Assembly: GCA_902596545.1 (NCBI GenBank)
Contig: CACJUH010000003.1
Coordinates: forward strand, 45,790-109,789
DNA: 64,000 nucleotides
From: an uncultured Candidatus Actinomarina sp.
GTDB taxonomy: Bacteria > Actinomycetota > Acidimicrobiia > Actinomarinales > Actinomarinaceae
Direction of reading: 5' to 3'
The notes under the pieces are model-generated. The model saw only the letters and a list, made by a program, of their open reading frames with translations. It had not been told where the DNA came from and did no database searches. Positions 1-64,000 of this stretch are shown here, one piece after another (position 1 is the stretch's first letter; the number at the start of each line of letters is the position of its first letter). Made by a program: the position numbers and the translations under genes.

Positions 1-376
1 AGTAATACAACTCGTTTTTTTGAAATTCAGGATTCCATAAATTGATTAGAAACCAAACCAGAATTGGGATTCCTAAGTTAAGTAAGCTAACGGAAATATA
101 TTTTATGAATTCTTTCAATGAACCATCACGATATGAAAGTTGAAAAATAATTTTTCTTGATAAGAAATAAGAAACTACAACACCAATTGCAAATGAAAAC
201 GTATTAGTCAAATAAGTTCTAAGAGGAAAACTAATCATAGTTAAAATTAAAAATTGAAAAATGTAATTCAAAAAAAGACCAAATATTAAATTAAATGCCC
301 CAACAATATATGTTCTGAATAATTCAGCAAATGAGCTGTCACTTTTTGTGATTTTATTAATGAGATTATTTAGCAT
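1..376 (-). CDS. GtrA-family small membrane protein, C-terminus cut by the window edge. It was not in the ORF track because there is no in-window stop
   Basis: Hand translation of the minus strand from ATG at 376..374 gives MLNNLINKITKSDSSFAELFRTYIVGAFNLIFGLFLNYIFQFLILTMISFPLRTYLTNTFSFAIGVVVSYFLSRKIIFQ... It is about 125 aa of hydrophobic GtrA-like architecture and runs off position 1 without a stop. It overlaps the upstream GT-C gene by 11 nt. Confidence 0.5.
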   Translation of the reverse strand, partial: MLNNLINKITKSDSSFAELFRTYIVGAFNLIFGLFLNYIFQFLILTMISFPLRTYLTNTFSFAIGVVVSYFLSRKIIFQLSYRDGSLKEFIKYISVSLLNLGIPILVWFLINLWNPEFQKNELYY

Positions 377-2552
377 ATTTGTTAATTCTAAATACTAAAA
401 GATATGCTGAAATTAAAAAAATGAATATTGAAATAATGTTTAAGGATTTTTCTAAAGATGTATTTTCGAATGTTATGCTTACTTCGTTCGAATGGGGAAT
501 AACTCCCATAAATGATGGTGACAATCTATATGGGCCAGAACCATTTTCTATTTTCCAATTTGGAAAATATGATACTTTTACAATATGAAGTTCATTAGGG
601 TGTTCTGTCTCAAAAGTTATTCTGTTATTTGAAATTCTGACATTAGTAATTTCACTTTTTTTATTGGGAATTCTGTTTAGAATCTGGGATTCCTCAGAAT
701 TGATTCCTTCAATAATTCTTTTTTTGTTATCTAGTTTGAACTCTTTCATTGCAAGACTAAAAAAGCTATCAGTTTTTGCTTGTTTAAATACGGAATTAGA
801 AATCCTGTCAAGCAGTTTTGGATTAGTAAAATTTACTAATTCAGCATCAACAACTTGAACCTTGTCAGAATAAATTTTAAATACTGTAAATGGTGAGCTT
901 TGGAATAAATGCTCTAACTCATCTGACATTATTGCTTTGTCTGTAATCGACTCAGTATAAGAAATAAAATAATCTACTCCTAACTCTTTCATGTATCTTA
1001 CTCCTCTATCAAAATCCCCATTTATATAACTTAATCCTCCTACTGGGTTTGATGGACTTTCTGCTAAGCCAGACACAGTCACAAAATGAAAAGGGGTCGT
1101 AATGCTTGAATCGAAATAAAGACCTTCTACACTTTCATGGTTTGTAAACATAGGAATTGTCATTAAGACCATAGGTGTACCATATTTGTTTAGATCTGAA
1201 TTAGGCTCCCACATTATCCTCCCGGGCTCAAGTTGGTTAAGTCCAGAGTATAAATTTGTTATATCACTCCAGTCATCTTTTTGATCATACCCAGTAAAAT
1301 TCCAATTCAACCAATGTGGTAAGAAATTGACTGATGATAGAACTAATGCAATTAATGTTATTCCTAATCCATATTTAGGCTTATAAATAGCAACTATAAA
1401 TGAAAGCAAAATTATAAAAGAAATAAAATAAACAGTAACTGCATACCTCTCCTGCCATTTTTGAACATAGTTAAAAACAAAGAATGCTGAACAAATTAGA
1501 TATAAGAAAATAATTAAATATCTTCCTTGTATTTTTGCAGTTAGATAGTCCATTGTCTCATCAATGATTTTGAAAAATAGGATTATTAGACCTAAGTTAA
1601 AAAAAGGTACCAATCTTCCATTCCACAAAGCACCCTCTGGACCGTAAAAAAATAACAATGTTGATGCGAAAATTAAGTACATTTCAGTTGTTAAAAATAT
1701 ATGTTTCAAATTTTTTCCTGCTGCGAAAATTGCATAAGAAAATATTCCAATTGCAAAAGGAAGGACATCAGGCTTTATTAAATCTTTGATTTTTGTGTAA
1801 GGAGAGTATGTCATATTCGTTGTAAATTCTAGATTCAGAAACAAAGAGATAGAAAAGCGCAAAGTTAGAAACAAAAAAATTAATAACCCAACTAATTTTT
1901 CAAGATTTATAGATTTTGAAGACAAAAAATAAATTAAAAATATTGGTGCATAGATCAAAAATGGAATTATGTGTGAAAGCAAAGATAATCCCAACAATAC
2001 AGACCCTTTAATGACCGAAAGCTTTATCAAGTTATTACGTATGTAATAAATTGATAAATTTGCAAATGCTAAAGAATATGTAAATGAATACTGACCCGCA
2101 AGAGATGATGCTAGATTGCCTCCAAAGATAGTAAAAGACTCAGTCAACAAATATAATAATCCTCCAGCAAACCCAATATAAGATAAAGTACCAATTTTCA
2201 AATTTATTAACTTTTCTATTGAAATTACTAGGAGAATTAAGGCGATTAGCACCATAATTTTAAATGAGATATTGAAAGGAAGAATAAGATTTAAAATTGC
2301 AACAATAGATGGTGGTAATGGAAAATAAAAATAATACGCTGGGTAACCTGTAAACCAATCCTTCGACCAGCCACTAATTTTAAAATTGTAAAAAAGCTCT
2401 TCAACAAAAAATTTAGTTGGTACGATATGAGCGCCCATATCACCACCTGTTGGGAGTGTATTAAGAAATATTAAATCAATTCTTAAGAATATTAAGAGTA
2501 TTGCGAAAGGAAATACAATCGCAATGTTATTTGATTTAAAGTTATACTTCAC
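366..2552 (-). CDS. Polytopic membrane protein, putative GT-C fold glycosyltransferase (ArnT/PMT/arabinofuranosyltransferase-like) with a C-terminal soluble domain of about 270 aa
   Basis: 728 aa with many predicted TM helices. A conserved acidic residue sits in the first extracytoplasmic loop (TLPTGGDMGAHI). It is flanked by the GtrA-like gene, as in mycobacterial arabinan loci. The family call comes from architecture only. Confidence 0.45.
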   Translation of the reverse strand: MKYNFKSNNIAIVFPFAILLIFLRIDLIFLNTLPTGGDMGAHIVPTKFFVEELFYNFKISGWSKDWFTGYPAYYFYFPLPPSIVAILNLILPFNISFKIMVLIALILLVISIEKLINLKIGTLSYIGFAGGLLYLLTESFTIFGGNLASSLAGQYSFTYSLAFANLSIYYIRNNLIKLSVIKGSVLLGLSLLSHIIPFLIYAPIFLIYFLSSKSINLEKLVGLLIFLFLTLRFSISLFLNLEFTTNMTYSPYTKIKDLIKPDVLPFAIGIFSYAIFAAGKNLKHIFLTTEMYLIFASTLLFFYGPEGALWNGRLVPFFNLGLIILFFKIIDETMDYLTAKIQGRYLIIFLYLICSAFFVFNYVQKWQERYAVTVYFISFIILLSFIVAIYKPKYGLGITLIALVLSSVNFLPHWLNWNFTGYDQKDDWSDITNLYSGLNQLEPGRIMWEPNSDLNKYGTPMVLMTIPMFTNHESVEGLYFDSSITTPFHFVTVSGLAESPSNPVGGLSYINGDFDRGVRYMKELGVDYFISYTESITDKAIMSDELEHLFQSSPFTVFKIYSDKVQVVDAELVNFTNPKLLDRISNSVFKQAKTDSFFSLAMKEFKLDNKKRIIEGINSEESQILNRIPNKKSEITNVRISNNRITFETEHPNELHIVKVSYFPNWKIENGSGPYRLSPSFMGVIPHSNEVSITFENTSLEKSLNIISIFIFLISAYLLVFRINKYAK

Positions 2553-2790
2553 TTAAGGTTTTTCCCAAGTATTTTGTTCTTCTTTTTCCATTTTCTGTCC
2601 ATTCAGCATACCAATATGGACCGTGTGGACATTTTTGGCATGATTCTTTACCGCATTTAATATTTTTTGACCTATATGTGACGTTAATATCTTTATGAAG
2701 ATTCAATTTATTATCAACTAGAAGCTTTATTCTCTTTAAGTCTGTTTCGTTTAGTTCAGCTAAACCTTCTAGAATATCTTTATCTATCAT
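2542..2790 (-). CDS. Small zinc-ribbon protein (CGKESCQKCPHG ... basic tail)
   Basis: 82 aa with a CxxxxCxxC cluster followed by GPYWYAEW and a Lys/Arg-rich segment. It overlaps the downstream GT-C gene by 11 nt, which suggests translational coupling. Confidence 0.4.
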   Translation of the reverse strand: MIDKDILEGLAELNETDLKRIKLLVDNKLNLHKDINVTYRSKNIKCGKESCQKCPHGPYWYAEWTENGKRRTKYLGKTLSEV

Positions 2791-2835
2791 TATTAAAATG
2801 TTAGTTGAAAGGTCAGAAATAATAGGTTCTTAAAA

Positions 2836-3732
2836 TTGAAAAAAGTTACATATTTAAGCGGTGGTGTAGGTGGTGCAAAATTTGCTAAAGGCTTATATAA
2901 AGTAAGTTCGATTAAACTCTCAATAATTGTTAACACTGGTGATGACGAATATATTAATGGTGTATCACTATCTCCAGATATAGATACTGTAATATATGGT
3001 CTAGCTGGAATTGAAGGTGAATTTGGATGGGGAATAAAAAAAGATAAATTTACAGTTCATGAATATTTAAATAAATTTTTAAATACCAATTTCATGATTG
3101 GCGATAAAGATTTGGCTACCAATCTGTTTAGAAACCAAATGTTGCATGAGGGAAAAACTTTGACAGAAATTACTAATGAAATAAAATCTGAATTCAATAT
3201 TCTTTGTGAAATTATTCCAATGACTGATGACAAGGTAAGTACAAAATTAATTACAAAACAGGGCGAGAGGCTTGATTTTCAAAACTATTTTGTCCAAAAA
3301 GAAGGAAAACCAAGATTAAAAAATATTACATATAATGGATCAAATCAAGCAAAAGTTAGTAGCAAACTAATAAGAACTATTAGAGAAAGCGATACGATTA
3401 TCATTGGCCCTTCTAATCCTTATTTGTCAATTGGTCCAATTTTGTCTCTAAGAAAAATAAAAGATGCATTAATTCAACATGATAATGTTATAGTTATAAG
3501 CCCATTTATTAATAGCAATGCCATAAAAGGACCTTCGAAAAAAAACTTTACAGATATGGGTCTCACAGCAGATATTAAAGGAATTAAGAAATTCTATAAA
3601 AATATAGCTAGCAAATATATTGTACATTTTGGGGATTCTGATAATTTAAGCAATACTTATGAAGAGAACATTCTATTTACAACAATTGAAGATTCAAAGA
3701 AATTAGCTACAAAATTACTAAGCTATGAATGA
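2836..3732 (+). CDS. cofD: 2-phospho-L-lactate transferase CofD/FbiA (F420 biosynthesis)
   Basis: TTG start. LSGGVGGAKFAKGL and IVNTGDDEYINGVSLSPDIDTVIYGLAG match the CofD signature IVNTGEDxYIxxxYLSPDIDTVLY. Confidence 0.8.
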   Translation: MKKVTYLSGGVGGAKFAKGLYKVSSIKLSIIVNTGDDEYINGVSLSPDIDTVIYGLAGIEGEFGWGIKKDKFTVHEYLNKFLNTNFMIGDKDLATNLFRNQMLHEGKTLTEITNEIKSEFNILCEIIPMTDDKVSTKLITKQGERLDFQNYFVQKEGKPRLKNITYNGSNQAKVSSKLIRTIRESDTIIIGPSNPYLSIGPILSLRKIKDALIQHDNVIVISPFINSNAIKGPSKKNFTDMGLTADIKGIKKFYKNIASKYIVHFGDSDNLSNTYEENILFTTIEDSKKLATKLLSYE

Positions 3733-4423
3733 AATCTCAATTATTCCAATAAAAGGATTGCCCGAGGTCAAAAAAGGTGATGACCTAGCTTCGATGACTT
3801 TTGACCTGATTAACAAGTCAAGAAATGAGATTAAAGATAATGACATATTTGTAATTACTCAAAAAATTGTTTCAAAGAGTGAAGGTATGGAAAGAGACTT
3901 AAATAAATATGAATTTGAAGATTTAATTAAAAGTGAAACGAAACAAATTATTAGAAAACGTGGAGATTTAATAATTGCAAAAACAAAACACGGTTTCATA
4001 TGTGCAAATGCAGGAATAGATAAATCTAATATTGAAAAAAACAAAGCTCTTCTTTTACCCGAAGATCCAAATAAATCAGCTCATAAATTTAGAAGTCAAA
4101 TAGAAACTTCAAGTGGAAAAACAGTAGCTGTAGTGATTTCTGATACATTTGGAAGAGCATGGAGAAAAGGCCAGGTTAATTTTGCAATAGGGTCATCTGG
4201 CATTTCTCCTATTACAAATTATATTGGAAAATTCGACTCATTTAATAATGAACTATTTGCAACAGAAATTGCAACAATTGACGAAATTGCTAGTGCTGCA
4301 GAATTAGTTATGGAAAAGTCGATTGATATTCCAATAGCTATCATTAGGGGGCTTAAATATGAATCCTCAAATGAAAATGCTGAGTTACTAATTAGAGACG
4401 ATCAAGAAGATTTTTTTCTTTAA
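3725..4423 (+). CDS. cofE: F420-0:gamma-glutamyl ligase CofE (stand-alone, with no FbiB nitroreductase domain)
   Basis: 232 aa. The N-terminus reads IIPIKGLPEVKKGDDLA...VITQKIVSKSEG. The core CANAGIDKSN...LLLPEDPNKSA...VISDTFGRAWRKGQVNFAIG aligns to archaeal CofE. Confidence 0.8.
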   Translation: MNEISIIPIKGLPEVKKGDDLASMTFDLINKSRNEIKDNDIFVITQKIVSKSEGMERDLNKYEFEDLIKSETKQIIRKRGDLIIAKTKHGFICANAGIDKSNIEKNKALLLPEDPNKSAHKFRSQIETSSGKTVAVVISDTFGRAWRKGQVNFAIGSSGISPITNYIGKFDSFNNELFATEIATIDEIASAAELVMEKSIDIPIAIIRGLKYESSNENAELLIRDDQEDFFL

Positions 4424-5343
4424 GTTTTTAACCAACTTACTACTTCTTTTATGCCCTTATTTAGTGAAAATTGAGTTTCCCAATTTAATTTTTTTTGTGC
4501 CTTAGAACTATTCAAAACACTTCGTAGAAGTTCACCTTTTCTTGGCTCCTGATATATTGGTTCTATATCAGATGCAAATTCGGATTTTATCGTTTCTAAC
4601 AAATGATTGACAGATGTCTCTATCCCCGTCCCTATATTAAGAAATAAATTAGAGTCAATCTTTGATGATAAAATTAATGCATTTACAACATCTTTGACAT
4701 ATATATAGTCTCTTGTTTGTTTTCCGTCGCCATAAATAATTGGTTTTTCATTCTTTAAAATTTTATTTGAAAATATAGATACTACTCCTGCTTCACCATG
4801 AGGATCCTGACGTGGTCCGTAAACATTCGAGAGGTTCAAAATTGAATATGACAAATGTGTATTAATTGTCATACTTGTGATAATTTCGTTTAACTTCTTT
4901 TTACCAAAACCATATGGTGACTCAGGTTCGCCTGCAAAATCTTCTTCGCTAGTTGGTAAAATGTTTGGCTCACCAAATATTGTTCCACCAGAAGAGGTAA
5001 AAACAAATTTACTACAATCAGTGCTTAATAAAGTTTTTATAAGTTGGACTGGTTGTAGAATATTATGCTCAAAATCAAGTAATGGATCATCTACAGAAAC
5101 TACAACAGAAGATTGGGCTGCCAAGTGAAAACAAATTTGAGGATTAAATTCTTTAATTAAATTTAATGAATTTTTAGTACCAAAATCATCTTCAATTAAT
5201 TTAAAATTTCCCTTGAATTCAATATTTTCTTTTTTTCCAGTTAAGAAATTATCAAATACCAATATTTCATTATCAGATGATAAAAGTTCTTCTAATAGGT
5301 GTGAGCCAATAAAACCTGCTCCACCCGTAATTAAAATTTTCAT
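4420..5343 (-). CDS. NAD-dependent epimerase/dehydratase (UDP-sugar 4-epimerase-like SDR)
   Basis: MKILITGGAGFIGSHL Rossmann motif and the YGxxK catalytic dyad region (SPYGFGKK). Confidence 0.75.
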   Translation of the reverse strand: MKILITGGAGFIGSHLLEELLSSDNEILVFDNFLTGKKENIEFKGNFKLIEDDFGTKNSLNLIKEFNPQICFHLAAQSSVVVSVDDPLLDFEHNILQPVQLIKTLLSTDCSKFVFTSSGGTIFGEPNILPTSEEDFAGEPESPYGFGKKKLNEIITSMTINTHLSYSILNLSNVYGPRQDPHGEAGVVSIFSNKILKNEKPIIYGDGKQTRDYIYVKDVVNALILSSKIDSNLFLNIGTGIETSVNHLLETIKSEFASDIEPIYQEPRKGELLRSVLNSSKAQKKLNWETQFSLNKGIKEVVSWLKT

Positions 5344-5345
5344 TT

Positions 5346-6221
5346 TTAATTTGTTCTAACTATTTCGTTTTTAATTATACTTCCACTTTCAATTGTTGAA
5401 TTATTGGAAATAATTGAATTTTCGATGACAACGTTTTTACCAATTTCGCAACCATCCAAAATTACACTGTTTTTAATAATTGAATCTTGATTTATTTTTG
5501 TATTGTTTGGAGATATCCAATTTTCTTTGCCATCAGGAAGGTGTGCTTGAATAAATGCCTCTCTAGTTCCAACATCAATCATGTTTCCTTTAACGGTATA
5601 CGTATTCAACAATTGATTTGATGACAGTCTAGGAAATACATCTCTCTCAAAAGAGCACGGAACATCAAGTGAAGAAAGGATGGACATAATATCTTTTTTG
5701 AAAAGGTGATAGAGTCCTAAGCTTATTTTTTTTCCAAATCTGTCATCCTCTGGCTTTTCTATGAAAGCTTCGACCTCCATTTTTTCATTTACTTTTAAAA
5801 CTCCATATCTTGATGGATTTTCAACTTCAAATGAACCAATTAATGAATTATTACAGCTACGAGCTGAATCAATGAAATTTTCCAAATCAACGTCTAATAA
5901 AAGGTCTCCGTTCATGCATAGAAATTTTTTGGGCATCGTTTGAATATTTTCAATAATATAACCAGCTGTGTCTAATTTTTTTTGCTCAAATAATAAATTT
6001 ATATTGTTGTTTGATGATGCTTCATAATCATTCCAATGCTGTCTGTGCTTTTCTGAACAAATTAGGTTAAATGTAAAATCAGAAAATTTTGAGAACTGAG
6101 TAATTATCTTATCAATTATCTTTTCACCTCTTATTGTTAAAAGTGCTTTTGGAATTCCAATAGATAACGGTTGAAGCCTAGTTGCCTCGCCCCCAACAAG
6201 AAGAAATATTTCATTCATCAT
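5346..6221 (-). CDS. Sugar-phosphate nucleotidyltransferase with a C-terminal left-handed beta-helix domain
   Basis: GGEATRLQPLS (GxGTRL NTP-transferase motif) and C-terminal hexapeptide repeats (NSVILDGCEIGKNVVIENSII...). Confidence 0.6.
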   Translation of the reverse strand: MMNEIFLLVGGEATRLQPLSIGIPKALLTIRGEKIIDKIITQFSKFSDFTFNLICSEKHRQHWNDYEASSNNNINLLFEQKKLDTAGYIIENIQTMPKKFLCMNGDLLLDVDLENFIDSARSCNNSLIGSFEVENPSRYGVLKVNEKMEVEAFIEKPEDDRFGKKISLGLYHLFKKDIMSILSSLDVPCSFERDVFPRLSSNQLLNTYTVKGNMIDVGTREAFIQAHLPDGKENWISPNNTKINQDSIIKNSVILDGCEIGKNVVIENSIISNNSTIESGSIIKNEIVRTN

Positions 6222-7593
6222 CTTGTAGGATATTAAAGAATTTAGTTAATTCGTCATCTTTTTCTAAATTGATAACCTGTTCCCATAATGACATTGATTT
6301 TTCTGATGAAAGAATGTTTTCTACATTTCTTATGAATTTTTCTTTTAATAATGGAATGGCTTCTTCCCTTCTAGATGGATGCCCTATAGGATTTTCAATG
6401 GTGATTTTTTCAGAAGTGGAGTTGTCATCATAAACAATTTCTATTGAGTTTGATATATGTCTCTTGGAAAATTCATAGTAATTTTTAGTAAAATTTGGTT
6501 CTTCACTAACAACAATTTTTTTTCTTAAACTTTCTATTTTGTTTAATCCAGAGAAATCGTTTCCGTACATTTCATATTTTAATTCTCCAAAAAGAAGAGC
6601 AGCTGACACCATATATTCAAGACTGTGATCCCTGTCAGATGCGTTAGATAAATTATCTTTATTTGCGATTATCCTAATTGCGGGTTCATGTGTAAAAATG
6701 TTAATTTTTTTTACTTTATCAATATTTTGATTGAATTCTTTACTTAACTTAATTGCACCTTCTACTGCTGACTGCCCATGAAATTCGGCTGGAAATAAAA
6801 CTTTAAATAATACATTTTGAATTACCCAATCATTTAATTCTTTACCAAACTTAATTCCAGAATCATTTAGATAAGTTTTTTCAAATCCCCAGTTTTTGTC
6901 ATCTTGGATGGAGCTATAAACTTCATCATTTAATTGGCTGATTTTAGCAAGTTCAATTCCTCGTTTTGATGCATCTGCTGCTGCCCAGCTTTTTCTTTTT
7001 CCTACATTAGGAAAGTGTCTATAAGATCTGAGGGATGGCCCATCAAGTAAAATATGATTAATGGTTCTATGAACAATCTTCTCATTTCCTTTACTTAATA
7101 AAGATGAGAAAACAGCTCCAGATGCTAACTTCACATAAAACACATGATCATAACCTAGTTTGTTTAATGAAGTTCCAAGACATAAAGAACCTTGAATTTC
7201 GTAAGCTTTTGTTAAAGCTGTCGTAAAATCAATAAATTTGTAATTTGGATTCGAATAAAAATAACTGTATATCGACCCAAAATTGTCTGATGGGTGGGCC
7301 CACTCTTTTGCAAGAAAAGTGTCGTTGTAGTCAAACCATCTAGTTAATACAGTTAAATACCATGCAACTTCTTGGTAGGAATTTAATTTCCCAACATTTA
7401 AGAAAGGGTTTGAAAATAATTCAAATGATTTATCTTCTATAGCAAAATTATTGACTTCGTCATGAGAACTTGCTTCAATTACGCAACCTAGGGTATCAAG
7501 GATTGCAAGCTTGGCAGAAGTAAAATGGTCATCATTTTTTAAAGGTTTTGAAAGAAAATTGTTTATTTGTGTATCTAAATTATTATTTTGCAA
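6211..7593 (-). CDS. prpD: MmgE/PrpD family protein (2-methylcitrate dehydratase-like)
   Basis: The 460 aa length and the arrangement are typical of PrpD. It lies directly downstream of a short-type citrate synthase. Confidence 0.65.
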   Translation of the reverse strand: MQNNNLDTQINNFLSKPLKNDDHFTSAKLAILDTLGCVIEASSHDEVNNFAIEDKSFELFSNPFLNVGKLNSYQEVAWYLTVLTRWFDYNDTFLAKEWAHPSDNFGSIYSYFYSNPNYKFIDFTTALTKAYEIQGSLCLGTSLNKLGYDHVFYVKLASGAVFSSLLSKGNEKIVHRTINHILLDGPSLRSYRHFPNVGKRKSWAAADASKRGIELAKISQLNDEVYSSIQDDKNWGFEKTYLNDSGIKFGKELNDWVIQNVLFKVLFPAEFHGQSAVEGAIKLSKEFNQNIDKVKKINIFTHEPAIRIIANKDNLSNASDRDHSLEYMVSAALLFGELKYEMYGNDFSGLNKIESLRKKIVVSEEPNFTKNYYEFSKRHISNSIEIVYDDNSTSEKITIENPIGHPSRREEAIPLLKEKFIRNVENILSSEKSMSLWEQVINLEKDDELTKFFNILQDDE

Positions 7594-7596
7594 AAA

Positions 7597-8667
7597 CTAT
7601 CTTTCAGAGGGGCCGATGTATTTTGCTGCAGGCCTAATTAAAATATCTTGTTCGCGTTGTTCAAAGTAATGGGCAGCCCATCCAACAGACCTCCCTGCTA
7701 CAAATATTGGTGTAAACAGGTCGACTTCAAATCCCAATTCAGCTAAAAGCAGACCTCCATAAAAGTCAACATTTGGAAATAGATTTTTTTCTTCATCCAT
7801 AATTTGGTCAATTTTCTTTGCAATTTCAAATCTATTTTTAGAAAACTCAGTCTGGGCTAACTTCTCAACCCAACTTTTAACTATTGGACTTCTTGGGTCT
7901 TGAACTTTATAAACTCCATGACCAAATCCCATTATTTTTTTCTTTTTTTCAAGTAATTGTTTAACTCCGTCTATAGCTTCCTCGACACTATCAAAAGAAT
8001 TTATTAACTCAACAGCTCTCTCATTTGCACCGCCGTGTAATTCTCCTTTTAAAGTTGCGATTCCAGACACAATTGCACCAGTAAGATCTGCTCTTGTTGA
8101 AGCAGTAACTCTAGTAGCAAAGGTTGATGCATTAAATCCGTGCTCTGCATAAAGAATTAACATGTCGTCTAGTGCTTCGAGCTGGTCCTTTGATGAGCTA
8201 TTGGGCAATAAAGAACTAGCAACTAAATACTGGCTATCTAACTCATCACAACTCTCTTCATGATAAGAAGCGATAATATAACAAACTGTTGCATTAATCC
8301 TTGCAGATAATTCAGTTTTATCTTCTTTATCAAGTTGTTGTTTTCTTAAAGTTGTTAATTCACCTTTGTAAGACACTAATGTTCTAATTACATCCATCGG
8401 ATGTAATGTTTGTTTTATTTCGTTAAGCAAGTCATTGATTTTTTGGTCTTTGCTTATCTCAAGATAGTATTTTGAAAAACTTTTTTTAAAGTCTTTATCG
8501 TTAAGTGAGTCAGCAATAATTAATGATGCTACTTGTTCATAAGTGTTATTTTTTGTTAAATCTGTTGCGTCATAACCTCTATATCTTAAAGAAGTACCCT
8601 CTTTTCCAACCGTTGAGATAGAGGTTTCGCCAGCAACAACTCCCCTTAAGCCTGGTGAAAATTCCAT
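7597..8667 (-). CDS. prpC: Citrate synthase family protein, probably 2-methylcitrate synthase
   Basis: GFGHGVYK (citrate synthase His motif), ...DFYGG..., and a C-terminal AGRSVGWAAHY. It is 356 aa and is adjacent to prpD. Confidence 0.7.
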   Translation of the reverse strand: MEFSPGLRGVVAGETSISTVGKEGTSLRYRGYDATDLTKNNTYEQVASLIIADSLNDKDFKKSFSKYYLEISKDQKINDLLNEIKQTLHPMDVIRTLVSYKGELTTLRKQQLDKEDKTELSARINATVCYIIASYHEESCDELDSQYLVASSLLPNSSSKDQLEALDDMLILYAEHGFNASTFATRVTASTRADLTGAIVSGIATLKGELHGGANERAVELINSFDSVEEAIDGVKQLLEKKKKIMGFGHGVYKVQDPRSPIVKSWVEKLAQTEFSKNRFEIAKKIDQIMDEEKNLFPNVDFYGGLLLAELGFEVDLFTPIFVAGRSVGWAAHYFEQREQDILIRPAAKYIGPSER

Positions 8668-8714
8668 ATGTCTAATTGTACAATATTGTTACATATAAGG
8701 ATTAGAATTTTCTC

Positions 8715-11597
8715 ATGGCAGAAATACATAATCTTGAAAATAAGACTAGATTTGGCTCAAGGTATATAGCTGGATTTTTATTAATACTTAGTAGTTTTCT
8801 TTTTGCCGCCTGGGTTGGTTTTTTTGTCTTCCTCCCTGTAAAATCTGCAATGTCAGTTGTAACAGATTTAGAAGAAAAATTTCTCCCAAGAGCTGAGGGA
8901 ATGGTGTTAAATTTTGTTTCTCTATCTGAACCATCGGTCATTTACACTTCTGATAATCAAATTCTTGATGAATTGCATGATGGATTAAACAGGGATCCAA
9001 TTGCTTTGTCAGATGTTCCTCCTTTTGTGATAAATACACTACTAGCTGCTGAAGACAGTAATTATTACCAGCACGAAGGAGTAGATTTTATTGCAATTCT
9101 TAGTGCTGTTTTAGATAATCTAAGGGGCGTTACAAGAGGTGGTTCAACTATAACTTCTCAGGTTGCAAAACAATCTTTTGTTGGTGACGAAATTTCTATA
9201 AGAAGAAAAGTAGCTGAGGCTGTAGTAGCAGCAGAACTTGAACGAAGATACACTAAAGATCAAATTCTTGAATATTATATAAATTCAATTTATTGGGGCT
9301 CAGGTGCTTATGGTATTCAATCAGCAGCATATGAATACTTCGATAAAACTGTACAAGAGTTAACACTCGATGAAGCAGCTACTTTAGTAGTAATTATTAG
9401 AAGTCCAGCATATTACAATCCAAGAAAATATCCAGATAGAGTTCTTGAAAGAAGAAACGATGTGATAAACATAATGCTCAAAGAGAGATTTATTGTGGAT
9501 ATTCAAGCTCGATCGGCTAAATTGGCTCCTTTAAACATTGTCGAATCTAAAAATTTTGTTGCACAGGCAGAGCATGTTGTTGCAGAGGTTAAAAGACAGT
9601 TGTTAAATGACCCTCAATTTGCAGTATTAGGAAATACAAAAGAAGAACGAAAAAAAGCTGTTTTTGGTTGTCCATCTGATGACACATCATGTTTTGGCGG
9701 TGGAGGTTTAAAAGTATATGTAACCCTTAATTTGTCTTTACAACAACACGCAAACTCTGTTCTCAATACCTGGGTTCCGCCTGATCCTGATGAGGAAAAT
9801 CCTGATGAACCAAAGCCAACAGGTGTTATTACATTGATTAACAACTACACAGGTGCAATTGAAGTAATGGCTTCAGGATTACCTTTTGATGAAGAGCAGT
9901 ATAATTTAGCCACACAGGGTAAAAGAAATCCTGGTTCTGCTTTTAAACCAATAACACTATTGGCAGCACTTGAATCAGGGGCAAAATTATATAGCTACAG
10001 AGATTCTCGAAGCCCAGTTGAAATTAATTGTGGTTACCCTTGTGCTCCAGATGGTGTCGGAGAAAAGTGGGTAGTTAGAAATTATGGTACATCAATTACT
10101 GCAGATAGATACTTAAATAAAATCGATGCTCAAGATAGGGCAATTGAACTTCAATGTTTTGATTTTCATATTGAAGAAATAAAAAATAAAGATTTCATAA
10201 AGCAATTTCCACTCGGTTTAAATCTTGATGAGTTTGAAACTGAGGAAGAAAAAATAATAGAAATTGCAAAAGCATTAGGTCAGTATGATTCTGAAGGTAA
10301 CTTAATAATTTACAGAGAGCTAGAAGAAGGTGAAGAAATACCGGAAGATCAAACAATAATTTTTGACCCTGAACTAATTGAAAATCAACAAAATTTAACT
10401 CAAATAGGTATTGAGTCAGAATTTCAATATATTTTTAAACCTTGTCAGGATAAAGCTGAATACAACAGATCTATAAAACTATTAGATACATCTGGAATGG
10501 TTTCTTTAGAAGAAGCAACAAGAAGATCAATAAATACAGTATTTGCACAAGTTGCGTCTGAACTTGGAGGAGAAAAATTAGCTTCTACTGCTAAGAGAAT
10601 TGGTATTAATTCAGAACTAGACCCTGTTATATCTCTCACTTTAGGTGCTGGGGCTGCTACACCTATTGAAATGGCTTCTGCTTACTCTTCATTTGCCACA
10701 AATGGTGTATTGGCACCAACATACCTAATTGAAAAAATCGAGGATGATAAAGGTAATATTTTGTATCGACATATTGTGTCTCCAAGAACTAGCATACCTG
10801 ATCCGGGAGCTGCAGCCGCTGTAAGGAAAACGCTTGAAGTAGCAGCACAATATGGAACTGGCACTAGAGCAGTACTTGATGATAGAGAAATAGCTGGAAA
10901 AACTGGAACTCATCAAGGATTTAGAGAAGCATGGTTTATTGGATTTATACCACAATATACTTCATCAGTCTGGATTGGGTTTGCGGAAGAACAGTTGCCT
11001 CTTACAGATGTAGAGATAAAAGGAGAAATTATAAGAAATGTTTCAGGAGGTAGAGTACCTGCACCTATGTGGAAAGAATTTATGACTGAAGTAGTTAAAA
11101 ACCTACCAGTTGTTGATTGGCCATTAGATCCTAGTGATATAGATAAATATTATGAGATTCCAACAATAGAAATTCCACAATTAGTTGGTTTAAATATTCT
11201 AGATGCAGAAGAGATTGCGTTTTCGTCATATATACTTCCAACAATAAATTTAGTGGATTCTGAAGAAGCTCCTGGTCTTGTATTAACCCAAGATATTGAA
11301 AATGGTGAAGAATTGCCCGAAGGAACGGAAGTAATTCTTGAGGTTTCGGGAAATAAATTTTCAGCTCCTATTCCTAGCATTACACCGTGCACTTTGACTC
11401 CAGAAGAAGGTGAGAGCCTCATTAGAGACTTTATGAGAGATAATAATGTTATTTTGTTCCTTAAACAAGAATTTGAAGAAAATGAGTTAGATAATTGTAA
11501 TGGAAAAATTATTGGAACTAACGTTTCTCAAGGAGCAATTATGACTACTGGTGATACTTTAGTTTTTGTAATAAGTAAATTTACTGAGGATTCTTAG
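8715..11597 (+). CDS. ponA: Class A penicillin-binding protein (transglycosylase/transpeptidase) with a C-terminal PASTA domain
   Basis: GT51 motifs EDSNYYQHEGVD, GGSTITSQVAK and RKVAEAVVAAELERRYTKDQILEYYIN. Transpeptidase motifs SAFKP and GKTGT. PASTA-like IPQLVGLNILDAEEI...EVILEVSGN. N-terminal TM anchor. Confidence 0.85.
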   Translation: MAEIHNLENKTRFGSRYIAGFLLILSSFLFAAWVGFFVFLPVKSAMSVVTDLEEKFLPRAEGMVLNFVSLSEPSVIYTSDNQILDELHDGLNRDPIALSDVPPFVINTLLAAEDSNYYQHEGVDFIAILSAVLDNLRGVTRGGSTITSQVAKQSFVGDEISIRRKVAEAVVAAELERRYTKDQILEYYINSIYWGSGAYGIQSAAYEYFDKTVQELTLDEAATLVVIIRSPAYYNPRKYPDRVLERRNDVINIMLKERFIVDIQARSAKLAPLNIVESKNFVAQAEHVVAEVKRQLLNDPQFAVLGNTKEERKKAVFGCPSDDTSCFGGGGLKVYVTLNLSLQQHANSVLNTWVPPDPDEENPDEPKPTGVITLINNYTGAIEVMASGLPFDEEQYNLATQGKRNPGSAFKPITLLAALESGAKLYSYRDSRSPVEINCGYPCAPDGVGEKWVVRNYGTSITADRYLNKIDAQDRAIELQCFDFHIEEIKNKDFIKQFPLGLNLDEFETEEEKIIEIAKALGQYDSEGNLIIYRELEEGEEIPEDQTIIFDPELIENQQNLTQIGIESEFQYIFKPCQDKAEYNRSIKLLDTSGMVSLEEATRRSINTVFAQVASELGGEKLASTAKRIGINSELDPVISLTLGAGAATPIEMASAYSSFATNGVLAPTYLIEKIEDDKGNILYRHIVSPRTSIPDPGAAAAVRKTLEVAAQYGTGTRAVLDDREIAGKTGTHQGFREAWFIGFIPQYTSSVWIGFAEEQLPLTDVEIKGEIIRNVSGGRVPAPMWKEFMTEVVKNLPVVDWPLDPSDIDKYYEIPTIEIPQLVGLNILDAEEIAFSSYILPTINLVDSEEAPGLVLTQDIENGEELPEGTEVILEVSGNKFSAPIPSITPCTLTPEEGESLIRDFMRDNNVILFLKQEFEENELDNCNGKIIGTNVSQGAIMTTGDTLVFVISKFTEDS

Positions 11598-12963
11598 ACA
11601 GCGATTTAAAGAAATTCATCAAACCAATAACACCAAAGCCAGTACCACCCTCTGGGTTTAAAGCGGAACTACTTCTGGCTCTTGCTGGGCCTGCTATATC
11701 TAAGTGAACCCAAGGAATTTCATCAACAAACTCTTCTAGTATTAATGCAGCAGTAATTGCACCTCCAAATCTTCCACCGGTATTTTTCATATCTGCAATG
11801 CTTGATTTGATTAAAGATTTGTAACCTTGAAATAGTGGAAGTTCGTGATAAGACTCAACCTGATTTTTATTAGATTTTATGAATTCAGCACAATACTTTT
11901 CTGAATTTGAAATAACTGCACCTATGTCAACTCCCAAAGCAACGTAAGAAGCTCCTGTCAATGTTGCTACATCACAAATTAAATCTGGTTTTTTTTCAGC
12001 AGCAAAAGCTAGTGCGTCTGCCATTATTAATCTACCCTCTGCATCAGTGTTTAAAACTTCTACAGTTTTTCCATTTCTCATTTTAAGAACATCACCAGGT
12101 CTAATTGCAGTGCTGCTTGGCATATTTTCTACAAGAGGTGTATAAACTTTTACACCGACATTTAAACCTAATGAAGCAACAAGTTTTATTACAGCCCAAG
12201 CTGTTGCAGCGCCTGCCATATCTGTTTTCATAGTTTCCATACCAGACGGAGACTTTAACGAAAGACCGCCTGAATCAAAAAGTACACCCTTACCAATAAG
12301 TGCTACATGAAAATCTGCACCCGTGTTGTATTCACCTACAAGAAAATAGGGATCTTTTGAAGAACCTTGAGAGACACCAACAACACCACCAAAATTCTCT
12401 TTTAATAGCCATTTCTTATCGAATATAGTTAATTTGATTTTTTCATCACTAATAAGTTCTTTGACCTCATTAATAAAATAATCTGGAGTTTTATCAAGTG
12501 CTGGTAAATTAACTAGGTCTCTCACAAAATAGATTGAATCTTTTATAAATTTTTGCTCATCTATATTTATTGACTCATTAAATTGAATATTGATTTCTTT
12601 AGAGTCTGTTTCAATATATTTTTGAAATTTGTATCCTGATAGGATTAATCCAAGTGTAAATTCCTGGATATCAACTTGAGTTTCTAGATTAAAAAGATAA
12701 CTTACATGACAATCAAAAGGAATTATATTTCTTACTTTTGAACCTAGTTCACATAATTCATTCTTGTTTAGAGAATCATTAATCGAAACTAGAATTGTGT
12801 CTATTCCATTTTTTAAATAGAGTTTTGGTACAAGCAACATATCTTTTTTGCTTGCTTCAAATTTATTTAATTCAAAAAAATCTTTGATTTGATCTTGGTC
12901 TTTAAAGTTATTTATTAAACTCTCATTCACAGAGTCTACAAATAAAATAGATAATTCTTTCAT
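11581..12963 (-). CDS. pepA: Leucyl aminopeptidase (M17)
   Basis: NTDAEGRL signature, GKGVLFDSGG and DMAGAA motifs. Confidence 0.85.
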   Translation of the reverse strand: MKELSILFVDSVNESLINNFKDQDQIKDFFELNKFEASKKDMLLVPKLYLKNGIDTILVSINDSLNKNELCELGSKVRNIIPFDCHVSYLFNLETQVDIQEFTLGLILSGYKFQKYIETDSKEINIQFNESINIDEQKFIKDSIYFVRDLVNLPALDKTPDYFINEVKELISDEKIKLTIFDKKWLLKENFGGVVGVSQGSSKDPYFLVGEYNTGADFHVALIGKGVLFDSGGLSLKSPSGMETMKTDMAGAATAWAVIKLVASLGLNVGVKVYTPLVENMPSSTAIRPGDVLKMRNGKTVEVLNTDAEGRLIMADALAFAAEKKPDLICDVATLTGASYVALGVDIGAVISNSEKYCAEFIKSNKNQVESYHELPLFQGYKSLIKSSIADMKNTGGRFGGAITAALILEEFVDEIPWVHLDIAGPARARSSSALNPEGGTGFGVIGLMNFFKSLSKNPQ

Positions 12964-13505
12964 CAGCTACTTGGTGTCCAATCTTCTTCAAATTCTCGTG
13001 CCATCATCCAGAGAAAGTCTGACAACCTGTTTAAATAAGTTACAACTTTTGTATCATCAATTTGTAAAGTTTTGTACCATGTAACACATTTTCTTTCAGC
13101 TCTTCTAGAAACCACCCTTGCCCAATCAAATTTTGCAGATATTACATTTTCACCAGGAACAACGAAATATGTAGGTATACCATTTTTTTCAGTAAGGAAG
13201 TCAATATCTTTCTCAAGAGTTTTAATCATAGATTCGGTTACCTTTGTTTTGCCATCCTCTAATTTGTTTCTCTTATCTTTGTCAGTTGCTAATTCTGCAC
13301 CAACAATAAATAATTCTCTTTGAATTCTAAGAGTGGTATCTTTTACTTCAATTGGTAGTTTGTCTTCACATCTTATTAAGCCAAGCGCAGCAACAAGTTC
13401 GTCAACTGAGCCATATGCTTCTGGTGCTATATTGTCTTTTGATACCTGATCGCCGTATAAAAGACTAGTATCGCCTTTGTCGCCTTTCTTAGTGTAAATT
13501 TTCAT
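12963..13505 (-). CDS. PduO-type ATP:cob(I)alamin adenosyltransferase
   Basis: N-terminal MKIYTKKGDKGDTSL and the typical ~180 aa length. Confidence 0.7.
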   Translation of the reverse strand: MKIYTKKGDKGDTSLLYGDQVSKDNIAPEAYGSVDELVAALGLIRCEDKLPIEVKDTTLRIQRELFIVGAELATDKDKRNKLEDGKTKVTESMIKTLEKDIDFLTEKNGIPTYFVVPGENVISAKFDWARVVSRRAERKCVTWYKTLQIDDTKVVTYLNRLSDFLWMMAREFEEDWTPSS

Positions 13506-13520
13506 ACTCTTAGATTAGTG

Positions 13521-14183
13521 TCAAATAGAAAGTATTAATGTTCCAGATGCACCCATTGAAACAATTAGTGATAGATAGCTCAGTCCTGTACTTGCCATTA
13601 CTCCTGTATACGACTTTTCCTGTAATGATTTATATGAACCAAATGACAATAGAGCTGCAGAGAGGTACAAAAATATAATTATATTATTTAGCATATTTGT
13701 AGAAATTAAATTAAATAAGTTTGATGAACTCTCGTACAAACCGGAAAATACAAGTATTGAGATTCCAATTGATAAATAGGTTGAAAATAAAGCTATATTT
13801 TTCATACCTTCTCTACTTATTGTAGGATCTACCAAAAACCAATGTCCTATCATCATTAAAGAAAATACAGAAGATACCATCATTATTGGCAATGCAGATA
13901 TAAATAAGGACTGGCCAACCAAAGTGTATGCTCCAACTGCAAAACTAATAAAACTGAGTAATAAAACGTAAAGTTTTTCTGTTCTTTTAAATAAATTTAA
14001 ATACATAGCAAGAAAAAATGCTCCAATATATGAAAACTGATTCATAAATAGAAAAATATTCATTGCAATAACAGCAGAAAATAAAATACTAAAGCCTTTT
14101 TTCGGTTCAGTGCTTTTAATAATATAAGCAAAAAACGGCACACACAGTGCTAAAAAGACATAGGTAAACTCACTCAATTGCAT
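13521..14183 (-). CDS. Hypothetical polytopic membrane protein
   Basis: 220 aa with several hydrophobic helices. It lies 16 bp downstream of pduO on the same strand. AT-rich genomes produce spurious hydrophobic ORFs, so this is uncertain. Confidence 0.4.
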   Translation of the reverse strand: MQLSEFTYVFLALCVPFFAYIIKSTEPKKGFSILFSAVIAMNIFLFMNQFSYIGAFFLAMYLNLFKRTEKLYVLLLSFISFAVGAYTLVGQSLFISALPIMMVSSVFSLMMIGHWFLVDPTISREGMKNIALFSTYLSIGISILVFSGLYESSSNLFNLISTNMLNNIIIFLYLSAALLSFGSYKSLQEKSYTGVMASTGLSYLSLIVSMGASGTLILSI

Positions 14184-14558
14184 ATATTCTTTACAATAAT
14201 ATATATGTTTATATTGATATTGAAAAAAAATTTCAAAAAAGCAATCTTGTTAACCTTTGCTTTTATTGGATTAATTTATTTTCTTGAAGACAATAGTTCA
14301 ATTAACTTTTTTTCACCTGAATTTTTACTAACTTTTCTAATGTATTTGATATTATTTGCAATATCTCTTGATGCGCTTGATAAAAATAAACTCTTAGGAT
14401 TATTAATGTCTTTTTCTTTATTATTTTTACCACCAGCAATCTTTCCAGGATTTGCAGGAAAATTATTTCCGTTGACTTACGGAATTTTTATCATTTATCT
14501 TTTTTTTACTTATGGATTGAATATGTTTAGAAATTGGAAAAATAATGCTGGATTATGA
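14178..14558 (+). CDS. Hypothetical small membrane protein, possibly spurious
   Basis: 126 aa hydrophobic ORF in an AT-rich stretch upstream of the PGBD protein gene. It overlaps the start of the divergent membrane ORF. Confidence 0.25.
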   Translation: MHIFFTIIYMFILILKKNFKKAILLTFAFIGLIYFLEDNSSINFFSPEFLLTFLMYLILFAISLDALDKNKLLGLLMSFSLLFLPPAIFPGFAGKLFPLTYGIFIIYLFFTYGLNMFRNWKNNAGL

Positions 14559-14588
14559 AATATACATCAATTTATCTAAAATGATTAC

Positions 14589-17558
14589 ATGAAACAGGGG
14601 TTATTAAAAAATTCTGCTTATATTTTTACTTTTTTAATAGCTTTCGCATTGGTGCTATCACCAGAAGAAGAAGCAAAAGCACTAGAGATTAAATATGACT
14701 CAAATATGTTCTGCGTGGATAATGCAGTGGCTCCGCTTAATAATCTCTTAGATATTCAAACATTTCTCAGTTGTAATGGGTTTAATCCAGGACCAATTGA
14801 TGGCTTGAGTGGCTCAAGAACTAATAACGCAATTATAACTTTTCAGAAATCAGTTGGTTTGACTCCTGATGGCGTTGTTGGTCCAGCGACAAAACAAGCA
14901 ATGAGAGGATACAGTACAGTGTCTTTTACTTTCACTGGTAGTGGTTGGGGTCATGGTGTTGGACTTAGCCAATATGGTGCCAAAGGTTTAACAGAACTTG
15001 GTGCAAGTTTTTGCAATGATACTAGCTCATGTACATCTACTGAGGTAGTTGATTATTACTTCAAAGACACTGCCGTAAAAAATCTGTCTGAAATTAGCTT
15101 ATCATCTCCAGATATTGCCACTGATAACAATGCTTTGTGGGTTGGTCTAGCAAGAAACGCCAGGAGTATAAATCTCACTACACTTCCTTCATCTAGTCCA
15201 CCTATGCTCTCTATTTGCCAAGATGGTCTTTCTGATGTGGCAGGAGTTCAAGTATTCTTAACTTCTAGAGGCTTCGAACCCGGTCCTGTTGACGGTGCTT
15301 TTGGTAATAAAACATCAAATGCTTTAAAAAATTACCAAGCATCTGTTGGCCTGAGTCAGTCAGGGAGTATTGATACTGAAACATTAAATAAAATCAAGTC
15401 CGAGGCAAGTTCTGATGGCTCATGTGAATCTATATTTGGACCGCTAAAAATAAGTGGTGGGGCAACAATTAATGTAATTTCAAATGGAAATGGATGCTAC
15501 TTTAATGGTCATCCTCTTGTTAATAGAACAACAGCTAGTTGTAATATTGGTATCAGTTGGTCTGACGGTGGAAGAATTAGAGTTGGACCTCGTGAACACA
15601 AACATGGTGTACTTAAATTACGTTCCCAAAATGTCTCTTCAGGATTTCATGTTGTTTTATCTGTAAATATAGAAAAGTATTTATATGGACTAGCAGAAAT
15701 GCCATCTCACTGGAATGTGAAAGCATTAGAAGCTCAGGCACTTGTTGGTAGGAGTTATGCTGTCTATCAATATTTAAAACAAAATATACCAGCTCAATCT
15801 ACAGATCTGAACGCGGGCTTATCTACATCTAGGCAAGCATATTGTTGGTGTCATATTGGTTCAACCGCATCAAGTCAATATTATTATGGATATTTAAAGG
15901 AAATAGCTGGTCCTAATTGGGTTCAAGCTGTAAATAACACATCAGGAAAAGTCATAACATACTCTGGTGGTTACACTCAAAGCTCTGTAATTCAAGCTTT
16001 CTACTCTTCATCTACTGGTGGAAAAACTAATAATAATGCAGTTGGATTTGGTTCTGCTACGGCATGGCCATACCTGCAAACAGTTGATGATCCTTGGTCA
16101 GTTGACAACAGAGTAGGTAATCCAAAAGCTGCATGGTCTTATGACTTCTCAACTTATCAATTATCCAAAAACATACTGTGTGGAGACATTCCTTGTTTTG
16201 ATTCAATCACAGATATATATATTTCATCTGTAGCGGAATCTGGTGCGGCTATTGAAGTAACAATGAAAGGTTTTAGAAATGGTTCTTCAAAAACTGTTAC
16301 AAAATCAGGAAGAAATATTAAATCTCAATTAGGATTTACTTCTCATTATTTTAAAACATCTAGTCAATCAGATGTGTCTAACCTTTCAATTGGACCAGTA
16401 ACAGTTAACACTTCACCCACTGCTTCTACTAATGGTACAAGTGTTACAAGTACTACTGGTGATGTTGCTCAGTATGCAACTTCTACAGCAGGGTTAAATT
16501 ATTTATCTGGAGCTGGATTGTTAAATAACTGCACTGAAACTTCATCAGCTTGTCAGGCTAAAACTATGACAAGAGAAGAAGCAGCTGCTGTGGTCACAGT
16601 TATCGGAGGAATTTCATTAGATGCACCGAATGCATACAGTGATGATGATGAAAGCATTTTTCAAAAAGCAATTAATGGTATACCTTATTATGGAATACAA
16701 CTGTGTATAGGCAGTCCATTCCAGTTTCAACCAACAGAGGCCATATCTAGAGACCAGTTTGCATGTATGCTTGTCAAAGCCATTACAGCAGGATCTACAA
16801 CAAATTTATCAGGAGCAATAGATAAATACTCTGATGAGGGTGCAAGTAAATGGACAAATGAAATTAATGTTTTGGCTGCAAATGATGTTATTCCAGCTTG
16901 TAGTTCCCTTCAAGATAAATTTTGTCCAAGTAGAAAAATCTCTATTGGTGAAGTTGCATACATAGTGAACCAAATGGTGAATAAATCTTTAATATCAAGC
17001 GATACATTTAATTCAAATCCTTTTCAAGAAGGGTGGTCTGCAAATGGTTCAGAAGTTGAAGATGCTAGTGCAACTGCAGTTTCCAATCCGAATGCAGGTA
17101 ACGATGCATGCGTTCCTAAAGACAATTCAGGTTTGGTTATAAATTCAATATTAGATGTACAACAGTTCTTATCGAATAATGGTTTCAATCCTGGTCCAAT
17201 TGATGGACAAAGTGGGCCAAAAACTGAAAATGCTGTTACCGCATTCCAAAAAGAGAGTGGCCTTCTAGCAGATGGTATTGTTGGTAACAAAACTAAAGAA
17301 GCTATGCGTGCTTATACAGGTTGTAGAAGTACTAATGTTTGTAATGCGAGAGATAATACCGGAGCCAAATTGGATTCAGTCGCAGATATCCAAACATATC
17401 TCTCAAACAATGGATTTAATCCTGGAATAATTGACGGAGAAATGGGTTCTTATACAAAAGAAGCCATAAAAGCATTTCAAAGAAAAGTTGGTTTAATACC
17501 TGATGGTGTGGCTGGAAATAGAACGAAATCCGCTATGCGCGCTTATACAGGCTGTTAA
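14589..17558 (+). CDS. Large secreted cell-wall protein with four peptidoglycan-binding (PGBD1) repeats and a SpoIID/LytB-like domain
   Basis: Signal peptide. PGBD1 repeats occur twice at the N-terminus and twice at the C-terminus (FLSxNGFNPGPIDGxxG...GLxxDGxVGxxT). SpoIID-like motifs EKYLYGLAEMPSHWNVKALEAQALVGRSYA and GSGWGHGVGLSQYGAKG. Confidence 0.7.
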   Translation: MKQGLLKNSAYIFTFLIAFALVLSPEEEAKALEIKYDSNMFCVDNAVAPLNNLLDIQTFLSCNGFNPGPIDGLSGSRTNNAIITFQKSVGLTPDGVVGPATKQAMRGYSTVSFTFTGSGWGHGVGLSQYGAKGLTELGASFCNDTSSCTSTEVVDYYFKDTAVKNLSEISLSSPDIATDNNALWVGLARNARSINLTTLPSSSPPMLSICQDGLSDVAGVQVFLTSRGFEPGPVDGAFGNKTSNALKNYQASVGLSQSGSIDTETLNKIKSEASSDGSCESIFGPLKISGGATINVISNGNGCYFNGHPLVNRTTASCNIGISWSDGGRIRVGPREHKHGVLKLRSQNVSSGFHVVLSVNIEKYLYGLAEMPSHWNVKALEAQALVGRSYAVYQYLKQNIPAQSTDLNAGLSTSRQAYCWCHIGSTASSQYYYGYLKEIAGPNWVQAVNNTSGKVITYSGGYTQSSVIQAFYSSSTGGKTNNNAVGFGSATAWPYLQTVDDPWSVDNRVGNPKAAWSYDFSTYQLSKNILCGDIPCFDSITDIYISSVAESGAAIEVTMKGFRNGSSKTVTKSGRNIKSQLGFTSHYFKTSSQSDVSNLSIGPVTVNTSPTASTNGTSVTSTTGDVAQYATSTAGLNYLSGAGLLNNCTETSSACQAKTMTREEAAAVVTVIGGISLDAPNAYSDDDESIFQKAINGIPYYGIQLCIGSPFQFQPTEAISRDQFACMLVKAITAGSTTNLSGAIDKYSDEGASKWTNEINVLAANDVIPACSSLQDKFCPSRKISIGEVAYIVNQMVNKSLISSDTFNSNPFQEGWSANGSEVEDASATAVSNPNAGNDACVPKDNSGLVINSILDVQQFLSNNGFNPGPIDGQSGPKTENAVTAFQKESGLLADGIVGNKTKEAMRAYTGCRSTNVCNARDNTGAKLDSVADIQTYLSNNGFNPGIIDGEMGSYTKEAIKAFQRKVGLIPDGVAGNRTKSAMRAYTGC
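17150..17555 (+). repeat. Two tandem, diverged copies of a peptidoglycan-binding-domain coding repeat, each ending in ...AMRAYTGC
   Basis: DNA and protein self-similarity: ttatcgaataatggtttcaatcctggtccaattgatgga vs ctctcaaacaatggatttaatcctggaataattgacgga, and gctatgcgtgcttatacaggttgt vs gctatgcgcgcttatacaggctgt. Confidence 0.55.
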
Positions 17559-17559
17559 T

Positions 17560-19470
17560 TTACAATAGATTTAAAATCTGCTGAGATATTTTTTTGGCTT
17601 CCATATTGAAATTATCTTCTAACTGTTCAATTGGTGCTGAAGCCCCAAAGGAATCTATGCTAAAACTTTTTGTTACTGGTCCTACATAGTCTTGCCAGCC
17701 TATCGATCTTCCTAACTCAATAGTGAAAACTTTATTATTAATACCTAGAGAGTCGATTAACTCTGGTTTCAATTTATTAAGTATTGGGGTACTAATTATC
17801 TGTATTGATTTTCCTTTTAACAACTTACTAACTTCCATAGCAAGATTAACTTCTGACCCTGAAGCAAAAATTGTCGCATCAGTTCCATGAGCTAATTCAT
17901 AATACCCTTTTTTAAAATCTTCATAAGAAGTGTTGGTCTCTAAATAGTCAATATTTTGTCTGGTTAAAACTAAAGCTTTTGGATTATTGGTTTTTGAAAA
18001 TATGTATTGATATGAATACACTATTTCTTCACTGTTCGAAGGTCTTATTACGTCAACACCAGGTATAAGTCTTAGTGACATAAGATGCTCTATTGGTTGG
18101 TGTGTAGGTCCATCTTCTCCCAGATAAATAGAATCATGCGTAAATATAAAAACAGAGTTTAATTCCATTAATGCAGCAAGCCTTATGCTTGGCCTCATAT
18201 AATCTGAAAATACCAAAAATGTTGACCCAAACCCAATTAGTGAGCTGTGGAGGGTTATGCCGTTAGTAATTGCAGCCATAGCATGTTCCCTGACTCCATA
18301 TTCAAGAACTTGTCCAGTTTGATTTTCAGATGAATAAACTGCATCCGAAATAATCTGCTTTGTTGATGCTGCTAAGTCTGCTGAACCACCTAGTATAAAT
18401 TTATTAAACTTACCAATATCTTTTAGAACTTGACTACCAGCTACACGTGTTGCTTTTTTTTCACTTAGGGCTGTATTTATATTTACTATGTTTTTTTCGT
18501 TAAATTGATCCCATAAAAGTTTAAATTCAGAATCTTCCAATAATTTTTTTTCAAGTTCTTGTTTCCAATTTTTATATTCTTCATTATCTATTTGTCTTTT
18601 CTCATCAAAATATTCATATACTTCCTTTGGGTGTTCGAAAAGATCAGTCGACCAATCTAAGTTTTCTAAAAATTGTTTCATTTCTTCTTCACCAAGTGGT
18701 GAACCGTGTACACCACTTGTATTTTCTTTATTGGGTGAGAATTTACCAATTGTGGACTTAGCAATAATTAAAGAAGGTTGAGATGTGTTGGCTTTTGCAT
18801 TGTTTACTGCCTTGATTATTTCATTCTCATTATGACCATCTATAGATTGAACATCCCAACCAAAAGATTCAAATTTTGCTTTCTGATTAGTTACTGACAC
18901 CTTGTCTACATTGCCATCAATTGAAATATTGTTATCGTCAAATATATAAATTAATTTTCCTAATCCCCATAAAGCAGCGAGTTCTGCTGCCTCCTGAGAC
19001 AATCCTTCCATCAAGTCCCCATCAGATACAATTCCATAAGTAAAATGATTAATAATTTTATCTCCGAATGTATTTGAAAGATATGACTCTGCTAAAGCTA
19101 GTCCAACTCCAGTTGCAAAACCTTGTCCTAGTGGACCTGTTGTTATGTCAATTCCTAATTTTGTGTCTAACTCAGGATGCCCAGGTGTTTTTGAATTCAA
19201 TTGTCTAAAGTTTTTCATGTCATCTATTGATATATCAAATCCATTAAAGTGCAATAGGCTATATAACAATGCAGATCCATGTCCGGCACTTAAAACAAAT
19301 CTATCTCTGTTAATCCAGTCTGGACAATTGTTTGTGACTTTTAAAAAATTTTTGTATAGAACTGTACCTACATCCGCCATCCCTAATGGCATGCCAGGAT
19401 GACCAGAATTTGCTTTTTCTACACTACCTGCAGAAAGAACTCTTATTGATTTAGTTACATTATCGAACAC
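17560..19470 (-). CDS. tkt: Transketolase (full-length, single polypeptide)
   Basis: N-terminal ANSGHPGMPLGMADV, the TPP-binding region and 636 aa length. Confidence 0.9.
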   Translation of the reverse strand: MFDNVTKSIRVLSAGSVEKANSGHPGMPLGMADVGTVLYKNFLKVTNNCPDWINRDRFVLSAGHGSALLYSLLHFNGFDISIDDMKNFRQLNSKTPGHPELDTKLGIDITTGPLGQGFATGVGLALAESYLSNTFGDKIINHFTYGIVSDGDLMEGLSQEAAELAALWGLGKLIYIFDDNNISIDGNVDKVSVTNQKAKFESFGWDVQSIDGHNENEIIKAVNNAKANTSQPSLIIAKSTIGKFSPNKENTSGVHGSPLGEEEMKQFLENLDWSTDLFEHPKEVYEYFDEKRQIDNEEYKNWKQELEKKLLEDSEFKLLWDQFNEKNIVNINTALSEKKATRVAGSQVLKDIGKFNKFILGGSADLAASTKQIISDAVYSSENQTGQVLEYGVREHAMAAITNGITLHSSLIGFGSTFLVFSDYMRPSIRLAALMELNSVFIFTHDSIYLGEDGPTHQPIEHLMSLRLIPGVDVIRPSNSEEIVYSYQYIFSKTNNPKALVLTRQNIDYLETNTSYEDFKKGYYELAHGTDATIFASGSEVNLAMEVSKLLKGKSIQIISTPILNKLKPELIDSLGINNKVFTIELGRSIGWQDYVGPVTKSFSIDSFGASAPIEQLEDNFNMEAKKISQQILNLL

Positions 19471-19489
19471 AGATTAAGTATATAAGAAT

Positions 19490-21136
19490 CTAAGCAGAGG
19501 CAAAAGAATCTTTTGCATGATATGAAGATCTAACAAGCGGCCCAGATTCAACATGTGGAATACCATAAGATTCACCAATGATTTTATAATCTTCAAATTC
19601 TTCAATTGTCGCATATCTATCTATTGGTCTATGTTTTGCAGTTGGTCTTAGGTATTGACCAATAGTGACAATATCCACTTCAATTTTCGACAAATCTTTT
19701 AATACTGATATAACTTCTTCTTTAGTCTCTCCCATACCAACAATTAAACCAGTTTTAGTTTTACCTATAAATCCTTGTTTTTTTACATACTCTAGCAAAG
19801 AAAGGGACCTTCCGTAAGAAGCAGCCGTTCTAATCTCTCTTTGAAGTCTTGGTACAGTTTCTAAATTATGATTAAAAACTTCTGGAGAGGCATCAATTAT
19901 ATTCTGTATTGCAGATCTTAAACCTTTAAAATCAGGAACTAATACTTCAACATCACAATGACTATTTTTATCTTTAACGGCTCTAATCGTATCAGCAAAG
20001 AACATAGACCCTCCATCTTCAAGGTCATCACGATTAACTGAAGTAATAACCGCATGAGTTAAATTCATTGCCTGGACGCTTTCTGCTACTCTAAGTGGTT
20101 CTCCTAAATCAAGTTCACCAGGCCTTCCAGTTTTTACATCACAAAAACCACAAGCACGAGTACAAACATCGCCCATAATCATAAAAGTTGCAGTTCCCAT
20201 TGACCAGCATTCATATATATTTGGGCATGAAGCTTCCTCGCATACGGTATTTAATTTTTTTTCACTTAATAAATTTTTTAGTGAAACATAATCACTGCCT
20301 AGATTAGCCTTAACCTTCATCCATTCAGGTCTTTTAGGTTCACTTGGCAAAACACCTCTTACAGTTACTGGAATTTTATTTTGGTTTATTTTAAATACTC
20401 CGTCTTTCACCATTTGATCAATATTGAATTCTTTTGTTCTCTTTAACTGCCTTGGGGTAAATTGAGAAAACTGTCTATCAGTATTGGCATAACCAAATAC
20501 TTTTGCAAAGTTATCTGATATTTCACTTGCAACTTCCTCAAATGATATGTCTGGGTTAAATTGGTGAATGGATGTAATTTGTTCTGATTGGTTTCCACAA
20601 GGGTTAATTAATTGATATCCATCCAATGAATCAAAAATATTTAATGAAAAACCATGGTAGGTTGTCCATTTGCTGACTTTAATACCTACAGAAGCAATTT
20701 TACCTTTTGCTGTCCAAACACCTGTGTCATCTTCTTTTGTAAATGAATCAATTTTAAATTTTCTTAAGGAATCAATTATTACATTTTCTAGGTTGCGAAC
20801 GAATGGAATGACTTTTTTTGGATCAGAAAGTCGTAATATTGGATAGCCAATTAATTGTCCATCACCATGATAAGTTATATCACCACCTCTATCAGCTTCA
20901 AAATACTCAATCCCAAGTTCATGCAATTTGTCTTTTGAAACCAGTAAATTGTTTTCTTTGCTAGATCTGCCGGATGTAATTACATTATTGTGCTCTAATA
21001 GTAAAAGATAGTCATCTTTGGAATCTTCCTGAGAAACTGATCTGTGTAATCCAAGTTGTAAATCGTATGCTTCAGAATAAGGTAATTTACCCAACCAACG
21101 TATATTTAGATCTCTCAATCTAATCCCTGCGACCAA
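19490..21136 (-). CDS. lipB-lipA: Fusion of octanoyltransferase LipB (N-terminal) and radical-SAM lipoyl synthase LipA (C-terminal)
   Basis: The N-terminal half has RGGDITYHGDGQLIGYPI and PCG, with strong similarity to mycobacterial LipB. The C-terminal half has CEEASCPNIYECW and CTRACGFCDV (radical-SAM CxxxCxxC). Confidence 0.8.
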   Translation of the reverse strand: MVAGIRLRDLNIRWLGKLPYSEAYDLQLGLHRSVSQEDSKDDYLLLLEHNNVITSGRSSKENNLLVSKDKLHELGIEYFEADRGGDITYHGDGQLIGYPILRLSDPKKVIPFVRNLENVIIDSLRKFKIDSFTKEDDTGVWTAKGKIASVGIKVSKWTTYHGFSLNIFDSLDGYQLINPCGNQSEQITSIHQFNPDISFEEVASEISDNFAKVFGYANTDRQFSQFTPRQLKRTKEFNIDQMVKDGVFKINQNKIPVTVRGVLPSEPKRPEWMKVKANLGSDYVSLKNLLSEKKLNTVCEEASCPNIYECWSMGTATFMIMGDVCTRACGFCDVKTGRPGELDLGEPLRVAESVQAMNLTHAVITSVNRDDLEDGGSMFFADTIRAVKDKNSHCDVEVLVPDFKGLRSAIQNIIDASPEVFNHNLETVPRLQREIRTAASYGRSLSLLEYVKKQGFIGKTKTGLIVGMGETKEEVISVLKDLSKIEVDIVTIGQYLRPTAKHRPIDRYATIEEFEDYKIIGESYGIPHVESGPLVRSSYHAKDSFASA

Positions 21137-22392
21137 TCAGGGTTTTCTAATTTATCCTTTATATGATTTAAAAATAACAAAGCAATAGAGCCATCGAATA
21201 CTCGATGATCCCAAGTTAAACTTAGGACTCCTGTATGCCTTATAGCTATTGAATCAGTACCATCCTGGGATTGTATTACTACAGGTCTCTTCTTAACAGA
21301 TTCCGTTGATAAAATAGCTACATTTGGTTGATTGATTATTGGCGATGTAATGAAAGAGTTAAATGAGCCATTGTTTGATATTGTAAAAGTACTTCCAGTT
21401 ACATCCTCTAGACCATACTTACCATCTCTTAATAGCTTTGAAATTTCTGAAATTTTTCTTGCTAGCCCTTTCAAATTAAAGGAATCTGCTTCAGCTATAG
21501 TACCGACTAACAGCCCCTCTTGATTTAAATCAACAGCAATACCAAGATTTACATGACTATGAACATCATGAATGCCTTTTTCTAAGTCAAACGAGCTATT
21601 AACAGTTGGAAACTCCCTTAATGCAGAAATTGTCGCTAATGAAATGAATGGTAAATAGGTTAGCGAAAAACCATTTTCATCTTTAAATTTAGCTTTTTGT
21701 TTTGATCTAATTGTTTCTATATTTTCATAATCTACTTCAACAGAGGTCATGACGTGTGCAGATGTTTGTTTAGACAAAACCATATTTTCTGCAATTCTTT
21801 TTCTCAATCTAGATATTGATTTATTTGTATCAGCTGATTTAGTAGTTTCTTTTTTAATTGAATCCTCTGATTTAGTTGATGTAGCAGAGTCTTGATTTCC
21901 TAATGAAATGTAATTTTCAATATCTTCTCTTTTTATTCTTCCATTTTGACCAGTGCCAACTACATTATTCAAATCAATATTATTTTCAGAAGCAAGTCTT
22001 CTTACAACTGGAGAAAGCTTTAAGTTTTTTGTATTTCTGACATTATCGGTTTTTGGCAAAACATCTGCTTTTGGTGTATCTTCTTTGACAATCTCTTCAA
22101 CGGTTTCTTGCACTTCTTCAACTGTCTCTGATTTATCATTATTAGATTCTTTTGCACTTCCATCGAGCTCAAGAAGTGAAGCCCCAACCTCTACAGTTTC
22201 ACCCTCTTCAACAAGAAGTGATGTTACTGTTCCATTAAATGGTGAAGGAACTTCAGTATCAACTTTATCAGTAGAAATTTCAAGAATTGGATCATCTTCT
22301 TTTACTTCATCACCAACTTTTACAAGCCATCTTAGGATTGTGCCCTCAGTGACTGTCTCTCCGAGCTGAGGCATAGTTATTATGTTGCTCAT
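21115..22392 (-). CDS. Dihydrolipoamide acyltransferase (E2) of a 2-oxoacid dehydrogenase complex, with a single lipoyl domain
   Basis: Lipoyl-Lys in ISTDKVDTEV, an Ala/Pro/charged linker, and catalytic DHRVFDG. Confidence 0.85.
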   Translation of the reverse strand: MSNIITMPQLGETVTEGTILRWLVKVGDEVKEDDPILEISTDKVDTEVPSPFNGTVTSLLVEEGETVEVGASLLELDGSAKESNNDKSETVEEVQETVEEIVKEDTPKADVLPKTDNVRNTKNLKLSPVVRRLASENNIDLNNVVGTGQNGRIKREDIENYISLGNQDSATSTKSEDSIKKETTKSADTNKSISRLRKRIAENMVLSKQTSAHVMTSVEVDYENIETIRSKQKAKFKDENGFSLTYLPFISLATISALREFPTVNSSFDLEKGIHDVHSHVNLGIAVDLNQEGLLVGTIAEADSFNLKGLARKISEISKLLRDGKYGLEDVTGSTFTISNNGSFNSFITSPIINQPNVAILSTESVKKRPVVIQSQDGTDSIAIRHTGVLSLTWDHRVFDGSIALLFLNHIKDKLENPDWSQGLD

Positions 22393-22396
22393 TTAC

Positions 22397-24403
22397 TTAT
22401 TGTAATTCTTTCACGGCTTTAACAACTTTTTCAACACTAGGAATAAAAGCATCCTCAAGAACTGGTGCAAAAGGAATATGTGTATTAGGTGGAGTAACCT
22501 TCACAATTGGATTATCTAAATTCCAAAATCCTTTTTCAGCAACTACTGATGATATCTCAGAGGCTACTGATGAAAAAGGGACATCTTCTTGTAGGATGCA
22601 CAAATTAGATGTTTTTTCAACTGATGTAAGAATTATCTCCTCGTCAAGAGGAACTATTGTTCTTATGTCAACAATTTCAACATTTATACCGTCGCTTTCA
22701 AGTTGCTTGGCTGCTTCAGTCGCAACAGAAACCATGCCAGACCAGGTAACAATTGTAAGATCACTACCTTCTTTAACAATTTTTCCTTTCCCTATTTCAA
22801 CTTCATAGAGACCTAATGGAACTTCCATTTTGATATCAGGTTTTCTATAGAGTTTTTTGTGTTCAAGATACATTACTGGATTTGGATCATTTACTGCAGC
22901 GACTAAAAGTCCCTTAGCATCATAAGGATTAGACGGTGCAACGACTTTAATACCAGGATGGTGAGCTAGCAGAGATTCTGGGCTTATTGAATGAAAAGGT
23001 CCAGATCTTGTTCCAGCACCAGTAGGACCTCGAACAACCATTGGTACGGCCTTTCCTGCTTTCCAATGGTATTTTGCGGCTTCAGTAGTAATTTGATCTA
23101 AAGCTGGATAAACAAAATCATAAAACTGTAATTCCACGATAGGTTTCTTTCCTGCAAGAGCTGCTCCAACTGCAGCTCCAGTGAAACCTCCCTCAGAAAT
23201 TGATGTATCAATTACTCGAAATGGTCCGTATTTATTAAATAATCCCTTAGTAGCTTTAAATGCTCCTTCAAACACACCTATGTCTTCACCCATCATGAAA
23301 ACATTTTCATCATCTTCCATTAATTCATCTAAACCGTTTGTAATTGCTTCAATAAAGTTCATAGTTTCTTTTGAACTTCCATCATTTTGTATTGCTGGTT
23401 TAGTTCTTTCAGCAAACATATCAGGAACTTCATTTTGCGGTTCAGGATCTTTTTGATTCTTTGCCCAATCTAATGTCTCTTTAATTTCAGCATCTAGCTC
23501 TTCATTAAGGCTTACGAACTGTTCTGTAGTGAATAAACCCTCTTCAACCAAAGAGTCTTCAAAGCGTGCAATAGGATCACGTTTCATCCAGAATTCTCTT
23601 ACTTCATCATTAACATATTCGGCAGGATCGTGACCAGCATGTCCATGATGTCTAAATGTAACAAGTTCAATTAGAGAAGGTCCATTACCATTTCTTGCAT
23701 TTTCACATGCTTCGTGCATTACATCAATTACTTCATAAATGTCATTACCATCAATAATTTTTGCTGGAATTCCATATCCAGCTGCACGATCTGCAACGTT
23801 TGGAGTCCCAAACTCTGTTTCGTTTGGAGATGAATAGGCAAATTGATTATTTTGCACTGTGAATACTACTGGAAGATTGAGCACTCCGGCCATGTTGATG
23901 CTTTCATGCCAAGTACCAGTTGCAGTGGCTCCCTCACCACAATTAGCAACAGCGACAACCCCGGACCCACTTTGTTGAGAAGCTAGAGCCCAACCAACAG
24001 CTACAGGTGCGGAATCTGGCAACGGAGATACAACCATCAATGTTCCCTTGTCTACTACTCCAAAATGACTATTACCATCTCGACCTTTAGATGGTCCATC
24101 ATGTTTTCCAAAAAAATTAAGTGCAATCTCTTTAAGTGTCACACCTTTTTTAATTTGCACACCGAGATCTCTGTGTGTACCACCAAATATATCTGTGTCT
24201 GCCATTCCAGCCGCTATGCCAGCCATAGATGCTTCTTGACCAATTCCAGGATATACTGCACCACTTAATTGCCCACCCTTGTACATTTTTAAGAGCCTAT
24301 CTTCCAAAAGCCTCTGAGTTTTCATAGACTTATATACATCCCAAAGTTGCTCTTTAGAAAGAGTTGACGAATACCCTTTTCTGGTAATTTTTTCGATCTT
24401 CAT
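22397..24403 (-). CDS. 2-oxoacid dehydrogenase E1 component, fused alpha-beta subunits
   Basis: 668 aa. The N-terminal half has the TPP motif GEGATATGTWHESINMAGVLNLPVVFTVQNN (E1 alpha). The C-terminal half is transketolase-like E1 beta (pyrimidine-binding and C-terminal domains). Confidence 0.8.
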   Translation of the reverse strand: MKIEKITRKGYSSTLSKEQLWDVYKSMKTQRLLEDRLLKMYKGGQLSGAVYPGIGQEASMAGIAAGMADTDIFGGTHRDLGVQIKKGVTLKEIALNFFGKHDGPSKGRDGNSHFGVVDKGTLMVVSPLPDSAPVAVGWALASQQSGSGVVAVANCGEGATATGTWHESINMAGVLNLPVVFTVQNNQFAYSSPNETEFGTPNVADRAAGYGIPAKIIDGNDIYEVIDVMHEACENARNGNGPSLIELVTFRHHGHAGHDPAEYVNDEVREFWMKRDPIARFEDSLVEEGLFTTEQFVSLNEELDAEIKETLDWAKNQKDPEPQNEVPDMFAERTKPAIQNDGSSKETMNFIEAITNGLDELMEDDENVFMMGEDIGVFEGAFKATKGLFNKYGPFRVIDTSISEGGFTGAAVGAALAGKKPIVELQFYDFVYPALDQITTEAAKYHWKAGKAVPMVVRGPTGAGTRSGPFHSISPESLLAHHPGIKVVAPSNPYDAKGLLVAAVNDPNPVMYLEHKKLYRKPDIKMEVPLGLYEVEIGKGKIVKEGSDLTIVTWSGMVSVATEAAKQLESDGINVEIVDIRTIVPLDEEIILTSVEKTSNLCILQEDVPFSSVASEISSVVAEKGFWNLDNPIVKVTPPNTHIPFAPVLEDAFIPSVEKVVKAVKELQ

Positions 24404-24404
24404 A

Positions 24405-25769
24405 TTAATGTAACCCCCTACCGTTCAAACTTAACAAAGACTCTCCTATAGCCTCACTCAGTGTTGGATGAGCATGTATAAATTCAGATGCTTCATTAGG
24501 TAAAGCTTCCCAGCCTACCATGTACATAAGCTCATGTATCATCTCTCCTGCTGCAGGTCCACAAACACTTGCACCTACTATTGGGCCATCCTCTTCTGAG
24601 TAAACTTTTACAATTCCTTTATTTTGATTTTGAAGTAATGCCCTTCCGATTCCAGCAAAACTATGCTGTGCTTGATTAAGCTTAATTCCAATTTCCTTTG
24701 CTTTTTCAGAGTTCAATCCAACCTCTGCAAGTTCTGGTCTTGTGTAAACAACATACGGAATCGCTTTATAGTTAACAGGACTACTCTCACCTGTTGCGAT
24801 ATGTGTTATCGCACTAATTGCTTCAGCAAATGCAACATGAGCTAATTGAGGAGTATCATAAACAATATCTCCTAAGGCATAAATATTTTCAACATCTGTT
24901 TGCATTGTTTTTAAATCTACTTCAACAAATCCTTTGTTAACATTTACCCCAATTTCTTCAAGACCAATATTTTCAGTTAAAGGTGCTCTTCCGACTGCAA
25001 CAAGAACACAATCAAAACTATCACTGGTATCATCTGAAAAATTAACAACTTTGTCACTAATATTTGTAACTGATGTAGATAATTTAAAATCAACACCCCT
25101 AGAAGATAACTGTTTCCTTAGTTCTCCTGATGTTCTTTTATCCAATCCGGGTAAAATTTCTTTATCAAGCTCCACAACAGAGACTTCTGAGCCCAAATCG
25201 TTTAACAAACTTGCAAACTCACAACCAATTGCACCAGCACCAATAACACAAACTTTTTTTGGAGGCTCCTCCCAGCTAAGCGCGGTGTCTGATGTTATAA
25301 CAAACTCTCCATCAACATTTATGTTTGGGATTTCTCTTGGTTTTGAGCCAGTTGCTAAAAGAATGTAGTCTGTAGATACTTCTTCTTCTTTGCCTTCAGT
25401 AGTCTTAACAATAACTTTATTGCTATCCTTAATAGTCCCCCAGCCTTCAATAACATTAACTTTTTTTGACTTTAATAGCATGCCGATACCACCAACTAGT
25501 TTGTTAACAGTATCTAGTCTTTTTTGAGCAGTTGCTTTCCAATCAATATTTTTACCTGTTATTTCAATTCCAAAATCTTTTGAATTATCAATTTCATGAT
25601 TTAGCTCTGCAACATGAAGCCAGTACTTTGCAGGTATACATCCGCGGTTTAAACAGGTCCCACCTAAGGTATCAGATTCAATTAAAGTTATTTCAAGTTC
25701 AAAATTGCTTGCGTACAATGCTGCAGCATATCCTGCAGGACCTCCGCCTATAATGGTTAATTTTTTCAA
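24405..25769 (-). CDS. lpdA: Dihydrolipoyl dehydrogenase (E3)
   Basis: GGGPAGY FAD motif, redox-active disulfide CLNRGCIPAK, and a C-terminal HAHPTLSE. Confidence 0.9.
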   Translation of the reverse strand: MKKLTIIGGGPAGYAAALYASNFELEITLIESDTLGGTCLNRGCIPAKYWLHVAELNHEIDNSKDFGIEITGKNIDWKATAQKRLDTVNKLVGGIGMLLKSKKVNVIEGWGTIKDSNKVIVKTTEGKEEEVSTDYILLATGSKPREIPNINVDGEFVITSDTALSWEEPPKKVCVIGAGAIGCEFASLLNDLGSEVSVVELDKEILPGLDKRTSGELRKQLSSRGVDFKLSTSVTNISDKVVNFSDDTSDSFDCVLVAVGRAPLTENIGLEEIGVNVNKGFVEVDLKTMQTDVENIYALGDIVYDTPQLAHVAFAEAISAITHIATGESSPVNYKAIPYVVYTRPELAEVGLNSEKAKEIGIKLNQAQHSFAGIGRALLQNQNKGIVKVYSEEDGPIVGASVCGPAAGEMIHELMYMVGWEALPNEASEFIHAHPTLSEAIGESLLSLNGRGLH

Positions 25770-25993
25770 ATTACCTCTTTCTAGATAGGATCGCTATCTA
25801 ATCGAGATAATAACTACATTCTTTAATGGGGTTCCCAATAAAAATGATTATTGTTATTTTCACCTTTAAATTTACTAAACTTTGGACAATGTTCAAAATT
25901 AAGATTATCTTAAAAAACATTACAATGTAACTATGCAAACAAGACATTTAATTATTGCCTCACTTATTACTGGTTTATTCATACTGGTAGCAT

Positions 25994-26980
25994 TTGGTGT
26001 ATGGCTATACACTTTTTGAATTGAAGAGTTTTAATTTAAAAAACGGAATCCATCATATACCTCTTGAGCTCCCTTGGTCGTCTCCTGGCTTTGTTAATGT
26101 TTATTTAATTGAAGACAAAGGTGGATTTATCATGGTAGATTGTGGTGTCAATGGTGATAGCTATTACTCCTTACTGCTTGAATATCTTCAAAAATTAGAA
26201 ATTCATATTAGTGATATTAATTTGTTAATCGGAACACATATGCATTCTGATCATATTGGTTTATCTACGAAAATAAGAGAATCAGGTGTTCCGTTTGCAC
26301 TTTTTAAAAATTCAGTAGATTTCATAGATGATTACAATGACTGGTCTTTAAGATTCAAAAATCTAAAAAATTATGCAGAAAAACATAATGCTCCAACTAG
26401 CTTTTTGAATGATATAGCTTCTATAAAAACACCCTCATATGCTGGAAAAATTTCAAAGCCTGACATTCTTCTTGATGAAGGGAGAATAAAAGATGTAAAA
26501 AGAAATTTAACTACTATTTTTACTCCGGGGCATGATCGTACAGAGATTTCTTTGTTTGATGAAAGTACAAAAATAATATTTTCAGGCGATCATATATTGC
26601 CAAAAATTACTCCCTTTATTCCAACTGATAATGAAAATGAAGATATGCTTGCAAATTACACTCAGTCTTTGGATAAAATTTATGAAATTGACCATGAAAT
26701 AATTGCACCAGGTCATGGAGATATAATTAGCAAACCACACAGCAGGATTGAGCAAATGAAACTTCATCATAAAAGGAGGACTGAAAAAATTTTGAACTTT
26801 CTTAAAGAAAGCGACTTTACTGGTTGGGAAATGGTTGAAAATTTATTTCCTAGAAAACTAGATGCATTAAATTTGAGACTTGCTTTTCAAGAGACTATGG
26901 CTCATTTAATTTACTTAGAAAATAAAGGAAAAATCAAGCAAGAAACTAAAAATAACTCCATATATTGGAAAATTATTTGA
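25994..26980 (+). CDS. MBL-fold metallo-hydrolase
   Basis: HMHSDHIG (HxHxDH) and downstream His/Asp ligands. The annotated start is TTG, so the true start is uncertain. Confidence 0.6.
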   Translation: MVYGYTLFELKSFNLKNGIHHIPLELPWSSPGFVNVYLIEDKGGFIMVDCGVNGDSYYSLLLEYLQKLEIHISDINLLIGTHMHSDHIGLSTKIRESGVPFALFKNSVDFIDDYNDWSLRFKNLKNYAEKHNAPTSFLNDIASIKTPSYAGKISKPDILLDEGRIKDVKRNLTTIFTPGHDRTEISLFDESTKIIFSGDHILPKITPFIPTDNENEDMLANYTQSLDKIYEIDHEIIAPGHGDIISKPHSRIEQMKLHHKRRTEKILNFLKESDFTGWEMVENLFPRKLDALNLRLAFQETMAHLIYLENKGKIKQETKNNSIYWKII

Positions 26981-27179
26981 TAGGTCTAAAACTTCTATTT
27001 TTAGCTTCATCAATCGTATCAGGTGAAAACGATTGGACTAGATTTAAACTAACGTAATCGTAATCTTTTAGATACTCATTCAATAATGCAAACTGGTTTT
27101 CATCATCACAGTCATATACCTTCATGTTTTTTCTTATACCAACATACCTATGATGTTCAAAACGATTTAATCTATTCAA
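26973..27179 (-). CDS. Small hypothetical protein
   Basis: 68 aa ORF 3 bp downstream of the acyl-CoA dehydrogenase gene on the same strand. No recognisable motifs. Confidence 0.25.
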   Translation of the reverse strand: MNRLNRFEHHRYVGIRKNMKVYDCDDENQFALLNEYLKDYDYVSLNLVQSFSPDTIDEAKNRSFRPIK

Positions 27180-27181
27180 AT

Positions 27182-28303
27182 TTATAGGCTCAGTAATTCT
27201 GCAATCTTATCTCTTGCTAATTTGGGAGTCCCTAAAAGTAAAGAGTCAGACTTTGCTTTTTTAAAAAATAAATGTGCTGGATGCTCCCAAGTAAAACCAA
27301 TTCCCCCATGTACTTGAATATTGTCTCCAGCGATTTTGTTAAAAACCTCAGAACAGTATGATTTTGCTAACATTGCACTCATCTCAACTTCTAAATCGTC
27401 TGAAGTATCTGTTCTCACTGCACTATAAGCAACAGACTTTGCACTTTCCAGCTGTACAAGCATATTTGCACAAATATGTTGAATTGCTTGAAATGAACCT
27501 ATCGGCCTTCCAAATTGTATTCTTTCTTTTGCGTATTGTGTTGACATATCTAAACATGCTTGAGCACCACCAACTTGCTCCATTGCTAAATAACCAAGTG
27601 AAATATTTTTTACTTTCTCCCATGCATTAATGCATGAATCAGAACCTATCATAATTTCATCATCAGAAATTAAAATTTCTTTCATATTTATTTCACACAT
27701 AGGTCGTGTTTGATCAAGTGAAGAAGTTTGTTTTATTTCTAGACCCTCAGAATCTTTATTTACCAAAACAAACATTAACCCCTCTTCACTGTTCGCCAGA
27801 ATTGCAAAATAATCAGAGACGTCGCCAAACATTACATATTTTTTTTGCCCATTAAGAATGTAACCATTCTTATCTTTTGTCAAAGTTGTGGAAATTTCAT
27901 CACTACTAGTTAGGTATTTATCATTTTCATAAACACAATAGGTACCAATTTTTTCACCACTAATAATTTCCGGCAAAATAGTATTTTTTATATTTTCATT
28001 TGAAAGGAAAAGTAAATTCTTGAATACCACTCCAGAACTAAAAAGAGGAATAATTGGCATGTAATACCCTAAGACCTCTGAGAGAATTGCAGTGTCCGTG
28101 TTCGAAAATCCCAAACCACCATCTGATTCTGGTACATCAAGTGCTAACCACCCTTGTTCAATTACTAATTTCCATATATTTTCATCTAACCTACAATTAT
28201 CATCAACTTTTTGTATTGTCTCTAATAAATCAATATTCTCTTTTAGGAGTTTCGTTGAATTTTCTTTTATTTCTTTTTGAATTTCATTTAAAGTAAATTG
28301 CAT
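27182..28303 (-). CDS. Acyl-CoA dehydrogenase family protein
   Basis: GSFQAIQHICANM and a C-terminal IQVHGGIGFTWEHPAHLFFKKAK with the catalytic Glu region. Confidence 0.8.
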   Translation of the reverse strand: MQFTLNEIQKEIKENSTKLLKENIDLLETIQKVDDNCRLDENIWKLVIEQGWLALDVPESDGGLGFSNTDTAILSEVLGYYMPIIPLFSSGVVFKNLLFLSNENIKNTILPEIISGEKIGTYCVYENDKYLTSSDEISTTLTKDKNGYILNGQKKYVMFGDVSDYFAILANSEEGLMFVLVNKDSEGLEIKQTSSLDQTRPMCEINMKEILISDDEIMIGSDSCINAWEKVKNISLGYLAMEQVGGAQACLDMSTQYAKERIQFGRPIGSFQAIQHICANMLVQLESAKSVAYSAVRTDTSDDLEVEMSAMLAKSYCSEVFNKIAGDNIQVHGGIGFTWEHPAHLFFKKAKSDSLLLGTPKLARDKIAELLSL

Positions 28304-28378
28304 TATCTAATTGTAATTTTTATTTTTTATTTCGCTAATCATATTCAAGTTGTTTCAAATGATAATTATTATGTACAT

Positions 28379-29104
28379 ATGTTAGAAATTAAAAATTTGC
28401 ACGCTGAAGTTGATGATGTAGAAATTCTAAAAGGTGTTGATTTAAAAATTAATCCTGGTGAAGTCCATGCAATTATGGGTCCGAATGGTTCTGGTAAGTC
28501 AACTCTTGCAAACGTTGTGATGGGTAATCCTGTGTATGAGATTTCTAAAGGAAATATTATTTTTGAAGGTGAAGACATAACAGAAGAGCCTGTCGATAAT
28601 AGGGCAAAATTAGGCATGTTTTTAGCTTTTCAATATCCAGAATCTATACCAGGAGTAACAATTGTTAATATGTTAAAAACTGCTCTTACGAATATAGAGG
28701 AAACTGAGTACACCACATTAGAACTTCGACTAAAAGTAGCAGAATCAATGGAGCAACTTGGACTATCTGCGGATTTTGCTGATCGTTATTTAAATGAAGG
28801 ATTTTCTGGTGGCGAAAGAAAGAGAAATGAGATTTTGCAATTAGCTGTTTTAGATCCAAAATTTGCGATTTTGGATGAAACTGACTCTGGTTTAGATGTT
28901 GATGGACTTAGAGTAGTTGGTGAAGGTGTTAGTAAATTGAAAACTGATGACAAAGGCTATTTAGTAGTTACTCACTATCAAAGGTTGCTTGAGTACATTA
29001 AGCCAGATTTTGTTCATGTTTTTGTTGATGGAAAAATTGTTGAATCTGGTGGTGTTGGACTATCTGATAAACTAGAAAAAGATGGGTACGAATCTTATTT
29101 ATGA
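28379..29104 (+). CDS. sufC: SufC-like Fe-S cluster assembly ATPase (second paralog in this window)
   Basis: MLEIKNLHAEVDDVEILKGVDL...GPNGSGKST (Walker A), LSGGERKR and a D-loop. The start was moved from 28298 to the ATG at 28379, which follows the divergent intergenic region. Confidence 0.8.
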   Translation: MLEIKNLHAEVDDVEILKGVDLKINPGEVHAIMGPNGSGKSTLANVVMGNPVYEISKGNIIFEGEDITEEPVDNRAKLGMFLAFQYPESIPGVTIVNMLKTALTNIEETEYTTLELRLKVAESMEQLGLSADFADRYLNEGFSGGERKRNEILQLAVLDPKFAILDETDSGLDVDGLRVVGEGVSKLKTDDKGYLVVTHYQRLLEYIKPDFVHVFVDGKIVESGGVGLSDKLEKDGYESYL

Positions 29105-30321
29105 TAAAAGTCTCAGATATTAAAAAAGATTTTCCAATTTTTGAACGTCAAATAAATGGAAACAAATTAACATATCTTGATTCTGGAGCAACATCACAAA
29201 AACCAAATCAAGTTATAGATGTAATGTCTGATGTTTATAAAAATAATAATGCAAATGTCCATAGAGGAACTTATGTACTATCGTCTGAAACAACAGGTAA
29301 ATACGAAGATGTTAGAACTAAATTTCAGAAATTTATCAATGCGTATGATTCAGATGAAATAATTTTTACTAAAGGATGTACAGAAGGTTTTAATTTACTT
29401 TCAAATTCTATTTGTAAAAACCTAAATCAGGGTGATGAAATAATTTTGTCAGAAATCGAACACCACGCAAACATAATTCCATGGCAAATGGCAGCTGAAA
29501 AATACAATTTAAATATCAAGTTTATAAATGTCGATGAATCTTTCAACTTAGATATAGATCATTTAAAAAGTCTATTGAGTTCGAAGACAAAAATTGTCTC
29601 AATCGTTGGTGAGTCCAATATTTCTGGAATGTTACCCGACATTAAAGAAATAGTAACTATTGTAAAATCAAAATCGGATGCGTTATTCATTCTTGATGGT
29701 GCTCAACTTGTACCTCATAGATCAGTAGATGTTCAAGACCTTGGTATAGATTTTTTATGTGTATCCGGACACAAGATGCTTGGGCCAACAGGAATAGGAG
29801 TTGTTTGGGGTAGGAAAGAACTCTGGGACTCTATGGATCCAGTATATGGCGGTGGAGACATGATTGAAGAAGTTTACTACGACAAAGCAACTTGGGCGCC
29901 TGTTCCACATAAGTTTGAAGCTGGAACGCCTCCGTTTGTTGAGGCAATAGGTTTAGGTGCCGCTGTGGATTATTTAACTAATATTTCCATGAATGAGGTC
30001 CAACAACACTCTGACAGTCTAAGAGAATACGCAAAAAATAAACTTGAAAATATCGATGGTTTAAATATTATTCACTCTTTATCAAAAAATGCTGGATGTA
30101 CTTTTGCAATGAGCATAGAGGGAGCCCATGCAACAGATGTTTCCTTGATGCTTGATACTTATGGAGTTGCCGTAAGAGCTGGTCATCATTGTGTTCAACC
30201 ATTTCACAGGAAATTGAATTTGGATGCGACTTTTAGAGCTACTGGATATATATATAATGACGAAGAAGACTTTGACATTCTTGCAAATGCTATTGAAGAT
30301 AGTATGAAAATGCTTAAATAA
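29101..30321 (+). CDS. sufS: Cysteine desulfurase SufS (class V aminotransferase)
   Basis: PLP lysine in SGHKMLGPTGIGV and the catalytic Cys region HHCVQP. Placed between sufC and sufE. Confidence 0.85.
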   Translation: MIKVSDIKKDFPIFERQINGNKLTYLDSGATSQKPNQVIDVMSDVYKNNNANVHRGTYVLSSETTGKYEDVRTKFQKFINAYDSDEIIFTKGCTEGFNLLSNSICKNLNQGDEIILSEIEHHANIIPWQMAAEKYNLNIKFINVDESFNLDIDHLKSLLSSKTKIVSIVGESNISGMLPDIKEIVTIVKSKSDALFILDGAQLVPHRSVDVQDLGIDFLCVSGHKMLGPTGIGVVWGRKELWDSMDPVYGGGDMIEEVYYDKATWAPVPHKFEAGTPPFVEAIGLGAAVDYLTNISMNEVQQHSDSLREYAKNKLENIDGLNIIHSLSKNAGCTFAMSIEGAHATDVSLMLDTYGVAVRAGHHCVQPFHRKLNLDATFRATGYIYNDEEDFDILANAIEDSMKMLK

Positions 30322-30734
30322 TGAGTATTGAAGAAAAAGTTTCAAACTATAAAAAAACTTTAGAGATTTTTCCAAATCCGCAGGAAAAATATCAATATTT
30401 AATTGAACAGGCAAAGAAAAGTGACGAATTTCCTATTGAACTAAGGGTAGACGAATTCAAAGTAAATGGATGTCAAAGTCAAGTTTGGCTCGTACCAGAA
30501 GAAAAAGATGATAAGTTGTTTTTTAAAAGCGACTCGGATGCATTGATTGCTAAAGGACTTGTAACATTAATAGCTGCTATTTACTCAAACGAAACAGCAG
30601 AAGATATTGCTAACTCTCAAATTGACTTAATGGAAGAGTTTGAGTTAGGCGTGATATTAAGCCCTGCCAGAAGAAATGGTGCCTTCAGTATGTTAAAAAC
30701 TATAAGAGAATTTGCTCTTAAATTAACTGATTGA
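30321..30734 (+). CDS. sufE: SufE-like sulfur acceptor protein
   Basis: Conserved NGCQSQVW persulfide-carrier cysteine motif. 137 aa. Confidence 0.75.
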   Translation: MSIEEKVSNYKKTLEIFPNPQEKYQYLIEQAKKSDEFPIELRVDEFKVNGCQSQVWLVPEEKDDKLFFKSDSDALIAKGLVTLIAAIYSNETAEDIANSQIDLMEEFELGVILSPARRNGAFSMLKTIREFALKLTD

Positions 30735-31211
30735 ACCCTCTTCCCACCAATTTTCATGTGGGAAAAATATCCATACATCTTCTGTATCTTTAGCTAGATC
30801 TCTGGTGTAATAATGAGGCTCAAAATCACATTCATTATTCCACCAAAGTGCTGAAAATCTTACTTCACATTCATGGTTTATATTTTCTTTAATGTAGTTG
30901 GATAGTCTTTCAAACGTTTCACCACTATCACATATATCATCAACTATTAATACTTTTGAATCATTTGGTTTTGGTAAATAATTTTCCCAATGCGGAAAAT
31001 CTCTTGTTGAAGCATGAACAGGTTTAAATGGTATATTCAATTTATGTGAAATCATAACGCCAGGTATTAATCCTCCTCGACTAATTCCAACAATTACATC
31101 TGGTGTAAATTCATCCTTTTCAATTTGATCACAAATTTTATTTGTGTCAGAGACTTGTTGCTCCCATGTGTAAATTAATTTTTCCATTTTCGTAAGAGTT
31201 AATTTTATCAA
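30723..31211 (-). CDS. gpt: Xanthine-guanine phosphoribosyltransferase-like type I PRTase
   Basis: GISRGGLIPGVMISHKLNIP and the PRPP motif VLIVDDICDSGETF. The ~160 aa size matches Gpt. Confidence 0.6.
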   Translation of the reverse strand: MIKLTLTKMEKLIYTWEQQVSDTNKICDQIEKDEFTPDVIVGISRGGLIPGVMISHKLNIPFKPVHASTRDFPHWENYLPKPNDSKVLIVDDICDSGETFERLSNYIKENINHECEVRFSALWWNNECDFEPHYYTRDLAKDTEDVWIFFPHENWWEEGSIS

Positions 31212-31315
31212 ACTATCAAAAACTGAACATCAAAAAATTAAATTATTTTTAACTTCAAAATAAATTGCGTAGCAAGAGTATGTTCTATAATGAATTCTAT
31301 GAAGAGGAGGTAAGG

Positions 31316-32323
31316 ATGCGTAGAAGTTGGGCGGTAGGCCTAATTATTATCAGTATTCTTGCTATGGCATGCGGTGGAGCCGCATCCGTAGATGATTACA
31401 AAGCTGCATTCGTGTATGTAGGTCCAGCAGATGATGGTGGATGGTCACAAGCACACGATGTAGGTCGACAATTTCTTGTAGATCAGACTGGAATTGAAAC
31501 AGCTTATACAGAGCTTGTTCCAGAAGATGCTACAGAATTCAGAACTGTTGCTGAAGCATATATTGAACAAGGTTACAATATTATCTTTGGTACAACATTC
31601 GGTTATTTAGATGCAATGGCAGAAATGGCAGAGGAGTATCCAGATGTTATTTTCTTACATTGTTCAGGTTATCTAAAAAATGATACAAACTTTGGTAACT
31701 ATTTTGGAAAAATGTATCAGCCAAGATATCTTTCCGGTCTAGCAGCTGGAGCAATGACAGAGTCTAACAAAATAGGTTATGTTGCTGCGTTTCCAATTCC
31801 TGAAGTTATTAGAGGAATAAATGCCTTTGCTACTGGTGTTAAAGAGGTAAATCCAGATGCAACTGTAGAAGTTGTTTGGACATTTACATGGTTCGGTCCA
31901 GAAGCCGAAACACAAGCTGCAAATGCATTGCTTGAAACTGGTGTTGATGTACTTGCTCAACATCAAGATTCACCATCAACTGGTATCGCAGCTGAAGCTG
32001 CTGGTGCTAAATGGATTTCTTACAATACCGCATATGGACAAGATGCTGCTCCTGGAGCCTTCGTAACAGCACCTGTCTGGGACTGGGGTCCTTACTATGT
32101 ACAGGTAGTTGAGTCTATTGTGAATGATGAATTTGTTGCGGAAGCATATTGGGGTGGTATGGAAACTGGATTAGTATCTCTTTACGAACTATCTTCAGAT
32201 GTACCTGCTGATACCGCTACTTTAATTTCTGAAAGAACAGAAGAAATTATTAGTGGTTCATTTGATCCTCCAATTGTGGAAGATGAATTTATTGACAATG
32301 TTATAGGTACTGTAAATCCTTAA
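31316..32323 (+). CDS. BMP-family (PnrA-like) ABC transporter substrate-binding lipoprotein, probably for nucleosides
   Basis: The start was moved to the ATG at 31316, preceded by GAGGAGG at 31303..31309. Lipobox LAMAC-GG. Bmp/PnrA-like body (AFVYVGPADDGGWSQAHD...). Confidence 0.8.
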   Translation: MRRSWAVGLIIISILAMACGGAASVDDYKAAFVYVGPADDGGWSQAHDVGRQFLVDQTGIETAYTELVPEDATEFRTVAEAYIEQGYNIIFGTTFGYLDAMAEMAEEYPDVIFLHCSGYLKNDTNFGNYFGKMYQPRYLSGLAAGAMTESNKIGYVAAFPIPEVIRGINAFATGVKEVNPDATVEVVWTFTWFGPEAETQAANALLETGVDVLAQHQDSPSTGIAAEAAGAKWISYNTAYGQDAAPGAFVTAPVWDWGPYYVQVVESIVNDEFVAEAYWGGMETGLVSLYELSSDVPADTATLISERTEEIISGSFDPPIVEDEFIDNVIGTVNP

Positions 32324-32335
32324 CATGTTTTTTAT

Positions 32336-32370
32336 AAGCACTCCAGTTAATGCTGGAGTGCTTATTTTTA
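32336..32370 (+). terminator. Rho-independent terminator or attenuator hairpin between the SBP gene and the ABC ATPase gene
   Basis: AAGCACTCCAG-TTAAT-GCTGGAGTGCTT forms an 11-12 bp GC-rich stem, followed by ATTTTTA. It is very GC-rich for its neighbourhood. The next gene starts 5 nt later at 32375. Confidence 0.55.
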
Positions 32371-32374
32371 ATTA

Positions 32375-33868
32375 ATGACAGTCCCAATTTTAGAAGTAAA
32401 AGGTATTTCCAAAACATTTGGAAAAGTAAAGGCACTTGATAGTGTTGACTTCTATCTGCAAAAAGGAGTAGTCCACGGATTACTTGGTGAAAACGGTGCC
32501 GGTAAGTCGTCATTAATGAATGTTCTGTCTGGTATTTATATTCCAGAACAAGGAACTATCAAGATACAAAATAAAAAGATAGAAAGATTGAACCCTGAAT
32601 TAGCCTCATCCCTTGGTATAGGGATGGTACATCAAGAATTTAGACTAATTGAAAACTTCACTATTAAAGATAATTTAACGCTATCAAAGGCAAATATTTT
32701 TCTAGAAAACTTTAAAGAGGCATATCTGAAATACTCAGAAATATTCTCTCTTAATTCAAGCTATAACACTCTTGTTAAAGACCTTTCTGTTGGCGAAAAA
32801 CAAAAAGTTGAAATAATGAAATTAATTTTTAAAAACAGTGCAATTATGTTGCTTGATGAACCTACTGCTGTTTTAACCCCTCAAGAAACCTCACAATTAA
32901 AAATATCTTTGGAGACACTTTCTAAAGAAGATGAAAAAACAATTGTCCTCATAACGCATAAATTAAAAGAAATTAAGGATTTTACAGAAACTATATTTGT
33001 AATGAAAAATGGAAAAATGGTTGCTGAGAATTTACAAACCGACAAGGTATCAGATAAACATCTCATTGAATTGATGATGGGTGAAATAAAAACAATGAGT
33101 TTTAAAAAAGACAATCTAAAAGGTGAAACTAAATTAGAAGTACAAAATATTTCTTTAATAAATAACGATGAAGTTAATGTTCTGAAAGATATTTCTTTCA
33201 ATATAAAATCAGGTGAAATATTAGGGGTTGCAGGTGTCTCAGGAAATGGACAAGTTGAACTTTCAAATGTTATATGTGGAATCCAGCAAGAATTTAATGG
33301 GAAAGTTTTAATTAATTCAAATGATGTATCAGGGAAAGGTGTTAAGTCACGTAAAAAACTTAACTTGTCTTATATACCAGAAAATAGACTTGGAGTGGGT
33401 TTAGCACCTGGAGTATCAGTTTTAGATAACTCAGCAATTAGAGAATATTTTAAAGCAAGTTACGGTCCTCATTTATCAAAAGGGAAAATGTTAAATTATT
33501 TAAATGATTTGATAAAACAATTTTCAATTAAAGCTCCTGACGTAAAAGCAGAAATTTCAACTTTATCGGGTGGAAATATGCAAAAACTACTAATGGGCCG
33601 AGAATTAATTTCAAATCCTGAAGTTATAGTTGCAGCGCAGCCAACTAGAGGTCTAGATGTTAGTGCAGTTGAATCGATACATAAATTGATAATTAATCAA
33701 AGAGATGAAGGCTCTGCAGTCTTGCTAATATCTGAAGACCTTGATGAATTGTTCAAGCTCAGCGACAGAATAATTGTACTTTACGAAGGAAGAATAATTA
33801 AGGAGGTTGATATTGAGTCGGCCAACATAGAATCCTTAGGTTTAGCGATGGCTGGTATAAATGAATAA
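32375..33868 (+). CDS. ABC transporter ATP-binding protein with tandem ABC domains (nucleoside/sugar importer type)
   Basis: Two Walker A motifs (GENGAGKSS and GVSGNGQ), two LSGG signatures, and 497 aa length. Confidence 0.85.
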   Translation: MTVPILEVKGISKTFGKVKALDSVDFYLQKGVVHGLLGENGAGKSSLMNVLSGIYIPEQGTIKIQNKKIERLNPELASSLGIGMVHQEFRLIENFTIKDNLTLSKANIFLENFKEAYLKYSEIFSLNSSYNTLVKDLSVGEKQKVEIMKLIFKNSAIMLLDEPTAVLTPQETSQLKISLETLSKEDEKTIVLITHKLKEIKDFTETIFVMKNGKMVAENLQTDKVSDKHLIELMMGEIKTMSFKKDNLKGETKLEVQNISLINNDEVNVLKDISFNIKSGEILGVAGVSGNGQVELSNVICGIQQEFNGKVLINSNDVSGKGVKSRKKLNLSYIPENRLGVGLAPGVSVLDNSAIREYFKASYGPHLSKGKMLNYLNDLIKQFSIKAPDVKAEISTLSGGNMQKLLMGRELISNPEVIVAAQPTRGLDVSAVESIHKLIINQRDEGSAVLLISEDLDELFKLSDRIIVLYEGRIIKEVDIESANIESLGLAMAGINE

Positions 33869-34922
33869 TTATATCCTCTCAAAAAAACTTTTCAGAAATG
33901 AACTGTCTACATTTTATTCTTTTTTAATTGGTTTTATAGTTGCATTATTTGTAGGATCATTAATTTTGTTAATTCAGGACAAAAATCCAATTGATGTATT
34001 TTCTTTAATGCTAAAACTTTCAGTTGGCAGTATAAATAGTTTGAGTAATTCTTTGAATAAAGCTATTCCACTAATACTTGCAGGACTTGGAATATCCATA
34101 ATCAACTCTGTTAGATTATGGAATATTGGTGCTGAAGGACAAATATTTATGGGCGCTTTAGCGCTCAACTTTTTCTATATAAATTCTTCAATACAAAACT
34201 CAACATTATATATATTTCTACTGCTTACAGCTTCCTTCATTGGAGGCTCTATATGTATTCTCATACCAGCATTAACAAAAGTTTTATTTGGTGTTAATGA
34301 AATCATTACAACATTGTTAACAAATTATATTGTTTTTGGATTAACAATATACCTTATAAATGGTGTTTGGAAAGATCCAGCATCTTTAAACTTTCCTGCA
34401 GCTGCTTATGTAAATGAGTCGGTTTATTTACCAATTATCGTTGGAAAATTAAGTTCTGGTTTTCTAATTTGTATAATTTTCACTTTGTTAGCTTTTTATA
34501 TAAAAGATAAGTCAGTTTTTGGTTATGAAATGCGTATTGCCGGAGGTTCAGAATTAACAGCAATCTATGCTGGAATCAGTGCTAAACAAAAAGCTTTTTT
34601 AGCAATGCTAATTGGAGGAGGTTTTGCTGGACTTGCAGGAGGAATAGAACTACTTAGCCAAACTCACAGGGTTTCAACTGGTATATCACAAGGTTTTGGA
34701 TATACAGCAATTATTGTTGCAGCAATCACTGGTATGCGTCCACTTGGAATATTTCTAGTTGGTTGTTTATTTGGTGCACTAACGATTGGTGGTTCTGTAA
34801 TTCAAACTATAGGAGTGAGTTCTTATATTGCAGAAATTATCCAGGCAACTACATTATTTGGAGCTCTAGTCGCGCAATTCTTTTTCTCTTACGAGATTAA
34901 AAAAAAGGTAGAGAATGGTTGA
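33861..34922 (+). CDS. ABC transporter permease (BMP-family system, permease 1)
   Basis: 353 aa polytopic membrane protein. Overlaps the ATPase gene by 8 nt. Confidence 0.75.
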   Translation: MNNYILSKKLFRNELSTFYSFLIGFIVALFVGSLILLIQDKNPIDVFSLMLKLSVGSINSLSNSLNKAIPLILAGLGISIINSVRLWNIGAEGQIFMGALALNFFYINSSIQNSTLYIFLLLTASFIGGSICILIPALTKVLFGVNEIITTLLTNYIVFGLTIYLINGVWKDPASLNFPAAAYVNESVYLPIIVGKLSSGFLICIIFTLLAFYIKDKSVFGYEMRIAGGSELTAIYAGISAKQKAFLAMLIGGGFAGLAGGIELLSQTHRVSTGISQGFGYTAIIVAAITGMRPLGIFLVGCLFGALTIGGSVIQTIGVSSYIAEIIQATTLFGALVAQFFFSYEIKKKVENG

Positions 34923-35838
34923 TATACAATTCATTGGTTTATTAAACGCGACATTACAGGCTGCTACATTATTATTTATTGCTGCATTAGGAGAACTTAT
35001 AACAGAAAAGTCAGGAATCTTAAACTTAGGTGTTGAAGGAATGATATCTATAGGTGCTGTATCAGGATTTATCGCTGCAATAAATACAGGTAGTTTATTT
35101 TTTGCAATAATTATTGGGGTATTAAGTGCTTCCGTATTTGCTTCAATTCATGCTTTTGTTACTGTAGTGCTTAAACAAGACCAAACAGTTTCGGGACTTA
35201 TATTAACTATCCTTGGTCTTTCTCTTTCATCATTAATTGGAAAGAAGCATGTAGGTAAAAAACTTGATGTGAAGCTAGAAAGTGTTGTCAATATTGCTGA
35301 ACCAGATAGTATTCTTGATATCTTTTTAAGTCAAAATATTATTTTTTATCTTGGAATTTTACTTATGGTAGCTACTGCTTATGTGCTTAAAAGAACCATG
35401 TTTGGTAGGAGGCTAGAAGCTATAGGAGAAGATTTAAAATCTTCTGATTCAATGGGATTAAAAATTGCAAAAACACAATTTATAGCAACATGTGTTGGTG
35501 GTGCATTTGCTGGACTTTCTGGAGTGTACCTTACATTAAGTTATGTACCTTACTGGACTGATGGAATGACAGCTGGAAGAGGCTGGATAGCCCTAGCCCT
35601 GGTTATTTTTGGAGGATGGAAGCCATACCGAACCGCTTTTGGTGCGTTGTTGTTTGGATTCTTAGAAGCACTTGGTCCCAGGTTGCAGACTTATGGATTT
35701 GAAATGAGTCCATATATAGTTAAAATTACTCCCTACATAATTACTATTTTGGTTTTGATTCTTTTAACAATCTTTAAGAATGGCGATACTGGTGCACCGA
35801 GAAATATTGGTATTCCATTTTTTAGAGAAAACAGATAA
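34915..35838 (+). CDS. ABC transporter permease (BMP-family system, permease 2)
   Basis: 307 aa polytopic membrane protein. Overlaps the previous permease gene by 8 nt. Confidence 0.75.
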   Translation: MVDIQFIGLLNATLQAATLLFIAALGELITEKSGILNLGVEGMISIGAVSGFIAAINTGSLFFAIIIGVLSASVFASIHAFVTVVLKQDQTVSGLILTILGLSLSSLIGKKHVGKKLDVKLESVVNIAEPDSILDIFLSQNIIFYLGILLMVATAYVLKRTMFGRRLEAIGEDLKSSDSMGLKIAKTQFIATCVGGAFAGLSGVYLTLSYVPYWTDGMTAGRGWIALALVIFGGWKPYRTAFGALLFGFLEALGPRLQTYGFEMSPYIVKITPYIITILVLILLTIFKNGDTGAPRNIGIPFFRENR

Positions 35839-35884
35839 ATGTACTAATTTAAAAGCAATATTTCTGTTATTATAAAAAAGACTT

Positions 35885-35921
35885 TAAATGATACCAGTGA
35901 GTGTCAAAAGGAGATAACTTG
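35885..35921 (+). promoter_or_regulatory. Candidate PyrR-binding loop and RBS region in the pyr operon leader
   Basis: AUACCAGUGAGUGUC resembles the PyrR binding-loop core UCCAGAGAGGCU (8 of 12). A GAUAC/GUGUC mini-stem is possible. The site abuts the AAAGGAG Shine-Dalgarno and an alternative TTG start at 35919. Confidence 0.25.
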
Positions 35922-36401
35922 GATATAAACAAAGCTCTTTTTCGCCTGAGTAAAGAGATTACAGAATCTGAATTCAATAATCCTTTGTTGATAGGTATTC
36001 CAAGAAGAGGAGATTTGTTAGCGAAAAGATTATCAAATAATCTTATTCAATTTAACTATTCTCACGACTTGGATACTGTTGACTATTTACCGTTTAGAGA
36101 CGACCTAGAAAAAGAAGTTAAAAAAACAAATTTATCTATCAATCCTGAAGATCGAGAAATTATTTTAATAGATGATGTTATATATACGGGTCGAACACTA
36201 AGAGCGTCCATTGAGGCAGTAGTATTTTCGGGAAGACCAAAATCTATATCTCTTTTGTGTTTAATAGATAGAGGACATAGAGAGTTACCAATCTCACCCA
36301 AATTTATAGGAAAAAATATTCCAACGAACGAAAATGAATACGTATCAGTTTTTCTTCAAGAGATTGATGATGTCGATAAGGTTGAGGTTACAAACATATG
36401 A
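35901..36401 (+). CDS. pyrR: Bifunctional pyr operon regulator / uracil phosphoribosyltransferase PyrR
   Basis: IILIDDVIYTGRTLRASIEAV...LIDRGHRELPISPKFIGKN is the PyrR signature. The track start is GTG at 35901. A TTG at 35919 with an upstream AAAGGAG is an alternative. Confidence 0.8.
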   Translation: MSKGDNLDINKALFRLSKEITESEFNNPLLIGIPRRGDLLAKRLSNNLIQFNYSHDLDTVDYLPFRDDLEKEVKKTNLSINPEDREIILIDDVIYTGRTLRASIEAVVFSGRPKSISLLCLIDRGHRELPISPKFIGKNIPTNENEYVSVFLQEIDDVDKVEVTNI

Positions 36402-37276
36402 AACATCTTTTAGATTTTCAAAATATTCAAAAAAAAGAAATGGAAAAGCTAATAGAAGAGATTTTAAAAGTAGATTTATATAAATTGAATCAAATCAAAT
36501 CATTAACTCTATTGCAATTTAATGAAAACTCAACAAGGACAAGGCTGTCTTTTGCAATTGCAGCAAAGAGGCTTGGAATAGATATTGTTGAATCAACTGA
36601 CAATATTTCTGCAAAATCTAAAGGAGAAGGATTGATGCATGAGTTAGAAACGTATCAATCTATGGGTATTGAAACAGTCGTAATTAGAAGTAGTGAAAAC
36701 AACATAGAAGATTACAAAAATTATAAAGAAGTAGCAATAATTAGTGGGGGTTTTGGAAACTCATCTCACCCAACACAAGCATTAGTTGATGCAGCTACCT
36801 TAATGAAACTTGGTAAATTTAATTATGATATCCCTGTTACCTATGTAGGAGACCTGAAGCATTCAAGAGTATTTTCATCCGGAAGAGAGCTTTTGAATAA
36901 ACTAGGTTTTAAAGTTGGAGTTTTTACAAATGAAGAACTTATCCCTGAAAATACGGATGGTCTTAATATTTTTAATTCCTGGGATGAAGTAATAGAAAAT
37001 TCTGGATCTTTAGAATTATTAAGAGTTCAAAAAGAAAGAATAGAAAATCTTTCTAGCTTTAACTTTGAGAAATATATAAAACATTTCCAACTAAGTAATG
37101 AAGTACTTTCGCAAACTCCACCAGATTTTGCAGTTTTTCATCCAATGCCAATAAATATTGGTATAGAAATCGATGAAATTGCAGCAAAAAATGAAAAATT
37201 TAAATATGGAGAGCAACTCAAGTTTGCAATTCCAGCAAGAATAATCAGTTACAGATATGCACTAGGAAATATATGA
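36398..37276 (+). CDS. pyrB: Aspartate carbamoyltransferase catalytic subunit
   Basis: ENSTRTRLSF (STRTR carbamoyl-phosphate motif) and HPTQAL. Overlaps pyrR by 4 nt. Confidence 0.85.
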   Translation: MKHLLDFQNIQKKEMEKLIEEILKVDLYKLNQIKSLTLLQFNENSTRTRLSFAIAAKRLGIDIVESTDNISAKSKGEGLMHELETYQSMGIETVVIRSSENNIEDYKNYKEVAIISGGFGNSSHPTQALVDAATLMKLGKFNYDIPVTYVGDLKHSRVFSSGRELLNKLGFKVGVFTNEELIPENTDGLNIFNSWDEVIENSGSLELLRVQKERIENLSSFNFEKYIKHFQLSNEVLSQTPPDFAVFHPMPINIGIEIDEIAAKNEKFKYGEQLKFAIPARIISYRYALGNI

Positions 37277-38331
37277 TAGAATTACCAACATTTGTTGACT
37301 TGCATACACATACTAGATATCCAGATAATAGTAACTTTCCTAGTCAAGACATAGAAAGAGCTGCATTAAACGGTGGTTATAGTGAAATTTTAGCAATGGC
37401 AAATTCTGAAATACCAATTGATTCAGTTGAAAATTTAAAATTAGCTAGAGAAATCGACCAAAATTTAAACATCAAAGTTCATAGAGTTGCATCTTTGACA
37501 GAAAATCTTGAAGGTAAAAAGCTAATAAACTTTAGTGAATTTATTAACGAAGGTATAAGAATATTTTCTGATGATGGAAAATCACTTGTAGACGATCAAT
37601 TAGCCCATATAGCATTTAAAACAATTGCAGAACTTGATGGAGCAGTATTTCAGCATTGTGAAAAGAATTGTCATACAAATCCAGGTGATATCGCACCTCC
37701 AAATTTCTCTAATGAATTAATTACTATTGAAGAAGAAGAAGAAACTGAAATTTTAGAGAGAGATTTAACTCTAGTAGAGAAATACAAAACTAGATATCAT
37801 GCACAACATCTCTCATCAAAAAAAAGTGTTGAACTTATTAAAAAGGCAAAAGATAAAGGTCTACCCGTTACAGCAGAAGTAACACCTCATCATTTAATGA
37901 GCAACAATGAAAAAATTCATACATCAGATGGTGAGTATAAAATGTATCCTCCAATTAGAGCTGAGGATGATAGACAAGCATTGATTATGGGTCTGAAAAC
38001 TGGAGTAATTGACATAATTGCAACTGATCATGCTCCCCATCCACAGGAAACTAAAACATTGAGTTTTAAGAATTCAGCTAGAGGTGTTGTTGGACTAGAG
38101 TCAGCTTTTGCAGTTTTGTATTCTTCAAATATTTTTACCTTAGAGGAGTTAATAGCATTTATGTCTACAAAGCCAAAAGAAATACTGCATGAACTTGGCT
38201 ATGACATTTCTGAAAATTCATACTGCAATTGGTTAGAGGGTGAAGACATATTTGTTACTAGGTCAATTTATAAAAATTCTTTATTTGAAAATTCAAAAGT
38301 AAAGATACAGAAAGATATTACCCATGTATAA
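37273..38331 (+). CDS. pyrC: Dihydroorotase
   Basis: N-terminal DLHTHTR metal-binding motif and a later DHAPH. In operon context. Confidence 0.7.
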   Translation: MIELPTFVDLHTHTRYPDNSNFPSQDIERAALNGGYSEILAMANSEIPIDSVENLKLAREIDQNLNIKVHRVASLTENLEGKKLINFSEFINEGIRIFSDDGKSLVDDQLAHIAFKTIAELDGAVFQHCEKNCHTNPGDIAPPNFSNELITIEEEEETEILERDLTLVEKYKTRYHAQHLSSKKSVELIKKAKDKGLPVTAEVTPHHLMSNNEKIHTSDGEYKMYPPIRAEDDRQALIMGLKTGVIDIIATDHAPHPQETKTLSFKNSARGVVGLESAFAVLYSSNIFTLEELIAFMSTKPKEILHELGYDISENSYCNWLEGEDIFVTRSIYKNSLFENSKVKIQKDITHV

Positions 38332-39424
38332 CAAAACTCTTCTCATTAATGAAAATGGAGATGAATTTACAGGTTGGTCAATTGACAGTTTTAATCCTGC
38401 AACTGGTGAACTGATATTTAATACTGCAATGACTGGCTTTGTTGAAATACTCAGTGATCCATCATATATTAACCAAATCCTGACTTTTACATCATCACAT
38501 GTTGGTAATTATGGTATCTCCAGCAAAGATTATGAATCAAATAAACCTAGAGTTGAAGCAGTAATAGGAAACTCTTTTACAAGTACACCATCTTCTTGGA
38601 GGTCTGAAAATTCAATTACTTCTTGGCTAAAAGAATATGAAATCCCCTTTAGTGGAGGATTCGATGTTAGATCAATTACAAAACATTTAAGAGACAACGG
38701 TTCTAGTATGTATGCGGTTGGGCAAAATATAGATAAAAAATCATTATTAAATTTACTTGAGAACGCAAAAAATATTATTGGTGATGATTCTGCATTAACC
38801 GCAGGGAGTTTGGAAACTAAGGATTCCAATACTGATGGAAAAGTTGGAATCATTGACCTTGGAGCTAAACAAAGCATAGTCAGTGTCTTGAATGATCTAA
38901 ATTTTGAAACCATTGCAATCGCACCAAATACTTCCTCAAAACAAATTCTTTCAATGAATCTCAGGGGAATTTTGATATCAAATGGACCAGGAGATCCTAG
39001 ATCTCTTAAAAATGTTATTGAAACTGTCGGTGAATTAATTGGAAAAATTCCAATTTTCGGGATATGTTTGGGACATCAAATTCTAAGCCTTGCATGTGGA
39101 CTTAAAGTAAAAAAACTTGATTTTGGGCATCATGGTTCCAACCATCCTGTAGAAATATCAGGCATTAAAAAAGCATTAATAACAGCACAAAATCATGGAT
39201 TTGCCGTAGAGAATTTTGACTCAAATTACAAGCACGATAAATATGGGAGGGTTGAAGTCTTCGCAAAAAATTTGAATGATGGTAGTAATGAGGGAATTAG
39301 CATATGGGATTCTATGGCTTATTCTGTTCAGTTTCATCCTGAATCAGGACCAGGTACTTCAGATGGTTTACAAATATTTGATCCGTTTGTTGAATTAATG
39401 GAAAAAAATTATGCCAAAAAATAA
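38324..39424 (+). CDS. carA: Carbamoyl-phosphate synthase small (glutaminase) subunit
   Basis: GICLGHQIL class I GATase catalytic Cys and the His region (HHGSNHPV). Confidence 0.85.
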   Translation: MYNKTLLINENGDEFTGWSIDSFNPATGELIFNTAMTGFVEILSDPSYINQILTFTSSHVGNYGISSKDYESNKPRVEAVIGNSFTSTPSSWRSENSITSWLKEYEIPFSGGFDVRSITKHLRDNGSSMYAVGQNIDKKSLLNLLENAKNIIGDDSALTAGSLETKDSNTDGKVGIIDLGAKQSIVSVLNDLNFETIAIAPNTSSKQILSMNLRGILISNGPGDPRSLKNVIETVGELIGKIPIFGICLGHQILSLACGLKVKKLDFGHHGSNHPVEISGIKKALITAQNHGFAVENFDSNYKHDKYGRVEVFAKNLNDGSNEGISIWDSMAYSVQFHPESGPGTSDGLQIFDPFVELMEKNYAKK

Positions 39425-42400
39425 AAATATTAAAAGTATATTAATAATAGGATCAGGTCCAATTGTCATTGGACAAGCCTGTGAGTTTGATTATTCAGGT
39501 TCGCAAGCTGCTAAATCTCTAAAAAACGAAGGGTACAGAGTTATATTAGTCAATTCAAATCCAGCAACTATAATGACTGATCCGGAAATGGCAGACGCAA
39601 CATATATAGAACCACTGACTCCAGAATTTTTAAAAAGAATAATAGAGATTGAAAAACCTGATGCAGTATTACCAACGTTAGGCGGTCAAACTGCATTAAA
39701 TTTATCAATTGAATTAGAAAAAGACAATGTATTCAAAGAAAATAGCATACTACTTTTAGGCGCTTCGGCTGAATCTATAGAAATAGCTGAAAATAGGTGG
39801 AAATTTAAAAGCGCTATGGAAAATGTAGGCATAAGTACTTTAAAAGCTGAATATGTTAAAACTTTAGAAGACGGAATCAAAGCAAGCAGTCATATAGGAT
39901 TTCCTCTTATGCTGAGACCATCTTTCATACTAGGTGGTGGTGGTACAAGTTTGGTAAAAAATAAAGACGAACTCGAACAAAAACTGCAAGAAGCATTTAA
40001 CGCATCACCAACTCAAGAGGTATTAATAGAGGAATCAGTATATGGCTGGAAAGAGTATGAGTTAGAGGTAATGAGAGATAGTGATGGAAATGGTGTAATA
40101 GTCTGTGGAATCGAAAATTTTGATCCAATGGGTATACATACTGGAGACTCAATAACTGTTGCTCCAATTCAAACTTTGTCAGACAAAGAGTATCAGAAAA
40201 TGCGAGATGAGGCTTTGCTTTGTTTGGATACAATTGGTATAGCTACTGGTGGAAGTAATGTTCAATTTGCAGTTAATCCTAAAAATGGTGATAGAAGAAT
40301 TATTGAGATGAACCCAAGAGTTTCACGATCTTCAGCCTTAGCTTCTAAAGCAACCGGTTTTCCAATAGCAAAATTTGCGGCCTTGTTAGCTGTTGGATAT
40401 AACCTTACTGAATTAAAAAATGATATTACAGGAACAACTCCTGCTAGTTTTGAACCTGTTCAAGATTATGTGGTTGTCAAAATACCTAGATTCGATTTTC
40501 CAAAATTTCCTTCTACAGATGATATTTTAGGCACTTCTATGCAAAGTGTAGGTGAGGTAATGTCTATAGCATCAACATTTACCGAGAGTTTAACCAAAGC
40601 AATAAGGTCTCTTGAAATAGGTAAGACTGGAATAAGAAACATAGATAATCGATTTATAAATTTAGATAAAGATCTACTTCAAAAAGAAATAAGTATTCCT
40701 AGACCTAGAAGAATATTTGCAATTTTTGAAGCAATCAGAAGGAATTGGCCAATTGAAGATATATCTGAATTGTCAAAAATTGACTTGTGGTTTTTAAGAG
40801 AAATAGAAAAAAGCTTCAATGTTAATCCTGAATCAACACCATCATCAATACTTAAAATGTTAGGTTGGACCGATGAGGACCTAGACAATAAAGAATCGAA
40901 GAAAGAATTAGAGAATAATCGAGTGTATAAGTTAGTAGATACATGTTCTGCTGAGTTTGTATCAAAAACGCCTTATCTTTATTCAACTAATGGGATTTCA
41001 CATGATGATTTAACTAGTGCACAAAAAAAAGTTGTAGTGATTGGTTCAGGACCAAACAGAATTGGGCAAGGAATAGAATTTGATTACTGCTGCGTACACG
41101 GAGTAAGTTCATTAAAAGAAAATGGTTATGAAGCAATCATGATTAATTCAAATCCTGAGACTGTTTCTACTGATTATGATACCGCAGACAAACTATATTT
41201 TGAACCACTTGCATGGAATGAAGTAAAAGCAGTCCTCAATAGAGAAAAACCTGATTCAGTAATTATTCAGCTAGGAGGACAAACTCCTCTTAAACTTGCC
41301 AAAAATATTCATGACGCTGGATTTAGCATTGCAGGGTCTTCATTAGAAGTTATAGATTCTACAGAAGATAGAGACTTATTTCAAAAGCTGTGTTCAAAGC
41401 AAAACATCAAACAACCTTTATCAAGAATTGCAAACAGTGAAGTTGAATTGGTGGATTCAGTTAACCACATTGGGTTTCCAGTTCTTTTAAGACCAAGCTA
41501 TGTTCTTGGTGGGAGAGCTATGAGAGTAGTACAGAACAATGATGAACTTAATAATTATCTAGATATATTGGCAAGTGCAGATGAAGATGGTAATCCATTT
41601 AAATCCGGACCCTTGTTGGTTGATCAATTTTTAACTGACACAATAGAAATTGACGTTGATTTAATTTCAGATGGAGAAGAGGTTTTTATTGCTGGAATTT
41701 TAGAACACCTTGAACCAGCTGGTGTACATAGTGGAGACTCAACTGCAGTAATTCCTCCGTTTAGTATTGATAAAACAATGATTGAAGAAATTAAAAATAA
41801 AAGTATTAAGTTAGCGCTTGGTTTAAATGTAATAGGATTACTAAATATTCAATTCGCCATTCAAAATAATGAGCTATTTATTCTTGAAGCTAATCCGCGT
41901 GCATCCAGAACAATGCCATTTGTAGCTAAAGTAACAGGAAATCAAATAATAAAAGCTGGAACATTATTAATGCTTGGTCACTCATTAGAGGATATTAAAG
42001 CGAAGACAAAATATTTAAACAGTACAACAGAAAAAATTGCGGTGAAGAAAGCTATTTTCCCATGGTCTAGATTTCCAGCTGAAGATACAATGCTGGGACC
42101 AGAAATGAAAGCTACAGGTGAAGTTCTAGGTATAGGAAATGATTTTGGAACTGCACTAAACAAAGCTTATGCTGCGGCTGGAGTAAGTATTGGTGAGAAA
42201 GAAAAAGGTGTTTTTGTAACATTAAGTGACAATGAAAAACCAAATTTTGTAGAAATAGTTAAACGTTATGTTGAATTAGGATTTTCGATTTACACTACTG
42301 AAGGTACAGGTAAATACTTAAAAATAAAGGGTGTTGATTCTATAAATGTAGGAAGAGCCAATGATAAATCCCCTACATCATTAACTATTATCGAAGAAAA

Positions 42401-42593
42401 ATTAATATCTTTAGTCATTAATACTCCAACGTATGCGAATGAATACACTGACGGATGGAAAATTAGAAGACTTTCGCACGATTCAGGAGTCGCAGTAGTA
42501 TCTTCAGTTAGAGAAGCAGAAGCATTTTTAGAGGCATTTTTACTTCAGGAGAAAGTTTTAGAGGATATGGAGGCTATACAAAATGTCAGTTAA
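39411..42593 (+). CDS. carB: Carbamoyl-phosphate synthase large subunit
   Basis: 1060 aa with duplicated ATP-grasp halves (ILIIGSGPIVIGQACEFDYSG and VVVIGSGPNRIGQGIEFDYC) and a C-terminal MGS-like domain. Confidence 0.9.
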   Translation: MPKNKNIKSILIIGSGPIVIGQACEFDYSGSQAAKSLKNEGYRVILVNSNPATIMTDPEMADATYIEPLTPEFLKRIIEIEKPDAVLPTLGGQTALNLSIELEKDNVFKENSILLLGASAESIEIAENRWKFKSAMENVGISTLKAEYVKTLEDGIKASSHIGFPLMLRPSFILGGGGTSLVKNKDELEQKLQEAFNASPTQEVLIEESVYGWKEYELEVMRDSDGNGVIVCGIENFDPMGIHTGDSITVAPIQTLSDKEYQKMRDEALLCLDTIGIATGGSNVQFAVNPKNGDRRIIEMNPRVSRSSALASKATGFPIAKFAALLAVGYNLTELKNDITGTTPASFEPVQDYVVVKIPRFDFPKFPSTDDILGTSMQSVGEVMSIASTFTESLTKAIRSLEIGKTGIRNIDNRFINLDKDLLQKEISIPRPRRIFAIFEAIRRNWPIEDISELSKIDLWFLREIEKSFNVNPESTPSSILKMLGWTDEDLDNKESKKELENNRVYKLVDTCSAEFVSKTPYLYSTNGISHDDLTSAQKKVVVIGSGPNRIGQGIEFDYCCVHGVSSLKENGYEAIMINSNPETVSTDYDTADKLYFEPLAWNEVKAVLNREKPDSVIIQLGGQTPLKLAKNIHDAGFSIAGSSLEVIDSTEDRDLFQKLCSKQNIKQPLSRIANSEVELVDSVNHIGFPVLLRPSYVLGGRAMRVVQNNDELNNYLDILASADEDGNPFKSGPLLVDQFLTDTIEIDVDLISDGEEVFIAGILEHLEPAGVHSGDSTAVIPPFSIDKTMIEEIKNKSIKLALGLNVIGLLNIQFAIQNNELFILEANPRASRTMPFVAKVTGNQIIKAGTLLMLGHSLEDIKAKTKYLNSTTEKIAVKKAIFPWSRFPAEDTMLGPEMKATGEVLGIGNDFGTALNKAYAAAGVSIGEKEKGVFVTLSDNEKPNFVEIVKRYVELGFSIYTTEGTGKYLKIKGVDSINVGRANDKSPTSLTIIEEKLISLVINTPTYANEYTDGWKIRRLSHDSGVAVVSSVREAEAFLEAFLLQEKVLEDMEAIQNVS

Positions 42594-43221
42594 ACCAATA
42601 TTCTTTGCATTAGATGGACCTAATCTTAACGAATTTGAATTTATGTTAAAAAAATTAGAGGGTCATATTTTTGGAGTAAAAGTTGGTCTTGAAATGTTTA
42701 TCTCTGAGGGGCCAAAAGTAGTTGAAAAGTTGAAAAAAGATGGATGGACTGTTTTTCTTGATCTTAAACTTCATGATATTCCCAACACAGTAAGAAAAGC
42801 CACAAAAAGTGCTAATAATCTGGGAGCAGATTTTTTAACTATACACATTGCGTCGGGTAAAGATGCTTTACAAGAAGCTTATTCAAGCAAAAATGATTCT
42901 TTAAAAATTTTAGGAGTTAGTCAAGCACTTACAAGCTCAACAATGGATGCAAAAATGAGTAAGGGTGTATCTGAAGATTTTCTTTTGGCTAAGCAATGTA
43001 GTGTTGACGGTGTTATTTGTCCTCCAAGTGAAATAGAGAGAACTAAAAATCTTTATGATTTAATCGTTACACCAGGAATCAGATTAAACAACGATACCAA
43101 AGATGATCAAAAAAATACTACAACTCCAGAAAATGCAATACTTGCAGGAGCAAAATATATAGTTATGGGAAGATCCATAATAAATAATTTGGATTTTGTA
43201 ATGAATGAATTAGATATATGA
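42583..43221 (+). CDS. pyrF: Orotidine 5'-phosphate decarboxylase
   Basis: DLKLHDIPNTV (DxKxxDIP) motif and 212 aa length. Confidence 0.8.
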   Translation: MSVKPIFFALDGPNLNEFEFMLKKLEGHIFGVKVGLEMFISEGPKVVEKLKKDGWTVFLDLKLHDIPNTVRKATKSANNLGADFLTIHIASGKDALQEAYSSKNDSLKILGVSQALTSSTMDAKMSKGVSEDFLLAKQCSVDGVICPPSEIERTKNLYDLIVTPGIRLNNDTKDDQKNTTTPENAILAGAKYIVMGRSIINNLDFVMNELDI

Positions 43222-43895
43222 AAAAATTTATAGCTGCACCTTTTGGAAATTATATAAAAACAAAAAATACAATTTCCGTATCAGGTAGCTGGACTATTGA
43301 AAAAAGAACAGGGCGAATAATACAAATAGCGAAATCTCTGCGCTACACCAAAAGAGGCTGGGTAAATAAAATTGGCCTAAGAAATCCTGGCTTAAATATT
43401 GGACTTGTCAAACACAAAGAAGATGAAGTATTTTCAATCGCAGGTATTGAAAGAAACGACTGGAGAATTTTTGCGGAAAAATTGCCAGAAAATTTTAATA
43501 TTGAAGTCAATATGTCATGTCCAAACATTGATGAACATTACGTAGATGGTATTGAAAAATTTAATCCGGATAGTCGAGATTGGTTCATTGGAAAAATTTC
43601 ACCACTTACAACTTTTATTGAGCTCGAAAATTACATTACTAAATTTAACTTTAAACAAATTCATGCTTGTAACACTCTGCCCGTTGAGAAAGGTGGTCTA
43701 AGTGGAAAAGAACTTATTCCTTATACTGAAAAGTTTATTAAACACATAAAACATCATTTTCCTCAAGTTGAAGTAATTGCTGGCGGAGGAATAGATTCCT
43801 TAGAAGATATTCAAAACTATGCAAATATTGGAGCCGATCATGTAAGTCTTGGAACTGTATGTTTTAATCCGCTAAAATTGAGAAAGTTAATATGA
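43218..43895 (+). CDS. pyrD: Dihydroorotate dehydrogenase-like, unusually short (225 aa)
   Basis: GLRNPG, NMSCPN and a C-terminal IAGGGIDSLEDIQNYANIGADHVSLGT all match DHOD motifs. The protein is about 80 aa shorter than typical DHODs. Confidence 0.6.
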   Translation: MKKFIAAPFGNYIKTKNTISVSGSWTIEKRTGRIIQIAKSLRYTKRGWVNKIGLRNPGLNIGLVKHKEDEVFSIAGIERNDWRIFAEKLPENFNIEVNMSCPNIDEHYVDGIEKFNPDSRDWFIGKISPLTTFIELENYITKFNFKQIHACNTLPVEKGGLSGKELIPYTEKFIKHIKHHFPQVEVIAGGGIDSLEDIQNYANIGADHVSLGTVCFNPLKLRKLI

Positions 43896-44248
43896 ACTTA
43901 TTTATAAAAGAAGACTTTATCTCACATGCGGGACTTCCATTAACTTGGAAGGTAGAATGTGATGCTTTAACCGAAAAAGATTATGCAGCTTTGGCAAAAA
44001 TTGTAAGCGAAAAACTTACTTTTTGTGATGTTAAAGGTATTCCTAGAGGGGGAATTCCCTTTGAAAAAGCTTTAAAAAAATACTGTACATACAATAAATC
44101 AGATCCTTTGCTTATATGTGATGATGTCTATACTACTGGAACTTCAATGAGAGAAGTTTACGAAGAAGGCGCAATCGGAGTAGTTGTATTTGCAAGAAAT
44201 GAAATTAATGATGATTGGATAAAAGCTATTTGGCAAATGGCAATCTAG
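43892..44248 (+). CDS. pyrE: Small type I phosphoribosyltransferase, putative minimal orotate PRTase
   Basis: PRPP-binding motif LLICDDVYTTGTS. It sits at the pyrE position of the operon, but at 118 aa it is far shorter than canonical OPRTase (~180-210 aa). Confidence 0.45.
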   Translation: MNLFIKEDFISHAGLPLTWKVECDALTEKDYAALAKIVSEKLTFCDVKGIPRGGIPFEKALKKYCTYNKSDPLLICDDVYTTGTSMREVYEEGAIGVVVFARNEINDDWIKAIWQMAI

Positions 44249-44682
44249 TTTTCTAATTTGCCAACTCTACGAATATATCTTTCTTCTTCAAGCATATAAG
44301 TATTCAAAAACTTTAGAACGATACTCAATGCATTTTCTTTCGAAACATTATTAGATCCCAAGCACAATACGTTGACATTATTATGCTCAACACTTTGAAT
44401 AGCGGTTAATTCATCTACAACATTAGCAGCCCTGATTCCCTTGATTTTATTTGCTGCAATTGACATACCAACACCGCTACCACAAATTAATAGACCTCTA
44501 TAAGAAGAACTGTTTTCATTTATAAAATTGCATAATTCTTGTGCGAAATCAGGAAAATCACAACTATTTTCGTTATCAGTTCCAAAATCTTTTATATTAA
44601 TATCAGAATCTAATTGGTTTATTAGGAATGTTTTCAAATTGTATCCAGCGTGATCCGAAGCGATTGCGAGATTTTGAATCAT
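44245..44682 (-). CDS. rpiB: Ribose-5-phosphate isomerase B
   Basis: IASDHAGYNLK...LLICGSGVGMSIAANKIKGIRAA...HNNVNVLCLG are RpiB/LacAB motifs. Confidence 0.8.
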   Translation of the reverse strand: MIQNLAIASDHAGYNLKTFLINQLDSDINIKDFGTDNENSCDFPDFAQELCNFINENSSSYRGLLICGSGVGMSIAANKIKGIRAANVVDELTAIQSVEHNNVNVLCLGSNNVSKENALSIVLKFLNTYMLEEERYIRRVGKLEN

Positions 44683-46049
44683 TAAATAAGTTTTTCTATA
44701 TCTAATAGATTGTCTATTTCATCGCTAGAAAAAAGATTGCTATCTAAAAGAACTTCTTTTATTGTTTTGTTTGAACTCATAGCTTCTTTTGCTATTTCGG
44801 CAGCTTTATCATATCCAAGTTGAGGTACTAACGCAGTAACTAATATAGAATTTCTTTGAATATTTTCCTGTAACTTGTCAGTATTAGCCTCAAGATTTTT
44901 AATTAATTTATCATTAAAAACATCAGTACTACTTGAAAGAATTGAAATGCTCTCTAATAAATTATGCGCCATTACTGGCAACATTGTATTCAGTTCAAAA
45001 TTGCCATTAGCAGAGGAAAATGTAATAGTATTATCATTGCCTATAACCTGAGCTGAAACTTGCATCATCATTTCTGATATAACTGGATTTACTTTTCCTG
45101 GCATAATTGAAGAACCTGGTTGTAGTGCGGGCAGTTTTAATTCATTTAGTCCAGAAACAGGACCGCTTCCCATCCATCTAATGTCATTTGCTATTTTAAA
45201 CATTGAAACTGCATATGCTTTCAAGCAACCTGAGAGATGTACAATTTCTTCACGAGAACCTTGGCGAGTAAAATGATTTTCAATTTCTTGAAATGAAATT
45301 TCTAAAGATTTAGAAATTTCGCTACAAACATCACTTCCAAAGTTTTCAGGTGCATTTATTCCAGTTCCGACTGCAGTTCCACCAATTGCTAATTTTGAGA
45401 CATTTACTAATGAATTTTCTATATCTGTTTTCCTCTCTTTAATTAAAGCTGCATAACCACTAAATTCTTGACCTAGAGTTACAGGGGTAGCGTCCATTAA
45501 GTGTGTTCTACCATTCTTATATACTTTCTCCCACAGTTTTCCTTTTTCTTCAAATGAGATAATTAACTTATCAATCGCTGGGATCAAATTTTCTTTAATT
45601 TCTACCACAGCGGCAATATTTGTGGCCGTAGGAATAACATCGTTTGATGATTGACTCATATTTACATGATCATTAGGATGAATTTCTTTATTTAACTCTT
45701 GTGAAGCAAGTGCAGCAATCACCTCATTGGCGTTCATGTTAGTTGAGGTTCCCGAACCTGTTTGAAATATGTCTAAAACAAAATCGTCATCATTAACTCC
45801 ATCTATTACTTTTTGAGAGGAATTGATAATTGCTTCTGCTATTTCCTGATTTAACAAATTGTGATTTAAATTAACATAAGCACAAGCTTTCTTAATTTCT
45901 CCAAGTGCTCTAATGAATGATCTAGTAAATTTTAAATTGGATATTGGAAAGTTTTCAACAGCTCTTGCAGTTGATGCACCGTAATTTGCGTCTATCGGAA
46001 CCTGGAACTCTCCCATGGAGTCTTTTTCAGTTCTAAATTCTTTTGTCAT
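44682..46049 (-). CDS. fumC: Class II fumarate hydratase / aspartase-fumarase superfamily (probably fumC)
   Basis: GSSIMPGKVNP signature and N-terminal EKDSMGEFQVP. The sequence alone does not firmly distinguish fumarase from aspartase. Confidence 0.65.
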   Translation of the reverse strand: MTKEFRTEKDSMGEFQVPIDANYGASTARAVENFPISNLKFTRSFIRALGEIKKACAYVNLNHNLLNQEIAEAIINSSQKVIDGVNDDDFVLDIFQTGSGTSTNMNANEVIAALASQELNKEIHPNDHVNMSQSSNDVIPTATNIAAVVEIKENLIPAIDKLIISFEEKGKLWEKVYKNGRTHLMDATPVTLGQEFSGYAALIKERKTDIENSLVNVSKLAIGGTAVGTGINAPENFGSDVCSEISKSLEISFQEIENHFTRQGSREEIVHLSGCLKAYAVSMFKIANDIRWMGSGPVSGLNELKLPALQPGSSIMPGKVNPVISEMMMQVSAQVIGNDNTITFSSANGNFELNTMLPVMAHNLLESISILSSSTDVFNDKLIKNLEANTDKLQENIQRNSILVTALVPQLGYDKAAEIAKEAMSSNKTIKEVLLDSNLFSSDEIDNLLDIEKLI

Positions 46050-46056
46050 TTATGCC

Positions 46057-46752
46057 CTAATACTGAGTATATCCACCAGAATCGACTTCTTCAATGAGTT
46101 CTTTTGATCCTGACTTTGCAATATTCCCATTTACAACTACATGTACTTTATCTACTTCGAGATATTTAAGTATTCTACTGTAATGGGTAACGATTAAATA
46201 AGAGGTTTCAGAATCTCTGTTTTTATTTATTAGCTCTGCAACAGTTTTGATTGCGTCGATATCTAATCCTGAGTCTATTTCATCTAGCAGTGCTATATTC
46301 GGTTTACTTAAAGCAAGTTGAAAAAGTTCACATCGCTTTTTTTCACCACCAGATAAATCAACATTAACTTCTCTATTTAAAAATTCTTCAACATTAAATT
46401 TATTAGCTATTTCCAAGATTTCTTCCTTAGTAAGTTCGGGATTAATGTTTTGAGAAAACTCTAATAGTGTAACCCCTGGGAGTCCTACTGGATACTGAAA
46501 TGATTGAAAAACTCCAGAATCATATCTTTCATTCTGTTTCATTTTTGATATATCATTGCCATTTACTTCGATCACTCCTTCATGTGTAAAGTTTGCGTTA
46601 CCCATAACTACATGGCAAAGAGTTGATTTACCAGATCCATTTGGACCCATAATTGCATGGAGCTCCCCTGGTTTTATTGATAAATCTATACCTGTTAGTA
46701 TTTCAACATCACCTACTGAAGCTTTAAGATTTTTTATATTAAGCATCTTCAT
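46057..46752 (-). CDS. sufC: Fe-S cluster assembly ATPase SufC
   Basis: Walker A GPNGSGKST, LSGGEKKR, and a position just after sufB-sufD. Confidence 0.85.
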   Translation of the reverse strand: MKMLNIKNLKASVGDVEILTGIDLSIKPGELHAIMGPNGSGKSTLCHVVMGNANFTHEGVIEVNGNDISKMKQNERYDSGVFQSFQYPVGLPGVTLLEFSQNINPELTKEEILEIANKFNVEEFLNREVNVDLSGGEKKRCELFQLALSKPNIALLDEIDSGLDIDAIKTVAELINKNRDSETSYLIVTHYSRILKYLEVDKVHVVVNGNIAKSGSKELIEEVDSGGYTQY

Positions 46753-47068
46753 TCATTTCTATGTACAAATGACCATCCTCAACATAAACAGGATATGTTT
46801 TAACAGGTTTAGTTGCAGGTAATGTTACGGCTTCTCCTGTATTTAGGTCAAACTCTGCCCCATGAAGTGGGCACTCAACTTTACAGTCGTAGACTTCTCC
46901 TTCTGACAAACTAGCTTCTGCATGAGAACAGAGGTCATCAATTGCATAAAAGTTACCTTCACAATTAAATAAAGCTATTTCTTTGTCATCGATTTTGAAA
47001 ACTTTTGAAGCATTTTGCATTATATCTTTTGTATTAAAAGTTTTTACTCTAACCATTTTTTCTTCCAA
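46739..47068 (-). CDS. Rieske [2Fe-2S] domain protein embedded in the suf operon
   Basis: CSHAEASL (CxH) and CPLHGAEF (CxxH) Rieske ligand boxes. 109 aa. Confidence 0.7.
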   Translation of the reverse strand: MEEKMVRVKTFNTKDIMQNASKVFKIDDKEIALFNCEGNFYAIDDLCSHAEASLSEGEVYDCKVECPLHGAEFDLNTGEAVTLPATKPVKTYPVYVEDGHLYIEMNEDA

Positions 47069-48212
47069 TTAAATTCATATATTTTCTATCGATAATTTCA
47101 GAAACTTTGTCATGAACTATATCCCATTTACTGTCATTAATTACCTCATTAAAAAAACCTTTTATAAGTAGTTTGTCTGCATCAACTTTTTTGATACCTC
47201 TAGACATAACGTAGTGGTATATATTTTCTTCAATTGGGCCTACAGAAGATCCATGACTGCAGATTACATCGTCACATAAAATTTCTAAATTGGGTACTGA
47301 TTGAGCAGTTGCTTCTTCGCTCAGTAATATATTCCTATTTTCTTGGTGAGATTCTGTTTTTTCTGCTCCCTCAGCTATATGTATTGTGCCAGTAAATATT
47401 GAGCTACTTTGGTCACCTAATACACCTTTAGTAATCATATTTGATGACGTATTTTTTCCTAAGTGATTTACAAATACTCTATTGTCATGAATTTGCGTCT
47501 CTTCACCAAAATATATTCCATCTAAACTGAATTCTGAACCATTGCCTAAAAGATCTATATCCATTCTTGAACGAGACAATGATGCTCCTGTACTTATACT
47601 ATGTATAGATAAGTTTGAGTCTTTTTCTAGTTGTGCATATATGGAATTTGCAATATTGATTTTTTTTGGAGAAGTTACAGATAGTATTATTTCCAAATTT
47701 GAATTATCGTTTAGGAAAATTTCAATAATTGGATAAATGTTTCCGATAACTAATTTGTCAAAATTTAAATATAATTTTCCAGATTTGTTCTTATCTACAT
47801 TAATTCCAATGTAAGGAATCGCATTATCATCTGATTGGAAATTTACTGAAAAATATTGTTCGCTATCTCCTGTTACATTTAATTGAAAGCCACCCGTTAC
47901 TTTTTCAAATTGTTCAATATTAAATTTATCAAACGGCCTATTAATTGACTCCTTGATTAAAGGTTTTTTGACTTCATCAATATTAACTATTGCAATATGT
48001 TCATGCTCTGAATTTATTTCATATGTAAAACAATTGGAATCAATATCAAATGTTTTAGAAGCCTCTATGTCACTAGATTTACCAATTTCAATATCATTAA
48101 GTTCAAATATCTTTTTTCCAAGATACTTCCAGTCTTCATCTTTAGCAGTAATGTTTTCGAAGTCTTTGGATGAAAGTGACTTTAATTTTTTTTCAAATAA
48201 TTTATTTTTCAA
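47049..48212 (-). CDS. sufD: Fe-S cluster assembly protein SufD
   Basis: C-terminal HQENRNILLSEEATAQSVPNLEILCDDVICSHGSSVGPIEE is the SufB/D family signature. Confidence 0.8.
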   Translation of the reverse strand: MKNKLFEKKLKSLSSKDFENITAKDEDWKYLGKKIFELNDIEIGKSSDIEASKTFDIDSNCFTYEINSEHEHIAIVNIDEVKKPLIKESINRPFDKFNIEQFEKVTGGFQLNVTGDSEQYFSVNFQSDDNAIPYIGINVDKNKSGKLYLNFDKLVIGNIYPIIEIFLNDNSNLEIILSVTSPKKINIANSIYAQLEKDSNLSIHSISTGASLSRSRMDIDLLGNGSEFSLDGIYFGEETQIHDNRVFVNHLGKNTSSNMITKGVLGDQSSSIFTGTIHIAEGAEKTESHQENRNILLSEEATAQSVPNLEILCDDVICSHGSSVGPIEENIYHYVMSRGIKKVDADKLLIKGFFNEVINDSKWDIVHDKVSEIIDRKYMNLIGRKNG

Positions 48213-48226
48213 TTTTTACCTATTCA

Positions 48227-49636
48227 TTAACCAACGGCGCCAGCTTCTATCATGTTTAATTCAATCAGTTGATTGAATTCCATGGCATACTCCATTGGTA
48301 ACGTTTTAGTAAATTCTTCTACAAATCCTGCGACAATCATGGATGTTGCTTCAGATTCAGAAAGACCTCTGCTCATAAGATAGAATAGTTGATCTTCTCC
48401 CACTTTTGAAACTGTTGCCTCATGACCTATCACTGCTGATGCTTCTTCTATCTCCATGTAAGGATAAGTATCTGATCTTGATTCATCATCAAGAATCAAA
48501 GCATCACATCTTACAAAACTTTTTGCTGTTTCTGAGCCGTCTTCAACTCTGACTAAGCCTCTGTATGCGCCTCTTCCACCACCTTTTGAAACTGATTTTG
48601 ATGTAATCAAAGAAGTTGTATCTGGAGCAAGATGAACCATTTTTGCTCCTGTATCTTGGTGTTGGCCTGAGTTGGCAAAAGCTACGGATAACACTTCTCC
48701 ATGAGCACCGGGTTCCATTAAATAAACAGAAGGATATTTAACTGTTAGACCTGAACCAAGGTTTGCATCAATCCATTCCATTGTTGCATTTCCATAAGCT
48801 TGCGCTCTTTTTGTGACTAGGTTATAAACATCATTTGACCAGTTTTGGATTGTTGTGTACCTACAAGTCCCAGATGCTTTGACGACAATCTCTACAACAG
48901 CGGAATGTAAAGCATCCGTTGTATAAACTGGTGCTGAACAACCTTCAATATAATGTACAGAAGCTCCTTCGTCGACAAGAATTAAGGTTCTCTCAAATTG
49001 ACCCATATTTTCTGCATTAATTCTAAAATATGCTTGCAGAGGATCTTCGACATGTACACCTTTTGGGACATAAATGAATGATCCGCCTGACCAAACAGCT
49101 GAATTTAGTGCAGCAAACTTATTATCACCTGGAGGAATGACTGTTCCAAAATATTCTTGAACTAATTCCGGATACTCTCTAACTGCTGTATCCATATCAC
49201 AAAATAATACGCCTAATTTTTCTAAATCTTCTCTATTTTTGTGATAAACAACTTCGCTCTCATATTGTGCCGTAACTCCAGCAAGATAGGTTCTCTCGGC
49301 CTCAGGTATACCAAGTTTTTCGTAAGTTTGTTTAATTTCTTCTGGTACTTCATCCCATGAGTCTGCTTGATCTTCAGTAGGTTTTATGTAGTAATAAATA
49401 TCATCAAAATCTAATTGACTTAATTTTTCCTTTGCAACCCATTCTGGCATAGGCTTATCAAGAAATCTTTTATATGCTTTAAGTCTAAAATTAAGCATCC
49501 ATTCAGGTTCTTCTTTAATTTCGGACATTTTACGAATTATTTCTTCATTTAAACCTTTTTCAGGTTTAAATACATTTTTTTCAGGGTCAGACCACCCTAA
49601 AGAATACTTTCCTAAATCAATATCAACATTTGCCAT
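48227..49636 (-). CDS. sufB: Fe-S cluster assembly protein SufB
   Basis: 469 aa. The conserved SufB C-terminal beta-helix region ([27 protein letters not shown]) is present. Confidence 0.9.
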
Positions 49637-49717
49637 GACCTTATATTAATAAAGTGCTGAGCCAATAAGAAAAAGTATTGATTTAAATTATTTTCATTTT
49701 TTGATTACTCTTTTACT

Positions 49718-50152
49718 ATGCCTGCTTTTTTTATTAATCCATTGAGTGAAGAACATATAGACTTGCTGAAAAGACTTGATGAACAAAATCAAGATTTAAG
49801 AGTATTTGTATCAGATAAAAATTCACAAGATTATATAGATAAAATTCCTGGTAAAAAGGCTATCGGTGATATCACAGATGATTCACATATTTCAACAGCA
49901 TCTGAGGGAGCATATTGTGGAATATTTTTCGTGGAAAGAAACAAGAAATTGAGTGACGTTTTTGTAAATGCAATTCAAAATTCAAATTTACAAAGAATTT
50001 TATGGGTTTCAAAAGAAGAACCTAGAAATAATATTTTAGAAATTGATAATCTCACCTATATTAAACATTCAGGCGAAAATGATTACTTTGATACGGTTCT
50101 AAGTCTTGAAGAAGTTGAAGAAGTTAATGAAAAATTTGTTGACTTAAAATAA
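49718..50152 (+). CDS. Hypothetical protein
   Basis: 144 aa with no recognisable motifs. It diverges from the suf operon. Confidence 0.4.
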   Translation: MPAFFINPLSEEHIDLLKRLDEQNQDLRVFVSDKNSQDYIDKIPGKKAIGDITDDSHISTASEGAYCGIFFVERNKKLSDVFVNAIQNSNLQRILWVSKEEPRNNILEIDNLTYIKHSGENDYFDTVLSLEEVEEVNEKFVDLK

Positions 50153-50740
50153 ATTTAAGCCAATTTTTTTAGGAAACCGAATAAATTGATTAAATCTAAA
50201 CCAAGAATCTTTTATATGTTGATAGACATCAAATGACTTACCCATATATCTGACTTCAAAATGCACGTGAGGAACAGTTCCTTCTGCATTCCCAGAATCT
50301 CCTAAATATCCAATTATTTGACCCGCTACAACTTCAGCACCTAAATAAATATTTTCTGCAAAGGCTGTTTCTTTTCCACCACGATTATCATTTCCCTCAA
50401 TATCGTCATTTAAATGTACATACAAAGAAAGCCATCCGTTTTCATGATCTATAGCTATGTAGTATCCAGATGAATCTGAATAAGAGATTGTGTTAACCTT
50501 TCCATCAGCAATTGCAACTACAGGTGCTCCTTTAGGAGCTCGTATATCGATTCCTTCATGTACTCTATTGCCATTTCCTCTAATTTCTCCCCAGTCATCG
50601 TAAAAATGAGCCATTACATGCTTGATGGGAAATACCATATTTTGTAAAAAGGAATCATGCTTTGCCTGAATTGTTTGATTTGGGTATAAAAGAGATATTA
50701 AGAAAGTAAAAACAAACATGAAAGTTAAACTCTTTGACAT
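50144..50740 (-). CDS. Secreted M23 (LytM-type) metallopeptidase
   Basis: Signal peptide, HEGIDI (HxxxD) and HVHFEV (HxH) zinc-ligand motifs. Confidence 0.8.
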   Translation of the reverse strand: MSKSLTFMFVFTFLISLLYPNQTIQAKHDSFLQNMVFPIKHVMAHFYDDWGEIRGNGNRVHEGIDIRAPKGAPVVAIADGKVNTISYSDSSGYYIAIDHENGWLSLYVHLNDDIEGNDNRGGKETAFAENIYLGAEVVAGQIIGYLGDSGNAEGTVPHVHFEVRYMGKSFDVYQHIKDSWFRFNQFIRFPKKIGLNLF

Positions 50741-50771
50741 GTAGTTATTTTAAAACATGTAAAATTTAGTT

Positions 50772-51611
50772 ATGAAAAAAAGTTCCTTTTTCAAAAGTGG
50801 GTCTGGCTCGAGAAAAGCATTTGTATCAAGCTTTCAAAATGAGAAAGAACTAAAAGAAATTCAACAAGATAACAATTCCTCCTCAGTTAAAAATGAGATA
50901 TTCAACAAGAGTTCTGAAAATATGGAAGAGCTTGTTGATAACTGTGTTTCACTTACAGTCACTTCACCTCCATACAATATTGGAAAAGATAGTGATTTAG
51001 ATTTAAATGACGAAGAATATTGGAAAATGATAAATAAAGTTTTTTTAGAAACTTATAGAGTTACAAATTCTGGTGGAAGGTTAGTAGTAAACGTTGCAAA
51101 TTTAGGTAGAAAGCCATATATTCCGTTTTCAAAATATTTTACAGACGTTTTAACCGAAATTGGCTTCATTATGAGAGGTGAAATTATATGGCAAAAATCT
51201 AAAGGAGCAAATGCTAATTTTGCTTGGGGAAGCTGGCTTTCAGCCTCAAATCCAGTTATTAGAGATATACACGAGTACTGTCTTGTTTTTTCAAAGGATT
51301 CTATGAAAAATTCTAGCGGAGGTGTTTCAACTATTGAAAAAGATGAGTTTATGGAATCTACATTGTCAATATGGAATATTAATCCCGAGAAGGCAAAAAA
51401 AATTGGCCATCCAGCACCATTCCCTGTTGAGCTTCCAAAGAAATTTATCAATCTTTATAGCTTTAAAGACGACTTAGTTCTTGATCCTTTTATTGGAAGT
51501 GGCACCACAGCTGTAGCATCTAAACTAATGCAGAGAAATTATGTAGGTTATGAAATAAATAAAGATTTTATAAAAATTGCTAATAAAAGGTTAGAAACAG
51601 AAACTAGTTAA
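50772..51611 (+). CDS. DNA amino-methyltransferase (beta-class, N4-cytosine or N6-adenine), apparently orphan
   Basis: Motif IV SPPY precedes motif I LDPFIGSGTT (beta-class order). The first ~50 codons are low-complexity, and an alternative ATG lies at 50922 (MEELVDNCVSLTVTSPPY). Confidence 0.8.
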   Translation: MKKSSFFKSGSGSRKAFVSSFQNEKELKEIQQDNNSSSVKNEIFNKSSENMEELVDNCVSLTVTSPPYNIGKDSDLDLNDEEYWKMINKVFLETYRVTNSGGRLVVNVANLGRKPYIPFSKYFTDVLTEIGFIMRGEIIWQKSKGANANFAWGSWLSASNPVIRDIHEYCLVFSKDSMKNSSGGVSTIEKDEFMESTLSIWNINPEKAKKIGHPAPFPVELPKKFINLYSFKDDLVLDPFIGSGTTAVASKLMQRNYVGYEINKDFIKIANKRLETETS

Positions 51612-53325
51612 CTAATTTCCAAGCTGAGAATAAATCTTGATATATTTCATTATTCTTTAATAAATTTTCATGATTATCGAAACCTACTAATTTTCCATCA
51701 TGCATAACTATTATTTTTTCAGCATTAATTATTGTTTCTAGTCTATGTGCGATAACAATTGAGGTTTGATAAGCAAGTAGTCTATCTGTTGCGTCAAGAA
51801 TAGAATTCTCTGACTCAATATCAAGATTCGCAGTAGCCTCATCAAAAACAATTATCTCTCTTTTAGCCAAAACAGCTCTTAGTAGGGCTATGAATTGTCT
51901 TTCCCCAGCTGATACATTAGAGCCTCTTTCGCCGACTTCCTGGTCTAATCCGTTTTCATATCTTTCAAACCAATCAAGGACTCCGATTTCCTGAAGTTCT
52001 TGTTCTAAATTAATATCTTCAGGATTTGAATATACTAAATTGTTTTTGATTGATCCCCTAAATAAAAAGCTTTCCTGAGGTACATATGCAATATTTTTTC
52101 TAGCCCATTTTTGTGTAACATCTCTTGAAGGTTCACCATAAAAATTGACATCTCCTTCATTGGGTAAATAAAATCTTAAAATAAGTTTTGCTATAGTGCT
52201 TTTCCCAGCACCAGTCTCTCCAACAATCGCAATTTTTTCTCCTTTGTTGATAGAAAATGAAACATCATGTAAAACCCTTTCTCTACCATACGAAAAGTTC
52301 ACTTTATCAAACTCAATTACATTGTTGTTATCCATATCTGGAGTAGTTGATCCAGTATTACTAAGTACAGGTTCTTCGTCCAAAATTGAAAAAACTTTTT
52401 TCATAGAAGATCCAGCAGATCTCAACAAGTCATAATTGAACGACAGCATAATTAATGGGTCAAAAAAATAGTTTAAGTAAAAAAGTAATGCAACTAATTC
52501 TCCAACAGTTAATGTGCCTTGATCAATTCTTTGTGCAGCAAACCAGATAACAATTGCTATAGAAGTTACTCTTGTAATTTCTAAAAATGGAAAATAGAAA
52601 GCAATATTTTTAGCAGATTGCATATTTGCTTTAAAGTGCTCATTATTTACTTTCTTAAAATTATCTAGTTGAGAAGTTTCATCTGCGTAAGCTTGGATGA
52701 TCCGAACACCAGAAATACCCTCTTGCAATGAAGATAAAACTTGTCCAATCCACTCTCGAACAGACCAATAAGCTCTGTCCGCATAATTTCTAAAAATTTT
52801 AGTTGCGATTCCAAGTAACGGAAGAATTAAGAACGATAAAAGTGCCAATCGAACATCTACAAGAAAAACTGCAATTGTAGCTCCAAAAATTGTTAGTAGT
52901 GCAGTAATAATGCTGCTTGCACCTTCTCTTGCAAACTCATTCAAGCTCTGCATATCTGATGTCATTCTTGCAACCAATACGCCTGTTTTGTTTTTTTCAA
53001 AATAATTAATATCTAATGAAGATAGATGTCTGAATAGTTTTTCTCTCACTCTTCGAACATATAATTCTCCAACCAATCCGATAGATAAAAGAGCTTTGCT
53101 AGCTACAAAATATAAAGCAACTAATGTCAAAAAGTAATAAAAACTTTGCTCTAATAAATAGTTGTAATCTGATTTAAGAACTCCATTATCTATTCCTCTA
53201 GATATTAATTGAGGACCGACCATTCTAATTAGAGTTGCAGCCATAGCAATTAAAGAGCTATATAAGAATGGTTTATTTACCTCTGGAACTAATTTATACG
53301 ACCTAAAAAAAGTATTATCTATCAT
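51604..53325 (-). CDS. ABC exporter, fused permease and ATPase (second subunit of a heterodimer)
   Basis: Six-TM domain plus Walker A GETGAGKST and LSGGQ-like SAGERQ. The start was moved to ATG at 53325 (MIDNTFF...), giving an 11-nt overlap with the upstream paralog rather than the 70-nt overlap of the track ORF. Confidence 0.75.
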   Translation of the reverse strand: MIDNTFFRSYKLVPEVNKPFLYSSLIAMAATLIRMVGPQLISRGIDNGVLKSDYNYLLEQSFYYFLTLVALYFVASKALLSIGLVGELYVRRVREKLFRHLSSLDINYFEKNKTGVLVARMTSDMQSLNEFAREGASSIITALLTIFGATIAVFLVDVRLALLSFLILPLLGIATKIFRNYADRAYWSVREWIGQVLSSLQEGISGVRIIQAYADETSQLDNFKKVNNEHFKANMQSAKNIAFYFPFLEITRVTSIAIVIWFAAQRIDQGTLTVGELVALLFYLNYFFDPLIMLSFNYDLLRSAGSSMKKVFSILDEEPVLSNTGSTTPDMDNNNVIEFDKVNFSYGRERVLHDVSFSINKGEKIAIVGETGAGKSTIAKLILRFYLPNEGDVNFYGEPSRDVTQKWARKNIAYVPQESFLFRGSIKNNLVYSNPEDINLEQELQEIGVLDWFERYENGLDQEVGERGSNVSAGERQFIALLRAVLAKREIIVFDEATANLDIESENSILDATDRLLAYQTSIVIAHRLETIINAEKIIVMHDGKLVGFDNHENLLKNNEIYQDLFSAWKLVN

Positions 53326-55090
53326 TTTGTGTATCCACCGATTCACTCTCCAAAAACAGGGATTTGTAACTTTCAATATTATCAATTAATTCAGTATGAG
53401 TGCCTTGTGCTTTAACAGTCCCATTCTCAATAAAGACTACTTCATCACAAAGCTCTATGGTAGGAGCTCTGTTCGTGATAATTAGCGTAGTCATATTGTT
53501 CATTACTGATTTCAATTCACTTCTTATCTCTTCTTCAGTTGATGCATCAACAGCAGAAAGAGCATCATCTAAAATAAGTATCCTTGGTTTTCTGAGGATT
53601 GCTCTTGCTAAAGCTATTCTCTGTCTTTGACCTCCTGATAGTCCATAACCCCTTTCACCAACTTTTGTCTCGTAAGACTCAGGTAATAATGAAATAAATT
53701 CATGTGCTCTTGCAGTTAAAGCAGCTTCTTCAACTTCTTCTTGAGTGGCATCTCCTAGACCAAGAGCTATATTTTCTCGAGCTGAATTTGAAAATAAGAA
53801 ACTTTCTTCAAATGCTAAGCTCACGTTACTTCTTAATTCATTGAGTTTAAGGTCATTGATATTGACACCATCAATTTCTATAGTTCCTGATTCTACTTCA
53901 TAAAGTCTTGGCAACAAATAAGCTAGTGTTGATTTCCCAGAACCAGTAGCCCCAACAATTGCAACCGTTTTCTTCCCATCTATATTAAAACTTAAATCAT
54001 CAAATATTTTTTCTTTTCCATATTTGAAATTAACTTGATTGAATGCAATACTTCCATCTCCATCAGTTGGAAGAGATTTGGTAGAGTCATTATCAGTAAT
54101 AAGTGGAACCTCATCTAACAATTCTAAAATTCTTGTGCCAGCCGCAACACTTGATGGAATTTCAGATAAGAACCAAGCGGTGATTCTTAATGGCCATAAA
54201 AGTAAAAAAACGTACTGTGTAAAAGCAATAAATTCTCCTAAAGAAATAAGTTCATTTATTGACAAATATCCACCAAGAATTAAGACGGCTAATGTGATAA
54301 TCATTGGAATTAATTCAAACATTGGAACAAAACGCGTTCTGAGTTTCAGGTAGTCAAGAGATGTGTCATATATGTTTGATACAGCAGACTCTACCTTGCT
54401 GGAGGCATACTCTTCATTACCAAAGGCTTTTACAACTCTAATTCCTCCGAGTTGTTCCTCTACTTCGGTGGTCATTCTTGCTTCTGCCTCTTTAACTTTT
54501 AAAGATACATCTAGAGCTTTTGAGGAAAAATTTGATGCAAGCCAAAGAACCGCCGGAATAGAGAGGATGACAATTGCACCTAATGGAAGACTTAATGTTA
54601 AAAGAGTAATACTGAGAATTAATAGTAAAAATATATTAGCCGTAGCGAGTGGGGCAATAGCAAAAGCAAGTCTGACCTGAGATGCATCACTGGATGCACG
54701 GGCCATTAATTCACCCGTTGGTACTTTGTCATGATAATTAAAAGCTAGCTTTTGCATATGAGTAAAAATTTTGTTCCGTATCCCTGCCTCTACGTTGTAT
54801 GAGACATGCATGCCAAAGTATCTTCTTGTGCCAATTGAAATCGCTCTTGAATATCCTGCCAAAACCATAAAGGAAATTAAAACAATAAGATTCCTTTGGT
54901 TTCCTGTAATAATTCCTTCATCGATAATTATTTTTATTAAATATGGTTGAATAACTACAAGAAAACACCATAAGACTGCTGATGACATTGCAATAATAAA
55001 ATTTCTTTTATTTTCTATAATCTCTGCTTTATAGAAATTTAATGCTTTTTTAAATTCCGGTGTTTTAAAGACTTTAAACATATTAATCAA
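53315..55090 (-). CDS. ABC exporter, fused permease and ATPase (first subunit of a heterodimer)
   Basis: Six-TM domain, Walker A GATGSGKST, LSGGQRQR and Walker B ILILDDALS. Confidence 0.8.
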   Translation of the reverse strand: MINMFKVFKTPEFKKALNFYKAEIIENKRNFIIAMSSAVLWCFLVVIQPYLIKIIIDEGIITGNQRNLIVLISFMVLAGYSRAISIGTRRYFGMHVSYNVEAGIRNKIFTHMQKLAFNYHDKVPTGELMARASSDASQVRLAFAIAPLATANIFLLLILSITLLTLSLPLGAIVILSIPAVLWLASNFSSKALDVSLKVKEAEARMTTEVEEQLGGIRVVKAFGNEEYASSKVESAVSNIYDTSLDYLKLRTRFVPMFELIPMIITLAVLILGGYLSINELISLGEFIAFTQYVFLLLWPLRITAWFLSEIPSSVAAGTRILELLDEVPLITDNDSTKSLPTDGDGSIAFNQVNFKYGKEKIFDDLSFNIDGKKTVAIVGATGSGKSTLAYLLPRLYEVESGTIEIDGVNINDLKLNELRSNVSLAFEESFLFSNSARENIALGLGDATQEEVEEAALTARAHEFISLLPESYETKVGERGYGLSGGQRQRIALARAILRKPRILILDDALSAVDASTEEEIRSELKSVMNNMTTLIITNRAPTIELCDEVVFIENGTVKAQGTHTELIDNIESYKSLFLESESVDTQNDR

Positions 55091-55132
55091 TAATAAATGG
55101 GTTAAAAATTTAAAAATATTCTAGAAATACTT

Positions 55133-55148
55133 TGTGCATTATTTCACA
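55133..55148 (+). promoter_or_regulatory. CRP/GlxR-like palindrome TGTGC-N6-TCACA upstream of the PNPOx-MenA gene
   Basis: tTGTGCattattTCACAag, centred about 28 bp upstream of the ATG at 55169. It has one mismatch to TGTGA-N6-TCACA. Confidence 0.35.
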
Positions 55149-55168
55149 AGCATATTATCGTTCAATTT

Positions 55169-56686
55169 ATGGTTGATGTATTAGATAACAAAATAGAAAA
55201 AGTTTTAGATTCAGCTGATCGTATGTTCATTGCGACAAGTGTTGGTGGAAACTCTTCAGGAGCTTCCGTGTTTTTCAGTAGAGATGGGGAAAATCTAGTA
55301 TTCTTTACCTTCCACCCTACTCGTAAGGCTGAGCAGATTAGATTGAACCCTCGCGTTCATGTTGTTATATGGCCTAAAGGCCAAGAAGGAATTGAAGGTC
55401 TGCAAATTGACGGAGAGTGTTACAAAATAAAAGATGAAGATGAGAAAAAAAGAGCTTATGAGTTAGTTCTTAAAACTACTGACGCTTTCAAAGAATATAT
55501 GGAAGACGAATTTTTAATCAAAAATGATGTAGTTGGTTATTACAGAGTAAAACCTACAACAATCAAATATGTAAATTTTTATGAAGAAGAACAATTCCAA
55601 TGGAAGACAATACCAGGAAATAAAACTTCTGCTGTCAAAATGGCTTTTAAACTTGGTCTCAAACGAATTGGACTTTGGCTTAGGACAATTAGAGCGCCTT
55701 TCCTGACAGCAACATTTGCACCAATCTTCATTGGAGCTGCAGTTGCGTGGAATGATTTGAAAGACGCTGGGTTAGACTCTTCATGGTCATGGAGAATGTT
55801 TTGGCTAGTTTTAGGAGGTGCTTCTCTAGCTCAAGTTGCTACGAATGCATCAAATGATTATTTTGATCATACTTCTAACGCAGACGAAATAAACAAAGTA
55901 CCAAGTCCGTTTAATGGTGGAAGTAGAGTCATACAAGTTGGCTTAATGACACCGGGACAAGTCTTAATCACAGCACTTATGAGTATTGCAGGTACCGTAG
56001 CTATTGGTTTATATCTTAACCAACAAGTTAGTGGTTCATTTTTCGGAAATACTCCTATTTTATGGACTGGTATCATAGGAACATTTTTAGCTCTTGGTTA
56101 TACCGGGGATCCTGTCCGATTAGGGTATAAAGGACTTGGAGAGATAGCAATTGCATTAGGTTTTGGCCCTGTAATGGTAATGGGAGCACATTATGTTCTT
56201 ACAGCATCTATTCATGAAAATGTAGTCTCTAATTGGAATTGGATGGAAGCATTGATTGCATCTGTGCCAATTGCAATTCTTGTAATGTTGATTGTGTGGA
56301 TTAATCAATTCCAGGATGCACCATCAGATGCAGCTGTAGGAAAAAACACCTGGGTAGTAAGGACTGCAGAACAAGGTGAGTGGATGAAACTTGAAAAACC
56401 ACTTAGGTTGTACAAACAGTTTATGATTGAGGCTTTTATTGCAGTAGCTCTTGTTGGAGCACTGAGTTTCTTTACAGATTTTGGTACTGTTTATGCTTTT
56501 ATGGCGCTTATCCCCCTAGTACTAGTATGGAAAGCATTCAAAATGGCTGATGAGTGGATGATTAAGTGGAATAATCCCAATGCTGATCGACAAAAAGTTC
56601 CTTATGAACTTTTGTTAGTCAATGTATCAACAATTGGAATTCATTTTCTAACCGGAATCCTTTTAGCTGTAGCTTACATTTTGTAA
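55169..56686 (+). CDS. menA: Fusion of a PNPOx-like FMN/deazaflavin-binding split-barrel domain (N-terminal) with a UbiA/MenA-family prenyltransferase (C-terminal)
   Basis: The N-terminal ~150 aa have a PNPOx-like pattern (MFIATSVGGNSSGASVFF...VHVVIWPKG). The C-terminal part has LRTIRAPFLTATFAPIFIGA and NASNDYFDHTSNAD (UbiA NDxxDxxxD) plus ~8 TM helices. Confidence 0.7.
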   Translation: MVDVLDNKIEKVLDSADRMFIATSVGGNSSGASVFFSRDGENLVFFTFHPTRKAEQIRLNPRVHVVIWPKGQEGIEGLQIDGECYKIKDEDEKKRAYELVLKTTDAFKEYMEDEFLIKNDVVGYYRVKPTTIKYVNFYEEEQFQWKTIPGNKTSAVKMAFKLGLKRIGLWLRTIRAPFLTATFAPIFIGAAVAWNDLKDAGLDSSWSWRMFWLVLGGASLAQVATNASNDYFDHTSNADEINKVPSPFNGGSRVIQVGLMTPGQVLITALMSIAGTVAIGLYLNQQVSGSFFGNTPILWTGIIGTFLALGYTGDPVRLGYKGLGEIAIALGFGPVMVMGAHYVLTASIHENVVSNWNWMEALIASVPIAILVMLIVWINQFQDAPSDAAVGKNTWVVRTAEQGEWMKLEKPLRLYKQFMIEAFIAVALVGALSFFTDFGTVYAFMALIPLVLVWKAFKMADEWMIKWNNPNADRQKVPYELLLVNVSTIGIHFLTGILLAVAYIL

Positions 56687-57310
56687 TTGTCCGAAAAAGC
56701 TAACTTTTCAAACATATATAAGTTCTACGATCTAATAAATACTGTTTTAACATTTGGTTTTGATAAATCTTGGAGAGAAAAAGCAGTAAGTAACCTTATT
56801 GGAAATTCTGTTCTTGACTTAGGAAGTGGCACTGGTGCTGCTTACGAACAACTTCTTAACTTTGAAACTACTGCTATAGATCCAGATAAAAAGATGTTGG
56901 AGTTAAATACATTTGAAAATAAAGTTTTAGGCTCTGCTGAAAACTTGCCTTTTGAGGACAATAGTTTTGACAATGTTTTTTGTTGTTTCGTATGGAGAAA
57001 TGTATCAGATACTAATAAAGCTCTTCAAGAGGTATATAGAGTCTTAAGTCCAGGTGGAAAGTTTATCCTTTTAGATATGACAAGGCCTAAAAACCCTTTC
57101 TTGAAGATATTGCATAAAATTGGAACGTTCAAAGTACTTCATTTGGTTGGTCTTCTTACATTTAATTTAAAAGAGTATAGATTTCTTTATAAGTCTCTAG
57201 ACTTTTATCCTCAGCCAGAAAATCATTTAAAAAAAGATACTTTTATAGATCTTCAAATTGAGAGAATGGGTCTATTTAATTTTGTCTACTTAGCAGTTTT
57301 TACAAAGTAA
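56687..57310 (+). CDS. Class I SAM-dependent methyltransferase, UbiE/MenG-like (demethylmenaquinone methyltransferase candidate)
   Basis: VLDLGSGTGA motif I and LSPGGKFILLDM. Directly follows the MenA-like gene. Confidence 0.65.
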   Translation: MSEKANFSNIYKFYDLINTVLTFGFDKSWREKAVSNLIGNSVLDLGSGTGAAYEQLLNFETTAIDPDKKMLELNTFENKVLGSAENLPFEDNSFDNVFCCFVWRNVSDTNKALQEVYRVLSPGGKFILLDMTRPKNPFLKILHKIGTFKVLHLVGLLTFNLKEYRFLYKSLDFYPQPENHLKKDTFIDLQIERMGLFNFVYLAVFTK

Positions 57311-57333
57311 CTTTTATTTGTAAAGCTATAAAA

Positions 57334-57960
57334 TTATTGATTGGCTAAAGCTATAAGTAGCTGTCCTACTTGATCTTGCGGTAAGTTACCTGTTCTTCTA
57401 GCAACTACCTTTAAATCTTTGTCTAGAAATACCCAGTACGGGAAAGAATTCACTCCATAAGCTGTGCCTATATCCCTATCAATATCATAGATTTGTGTTT
57501 CTGACCAGCCTTCTCTTTCAAGCCAGTCATGTGGTGGATAGTTGTCTCTTGATCTATCAATTGATGTAGCTACAGCAATAATTTCTACACCTTGTGGGAT
57601 ACCAATGATATCTATATATTCTTGTACAATCGGAACTTCTTTTTGACAGAATCCACACCAGTGAGCTAAAAACAGAAGAACTTTTGCGTTACCATTTTTC
57701 TCTAACGAGACAATCTCAGAATTTTCATTTGGCCCTGAAAATATTGGAGCATCAAGACCTCTTGCAACATTGTCATCATTTTCGCCAGCATATTCTGGTA
57801 AACCTTGTCCGGTAATTGTTGTCTCACCTTCGGGCAAATTACCATCTAATGGCTCATCAACTAAAGAAACACCAATAGCAACAGCTAAACCTACTACTAA
57901 AACTACTGCTCCTGCGATGATAAAGTTTCTATTCAACTGTTTCCTTTCTCGAAATATCAT
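57334..57960 (-). CDS. Membrane-anchored thioredoxin-fold thiol:disulfide oxidoreductase (TlpA/ResA/BdbD-like)
   Basis: N-terminal TM helix and WCGFCQKE (CxxC) in a thioredoxin-fold context. Confidence 0.7.
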   Translation of the reverse strand: MIFRERKQLNRNFIIAGAVVLVVGLAVAIGVSLVDEPLDGNLPEGETTITGQGLPEYAGENDDNVARGLDAPIFSGPNENSEIVSLEKNGNAKVLLFLAHWCGFCQKEVPIVQEYIDIIGIPQGVEIIAVATSIDRSRDNYPPHDWLEREGWSETQIYDIDRDIGTAYGVNSFPYWVFLDKDLKVVARRTGNLPQDQVGQLLIALANQ

Positions 57961-58447
57961 AATACAACAACGACAAGAATATTGTTAGAAATCCTGTAGT
58001 TGCCATAACGGGAATGCTTATAAATCCAAATATATCTACATATTTTAAATTACATGGAACATCAATCGCACAAGAGCCTCCTCCTCCTCCACCATTTTGT
58101 AAATATATATGATAGAAACCAATAACAGCTCCAACAACGCTTAAGTATCCTGCTTTAATTACTGATTTATTAAATAAACCTATTATTAAAAATAGAGCTA
58201 TTGGATACATAAGATATCGTTGATACCAGCAAAACTTACATGGAATAAAACCGACAACTTCAGAATACACAAGACTTCCAATTGAACAAAAGAGTGCAAC
58301 ACTGGCTGCAAAATTATAAAACTGATCGTTGATTAATTTACTAAATCTTTTTTTAGTAAATATGAAATACAGAATTAAAGCACTTATGGCCCATGCAACA
58401 AAGGTGAAGAAGCCAAATAAAGTATTAAAAAAAATAATTAAGTCCAT
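57929..58447 (-). CDS. Disulfide bond formation protein B (DsbB/BdbC family)
   Basis: FIPCKFCWYQRYLMYPIAL closely matches Bacillus BdbC FIPCELCWYQRILMYP. A second Cys pair is present (GSCAIDVPC), and there are 4 TM helices. Confidence 0.75.
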   Translation of the reverse strand: MDLIIFFNTLFGFFTFVAWAISALILYFIFTKKRFSKLINDQFYNFAASVALFCSIGSLVYSEVVGFIPCKFCWYQRYLMYPIALFLIIGLFNKSVIKAGYLSVVGAVIGFYHIYLQNGGGGGGSCAIDVPCNLKYVDIFGFISIPVMATTGFLTIFLSLLYYDISRKETVE

Positions 58448-58462
58448 ATAAAATTTTACCCT

Positions 58463-58496
58463 AAAAAAAATGATAGGCGGACATTGCCGCCTATCA
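58463..58496 (-). terminator. Intrinsic terminator downstream of the rhodopsin gene
   Basis: TGATAGGCGG-acattg-CCGCCTATCA forms a perfect 10-bp GC-rich stem. On the minus strand it is followed by U8 (A8 at 58463..58470 on the plus strand). It lies 24 nt after the rhodopsin stop. Confidence 0.6.
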
Positions 58497-58519
58497 TAAA
58501 ATATCTATAGTAAAAAGTC

Positions 58520-59179
58520 TTAGACTTTTTCTCCAGATTTGATTCTTGCCATTCCAAGTACCAATACACCAAGACCGACTTTATTAATAATGTCAGCAAT
58601 TGTGTAAAGAACTTCTCTAATAGCATCAAAATCTCCTGCTACAGGTGCTAGATATCCTAATGGATAGATTATCCAACCAACAAGTATTAGGTTTTTGATT
58701 TTCTCAAACTGTTCTGCCTCTGCTGCTTTTAGACCAGCACCTTCTGCTTGAAGATTTCTCATCAAGTAGACATATGCTACCATCGCAATTACAAATCCTG
58801 TCCAGTATTGATCTGAACCCGCACTTGATGTTTCGCCGTAATAACCGGCTCCAATCATAACGGTTGCAGCGACTCCCCAGTTTCTAACTTTTTCGTTATA
58901 CTCTGCGCCTGAAGATGTCACAGCAAGTACCTCTACAAACATTAGTGGTACTGTAAGGACCCAGTCGACATATCTTAACCCGGTATCATAACTACCACTG
59001 TCCCATGAGCCAGTCATTTTGTTATAGTGATACCACGCTATTCCTGTCACAAGAGCGGAGATATAAACTCCTTTTCTGTGCTTAGGATCTACTTCTCTTG
59101 ATGATGCTAGTAAAAATACTGTACCAGCGAGCATGCCCACTGTTCCCACCATAAAGAGTCTATAAGTAAGTTCAGCCAT
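58520..59179 (-). CDS. Microbial rhodopsin, proteorhodopsin/actinorhodopsin-like light-driven proton pump
   Basis: Seven TM helices. Helix C reads RYVDWVLTVPLMFVEV, with the D...T...E proton acceptor/donor spacing of proteorhodopsin. The Schiff-base Lys is in ADIINKVGLG. A strong SD (AAAGGAG) lies 8 nt before the ATG. Confidence 0.9.
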   Translation of the reverse strand: MAELTYRLFMVGTVGMLAGTVFLLASSREVDPKHRKGVYISALVTGIAWYHYNKMTGSWDSGSYDTGLRYVDWVLTVPLMFVEVLAVTSSGAEYNEKVRNWGVAATVMIGAGYYGETSSAGSDQYWTGFVIAMVAYVYLMRNLQAEGAGLKAAEAEQFEKIKNLILVGWIIYPLGYLAPVAGDFDAIREVLYTIADIINKVGLGVLVLGMARIKSGEKV

Positions 59180-59209
59180 TTTAGCTTACTCCTTTGTTTT
59201 CAAATACTT

Positions 59210-59225
59210 TGTGAAATAAATCACA
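59210..59225 (-). promoter_or_regulatory. Perfect CRP/GlxR-type operator TGTGA-AATAAA-TCACA in the rhodopsin promoter
   Basis: The plus strand reads ctttGTGAaataaaTCACatg. It is an exact TGTGA-N6-TCACA palindrome and also fits the actinobacterial GlxR form TGTGA-N2-TA-N2-TCACA. It is centred about 38 bp upstream of the rhodopsin ATG. Extra TGTGA/TGTGT half-sites lie at 59252..59256 and 59285..59289. Confidence 0.55.
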
Positions 59226-59293
59226 TGATAATTTTATTTAATTTGTAAATTTGTGATAATTATTTTTAAATTTTTTTTTAAATTTGTGTAACT

Positions 59294-60790
59294 TTATTTT
59301 GCAGAACTACTAACAAACTCTTTAGAATTACCCCATTTTTCTAAATATGGCTTTAAATTAAACTTCCTAGCCGCTGAATCTGATGTCATGTACCTTATTT
59401 TGCCGTATATTTTTCTTTCAGGACCCCACGCTCTGTCGTATCTACCTAAAATCCAAAAAACGCCGGAATAAGAATTAGGATCTCTTCCATCTAATGAATA
59501 CCTATCATTTAGAGTAATCATATAAGAAAGCGCTATTTGAGGATTTGGAGACCACTCCAATATCTTTTTTCCCCAAAGCATTCTCAGATAATTCTGAATT
59601 ACACCTTGTTCTCTTAGTTGATTTTGAGCTGCATTCCATATTTCATCATGAGTCTGCGAGTAAGTGAGCTGCTCAAGACTATAGATATGTTCTCTTTCGT
59701 CGTCTGAATGTTCACGAAGAGTCTTAATTGCCCACTCTGGCAGACTCGAATATTGATTGTAGTTGGCACGTCTTACACAAGTATGATATCCAAGTTCACG
59801 CCAAGTAATCAATTCATCTAAAAAGCTTTCGAAATTGAGTGAACCTCCCCACCAGCCTTCTCTCCTCCCAACTAAAGTAGGATTAATTTTTTCAGGTGAC
59901 CATGACTCATGTTCAACTAATCTCTCAAATACTTCATGAGTAGAAATTTGCCCAAAATGAAAGTAGGGTGACATTTGACTACTTGCTTTCTTTGATGGAT
60001 CGCTTCTATATTGTGCATAATCACTGTACCCCTCAGAAAGAAAATCATTAAATCTTTGCAAAGCATTAGAATACCCACCTTTAATTGAACTGACTTTTAC
60101 AGATTTATCTATATCCAATTGATCAAGAAATGAATCTATGTCTGTATTTTTAAAATCAAAAGGTTTCCAGGTTTTTTCTACTGAAGAAATCATTGAATTA
60201 TCAAAATCTTTAATTAACTCATCTAATGGGTCTTCCAATGGAGTCTCCACTATAAAATCTTCCAAATTTTTATGCAGATATCTTCTAAAATCATGTGCAC
60301 GTACATACTCTTTTTCAGAGAGCCTTATTGGCACAAGTCCATTTGAATCAACCAACTCATATCTTGATGGGATCTCTCCGGATGCCTTGGCTGTCATTTG
60401 TGGAACAAAGTAGGTTGGATAATCATCAGTAATTACAACAGACGCCTGCTTAGAAATCTCCGTTAGAAGCCCATCAGAATGTTTTGGTTCTGTTTCAACA
60501 AAGGGATAGTAATAAGCTTTTGTTTTTGATACAGCTTCAGAGACTTCCTTCATTCCGTCCATCATAAATTTATGGAATCTCAGACTCGACATTGGATAAT
60601 CAAGAATTAATGGCTCTAAAATTACTAAAGGCTGAGATAATTTATTAGCCCATTCGACTGCACGCTGTAGTGCAAAATTATATTTTGTTCTTTTAAATGC
60701 AATACACCAATAAATAACAAACTTTGAAGAACTCACATCTGGGGTGATATCTTTTAATGTTGTTACTCTTGAGTAAGGAACTTGAACCAT
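59294..60790 (-). CDS. phr: Class II CPD deoxyribodipyrimidine photolyase
   Basis: The C-terminal region MSPYFHFGQIS...HIYSLEQLTYSQTHDEIWNAAQNQL...RMLWGKKILEWS...NDRYSLDGRDPNSYSGVFW...DRAWGPERKIYGKIRYM aligns closely to class II photolyases such as Methanosarcina CPDII. Confidence 0.85.
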   Translation of the reverse strand: MVQVPYSRVTTLKDITPDVSSSKFVIYWCIAFKRTKYNFALQRAVEWANKLSQPLVILEPLILDYPMSSLRFHKFMMDGMKEVSEAVSKTKAYYYPFVETEPKHSDGLLTEISKQASVVITDDYPTYFVPQMTAKASGEIPSRYELVDSNGLVPIRLSEKEYVRAHDFRRYLHKNLEDFIVETPLEDPLDELIKDFDNSMISSVEKTWKPFDFKNTDIDSFLDQLDIDKSVKVSSIKGGYSNALQRFNDFLSEGYSDYAQYRSDPSKKASSQMSPYFHFGQISTHEVFERLVEHESWSPEKINPTLVGRREGWWGGSLNFESFLDELITWRELGYHTCVRRANYNQYSSLPEWAIKTLREHSDDEREHIYSLEQLTYSQTHDEIWNAAQNQLREQGVIQNYLRMLWGKKILEWSPNPQIALSYMITLNDRYSLDGRDPNSYSGVFWILGRYDRAWGPERKIYGKIRYMTSDSAARKFNLKPYLEKWGNSKEFVSSSAK

Positions 60791-60889
60791 AAAAATATTA
60801 TAAGTCGATTAGAAAAGAAGTAAAAATAATTAGATTTGAAATAGGTTTTAAATTTATTTTTAATTAGCTACAATATAAAAGATTAAATT

Positions 60890-62065
60890 ATGGGTGCAAT
60901 AAATATTAATAATGTTGGAAAAATTTATCCAAATGGAACTAGGGCTCTAGAAGACGTAAATATAGAAATTAATGACGGTGAATTTGTTGTGCTAGTTGGT
61001 CCGTCTGGCTGTGGTAAAACAACTCTTCTCAGAATGGTTGCTGGACTTGAAGATATTACTGAGGGTGAAATTTCTATTGCTGATAAAGTGGTAAACGAAA
61101 TTGCACCTAAAGATCGTGATATAGCAATGGTTTTTCAGAACTATGCTTTATATCCTCATATGTCTGTTTACGATAACATGGCCTTTTCTCTTAAGCTTCG
61201 GAAGTTACCTAAAGATGAAATTGACCAAAAAGTTAAAGATGCAGCAAAAACTTTAGAAATAGACGAGTTGTTAGAAAGAAAACCAAAGGCTTTATCTGGT
61301 GGTCAGAGACAAAGAGTTGCTATGGGAAGAGCAATTGTAAGAAATCCACAAGCATTTCTAATGGACGAACCGTTATCTAACCTAGATGCGAAATTACGGG
61401 TTCAAATGAGAGCTGAATTAGGACAACTTCATTCACAACTTGAAACTACTACCTTATATGTTACACATGACCAAGTTGAGGCAATGACTATGGGTGATCG
61501 TGTTGCGGTTATAAGAAAAGGTGTTCTCCAACAAATAGATACACCAAGAGAAATTTATTTATATCCAAAAAATATTTTTGTAGCGGGATTCATAGGAAGT
61601 CCAGCTATGAACTTTGTATATGCAGACATCAAAACATCCGCAAAAGGAACGACATTGATTTTTGGTAATGATAAAATCTCGGCTAAAGATGCTCCTGAGG
61701 CCTTAAAAGAGTATGAAGGAAAAGAAATTGTTCTTGGAATAAGACCAGAAGCATTTGAAGATTCCGTGTATGCAAACAAAAAAGAGTTTACTGAAGAGAT
61801 AAATATTGATGTATCTCTTTTAGAACAACTTGGTTCAGATACTTACATTCATTTTTTCAAAGATATAAAACCTGTACAAACTGAAGCTATTGAAGAAATT
61901 TTAGCTGATGAAGGTGAGGATATTTCAGTATTAGGAACACAGACAAAATTTATTGCAAGAATTAATCCAAATGCGACTATAGAAGAAGGACAAAACATAA
62001 ACCTCGCAATTGATCCAACAAAATTGCATTATTTTGATCCTGAAACAGGGATGGCTATAACTTAA
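60890..62065 (+). CDS. Sugar ABC transporter ATP-binding protein (MalK/MsiK/UgpC type)
   Basis: Walker A GPSGCGKTT, LSGGQRQRVAMGRA, Walker B FLMDEPLSNLD and a C-terminal TOBE-like regulatory domain. Confidence 0.85.
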   Translation: MGAININNVGKIYPNGTRALEDVNIEINDGEFVVLVGPSGCGKTTLLRMVAGLEDITEGEISIADKVVNEIAPKDRDIAMVFQNYALYPHMSVYDNMAFSLKLRKLPKDEIDQKVKDAAKTLEIDELLERKPKALSGGQRQRVAMGRAIVRNPQAFLMDEPLSNLDAKLRVQMRAELGQLHSQLETTTLYVTHDQVEAMTMGDRVAVIRKGVLQQIDTPREIYLYPKNIFVAGFIGSPAMNFVYADIKTSAKGTTLIFGNDKISAKDAPEALKEYEGKEIVLGIRPEAFEDSVYANKKEFTEEINIDVSLLEQLGSDTYIHFFKDIKPVQTEAIEEILADEGEDISVLGTQTKFIARINPNATIEEGQNINLAIDPTKLHYFDPETGMAIT

Positions 62066-63315
62066 ATTTCTCTATCAAGTTCGTTTAGAAGTTTAACTAA
62101 GTTTTGAGGACCTTCTTTAATATATTCTTTAAAGAGCTCCCACAACAAATTTGAACCAATAGATCTAGCCATGATTTCTGAAGCATCATATCTGAATAAG
62201 TCTTTTCGCAATGCATCATGAACAATTGAATACTCATACTTGGTTAATTCATTATTTATTATTTGTTTATTAAAATTTTGATTGGCAGATATAAATTCTG
62301 TGTCTTGGTAAGACGACCAAGTTTCACCAAAATTTTTTGAAAGAATTTTAGAAATGACTTTCTTTGATAATTCATTGTCTTTTATCAAAACTATATTGTC
62401 TCCAATGCCTACCACTGAATTTTCAAAATTTATTTTTGGTACGTTAGTTACTGCAAAGTCTTTTAAGTATTGATAATCCTCAGGAATATAATATCTAAGA
62501 TAATGTCCACTCCAAGACATAAAGCACTCTGTTGAATCATCTAACAATACCTCAGGGAGATTTCTAAACTCTTTATTCATTATTGAGCTTGGACCATTAT
62601 GTATATGGTTGTCGTAAAATATAAAATCTTCAATATGTTTAATTGATAAGAAAATTTTTATATTTGAAGCATTAATTTTTAACTTTGACCATTCATCATA
62701 TACTTCTGGACCATATTTTGTTAAAAGCACATCTTCCATCCAGTTAGTTTGAACCCATCCTGTAGAAGCAGAGCTTTCTGAATTCGCACACCATGGGCTT
62801 ATACCTTTATCTGCAATTTTCTTTGTACCATTAAGTAAGGTTTCAAAGCTATCAAATTTAACATCATGTTGTTCAAATTTTGAAATATCATACCAAATTA
62901 ATGAATTTGGGAATAACCTTGTCCACCCACCGTAAATACTATCTTCATGAGAAACAATAGAGATAAGGTGATTTGGATATAGATTGAAAATTGAGTTATT
63001 ATCTACAAGTACATCATCCAGACTGTATATCAACTTTCTTTCAGCAAGATTGACTACTCCTTGAGGGTTTGGAATTATAGCAATCGAACTTGAGCTATTT
63101 GGGTTATCTATAATAAAAGTCTCTGCATCAGAAACTGATTCATATTTAATTTTTATTCCAAGTTCATCTGCAATAATATTCAGTTCTTCAATAAAATATT
63201 CTTTCTCATGAAACTCAGGTCCAATAATAACAACTTCTGGTGGGTCAAATGCAAGAAATGAAAATGTAATAATAATTAAAACAGTTAAAGAAAAAAATAA
63301 TATTTTTTTATTCAA
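62062..63315 (-). CDS. Secreted or anchored solute-binding-like protein (putative sugar ABC transporter substrate-binding protein)
   Basis: N-terminal signal/anchor MNKKILFFSLTVLIIITFSFLA. The ~417 aa size and the sugar-transport/ROK-kinase neighbourhood fit. There are no diagnostic motifs, so the family is tentative. Confidence 0.4.
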   Translation of the reverse strand: MNKKILFFSLTVLIIITFSFLAFDPPEVVIIGPEFHEKEYFIEELNIIADELGIKIKYESVSDAETFIIDNPNSSSSIAIIPNPQGVVNLAERKLIYSLDDVLVDNNSIFNLYPNHLISIVSHEDSIYGGWTRLFPNSLIWYDISKFEQHDVKFDSFETLLNGTKKIADKGISPWCANSESSASTGWVQTNWMEDVLLTKYGPEVYDEWSKLKINASNIKIFLSIKHIEDFIFYDNHIHNGPSSIMNKEFRNLPEVLLDDSTECFMSWSGHYLRYYIPEDYQYLKDFAVTNVPKINFENSVVGIGDNIVLIKDNELSKKVISKILSKNFGETWSSYQDTEFISANQNFNKQIINNELTKYEYSIVHDALRKDLFRYDASEIMARSIGSNLLWELFKEYIKEGPQNLVKLLNELDREI

Positions 63316-63318
63316 GGT

Positions 63319-64000
63319 TTAATCCCACAATAAAGCTGCACCTCTTACACCGCTTGAAGAACCGTGTTTAGATTTTAAAATCGGAGTATTAAAAAAATTA
63401 GAGGCAATATATGGAATAATTCTCTTTGGTACTTCCTCATACAGCTCTTCAATATCTGACATACCTCCGCCACAAACTATTACATCAGGATCTAAAAGAT
63501 TAACTACAGAGCTAAATGCACGTGCTGTACGTTCAAAATATTTATCCATGACTTGTACTGAGTTTTTATCCCCTTCTCTAAAATTATCAACTATCTCTCT
63601 CGAAGGTTTTTTTTGATTAGTAACAAACGAATAATAATTTTCTAAACCTGGACCAGATAGAAAAACCTCAATTGCTCCTATTCTCCCGCAATGTCTCTGG
63701 ACTGACTTTTCATAATCGTCCATTGGTCCTGGGATAGGATTTTGACCCCACTCTCCAGTTAATTTATTTGGACCTACAACAAGTTGTTTTCTGAAAGTAA
63801 AACCCGCACCTACTCCAGTACCCATAATTACTGCAAATACAGAATCATAATTTTGTCCAGCGCCATCTATTGATTCAGATACTGCAAGGCAATCTGCATC
63901 GTTTGCAATTCTTACTTCAAATCCAAGCTTACTTTCTAAATCTTTCTTAACATCTTGACCTTCTAAAGCTTCAGTATTTGAAACTTGAACTAAACCTGTT
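63319..64000 (-). CDS. ROK-family sugar kinase or regulator, N-terminus outside the window
   Basis: Hand translation upstream of the track's Met (63825) continues without a stop to the window edge: ...GFEVRIANDADCLAVSE...FAVIMGTGVGAGF (ROK ANDANxxAxxE and GTGxG motifs), plus a C-terminal GGGMS. Confidence 0.7.
   Translation of the reverse strand, partial: TGLVQVSNTEALEGQDVKKDLESKLGFEVRIANDADCLAVSESIDGAGQNYDSVFAVIMGTGVGAGFTFRKQLVVGPNKLTGEWGQNPIPGPMDDYEKSVQRHCGRIGAIEVFLSGPGLENYYSFVTNQKKPSREIVDNFREGDKNSVQVMDKYFERTARAFSSVVNLLDPDVIVCGGGMSDIEELYEEVPKRIIPYIASNFFNTPILKSKHGSSSGVRGAALLWD

Follow-up and report, generated by a model that had tools for sequence, protein, structure and literature searches.

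This locus raises the question of how F420 synthesis is completed where the gamma-glutamyl ligase CofE stands alone, and whether such a ligase is archaeal, a shortened FbiB or an unfused actinobacterial protein. We analyzed a 64,000-nucleotide stretch of DNA (the window) in which cofE follows cofD directly (Table 1). The two are ordinary, intact genes for late steps of F420 biosynthesis. We consider it very probable that they are the vertically inherited actinobacterial fbiA/cofD-cofE pair of the Actinomarinales, with an unfused CofE of the FbiB lineage that is class-wide. As it stands, the finding has little weight, confirming two well-characterized genes in a lineage with published F420 capacity. 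The sharpened question is what replaces the FbiB reductase domain where CofE stands alone, the 'CofX' of Bashiri (2019).

Table 1. Features of the cofD-cofE locus and its flanks (window coordinates).
Feature	Coordinates	Strand	Remarks
DUF6788 gene, 82-aa Cys-rich product	2542..2790	-	PF20586 weak (0.0016); divergent; context only
Divergent intergenic region, DUF6788 gene to cofD	2791..2835	.	45 nt; presumed promoter and RBS region
cofD / fbiA	2836..3732	+	298 aa; TTG start
cofD stop / cofE start overlap	3725..3732	+	8 nt, ATGAATGA
cofE	3725..4423	+	232 aa; ATG start
NAD-dependent sugar epimerase/dehydratase	4420..5343	-	PF01370/PF16363; convergent; synteny marker, outside the pathway
ManC-like sugar-1-phosphate nucleotidyltransferase	5346..6221	-	PF00483; synteny marker

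The window has the gene order of the Ca. Actinomarina AG-447-G15 single-cell genome (GCA_902593475.1), from a 728-aa membrane protein through PBP1, and the CofE of that genome is 73% identical to the window CofE. At 57.3-60.8 kb a rhodopsin gene lies between photolyase and thiol-disulfide genes (the MAC-rhodopsin/photolyase locus), a locus described with the same neighbors by Ghai (2013; PMC3747508). The exact window proteins are also present on Tara Oceans contigs. An exact look-up of a protein near the right edge of the window gave no record. The earlier note had guessed a low-GC, streamlined marine heterotroph, which agrees with the GC of the window (0.29-0.38) and its assignment to the Actinomarinales, whose highly streamlined genomes are about 1 Mb (PMC7771536). 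Its view that F420 use in such an organism is notable was overstated: for Ca. Actinomarinales, both the F420 pathway and enzymes that depend on F420 were published in 2013 and 2020 and are not new (Ghai 2013, PMC3747508; Lopez-Perez 2020, PMC7771536). The second of these papers, which covers 182 genomes, also reports a number of F420-dependent oxidoreductases and a second nuo cluster that resembles Fpo.

The profile scores of CofD and CofE lie far above chance level. CofD matches PF01933 at 1e-43 (150.1 bits against a threshold of 30) and passes the NCBIfam equivalog model TIGR01819 with 269.6 bits (cut-off 257.45). Among solved structures, it scores 166.9 bits with Methanosarcina mazei CofD, 127.5 bits with Mycobacterium smegmatis FbiA and only 25.7 bits with the YvcK-family protein SP_1565. 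The motifs LSGGVGGAKF (GGxGGAK) and IIGPSNPYLSIGPIL (GPSNP...SIGPI) align with the M. mazei and M. smegmatis proteins. We take the N-terminal GGxGxxK/R to be a nucleotide-binding motif. The top named genomic matches are from Actinomarina (417 bits), followed by Actinomycetota/Acidimicrobiia (190-216 bits). CofD is therefore a predicted transferase; its substrates would be Fo and a GDP-activated three-carbon phospho-acid (EPPG, LPPG or GPPG), and its product (dehydro-)F420-0.

CofE matches PF01996 at 3e-57 and TIGR01916 with 232.8 bits (cut-off 180.65), its residues 4-231 covering profile positions 1-243 of 244. It carries the invariant motifs CANAGID.SN, DTFGR.WR.G and DE..SAAEL. A 17-sequence alignment shows no variation at D99, S101, N102, D140, G143, R147, D186 and E187, and at least 90% conservation at T141. 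These residues align with Archaeoglobus fulgidus CofE, the match among solved structures at 2.5e-40. Presumably they are the metal or GTP ligands of the A. fulgidus active site. CofE is a predicted single-domain F420-0:L-glutamate (gamma-glutamyl) ligase. Since the isolated N-terminal domain of M. tuberculosis FbiB was reported to glutamylate F420-1 only (PMC6450877), it is an assumption that an FbiB-type CofE that is unfused by nature would act on F420-0.

Both superfamilies have members outside F420 metabolism, and the pair could in principle comprise a CofD-like protein of the YvcK/UPF0052 type and a ligase with another substrate, for example a folate-type gamma-glutamyl ligase. CofE does match TIGR04132, a putative folate-metabolism ligase model, at 4e-26, and CofD matches the YvcK/UPF0052 model TIGR01826 at 5e-12. 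However, these scores are far below the cut-offs (91.9 against 350 bits for TIGR04132; 46 against 196 bits for TIGR01826, over residues 95-220 only), whereas the F420 equivalog models are passed. The genes also lie side by side and are coupled, an arrangement found in bona fide F420 operons with fbiC and fbiE as further members, and F420-dependent enzymes are reported for the Actinomarinales. We regard a non-F420 function as extremely improbable. The earlier note had called both signatures unambiguous and had named membership of the YvcK/UPF0052 family as a finding that would overturn its reading; the two equivalog scores bear out the first statement, and the YvcK model fails clearly.

In the proposed pathway, a CofC/FbiD enzyme would make the GDP-activated three-carbon phospho-acid, CofD would move it onto the deazaflavin Fo, and CofE would add the gamma-glutamyl tail with GTP and a divalent metal. 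The stop of cofD and the start of cofE read AGC TAT GAA TGA / ATG AAT GAA, and the 8-nt overlap that the earlier note described was recovered in this junction sequence. It implies that the two genes are translationally coupled. The same overlap is found in AG-447-G15 (7993-8889 / 8882-9580), and in most Acidimicrobiia loci the overlap is 4 nt. The TTG start of cofD is supported by an Actinomarina orthologue of equal length (298 aa) with ATG at the matching position. The upstream intergenic region has no outstanding signal in the promoter-like scan (15 sites against 13.4 ± 3.8 expected, the chance level), and no terminator-like site was found by scanning positions 2300-4700.

No cofC, cofG/H, fbiC or nitroreductase gene was found by Pfam among the window ORFs of at least 110 aa, and custom HMMs run with filters off at E≤10 gave no CofC or nitroreductase match when every segment between stop codons of 40 aa or more was scanned; the absence of cofC, cofG and cofH from the window was likewise stated in the earlier note. 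We infer that CofD and CofE are active and, following the literature, that the remaining pathway (fbiC, cofC) lies elsewhere in the genome. For fbiC, cofC and any FbiE elsewhere in Actinomarinales or Acidimicrobiia genomes we rely on published claims, which are probably KEGG-based; no F420 gene list was found in the supplements of PMC7771536. We searched metagenome contigs for low-GC fbiC with a DNA pattern for VNRNIN[FY]TNxCY (Arg as AGR), and no Actinomarinales sequence was among the matches listed (at least 120 stretches): CofD/CofE on these stretches are at most 43% identical to the window proteins.

The cofE ORF stops where the ligase domain ends and overlaps the convergent epimerase gene by 4 nt, leaving no room for a C-terminal domain. 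The FbiB-type model NF009810 matches CofE at positions 11-242 of 449 only, in line with the 232-aa protein without a nitroreductase domain that the earlier note had described. One alternative is that CofE is an FbiB recently truncated by streamlining in the Actinomarinales. The streamlined, roughly 1-Mb genome with overlapping genes (PMC7771536) would fit such a deletion, as would the short-loop, FbiB-like state of the protein and the best raw score of the FbiB-type profile. However, a custom HMM detected no nitroreductase remnant downstream of cofE in any frame within the 64-kb window, and the same architecture is found far beyond this order. We compared 80 genome loci, those most similar to the window protein among the matches listed, with few Actinomycetes in the set. 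In 32 of 32 Acidimicrobiia loci cofD is followed by a single-domain cofE whose ORF ends 0-1 residue past the ligase domain; these loci include high-GC genomes (0.58-0.74), contigs of more than 1 Mb and a complete 2.35-Mb chromosome. The unfused state, whether by loss or by non-fusion, therefore predates the Actinomarinales, and single-domain CofE is an old, class-wide trait of the Acidimicrobiia instead of a product of streamlining. We consider recent truncation very improbable, and the description 'truncated FbiB' is not apt for a state common to the whole class.

The lineage of CofE can be read from the loop between G54 and R77. This loop has 22 residues in the window protein and 20-26 residues in 49 of 49 Actinomycetota-labelled CofE/FbiB proteins, whereas it has 39 residues in 15/15 Chloroflexota and 7/7 Thaumarchaeota, and in Rokubacteria too. 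Among unnamed representatives, the short loop occurs in 62 of 65 FbiB-like proteins and the long loop in 41 of 60 single-domain proteins. Flanking genes can be followed as well. Of the Acidimicrobiia loci, 29 of 32 have an epimerase homologue 3' of cofE; so do 8 of 11 loci from unclassified Actinomycetota, but none of the 15 Chloroflexota loci. A ManC-like homologue lies near cofE or fbiB in 20 of 32 Acidimicrobiia and three of four Actinomycetes loci, including a fused-FbiB Sphaerisporangium locus. Actinomarina and 5 of the 32 Acidimicrobiia loci keep the DUF6788 gene 5' of cofD. The pattern is contradicted by a few MAG labels ('Acidobacteria', 'Kiloniellales') unless mis-binning explains them.

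These observations bear on a second alternative, in which cofE, alone or together with cofD, is of archaeal type and replaced an ancestral fbiB after horizontal transfer from a donor such as co-occurring marine Thaumarchaeota. The single-domain layout is like that of archaeal CofE, the only solved CofE structures matched are those of A. fulgidus, and CofD scores higher with M. mazei CofD than with M. smegmatis FbiA. Identity to Nitrosopumilaceae in tblastn (47%) is also about equal to that to Acidimicrobiia (45-49%). We built neighbor-joining distance trees of the ligase domain from 132 unnamed representatives and 81 named sequences (raw and Dayhoff-6 recoded, 100 bootstraps), and these placed the Actinomarina pair beside low-GC SAR202 and Nitrosopumilus. 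However, the bootstrap support is 26-33%, falls to 23% on recoding, where the grouping is lost, and the partners are other low-GC sequences, which points to a visibly composition-driven placement. The loop is in the actinobacterial state, the flanking genes are syntenic with those of Acidimicrobiia and Actinomycetes, and the top named CofD matches are Actinomycetota. The archaeal-type model NF009809 (PRK13293) matches CofE in two stretches and fails (199.8 bits against 274) with the lowest raw score, and the FbiB-type NF009810 gives the highest (240.6 against 304). Transfer is very unlikely. We place CofE in the lineage of the actinobacterial FbiB N-terminal domain, a placement that rests on one indel and on synteny, with the distance tree giving no support. 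The 'archaeal-style' label of the earlier note holds for the architecture and fails for the origin.

The pair can be compared with known systems. The mycobacterial FbiA-FbiB (FbiA structure 6UVX) share with the window pair the transferase-then-ligase order, the short-loop ligase type and the transferase/ligase chemistry, and ManC-like and sugar-nucleotide genes lie downstream in both. We take Rv3261-Rv3262 to be the corresponding M. tuberculosis gene order. Likeness of the window CofD to FbiA is only moderate (127.5 bits), and mycobacterial FbiB has a nitroreductase domain, whereas the window CofE stops after the ligase domain. Archaeal CofD and CofE (M. mazei 3C3D; A. fulgidus 2PHN/2G9I) are the best solved-structure matches and share the catalytic motifs and a single-domain CofE of about 230-250 aa, but the archaeal-type loop between SK.EG and R.RG is about 16 residues longer and the genomic context is different. 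The Acidimicrobiia loci, such as L078 on the KE-4 chromosome (OZ239146.1), L017 of Ca. Microthrix and L025 of Sva0996, have the same architecture and envelope/sugar-nucleotide surroundings with no nitroreductase gene nearby. They differ from the window in being mostly high-GC, in the usual overlap of 4 nt against 8 nt, and in an identity of only 42-49%.

The nitroreductase (FbiE) module is fused to the ligase in Actinomycetes, encoded by the next gene 3' in a related Actinomycetota clade, and absent at the Actinomarinales locus and at all the Acidimicrobiia loci compared. Loci L024, L044 and L056 carry the fused FbiB. In the split loci of the uncultured clade (L021, L210-L212), an unfused, short-loop CofE directly follows cofD as in the window, and L210 and L211 also share the flanking epimerase and ManC-like genes. 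However, these loci carry a gene for FbiE of about 200 aa directly 3' of cofE and fbiC directly 5' of cofD, neither of which is in the window or at the Acidimicrobiia loci. The L210-L212 block reads DUF5719-GT2-fbiC / cofD-cofE-fbiE-DUF3105 / epimerase-ManC, and in L021 cofE and fbiE are separate genes with a 4-nt overlap. A search with the L021 FbiE returned, among the matches listed (at least 120), only members of its own clade (64-99% identity); the best available FbiE motif, APAPHxxxPWRF, is conserved in about 60-70%. Stand-alone FbiE is attributed to Thermomicrobia by Braga (2020), as cited in PMC8498797.

In FbiB, the C-terminal FMN-dependent nitroreductase domain reduces dehydro-F420-0 (PMC6450877), and the framework for this step is given in PMC8498797, PMC6450877 and PMC8764529. 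No nitroreductase gene lies within ±10 kb of cofE in the 32 Acidimicrobiia loci or in Actinomarina. The earlier note rightly left the choice between PEP, 2-phospholactate and 3-phosphoglycerate undecided. We give roughly even chances to a PEP-derived side chain, with dehydro-F420-0 as the intermediate and reduction by an analogous enzyme or by an FbiE homologue encoded at an unlinked site. A 2-phospho-L-lactate side chain is rather improbable; 3-phosphoglycerate (3PG-F420) and unreduced dehydro-F420 as the working cofactor are each slightly more so, and some other source takes the small remainder.

It is possible, though doubtful, that dehydro-F420 reductase is missing altogether from the Actinomarinales and from Acidimicrobiia at large, which would then use 2-phospholactate or 3-phosphoglycerate, routes without need of the enzyme, or dehydro-F420 itself. 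The fbiE gene is gone from the syntenic position where the related clade has it, the nitroreductase is absent both around the 32 Acidimicrobiia loci and throughout the window, and Hasan (2022) propose that 3PG-F420 arose in backgrounds without 2-phospholactate or dehydro-F420 reductase. However, fbiC has left the Acidimicrobiia locus too and must be elsewhere if F420 is made, so that relocation of fbiE is equally plausible, and unlinked FbiE homologues occur in several predicted producers (PMC8498797). Similarly tentative is the related idea that Acidimicrobiia, including the Actinomarinales, which are highly abundant at the ocean surface, lost FbiE/FbiB-C and make F420 with a non-homologous 'CofX' or a 2-phospholactate/3PG side chain, or use dehydro-F420 as the cofactor. 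If true, this would mean a route undescribed for Actinobacteria and would contradict the textbook statement of a fused FbiB. Because the unfused FbiB-lineage CofE is class-wide and the related clade has fbiE at the same syntenic position, the Acidimicrobiia, which have cultured members, offer a clean comparative system for the missing reduction step. They are also suited to finding out which variant of F420 is in circulation in surface seawater.

Neighboring genes were inspected for an alternative reductase. Clustering of neighbor ORFs in 47 Actinomycetota loci gave clusters contaminated by high-GC shadow ORFs, and Pfam annotation of the cleaner Acidimicrobiia loci gave sugar-nucleotide and envelope genes only. 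MenA carries a fused PNPOx-like domain, a conceivable alternative reductase or F420-dependent enzyme, but this idea was rejected for lack of specific support (TIGR03618, 17 bits against 79). The ManC-like gene was considered as a CofC substitute. In NCBIfam it comes closest to NF052502, a model of mannose-1-phosphate guanylyltransferase of the M. tuberculosis type, with a score under the cut-off, and it was rejected as a conserved envelope-sugar gene that also lies beside complete fbi loci with their own cofC/fbiE.

The two proteins belong to the CofD/FbiA and CofE families, whose equivalog cut-offs they pass. The first ORF matched Pfam CofD at 1e-43 and passed the NCBIfam equivalog TIGR01819 (269.6 bits, cut-off 257.45), and the second matched Pfam F420_ligase at 3e-57 and passed TIGR01916 (232.8, cut-off 180.65). 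The identities proposed in the earlier note are thus borne out, and the ORF listing agrees exactly with the positions it gave. The non-F420 YvcK family, named there as the refuting case, is ruled out for the first ORF, which scored 46 bits against the YvcK model (cut-off 196) while passing TIGR01819. Among solved structures, CofE matched A. fulgidus CofE (2.5e-40). For CofD the matches were M. mazei CofD, at 166.9 bits, and the ‘phosphoenolpyruvate transferase’ FbiA of M. smegmatis, at 127.5 bits. Nucleotide-binding and catalytic motifs line up in these alignments.

At the cofD/cofE junction, AGC TAT GAA TGA overlaps ATG AAT GAA, and the previously claimed 8-nt overlap (ATGAATGA), read in the sequence, implies that the two genes would be translationally coupled. 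The cofD orthologue of a related genome is equally long and begins with ATG, which supports the TTG start. The end of cofE overlaps a convergent epimerase gene by 4 nt and so leaves no space for another domain.

Coordinates of features in the window and in the compared loci (genome or metagenome loci, L-numbers)
Feature	Location	Coordinates	Strand	Details
cofD	window	2836..3732	+	298 aa, TTG start
cofE	window	3725..4423	+	232 aa, ATG start
epimerase gene	window	4420..5343		convergent to cofE
LipB-LipA fusion	window	19490..21136	-	548 aa
dihydroorotate-dehydrogenase-like ORF	window	43218..43895	+	225 aa; end of pyr operon
PNPOx-MenA fusion	window	55169..56686	+	505 aa
MenG/UbiE methyltransferase	window	56687..57310	+	directly after PNPOx-MenA gene
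rhodopsin gene	window	58520..59179	-	adjoins class II photolyase gene
class II photolyase	window	59294..60790	-	498 aa
split cofD-cofE-fbiE	L210	3939-9282		fbiC, DUF3105 alongside
split cofD-cofE-fbiE	L212	3956-9267		fbiC, DUF3105 alongside
split cofD-cofE-fbiE	L021	1-2452		fbiC, DUF3105 alongside
compact F420 operon	L093	4688-10360
compact F420 operon	L096	2844-8522
compact F420 operon	L106	7318-12990
FbiC-like remnant	L090	7604-7810	-	~60 residues, CofH-half motif region

The earlier note called this CofE archaeal-style, which holds for its single-domain architecture and fails for its origin. Its top raw score came from the FbiB-type model NF009810, whose cut-off it did not reach because the match covers only profile positions 11-242 of 449; the lowest came from the archaeal-type NF009809, which it failed (199.8, cut-off 274). 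The C-terminal nitroreductase (NTR) domain, already said to be lacking, was looked for and was absent, so the ligase is not a bifunctional FbiB, though of FbiB lineage by descent. Distance trees were not decisive: they drew the Actinomarina pair to low-GC SAR202 and Nitrosopumilus sequences with 26-33% bootstrap, and Dayhoff recoding left the pair without a resolved position.

Two discrete characters, a loop indel and synteny, settle the lineage. The loop from G54 to R77 has 22 residues in the window protein and 20-26 in each of the 49 sequences whose genomes are labelled Actinomycetota, whereas A. fulgidus CofE has the long form. The loop length is 39 residues in 15/15 Chloroflexota and 7/7 Thaumarchaeota, and also in Rokubacteria and others. 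Unnamed representatives have the short loop in 62 of 65 FbiB-like proteins and the long loop in 41 of 60 single-domain proteins. Downstream of cofE, an epimerase homologue is found in 29/32 Acidimicrobiia and 8/11 unclassified Actinomycetota loci, and a ManC-like nucleotidyltransferase homologue in 20/32 and 5/11 of these same groups and in 3/4 Actinomycetes loci, among them that of Sphaerisporangium with its fused FbiB. The 15 Chloroflexota loci have neither homologue. This synteny agrees with the M. tuberculosis surroundings, where fbiA-fbiB presumably adjoin manB, with pmmA, manA and sahH upstream. Genes for PMM, a PGI/PMI-like protein and AdoHcyase lie upstream in the contig of Ca. Actinomarina AG-447-G15. 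The best named CofD matches after Actinomarina are from Actinomycetota (190-216 bits). Loop, synteny and CofD matches together indicate that the pair is a vertically inherited actinobacterial fbiA/cofE. Three MAG loci labelled Acidobacteria, Kiloniellales and Acidobacteriota (L007, L010 and L014) have the short, actinobacterial form of the loop along with the epimerase synteny, and the first two joined the neighbor-joining clade in the same step as Acidimicrobiia sequences, at 98% bootstrap. All three contigs have probably been binned wrongly.

A truncated FbiB was the alternative raised earlier; its truncation by genome streamlining is rejected because every Acidimicrobiia locus recovered has the unfused state. 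The best 80 genome loci by similarity to the window protein include 32 from Acidimicrobiia (GC 0.43-0.74; one 2.35-Mb complete chromosome and contigs > 1 Mb). In all 32, cofE directly follows cofD and ends 0-1 residue past the ligase domain, and none has an NTR domain within ±10 kb of cofE. Their neighbours, such as GDP-mannose dehydratase, epimerases and glycosyltransferases, include no candidate alternative reductase. Fused FbiB was found in three of the 80 loci, among which Actinomycetes are few, all of Actinomycetes type (L024, L044 and L056).

An uncultured Actinomycetota clade shows an intermediate arrangement, with FbiB split in the syntenic block of the window: DUF5719 - GT2 - fbiC / cofD - cofE - fbiE - DUF3105 / epimerase - ManC-like. 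Here cofE encodes 227 aa and fbiE, the stand-alone NTR gene, 202 aa with a 4-nt overlap; this FbiE has at least 120 protein clusters, the matches listed for it all coming from its own clade. The Acidimicrobiia/Actinomarinales loci, in contrast, have neither fbiC nor fbiE. If F420 is made, fbiC must sit at another site, so fbiE may have been relocated too, although its loss is possible. Stand-alone CofE and FbiE are both known kinds. The main F420 review does not mention the unfused Acidimicrobiia cofE, and no paper joining Acidimicrobiia, F420 and fbiB was found in the literature searched. The class-wide state modestly refines what textbooks generalise and is no new system.

The best 150 CofE matches among 1.8 billion cluster representatives included 60 single-domain proteins, 32 CofE-NTR fusions, 7 N-terminal fusions (e.g., CofC-CofE) and 45 high-GC proteins with a C-terminal extension. 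This extension (P0134-P0269; 100-150 aa, often beginning LG(T/A)REA) matched neither our custom NTR HMM nor Pfam Nitroreductase. A degenerate or shortened C-terminal domain of FbiB is one possible reading; some cases are frameshift junk.

Mycobacteria incorporate PEP and reduce the resulting dehydro-F420-0 with the FbiB C-terminal domain, and Thermomicrobia use its stand-alone homologue FbiE (PMC8498797, PMC6450877). In the window lineage, CofC/FbiD, encoded outside the window, would activate a three-carbon phospho-acid with GTP, CofD would pass it to Fo, and CofE would add γ-glutamates; the coupled pair would secure co-expression. We compared all ORFs ≥ 110 aa with Pfam, unannotated ORFs with NCBIfam, and all stop-to-stop segments ≥ 40 aa with custom CofC and NTR HMMs (filters off). 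These scans found no cofC, cofG/H, fbiC, nitroreductase, LLM-class or FGD genes within the 64 kb, which confirms the absence of cofC, cofG and cofH claimed earlier. The acid is not readable from the window, as that note held, because its specificity is a joint property of CofC and the cognate CofD with the diagnostic residue in CofC (PMC8764529); no known CofD/FbiA residue discriminates EPPG from LPPG (PMC7253369). A PEP route with an unlinked FbiE or analogous reductase has roughly an even chance. A tentative alternative is that the known reductase is missing from Acidimicrobiia, which would complete F420 by a different route. 2-Phospholactate is an improbable side-chain source, 3-phosphoglycerate a very doubtful one, and unreduced dehydro-F420 is just as hard to credit.

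The window is Ca. Actinomarinales (class Acidimicrobiia) DNA, as three lines of evidence show. The 56-kb AG-447-G15 contig shares its gene order from a 728-aa membrane protein through PBP1 (CofE 73% identical), Tara Oceans contigs carry identical proteins, and a rhodopsin lies between photolyase and thiol-disulfide genes (57.3-60.8 kb), as described for MAC-rhodopsin (Ghai 2013, PMC3747508). The host supposed earlier, low-GC (window GC 0.29-0.38), streamlined and marine, is confirmed. F420 use in such a heterotroph, considered notable earlier, is not new. F420-dependent enzymes were already noted in the group (Ghai 2013, PMC3747508), and Lopez-Perez 2020 (PMC7771536) state in their abstract that the order has the biosynthesis pathway. 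They also report several oxidoreductases that depend on F420 and a second nuo cluster, without nuoEFG, that is like the Methanosarcina F420H2 dehydrogenase. A genome without Fo synthase or F420 enzymes, the other refuting case named earlier, is at odds with these published statements. The cofD-cofE pair is real and correctly identified, but it is ordinary and the literature already covers it.

The photolyase scored 368.9 bits against TIGR00591 (cut-off 550) and 238 bits against M. mazei class II photolyase, with no Pfam match at E≤0.01. The antenna of the M. mazei enzyme is 8-HDF (Fo); by analogy, the window photolyase could consume Fo directly, independent of F420.

The sole radical-SAM protein of the window joins a LipB-type lipoyl/octanoyl transferase catalytic domain to lipoyl synthase LipA, and its gene adjoins 2-oxoacid dehydrogenase E1/E2/E3 genes. 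Two unannotated ORFs (220 and 126 aa) are plainly membrane proteins. The dihydroorotate-dehydrogenase-like ORF is short, and matches only profile positions 190-274 of 291; a wrongly called start, a split gene or an unusual pyrD could explain it. A PNPOx-like split-barrel (residues 6-96) is in frame with MenA, the 1,4-dihydroxy-2-naphthoate prenyltransferase. The fusion is real and conserved, since intact relatives (52-81% identity) read on into the MenA membrane domain; apparent ‘stand-alone’ homologues were rejected as frameshift artefacts on low-coverage contigs. In structural-sequence comparison it is closest to generic FMN-type PNPOx/GSP26 proteins, with no specific F420 signal.

A low-GC (0.34-0.36) marine lineage outside Actinomarinales has a compact operon of long-loop cofE (254 aa), cofD, cofC, a ~312-aa gene and fused fbiC (793 aa). 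The FbiC-like remnant, on a contig of GC 0.32 with unrelated genes on either side, may be part of a pseudogene or result from a chimeric assembly.

Follow-up and report, generated by a model that had tools for sequence, protein, structure and literature searches.

A LipB-LipA fusion protein encoded in the 2-oxoacid dehydrogenase gene cluster of Candidatus Actinomarina

Lipoylation genes in described systems

In the two-gene lipoylation pathway, LipB and LipA are separate proteins, as in E. coli, M. tuberculosis (structures 1W66 and 5EXI/5EXK) and T. thermophilus (2QHS). These proteins have the same domains, folds and catalytic residues as the Candidatus Actinomarina protein described here, LipBA, and the predicted chemistry is the same; the LipA of M. 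tuberculosis is 47% identical to the LipA of LipBA. The difference is that both are carried on one chain in Actinomarina, joined by a conserved linker of 43 residues. Adjacent separate lipB and lipA genes were found in several Proteobacteria. In Nonomuraea gerenzanensis (L058), lpdA, E2, lipB and lipA are arranged in the same order on one strand, but there lipB and lipA are two genes, read in different frames and separated by other ORFs, the spacing is far looser than in Actinomarina, and no counterpart of the 43-residue linker is present in Nonomuraea. M. tuberculosis has dlaT, lipB and lipA in the same order as well. Since the linkage also occurs with separate genes in Nonomuraea and in Mycobacterium, the association of E2, lipB and lipA looks ancestral.

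The fusion of a transferase to a synthase is a recognised kind of protein, as family NF053790 (LplA_LipA_fuse, bifunctional lipoate-protein ligase/lipoyl synthase) shows, in which a lipoate-attachment domain of the LplA/LipB superfamily likewise lies N-terminal to LipA. However, this domain is of the ATP-dependent LplA type in NF053790 and of the octanoyl-ACP-dependent LipB type in LipBA. Membership of LipBA in NF053790 was rejected, as the protein scored 382.7, less than half the cutoff of 800, and matched profile positions 328-605, the LipA half, alone. No paper describing a LipB-LipA fusion was found in the literature.

Gene cluster layout and domains of LipBA

The window is the whole stretch of DNA that was analysed, 64,000 nucleotides from Candidatus Actinomarina (OCS155), whose GC content is about 33%. 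The order lpdA-E1ab-E2-lipBA-tkt, claimed in an earlier note on this DNA, was verified together with its coordinates, and all five genes are encoded on the minus strand. The features are listed below.

24405-25769, minus strand: lpdA, dihydrolipoyl dehydrogenase (E3), 454 aa; TIGR01350 score 460.8, cutoff 408.8
22397-24403, minus strand: E1 alpha-beta fusion, 668 aa; PF00676, PF02779 and PF02780
23399-24403, minus strand: E1 alpha part, about residues 1-335, followed by a short linker
22400-23365, minus strand: E1 beta part, about residues 347-668
21115-22392, minus strand: E2 acyltransferase, 425 aa; PF00364, PF02817 and PF00198
22165-22380, minus strand: the single lipoyl domain of E2, residues 5-76
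22264-22266, minus strand: codon of the E2 lipoyl-lysine K43 (TDKV)
19490-21136, minus strand: LipB::LipA fusion ORF, 548 aa at maximal length
20477-21115, minus strand: LipB octanoyltransferase domain, residues 8-220; catalytic K146 and C180
20348-20476, minus strand: conserved linker, residues 221-263 (43 residues)
19490-20347, minus strand: LipA lipoyl synthase domain, residues 264-548 with the stop codon
17560-19470, minus strand: tkt, transketolase, 636 aa; TIGR00232 score 689.4, cutoff 682.25

The first gene of the cluster is lpdA, which is separated on its upstream side by a spacer of 224 nt from a divergent MBL-fold gene and whose synteny is kept in all Actinomarinales loci and in the GC-rich relatives. 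The E1 ORF begins 1 nt past the lpdA stop. Besides its lipoyl domain, E2 possesses E3-binding and catalytic domains; its top NCBIfam match is SucB_Actino, with a score under the cutoff, and it is 56-64% identical to the E2 proteins adjoining lipBA in loci L059 and L060. In agreement with the earlier note, the lipBA gene directly follows the E2 gene carrying its presumed target lysine; the two genes also overlap. A search of the 64-kb window for a further lipB, lipA or lipoyl domain found none. The Actinomarinales locus is a self-contained E3-E1-E2-maturase cluster, with E1 placed between lpdA and E2. Downstream of lipBA, tkt follows after a gap of 19 nt and is probably co-transcribed with it. 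The two genes adjoin because this locus lacks a peptidase M24 gene and an MDMPI_N gene that the relative L059 has between lipBA and tkt; the adjacency thus reflects loss of intervening genes rather than a functional link.

The fusion of LipB to LipA, the main claim of the earlier note, is real, and both parts are complete. Curated models are passed by the LipB domain (TIGR00214, residues 8-220, score 141.8, cutoff 83.55; NF010925, 157.5 against 155) and by the LipA domain (TIGR00510, residues 264-547, 357.9 against 310.25; NF004019, 406.4 against 203), and every catalytic residue is kept. The motifs quoted in the note were confirmed, namely RGGDITYHGDGQ at residues 83-94, which is the RGGxxTxHxxGQ motif of LipB, PCG at 179-181 and CTRACGFC at 325-332. 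C180 and K146 align with the Cys176/Lys142 dyad of M. tuberculosis LipB (1W66), and T. thermophilus LipB (2QHS) was also aligned. In the LipA domain, alignment to M. tuberculosis LipA (5EXI) places the auxiliary-cluster cysteines at C299, C304 and C310 (CX4CX5C), the radical-SAM cysteines at C325, C329 and C332 (CX3CX2C), and the C-terminal serine ligand in RSSY at 536-539. The RGGDITYHGDGQ motif, K146, C180, both cysteine triads and RSSY are invariant in an alignment of 126 sequences that takes in the GC-rich relatives.

The true start of lipBA is probably the TTG at 21118, giving a protein of 542 aa, and not the TTG at 21136. Comparison with relatives points to this codon, which is conserved in 20 of the 21 examined and shifted by two codons in the remaining one, and in several of them in-frame stops are located directly upstream. 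This TTG shares bases with the stop codon of E2, in the sequence TTGA.

An AlphaFold model of LipBA has two well-folded halves, with mean pLDDT of 81.9 and pTM of 0.85. The LipB half superposes on 2QHS and 1W66 with TM scores of 0.94 and 0.85, and on LplA structures with just 0.45-0.73; as modelled, the N-terminal half has the fold of LipB and lacks the accessory domain of LplA. The TM score of the LipA half against 5EXK is 0.92. No solved structure was found to span both halves, the best query-normalised TM score being 0.50. Within the linker, Q222, F226, D240, G246, F248 and G261 are invariant in the 126-sequence alignment, and the mean column identity across Actinomarinales is 0.68, compared with 0.73 for LipB and 0.83 for LipA. 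The linker is predicted with low confidence, with pLDDT of 37-51 and values below 50 at residues 226-240 and 249-260, except for one short predicted helix at 238-244.

Distribution and proposed role of the fusion

Among the Actinomarinales examined the LipB-LipA fusion is fixed throughout, as it is in a large GC-rich clade of Acidimicrobiia, where at least 120 clusters (90% identity) have the same fusion and the same linker. These proteins are 50-53% identical to LipBA and share its domain order and linker motif; examples are P0453, on a 4.16-Mb contig, and P0414, named 'lipoyl synthase [Acidimicrobiia bacterium]' at NCBI. The lpdA-E2-lipBA position is also found there, with lipBA overlapping E2 by 4 nt, and the wider synteny is common to both groups, from an acyl-CoA dehydrogenase gene through to tkt, a 220-aa ORF, a Cob adenosyltransferase and a peptidase M17. 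The GC-rich Acidimicrobiia differ from Actinomarina in lacking an E1 gene between lpdA and E2, in retaining two additional genes ahead of tkt, and in a GC content of about 65% against 33%. Their fusions lie on contigs of 1.7-4.2 Mb; presence on contigs of up to 4.2 Mb means that the fusion is not a product of genome streamlining. The Actinomarina locus is a tidy case of a streamlined genome compacting an ancestral neighbourhood, with E1 between lpdA and E2, genes lost and tkt brought adjacent.

Elsewhere, at least 62 clusters (50% identity) with the order LipB-LipA and 7 with the order LipA-LipB were counted among the best 150 representatives. Independent-looking fusions occur in Planctomycetota (MBN1422490.1), Sumerlaeota (MCX7013382.1), Elusimicrobia (OGS28186.1) and others, and further ones in other Acidimicrobiia. 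They have the same two domains on one chain, but their linkers are unrelated in sequence and length, with 73-155 residues separating PCG from the first cysteine motif of LipA. In a rough tree, the LipA domains of the fusions from other phyla interleave with unfused LipAs. These are probably separate fusion events. The fusion had been called at least uncommon in the earlier note. It is indeed a minority architecture, but it is not rare, being common in relatives and recurrent in several phyla. Annotation has not followed: the relatives' proteins are named merely 'lipoyl synthase', the label that databases give to all LipB-LipA fusions. Thousands of entries so labelled also contain a complete LipB, so lipB may be scored as absent by mistake when pathways are reconstructed for Acidimicrobiia, Actinomarinales and several other phyla. 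The Actinomarina protein itself is a modest curiosity, inherited from relatives of larger genome and recurring in other phyla.

LipBA is most likely a bifunctional octanoyltransferase/lipoyl synthase that arose from merged neighbouring actinobacterial lipB and lipA genes, both activities being predicted from its conserved domains. The LipB domain would take octanoyl from octanoyl-ACP as a thioester on Cys180 and, assisted by Lys146, transfer it to K43 of E2 and presumably to any other lipoyl protein of the cell. The radical-SAM LipA domain would then insert two sulfur atoms at C6 and C8, using two SAM molecules and its own auxiliary 4Fe-4S cluster as the sulfur source. The merger may be placed within the actinobacterial lpd-E2-lipB-lipA neighbourhood, in an ancestor common to Actinomarinales and the GC-rich Acidimicrobiia clade and before genome streamlining, and purifying selection would have kept the fusion since then, including the 43-residue linker with its invariant residues. 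A flexible tether between two enzymes that work in succession on one protein-bound lysine would probably favour hand-over of the octanoylated lipoyl domain, and it is plausible that the substrate passes from one half to the other in this way. Should both halves be active, one polypeptide would be able to perform octanoyl transfer and sulfur insertion, and LipBA would belong to the natural fusions from which functional links between proteins are inferred. It would also be a compact lipoylation module in a single gene, of use in complementation, in structural work on the hand-over of the intermediate and in synthetic biology.

It is conceivable, though rather unlikely, that the fusion is selectively neutral, with the stop between two co-expressed neighbours lost and two independent enzymes left on a string without hand-over or kinetic benefit. 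The unrelated linkers of 73-155 residues and both domain orders in many lineages are what one would expect if neighbouring genes merged easily, repeatedly and largely without consequence; many bacteria have lipB adjacent to lipA, and order is predicted to be low over most of the linker. However, the invariant linker residues hold across genomes of 33% to 66% GC, and no reversion of the fusion was found in 57 species-level genomes or in the at least 120 GC-rich clusters.

A stronger role for the linker can be imagined, in which it serves as a docking element for the E2 lipoyl domain (or ACP), so that octanoylation and sulfuration proceed without release and translation is coupled to E2 through TTGA. 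We consider this doubtful. If true, LipBA would be a natural, obligately substrate-channelling lipoylation machine and a tractable single-protein model of LipB-LipA hand-over. A strict channelling model is weakened by the linkers of 73-155 residues and the reverse domain order in other lineages, which suggest that no particular geometry is required.

The rationale given in the earlier note was that fusion and co-transcription with E2 would guarantee the stoichiometry of the lipoylation module relative to the complex it modifies. Taken as an evolutionary explanation, the arrangement would have arisen for this purpose in a minimal cell. Nothing was found in support of guaranteed stoichiometry, the linkage of E2, lipB and lipA occurring as separate genes in Nonomuraea, and we regard the idea as improbable. 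The TTGA overlap of the lipBA start and the E2 stop would fit translational coupling and is also present in L059, and LipA destroys its auxiliary cluster in each turnover and in this respect is partly reagent-like. Against this, LipB and LipA are catalysts presumably acting on any other lipoyl protein too, and lipBA abuts E2 without overlap in some genera. The fusion and its position after E2 are also found in Acidimicrobiia on contigs of up to 4.2 Mb and are therefore not adaptations of a minimal cell. Moreover, the median intergenic spacer in the order Actinomarinales is 2-3 bp genome-wide (PMC7771536), so tight spacing is not special to this cluster.

It is very improbable that the cell also, or mainly, makes LipA on its own by starting translation inside the ORF, either at M273 or at the TTG of L264, which is preceded by AAGAGGTG; it would then have distinct LipB-containing and LipA proteins. 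An SD-like GAGGT lies just 5' of L264, M273 is nearly invariant, and unfused LipA homologues start at about query residues 250-268. However, the distance from GAGGT to the TTG is a mere 3 nt and that to the ATG is 27 nt, and every relative lacks an in-frame stop between the domains. The codons concerned encode conserved residues, R259, G261 and, in the N-terminal motif of LipA, W272-M273, so that conservation at the protein level accounts for them.

ORF continuity and the fused E1

Both the LipB/LipA junction and the E1 alpha/beta junction, across which the earlier note had proposed checking continuity, are uninterrupted in independent assemblies. At least 120 proteins of 98-99% identity to LipBA from ENA, JGI, NCBI and Logan are all 548 or 542 aa long with both domains, and the fusion is kept in 57 species-level genomes, comprising single-cell genomes, MAGs and long-read MAGs. 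The arrangement lpdA-E1ab-E2-lipBA-tkt is present on every long-enough contig among the 57 genomes, and E1 forms a single alignment over residues 1-668 at those loci. Nearly all of 120 E1 relatives are exactly 668 aa long, and the E1 ORF is uninterrupted in all relatives. A stop lost or a frameshift gained by sequencing or assembly error at about 20350-20480 or 23370-23400 has next to no probability given that the same architecture recurs in at least 120 near-identical proteins from independent assemblies, in single-cell genomes, short-read MAGs and long-read MAGs of about 1 Mb, and at identities from 99% down to 68%, and assembly error is excluded for both fusions.

The E1 alpha-beta fusion is likewise genuine, with E1_dh (PF00676, residues 27-322), Transket_pyr (PF02779, 347-520) and Transketolase_C (PF02780, 538-660) in one uninterrupted chain. 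The view that it is unusual did not hold, as RefSeq already has 'alpha-ketoacid dehydrogenase subunit alpha/beta' proteins such as WP_042465840.1 from Rhodovulum sulfidophilum. That protein is annotated as a single feature, has the same three domains in one polypeptide and also adjoins an E2, but it belongs to a different phylum, is about 29% identical to the Actinomarina E1 and 730 aa long against 668, and has different neighbours, with neither lpdA nor lipBA in the 4 kb to each side. As a finding the fused E1 is therefore not new, its architecture being already annotated. The JGI name of the Actinomarina protein, '2-oxoisovalerate dehydrogenase E1 component', is that of KEGG K11381, which is listed separately from the alpha and beta KOs (PMC11815872). 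As to substrate class, whether pyruvate, a branched-chain 2-oxoacid or acetoin, the beta half passes a PDH E1-beta subfamily model (340.3 against 321) and the alpha half falls under both PDH alpha cutoffs; PDB matches are a mixture of PDH and BCKDH, and in the nearest solved structures, which are of PDH or BCKDH E1, alpha and beta are separate chains. The protein is an ordinary single-chain E1 of the heterotetramer type and would be expected to assemble as an (alpha-beta)2 dimer.

Fused enzymes in the 2-oxoacid dehydrogenase gene cluster

Both domain fusions claimed by the earlier note were recovered from single ORFs in the window, which has a GC content of about 33%. The features of the cluster and of the gene next to it are as follows.

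Genes of the cluster and the adjoining gene
24405-25769, - strand: lpdA ORF
22397-24403, - strand: E1 alpha-beta, 668 aa, with E1_dh (27-322), Transket_pyr (347-520) and Transketolase_C (538-660) in one chain (Pfam)
21115-22392, - strand: E2 ORF, 425 aa
19490-21136, - strand: LipB::LipA ORF, 548 aa, with LipB and LipA domains
17560-19470, - strand: tkt ORF
14589-17558, + strand: 989-aa protein with four PG_binding_1 repeats and SpoIID, between tkt and orf220/Cob adenosyltransferase/peptidase M17

Residues 8-220 of the fused protein, LipBA, were assigned to LipB (TIGR00214, score 141.8 against a cutoff of 83.55) and residues 264-547 to LipA (TIGR00510, 357.9 against 310.25; NCBIfam). All motifs quoted in the earlier note are present. 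Alignment to solved structures identifies the LipB dyad as K146 and C180, matching Lys142 and Cys176 of M. tuberculosis, and the LipA ligands as C299/C304/C310, C325/C329/C332 and RSSY 536-539. The AlphaFold model (mean pLDDT 81.9, pTM 0.85) is confident in both halves, which superpose on solved structures with TM scores of 0.94 for LipB and 0.92 for LipA; no PDB chain spanning both halves was found.

An assembly artefact as the source of the fusions was rejected, since fusions and gene order are uninterrupted in independent assemblies, single-cell genomes and MAGs. The best 120 database matches to LipBA, drawn from independent ENA, JGI, NCBI and Logan assemblies, are 98-99% identical, contain both domains and are all 548 or 542 aa long. 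A scan with one genome per species gave 57 LipBA loci with the fusion intact, from 99% down to 68% identity; nearly all are titled Candidatus Actinomarina, OCS155 or Actinomarinales, and they include single-cell genomes and long-read MAGs of about 1 Mb. The order lpdA, E1 (a single 1-668 alignment), E2, LipBA, tkt, read earlier from the window ORFs, is identical at every sufficiently long locus by tblastn, and the relatives of E1 are nearly all exactly 668 aa.

The successive genes from lpdA to tkt are separated by 1 nt, 4 nt, an overlap and 19 nt. This spacing, together with the synteny, suggests an operon; a promoter and terminator scan of 17000-26500 was uninformative, with sites not above the shuffled-sequence count. 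Nothing specific speaks for the proposal that fusion and co-transcription guarantee stoichiometry, because close gene spacing is a feature of whole genomes in Actinomarinales, where the median intergenic spacer is 2-3 bp (PMC7771536). Gene callers were split between 548 and 542 aa for LipBA. Of 21 relatives examined, 20 keep the TTG at codon 7 (21118) and one has it two codons away, and in-frame stops shortly 5' of it in several relatives make the longer ORF from TTG 21136 unusable there. The calls differ in line with these two starts, and the true length is probably 542 aa. In this species the lipBA start codon and the E2 stop share bases in TTGA (21115-21118), which is compatible with translational coupling. 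Inspection of the sequence gave no convincing signal for an internal LipA translation start.

Distribution and annotation of the two fusions

For the distribution of LipB-LipA fusions, 1.84 billion representatives at 50% identity were searched and both domains were mapped on the best 150. Among these 150, the LipB-LipA order was found in 62 and the LipA-LipB order in 7. Between the PCG motif of LipB and the first LipA cysteine motif lie 73-155 residues, and the sequences of the linkers show no relationship. Named carriers belong to Planctomycetota, Sumerlaeota, Elusimicrobia and Acidimicrobiia. In a neighbour-joining tree of the LipA domain, which is star-like and poorly resolved, fused and unfused proteins are interleaved; the 24 changes between the two states implied by this tree are indicative and not an event count. 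From the counts, the unrelated linkers, the several phyla and the interleaved tree, the architecture is a recurrent minority form, and the fusions probably arose several times over. The description of both fusions as unusual therefore holds in part: LipB-LipA is a minority form, but other organisms have it too and among bacteria it is not rare, and there is nothing out of the ordinary in the fused E1.

As a variant of the familiar two-enzyme pathway, the LipB-LipA fusion is genuine and conserved, and it is under-annotated. The named fusions go under "lipoyl synthase", "lipoic acid synthetase", "LipB, partial" or "hypothetical protein" alone. The literature searched, in which 'lipBA' denotes a two-gene Shewanella operon or lipases, yielded no account of LipB-LipA fusions in nature. 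A large survey of lipoate assembly discussed only LplA-LplB fusions (PMC10332631), and the Actinomarinales genome paper mentioned neither the LipB-LipA nor the E1 fusion (PMC7771536). The analogous transferase-synthase architecture LplA-LipA has its own model, NCBIfam NF053790, but LipBA scored 382.7 against its cutoff of 800, with only the LipA half matched. A search of the plasmid collection with LipBA gave only separate lipB and lipA genes.

The fused E1 architecture is already catalogued. In Rhodovulum sulfidophilum such a protein (WP_042465840.1) adjoins an E2 and is named "alpha-ketoacid dehydrogenase subunit alpha/beta" in RefSeq, and single-feature E1 matches were also obtained from Saprospira, Paracoccus and Ruegeria. 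The JGI name for the Actinomarina E1, "2-oxoisovalerate dehydrogenase E1 component", is that of KEGG K11381, which we take to be the fused form. The literature searched gave nothing useful on fused E1 apart from a listing in which K11381 has an entry of its own beside those for the alpha and beta KOs (PMC11815872).

Lineage, linker and possible function of LipBA

Among the fusions compared, the linker motif of the window is common only to the homologous proteins P0241, P0265 and P0287 and to loci L050 and L051 (65-66% GC). A search with P0241 added at least 120 clusters (90% identity) whose fused proteins are 550-556 aa long; they sit on contigs that reach 4.16 Mb and bear the NCBI label "lipoyl synthase [Acidimicrobiia bacterium]". 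Genome streamlining in Actinomarinales as the cause of the fusion was therefore rejected: GC-rich relatives on contigs of up to 4.2 Mb carry the same fusion and linker, so the fusion predates the streamlining.

One GC-rich Acidimicrobiia locus, L059, is collinear with the window by tblastn. Its order is acyl-CoA dehydrogenase ... lpdA, E2, lipBA, peptidase M24, MDMPI_N protein, tkt, and lipBA overlaps E2 by 4 nt. Unlike L059, Actinomarinales have the E1 alpha-beta gene between lpdA and E2, through either a gain in Actinomarinales or a loss in L059, and lack the two genes ahead of tkt (peptidase M24 and MDMPI_N). Actinomarinales also possess the 989-aa SpoIID/PG-binding gene past tkt on the opposite strand; it is an insertion relative to L059, since a 222-aa ORF (orf220 in the window), Cob adenosyltransferase and peptidase M17 directly follow tkt there. 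The E2 beside lipBA has 573 aa in L059 (8283-10004) and 425 aa in the window. Because both contain a single lipoyl-domain match, the Actinomarina E2 seems to be shortened mainly in its inter-domain linkers.

The ordinary actinomycete Nonomuraea has lpdA, E2, lipB and lipA in the order of the window, but as separate genes, and in Proteobacteria lipB and lipA are separate genes lying side by side. A merger of neighbouring lipB and lipA genes is accordingly the simplest origin of LipBA.

Mean column identity across Actinomarinales is 0.68 in the linker, 0.73 in LipB and 0.83 in LipA. In an alignment of 126 sequences, GC-rich clade included, residues Q222, F226, D240, G246, F248 and G261 never vary, and linker residues 226-260 have low AlphaFold confidence, save for a short helix at 238-244. 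One Actinomarinales subclade (L043, L048, L049, L055) carries a 17-residue insertion immediately ahead of the N-terminal motif of LipA, at the position of LipBA residues ~262-263. It resembles a degenerate tandem copy of the 'NEP.RPEW' stretch preceding LipA. The linker portion preceding LipA thus tolerates length change.

By homology, the LipB half would transfer octanoate from ACP to K43 of E2, and the LipA half would then insert two sulfur atoms. Holding on one chain two enzymes that work successively on the same protein-bound lysine plausibly helps hand-over. The wide variation of linkers and domain orders elsewhere speaks against a required geometry.

Other genes in the window

Genes for sufC (ABC ATPase), sufS (class-V aminotransferase/cysteine desulfurase) and sufE are located at 28298-30734 (+), with no sufB or sufD seen among them. 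Their position, 2.5-5 kb upstream of the lpdA-E1-E2-lipBA cluster, places Fe-S cluster assembly genes near the gene for LipA, a consumer of a 4Fe-4S cluster. A 728-aa ORF at 366-2552 (-) matched no Pfam family at E <= 1e-5. Adjacent cofD (2-phospho-L-lactate transferase) and cofE (F420 gamma-glutamyl ligase) genes at 2836-4423 (+) imply coenzyme F420 biosynthesis in a very small genome. A pyrimidine operon is also present.

Pyrimidine operon
35901-36401, + strand: phosphoribosyltransferase-family gene, possibly pyrR, first of the operon
36398-43895, + strand: pyrB, pyrC, carA, carB, pyrF, pyrD

The last gene, pyrD (43218-43895, +), encodes 225 aa whose match to the DHO_dh profile is confined to C-terminal positions (190-274 of 291); the product may be a dihydroorotate dehydrogenase that has diverged or been shortened.

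What the first reader, a model, noticed from the sequence alone, without database searches (positions are those of the whole stretch)
55169..57310. PNPOx/FDOR-like flavin-deazaflavin split-barrel domain fused to MenA prenyltransferase, followed by UbiE/MenG
A single 505-aa ORF joins an N-terminal soluble PNPOx-like domain of ~150 aa to a UbiA-family DHNA prenyltransferase that carries the NDxxDxxxD motif. In Actinobacteria this split-barrel fold includes the F420-dependent FDORs. The mycobacterial F420H2-dependent enzyme Ddn can reduce menaquinone, and cofD/cofE for F420 biosynthesis lie in this same window. The fusion may therefore couple a flavin or deazaflavin redox step directly to menaquinone prenylation or reduction. 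I am not aware of such a fusion having been described.
Basis: partly seen in the sequence, partly recalled or inferred. Interest (0 to 1): 0.6.

Follow-up and report, generated by a model that had tools for sequence, protein, structure and literature searches.

The report
Flavoprotein-like domain fused to MenA prenyltransferase
A marine actinobacterium (Candidatus Actinomarina) carries a real, strongly conserved gene that joins a small flavin-type domain to the membrane enzyme that attaches the lipid tail of vitamin K2, followed by the methylase for the last step; the same uncharacterised fusion occurs in many bacteria and in Asgard archaea and probably keeps the quinone head group reduced for tailing and methylation.

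Summary
ORF 55169-56686 (505 aa) is a PNPOx-like split barrel (residues 1-150), a basic linker helix, and a nine-helix MenA-type UbiA prenyltransferase. A UbiE/MenG-like methyltransferase (56687-57310) starts directly after its stop codon.

It is not an assembly chimera. The same architecture occurs in about 200 species genomes: all Candidatus Actinomarina, plus Calditrichota, Fidelibacterota, KSB1, Bacteroidota, Gammaproteobacteria, Acidiphilium, Chloroflexi and Heimdall/Hodarchaeota. The N-domain is more conserved than the transferase domain and has co-evolved with it.

- There is no Ddn-family hit.
- Every PPOX-class F420 model scores far below its cut-off.
- The fold is closest to generic flavin- or heme-binding split barrels.
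- cofD/cofE lie 51 kb away.
- Most host phyla are not known F420 producers.

My best explanation is a bifunctional late-step menaquinone enzyme. The cytoplasmic flavin domain would keep the naphthoquinone head group reduced for prenylation and for MenG methylation. This is inferred by analogy with NDC1 in phylloquinone synthesis and with the reductant requirement of UBIAD1.

I found no paper describing the fusion. I rate it a new variant of a known kind, of moderate interest.

The parts
55169..55618 (+). N-terminal soluble PNPOx-like split-barrel domain (residues 1-150), predicted to be cytoplasmic
55301..55351 (+). Conserved motif FFTFHPTRKAEQIRLNP (residues 45-61). T47, T51, R52 and K53 align with the FMN-phosphate site of E. 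coli PdxH (T83, S87, R88, K89).
   Evidence: hmmsearch and hhalign alignments to 1dnl/PdxH. F45, F46, T47, R52, K53, A54 and Q56 are invariant in 110 sequences. The translation was checked. The role of the PdxH residues is from my own knowledge of that enzyme.
55619..55693 (+). Basic linker helix (residues 151-175; 7 K/R, no D/E), probably lying at the membrane surface
   Evidence: AlphaFold helix 155-173. Charge count. This is the least conserved segment, at 33% identity.
55694..56686 (+). MenA-type UbiA-superfamily prenyltransferase domain with nine transmembrane helices (residues 176-505, plus the stop codon)
   Evidence: Pfam UbiA 84.5 bits. MenA models are the only NCBIfam UbiA-family subfamilies hit. 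It is 24% identical to E. coli MenA over 298 aa at E=1e-17, and shows no similarity to E. coli UbiA. Best PDB relatives are UBIAD1 8djk and DGGGPS 6m31.
55844..55894 (+). First Asp-rich motif, NASNDYFDHTSNADEIN (N226, N229, D230, D233, D239, N242), at the cytoplasmic end of TM2
   Evidence: Invariant in all 73 sequences, including the distant clades. It aligns with E. coli MenA ANDYGDAVKGSD. Translation checked.
56303..56344 (+). Second Asp-rich motif, NQFQDAPSDAAVGK (N379, D383, D387, K392), at the cytoplasmic end of TM6
   Evidence: Invariant in 73 sequences. It aligns with E. coli MenA NNLRDINSDRENGK. Translation checked.
56687..57310 (+). UbiE/MenG-like C-methyltransferase (207 aa). Its TTG start directly abuts the TAA stop of the fusion gene.
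   Evidence: Pfam Ubie_methyltran 105.9 bits. It is 32% identical to E. coli UbiE at E=8e-29. The junction sequence is TAATTG. It is syntenic in nearly all Actinomarina genomes.

Best explanation
The two genes form a small operon for the last steps of menaquinone (vitamin K2) synthesis.

The 505-aa protein is a bifunctional membrane enzyme. Its C-terminal nine-helix domain is a MenA-type prenyltransferase that transfers a polyprenyl chain from polyprenyl diphosphate-Mg2+ to a 1,4-dihydroxynaphthoate-type head group. Its N-terminal PNPOx-like domain sits in the cytoplasm on the same face as the prenyltransferase active site and most probably binds a flavin (FMN or FAD).

I infer that this domain keeps the naphthoquinone head group in the reduced quinol form. 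It could act on the acceptor before prenylation, on the demethylmenaquinone product, or on both. The quinol is the only form that can be prenylated, and it is the form that the downstream MenG/UbiE enzyme methylates.

Shown here: the architecture, the MenA-type catalytic motifs, the topology, the conservation and co-evolution of the two domains, and the recurrent linkage to UbiE-type methyltransferases.

Inferred only: flavin binding, the electron donor, and the quinone-reductase role.
For: Architecture and family:
- Pfam and NCBIfam assignments.
- The C-domain matches E. coli MenA at E=1e-17 with both Asp motifs aligned. It does not match E. coli UbiA.
- The best solved relative is UBIAD1.

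Conservation of the fusion:
- More than 100 protein clusters at 49-92% identity, 200 species genomes, and deeper fused clades including Asgard archaea.
- The N-domain is more conserved than the C-domain, 61% against 53%.
- N-domain and C-domain pairwise distances correlate at r=0.76.

Topology:
- All 16 loop K/R residues lie on the side that carries the N-domain and both Asp motifs.
- The full-length model has pLDDT 92 and pTM 0.87.

Possible flavin site:
- FFTxxxTRKAEQIxxNPRV aligns with the PdxH FMN-phosphate loop.
- T47, T51, R52 and K53 are kept in 43-48 of 49 main-clade sequences. K53 is kept in 18 of 18 Asgard-clade sequences.

Link to quinone synthesis:
- A UbiE-family methyltransferase lies immediately downstream in Actinomarina and in L061, L064 and L080. 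One lies 2 kb downstream in Heimdallarchaeota LC_3.
- Non-fused sister prenyltransferases sit next to a polyprenyl synthase and shikimate-pathway genes.
- In Proteobacteria the gene lies among quinone-dependent respiratory modules: a Psr-like Mo-oxidoreductase with NrfD, a NiFe hydrogenase, a NapC/NirT cytochrome, and Coq10-like SRPBCC proteins.

Precedents:
- UBIAD1 has no activity without a reductant, because the head group must be a hydroquinone to be prenylated (PMC4398444).
Against: - No biochemical evidence exists. The cofactor was not identified and I could not inspect model coordinates, so the distance between a putative flavin site and the prenyltransferase cavity is unknown.
- All MenA equivalog models score below their curated cut-offs (110.8 against 264; 79.5 against 102.15), so this is a divergent MenA relative.
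- Two PdxH FMN-contact positions (R67, K72) are not conserved.
- Two small clades (6 of 73 sequences) have lost the TRK motif.
- No other men or mqn genes are in the 64-kb window.
- I could not check whether Actinomarina has a separate canonical menA or a head-group pathway.
- In most non-Actinomarina loci the gene stands alone, without a methyltransferase neighbour.
Confidence: 0.45

Rival explanations
1. The N-domain is an F420H2-dependent FDOR-type reductase, like Ddn or the PPOX-class F420 enzymes, and uses the deazaflavin made by cofD/cofE to reduce menaquinone or its precursor.
For: - Actinomarina makes F420: cofD and cofE are in the window, and PMC7771536 reports the pathway and F420-dependent enzymes.
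- The best, though very weak, NCBIfam match of the isolated N-domain is TIGR03618 Rv1155_F420 at 20.3 bits.
- The nearest stand-alone relatives also score highest, below threshold, on that model.
- FMN-type and F420-type split barrels cannot be separated by fold alone.
Against: - No member hits the Ddn family, PF04075.
- 20.3 bits is far below the 79.05 cut-off and equal to the PdxH score of 19.1.
- The N-domain is 50-60% identical between Actinomarina and Calditrichota, Fidelibacterota, Bacteroidota and Gammaproteobacteria. To my knowledge these are not F420 producers, and there is no sign of a cofactor switch in Actinomarina.
- cofD/cofE are 51 kb away and not syntenic with the fusion.
Confidence: 0.1
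2. The N-domain is not a redox enzyme. It is either a structural or regulatory cap or dimerisation module on the cytoplasmic face of MenA, or a heme- or ligand-binding sensor of the HugZ/MSMEG_6519 type.
For: - Two small fused clades have lost the TRK motif but keep the domain.
- PNPOx-fold proteins are obligate dimers (my own knowledge), so the domain could simply dimerise the enzyme.
Against: - The N-domain is more conserved than the catalytic domain: 38 of 150 columns are at least 95% conserved.
- That conservation includes the loop that binds the flavin phosphate in PdxH.
- No conserved His or Cys is available for heme ligation.
- All 45 members scanned pass the PNPOx_N model.
Confidence: 0.2
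3. The enzyme does not make menaquinone. The MenA-like domain prenylates a different aromatic acceptor that the N-domain produces or presents, for example another quinol, a phenazine-like compound or a flavin-like compound.
For: - Scores are below every curated MenA cut-off.
- The gene occurs in Acidiphilium and Gammaproteobacteria, which are typically ubiquinone organisms.
- SnoaL and SRPBCC 'polyketide cyclase' neighbours occur in Proteobacteria.
- UbiA-family phenazine prenyltransferases exist (PMC4044012), and PhzG is a PNPOx-fold oxidase.
Against: - MenA models are the only NCBIfam UbiA-family subfamilies hit at E<0.01.
- The motifs are of MenA type.
- UbiE/MenG-type methyltransferases recur next to the gene in at least four lineages across two domains of life.
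- Non-fused sisters sit with a polyprenyl synthase and shikimate genes.
- Actinobacteria use menaquinone as their respiratory quinone (general knowledge).
Confidence: 0.15
4. The ORF is an assembly or annotation chimera of two separate genes.
For: None found.
Against: The same continuous ORF is present in more than 50 independent Actinomarina SAGs and MAGs, and in hundreds of clusters from other phyla. Composition shows no break at the junction. The AlphaFold model is confident across the linker.
Confidence: 0.01

Closest known systems
MenA, 1,4-dihydroxy-2-naphthoate polyprenyltransferase (E. coli b3930; TIGR00751/PRK06080)
   Same: The C-domain shares the UbiA fold and both Asp-rich motifs in the MenA form (NDYxDxxxxxD and NxxxDxxxDxxxGKxT). 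It is 24% identical over 298 aa at E=1e-17, and a MenG/UbiE methyltransferase is the neighbouring gene.
   Different: It carries an additional 150-aa PNPOx-like domain and a linker helix at the N-terminus. It scores below all curated MenA cut-offs. It has an invariant SPFNGGSR loop between TM2 and TM3.
UBIAD1 (human menaquinone-4 synthase; PDB 8djk)
   Same: It is the closest solved structure by sequence profile (E=2.9e-6) and is a MenA-clade prenyltransferase. Its naphthoquinone substrate must first be reduced to the hydroquinone.
   Different: UBIAD1 has no fused redox domain and depends on external reductants or enzymes. It uses menadione and GGPP. It is a eukaryotic ER/Golgi protein.
NDC1/NdbB, the flavin NAD(P)H quinone oxidoreductase of phylloquinone synthesis
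   Same: It is a flavoprotein acting between MenA and MenG that reduces the demethyl-naphthoquinone so it can be methylated (PMC8133638). This is the function I propose for the N-domain.
   Different: It has an unrelated fold (a type II NADH dehydrogenase with two Rossmann domains), is a separate protein, and is known from plants and cyanobacteria. The resemblance is functional only and is inferred.
Small PNPOx-like split-barrel proteins (general stress protein 26/COG3871, Lin2891 3db0, YhbP; PdxH)
   Different: The domain is almost never found alone. Of 1.84 billion representatives only 65 match at E<1e-3, and nearly all of those are fusions or fragments. The nearest stand-alone proteins are 26-38% identical. 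It lacks the PdxH C-terminal segment and two PdxH FMN contacts.
Ddn/FDOR-A and PPOX-class F420-dependent oxidoreductases (FDOR-B; Rv1155, Rv2074)
   Same: They share the split-barrel superfold.

Membership tests
UbiA prenyltransferase superfamily (PF01040) | Profile match above the curated threshold | tested here: met
   84.5 bits against 34.2. 44 of 44 full-length family members scanned also match.
UbiA prenyltransferase superfamily (PF01040) | Two Asp-rich Mg2+/diphosphate-binding motifs on cytoplasmic helix ends | tested here: met
   N229-D230-D233-D239 and N379-D383-D387 are invariant in 73 sequences. They lie on the positive-inside face.
UbiA prenyltransferase superfamily (PF01040) | Nine-helix membrane fold | tested here: met
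   The AlphaFold model has pLDDT 92 and nine long helices. Foldseek hits 6m31, 7bpu and 8djk.
MenA (DHNA polyprenyltransferase) | Score above the curated equivalog cut-offs (TIGR00751, PRK06080 models) | tested here: not met
   Best scores are 110.8 against 264 and 79.5 against 102.15. MenA models are nevertheless the only NCBIfam UbiA-family subfamilies hit.
MenA (DHNA polyprenyltransferase) | MenA-specific motif forms, and specific similarity to a characterised MenA rather than to the 4-hydroxybenzoate enzyme UbiA | tested here: met
   E=1e-17 to E. coli MenA with both motifs aligned. E=0.44 to E. coli UbiA.
MenA (DHNA polyprenyltransferase) | Genomic association with other menaquinone genes | tested here: inconclusive
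   A MenG/UbiE-like gene is adjacent here and in at least four other lineages. No menB to menF or mqn genes are in the 64-kb window. The whole genome could not be searched.
MenA (DHNA polyprenyltransferase) | Catalyses DHNA prenylation with decarboxylation | not testable with these tools
   Needs complementation of a menA mutant or an enzyme assay.
PNPOx-like FMN-binding split barrel (PF01243, clan CL0336) | Profile match above the threshold, and the split-barrel fold | tested here: met
PNPOx-like FMN-binding split barrel (PF01243, clan CL0336) | Flavin-phosphate binding residues | tested here: inconclusive
   T47, T51, R52 and K53 align with PdxH T83, S87, R88 and K89 and are conserved in the main clade. 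The PdxH R67 and K72 equivalents are not conserved. The motif is lost in two small clades.
PNPOx-like FMN-binding split barrel (PF01243, clan CL0336) | Bound FMN or FAD, and a homodimer | not testable with these tools
   Needs purified protein.
PdxH (pyridoxamine 5'-phosphate oxidase proper) | Equivalog score, and the full-length enzyme with its C-terminal segment | tested here: not met
   TIGR00558 scores 16-19 bits against 180. Only residues 11-74 align.
FDOR-A / Ddn family (F420H2-dependent quinone reductase, PF04075) | Profile match | tested here: not met
FDOR-B / PPOX-class F420-dependent oxidoreductases (TIGR03618, 03666, 03667) | Score above the curated cut-off | tested here: not met
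   17-20 bits against cut-offs of 79-125.
FDOR-B / PPOX-class F420-dependent oxidoreductases (TIGR03618, 03666, 03667) | The host makes F420 | tested here: inconclusive
   Met for Actinomarina (cofD and cofE; PMC7771536). Not tested for the other host phyla.
HugZ/HutZ-type heme-binding split barrels | Profile match and a conserved axial His | tested here: not met
   No HutZ model hit for the window domain. There is no conserved His or Cys among the N-domain columns that are at least 90% conserved. The fold similarity is high.
UbiE/MenG C-methyltransferase (downstream gene) | Profile match, and similarity to a characterised enzyme | tested here: met
   PF01209 scores 105.9 against 20.1. It is 32% identical to E. 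coli UbiE at E=8e-29. TIGR01934 scores 130.6, below its cut-off of 158.35, so it is a short, divergent member.

The most novel reading that the evidence does not exclude
The fusion is a self-sufficient 'reduce-then-prenylate' enzyme. Together with MenG, it would let genome-streamlined marine microbes such as Actinomarina, which may lack the men and mqn head-group pathways, build menaquinone from scavenged oxidised naphthoquinones. It would act as a bacterial and archaeal counterpart of UBIAD1 with a built-in reductase. In Actinomarina the electron donor might be F420H2.
Probability: 0.15. Interest if true: 0.75.

Novelty: new variant of a known kind. Interest (0 to 1): 0.5.

Why it matters
Menaquinone synthesis in bacteria is normally drawn as MenA followed by MenG, with no dedicated redox step. 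Plants and cyanobacteria, however, need a flavoprotein (NDC1/NdbB) between those two enzymes, and UBIAD1 needs a reduced head group.

A conserved MenA with a built-in flavin-type domain would be the first bacterial or archaeal candidate for that missing step, physically coupled to prenylation. It is present in very abundant ocean lineages (Actinomarina and Marinimicrobia; single protein clusters hold up to 2,643 member sequences) and in Heimdall/Hodarchaeota.

It would give a directly testable model for how the redox state of the head group is controlled during quinone synthesis. If the scavenging variant is right, it would also explain how streamlined cells obtain their respiratory quinone. 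It is not a new kind of system, and the mechanism is still an inference.

Tried and rejected
- **Assembly chimera:** rejected.
- **Ddn/FDOR-A membership:** rejected.
- **PdxH proper:** rejected.
- **Heme O synthase or 4-HB UbiA type for the C-domain:** rejected. Only MenA models hit, and there is no similarity to E. coli UbiA.
- **Conserved gene neighbourhood across phyla:** none was found beyond the methyltransferase. The pntAB genes downstream are specific to the Calditrichota lineage. Other neighbours are unrelated. The upstream genes of L079 and L082 are not homologous to each other.
- **Split versions (a stand-alone PNPOx gene next to a non-fused sister MenA):** not seen.
- **Literature:** four searches for the fusion found nothing ([syntax error], 10, 37, 38). 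The Actinomarinales genome paper does not discuss quinones.
- **RNA elements and terminators around the operon:** none found.
- **The AlphaFold-database fold library** was unavailable.
- **Extending the genome beyond the window** failed because the window protein is not on record.
- **Model coordinates** are not exposed, so I could not examine the domain interface, dock FMN against F420, or model the dimer.
- **Three long proteins (P0153, P0166, P0174)** among the weak hits show the same repeated short N-terminal matches. P0153, the only one scanned, is a NACHT-WD40 repeat protein, so that match is spurious. P0166 and P0174 were not scanned.
Full report
**1. What is there**

ORF 55169..56686 (+) encodes 505 aa. 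It is followed without a gap by ORF 56687..57310 (+, 207 aa). The TAA stop of the first gene abuts the TTG start of the second.

The pair is transcribed divergently from two ABC-exporter genes (51604..55090, minus strand). It converges on a thioredoxin-like and DsbB-like gene pair, a rhodopsin and a photolyase. It therefore looks like a two-gene unit. No Rfam element or terminator-like site was found around it.

Pfam gives PNPOx_N on residues 6-96 (36.9 bits, gathering score 28.1) and UbiA on residues 184-457 (84.5 bits). The second protein is a UbiE/COQ5-family methyltransferase at 105.9 bits.

One small correction applies. The first Asp-rich motif is NDYFDHTSNAD, which is NDxxDxxxxxD as in E. 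coli MenA, not NDxxDxxxD.

**2. Source and reality of the fusion**

The window is from Candidatus Actinomarina (OCS155; Actinomarinales). The best locus is 98% identical.

A scan of one genome per species found 200 genomes encoding a relative. Of the 80 best, about 55 are Actinomarina or Actinomarinales. The rest are Draconibacterium (70% identity), Fidelibacterota, Calditrichota, KSB1, Chlorobiota, Cytophagia, and Gammaproteobacteria including Arenicellales and Chromatiales.

The protein database holds more than 100 clusters with the same two Pfam domains at 49-92% identity. Some have thousands of member sequences.

A profile of four distant fused proteins found further fused clades:
- Heimdallarchaeota and Hodarchaeota
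- Acidiphilium
- Chloroflexi
- Marinimicrobia

The ORF is continuous in every case, so it is not a chimera.

**3. The C-terminal domain**

NCBIfam hits only MenA-type models, but all are below their curated cut-offs. The best are 110.8 against 264, and TIGR00751 at 79.5 against 102.15.

Against E. coli proteins taken from the K-12 genome:
- It matches MenA at 24% identity over 298 aa, E=1e-17. Both catalytic motifs and the YT..P..GY.GLG.I loop align.
- It shows no similarity to the 4-hydroxybenzoate enzyme UbiA (E=0.44).

The best solved relative by profile is UBIAD1 (E=2.9e-6). The AlphaFold model (pLDDT 92, pTM 0.87) has nine long helices and matches DGGGPS and UBIAD1 by Foldseek. The residues of both Asp-rich motifs are invariant in 73 sequences spanning all clades.

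Non-fused sister enzymes, 43-53% identical to the C-domain of the Asgard-type clade, lie next to a polyprenyl synthase and shikimate-pathway genes. I conclude that this is a divergent MenA-clade prenyltransferase.

**4. The N-terminal domain**

*Fold.* Modelled alone it reaches pLDDT 90.
- F420 enzymes come lower: Rv2074 13.3, MSMEG_3380 12.5, Ddn-type 11.7-12.1, Rv1155 11.5. PdxH is at 11.8.
- Foldseek TM is 0.85 to Lin2891 and 0.83 to GSP26.

*Sequence.* The domain is isolated in sequence space.
- Of 1.84 billion representative proteins only 65 match at E<1e-3.
- Nearly all of these are fusions or fragments.
- The nearest stand-alone proteins are 26-38% identical.
- None of those passes any curated NCBIfam cut-off. 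Their top sub-threshold models are Rv1155_F420 or YhbP.

*Family models.* All 45 family members scanned pass PNPOx_N and none hits the Ddn family.

*Possible flavin site.* The loop FFTFHPTRKAEQIRLNPRV aligns with E. coli PdxH FYTNLGSRKAHQIENNPRV. From my knowledge of PdxH, this loop holds the FMN phosphate through T83, S87, R88 and K89.
- T47, T51, R52 and K53 are kept in 43-48 of 49 main-clade sequences.
- K53 is kept in 18 of 18 Asgard-clade sequences.
- Two small clades (6 sequences) have lost the motif.
- No His or Cys is conserved, which argues against heme.

FMN, FAD and F420 cannot be told apart from these data.

**5. The two domains together**

The N-domain is more conserved than the transferase domain. 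Identity between the window protein and 94 distant members is 61% for the N-domain and 53% for the C-domain. The linker is only 33% identical.

Pairwise distances of the two domains correlate at r=0.76 over 73 sequences. The fusion is therefore old and the two domains are inherited together.

All 16 Lys/Arg residues of the loops lie on the side that carries the N-domain, the linker and both Asp motifs. None lies on the other side. The split barrel is thus cytoplasmic, on the same face as the active-site opening.

**6. Genomic context**

Within Actinomarina the order is conserved: ABC, ABC, then fusion and methyltransferase, then Trx, DsbB, rhodopsin and photolyase.

Outside Actinomarina there is no universal neighbour. 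A UbiE-family methyltransferase nevertheless recurs:
- It lies directly downstream in L061, L064 (Fidelibacterota) and L080, at 150-161 bits.
- It lies 2 kb downstream in Heimdallarchaeota LC_3, at 180 bits.

In Proteobacteria the gene sits among quinone-dependent respiratory modules:
- In Acidiphilium: a Psr-like Mo-oxidoreductase with NrfD, rhodanese, a NiFe uptake hydrogenase, and SRPBCC and SnoaL proteins.
- In a gammaproteobacterium: a NapC/NirT cytochrome and a SnoaL_2 protein.
- In Chromatiales: a Coq10-like SRPBCC gene overlapping the start of the fusion gene.

These contexts point to quinone metabolism.

**7. Mechanism**

My best explanation is that the protein is a MenA-type prenyltransferase with a built-in flavin domain that controls the redox state of the naphthoquinone head group. 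MenG completes the pathway. Two precedents make this plausible:
- Phylloquinone synthesis needs a flavin NAD(P)H quinone oxidoreductase, NDC1, between MenA and MenG (PMC8133638).
- UBIAD1 is inactive without a reductant, because only the hydroquinone can be prenylated (PMC4398444).

Flavin binding, the electron donor and the reductase activity are inferences. I give the full statement about 0.45 and its parts as follows:
- about 0.75 for a MenA-type role in menaquinone synthesis
- about 0.6 for flavin binding
- about 0.35 for quinone reduction specifically

The rivals are listed separately: F420 dependence, a structural or heme-binding cap, and a non-menaquinone acceptor.

**8. The F420 idea**

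cofD and cofE are present, and Actinomarinales are known to make F420 (PMC7771536). However, these genes lie 51 kb from the fusion, and the family models and fold ranking do not favour FDORs. The domain is also 50-60% identical in phyla that, to my knowledge, do not make F420. The F420 link is therefore unsupported but not excluded for Actinomarina itself.

**9. What could not be done**

- I could not search a whole Actinomarina genome for a second menA or for the men and mqn head-group pathways.
- The window itself contains only housekeeping genes besides this operon.
- Model coordinates and the AlphaFold-database library were not available.

**10. Verdict**

The feature is real, ancient, widespread and strongly constrained. 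It is uncharacterised in the literature I could search. It is a new variant of a known kind, of moderate interest (0.5). It would be of higher interest if the built-in reductase or the head-group scavenging reading is shown experimentally.

Noticed in passing
window 57334..57960 (-) and 57929..58447 (-): A membrane-anchored thioredoxin-like protein and a DsbB-like protein (Pfam DsbB, 46.5 bits) overlap each other, sit right after the MenA-MenG unit, and stay near it in all Actinomarina genomes. DsbB-type enzymes pass electrons to quinones (my own knowledge), so the proximity to quinone-synthesis genes may be functional. Actinobacteria more often use VKOR.
   Followed up: partly
window 59294..60790 (-), next to rhodopsin 58520..59179 (-): This 498-aa ORF has no Pfam hit at 1e-4 but is clearly a class II CPD photolyase: E=1.5e-69 to Methanosarcina mazei 2xry and E=4e-70 to 8oet. 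From my own knowledge, that enzyme family can use the deazaflavin 8-HDF as an antenna, which would be another consumer of the cof pathway in this genome.
   Followed up: partly
window 2836..3732 (+) and 3725..4423 (+): cofD (2-phospho-L-lactate transferase, 150 bits) and cofE (F420 gamma-glutamyl ligase, 194 bits) overlap by 8 bases. They confirm F420 synthesis genes in the window but are 51 kb from the fusion.
   Followed up: yes
window 19490..21136 (-): A single 548-aa ORF combines a LipB/LplA-type lipoyl(octanoyl) transferase catalytic domain with a lipoyl synthase (LIAS_N plus radical SAM). This is an apparent LipB-LipA fusion, lying next to 2-oxoacid dehydrogenase E2, E1 and E3 genes.
   Followed up: no
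window 22397..24403 (-): A 668-aa ORF carries the E1 alpha (E1_dh) and E1 beta (Transket_pyr, Transketolase_C) parts of a 2-oxoacid dehydrogenase in one polypeptide.
   Followed up: no
window 366..2552 (-), 13521..14183 (-), 49718..50152 (+), 43892..44248 (+), 14178..14558 (+): These ORFs of 728, 220, 144, 118 and 126 aa have no Pfam match at the thresholds used.
   Followed up: no
L054 and L056 (Draconibacterium MAGs), 8001..9515: The Bacteroidota copies are 69-70% identical to the Actinomarina protein, clearly closer than any other non-actinobacterial copy (49-60%). This suggests horizontal transfer between these lineages. Their neighbours are unrelated: a decarboxylase, a glycosyltransferase and Sua5.
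   Followed up: partly
L001, L066-L068, L070, L073, L074 (Calditrichota): The fusion gene is followed by the NAD(P) transhydrogenase genes pntA, pntAB and pntB in all Calditrichaceae loci. This is either lineage synteny or a hint of NADPH supply.
   Followed up: no
L089/L090 (Acidiphilium), 3495..17440: A divergent fused homologue, whose N-domain is no longer detected by Pfam, sits between two modules. On one side is a Psr-like molybdopterin oxidoreductase with an FeS subunit, an NrfD subunit and a rhodanese. On the other is a NiFe uptake hydrogenase cluster. SRPBCC and SnoaL genes lie adjacent. This is unexpected in a lineage usually regarded as using ubiquinone only.
   Followed up: no
window 43218..43895 (+): This 225-aa ORF matches only the C-terminal third of the dihydroorotate dehydrogenase profile (positions 190-274 of 291). 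It lies at the end of a pyrimidine-synthesis gene row. It may be a short or mis-started pyrD.
   Followed up: no
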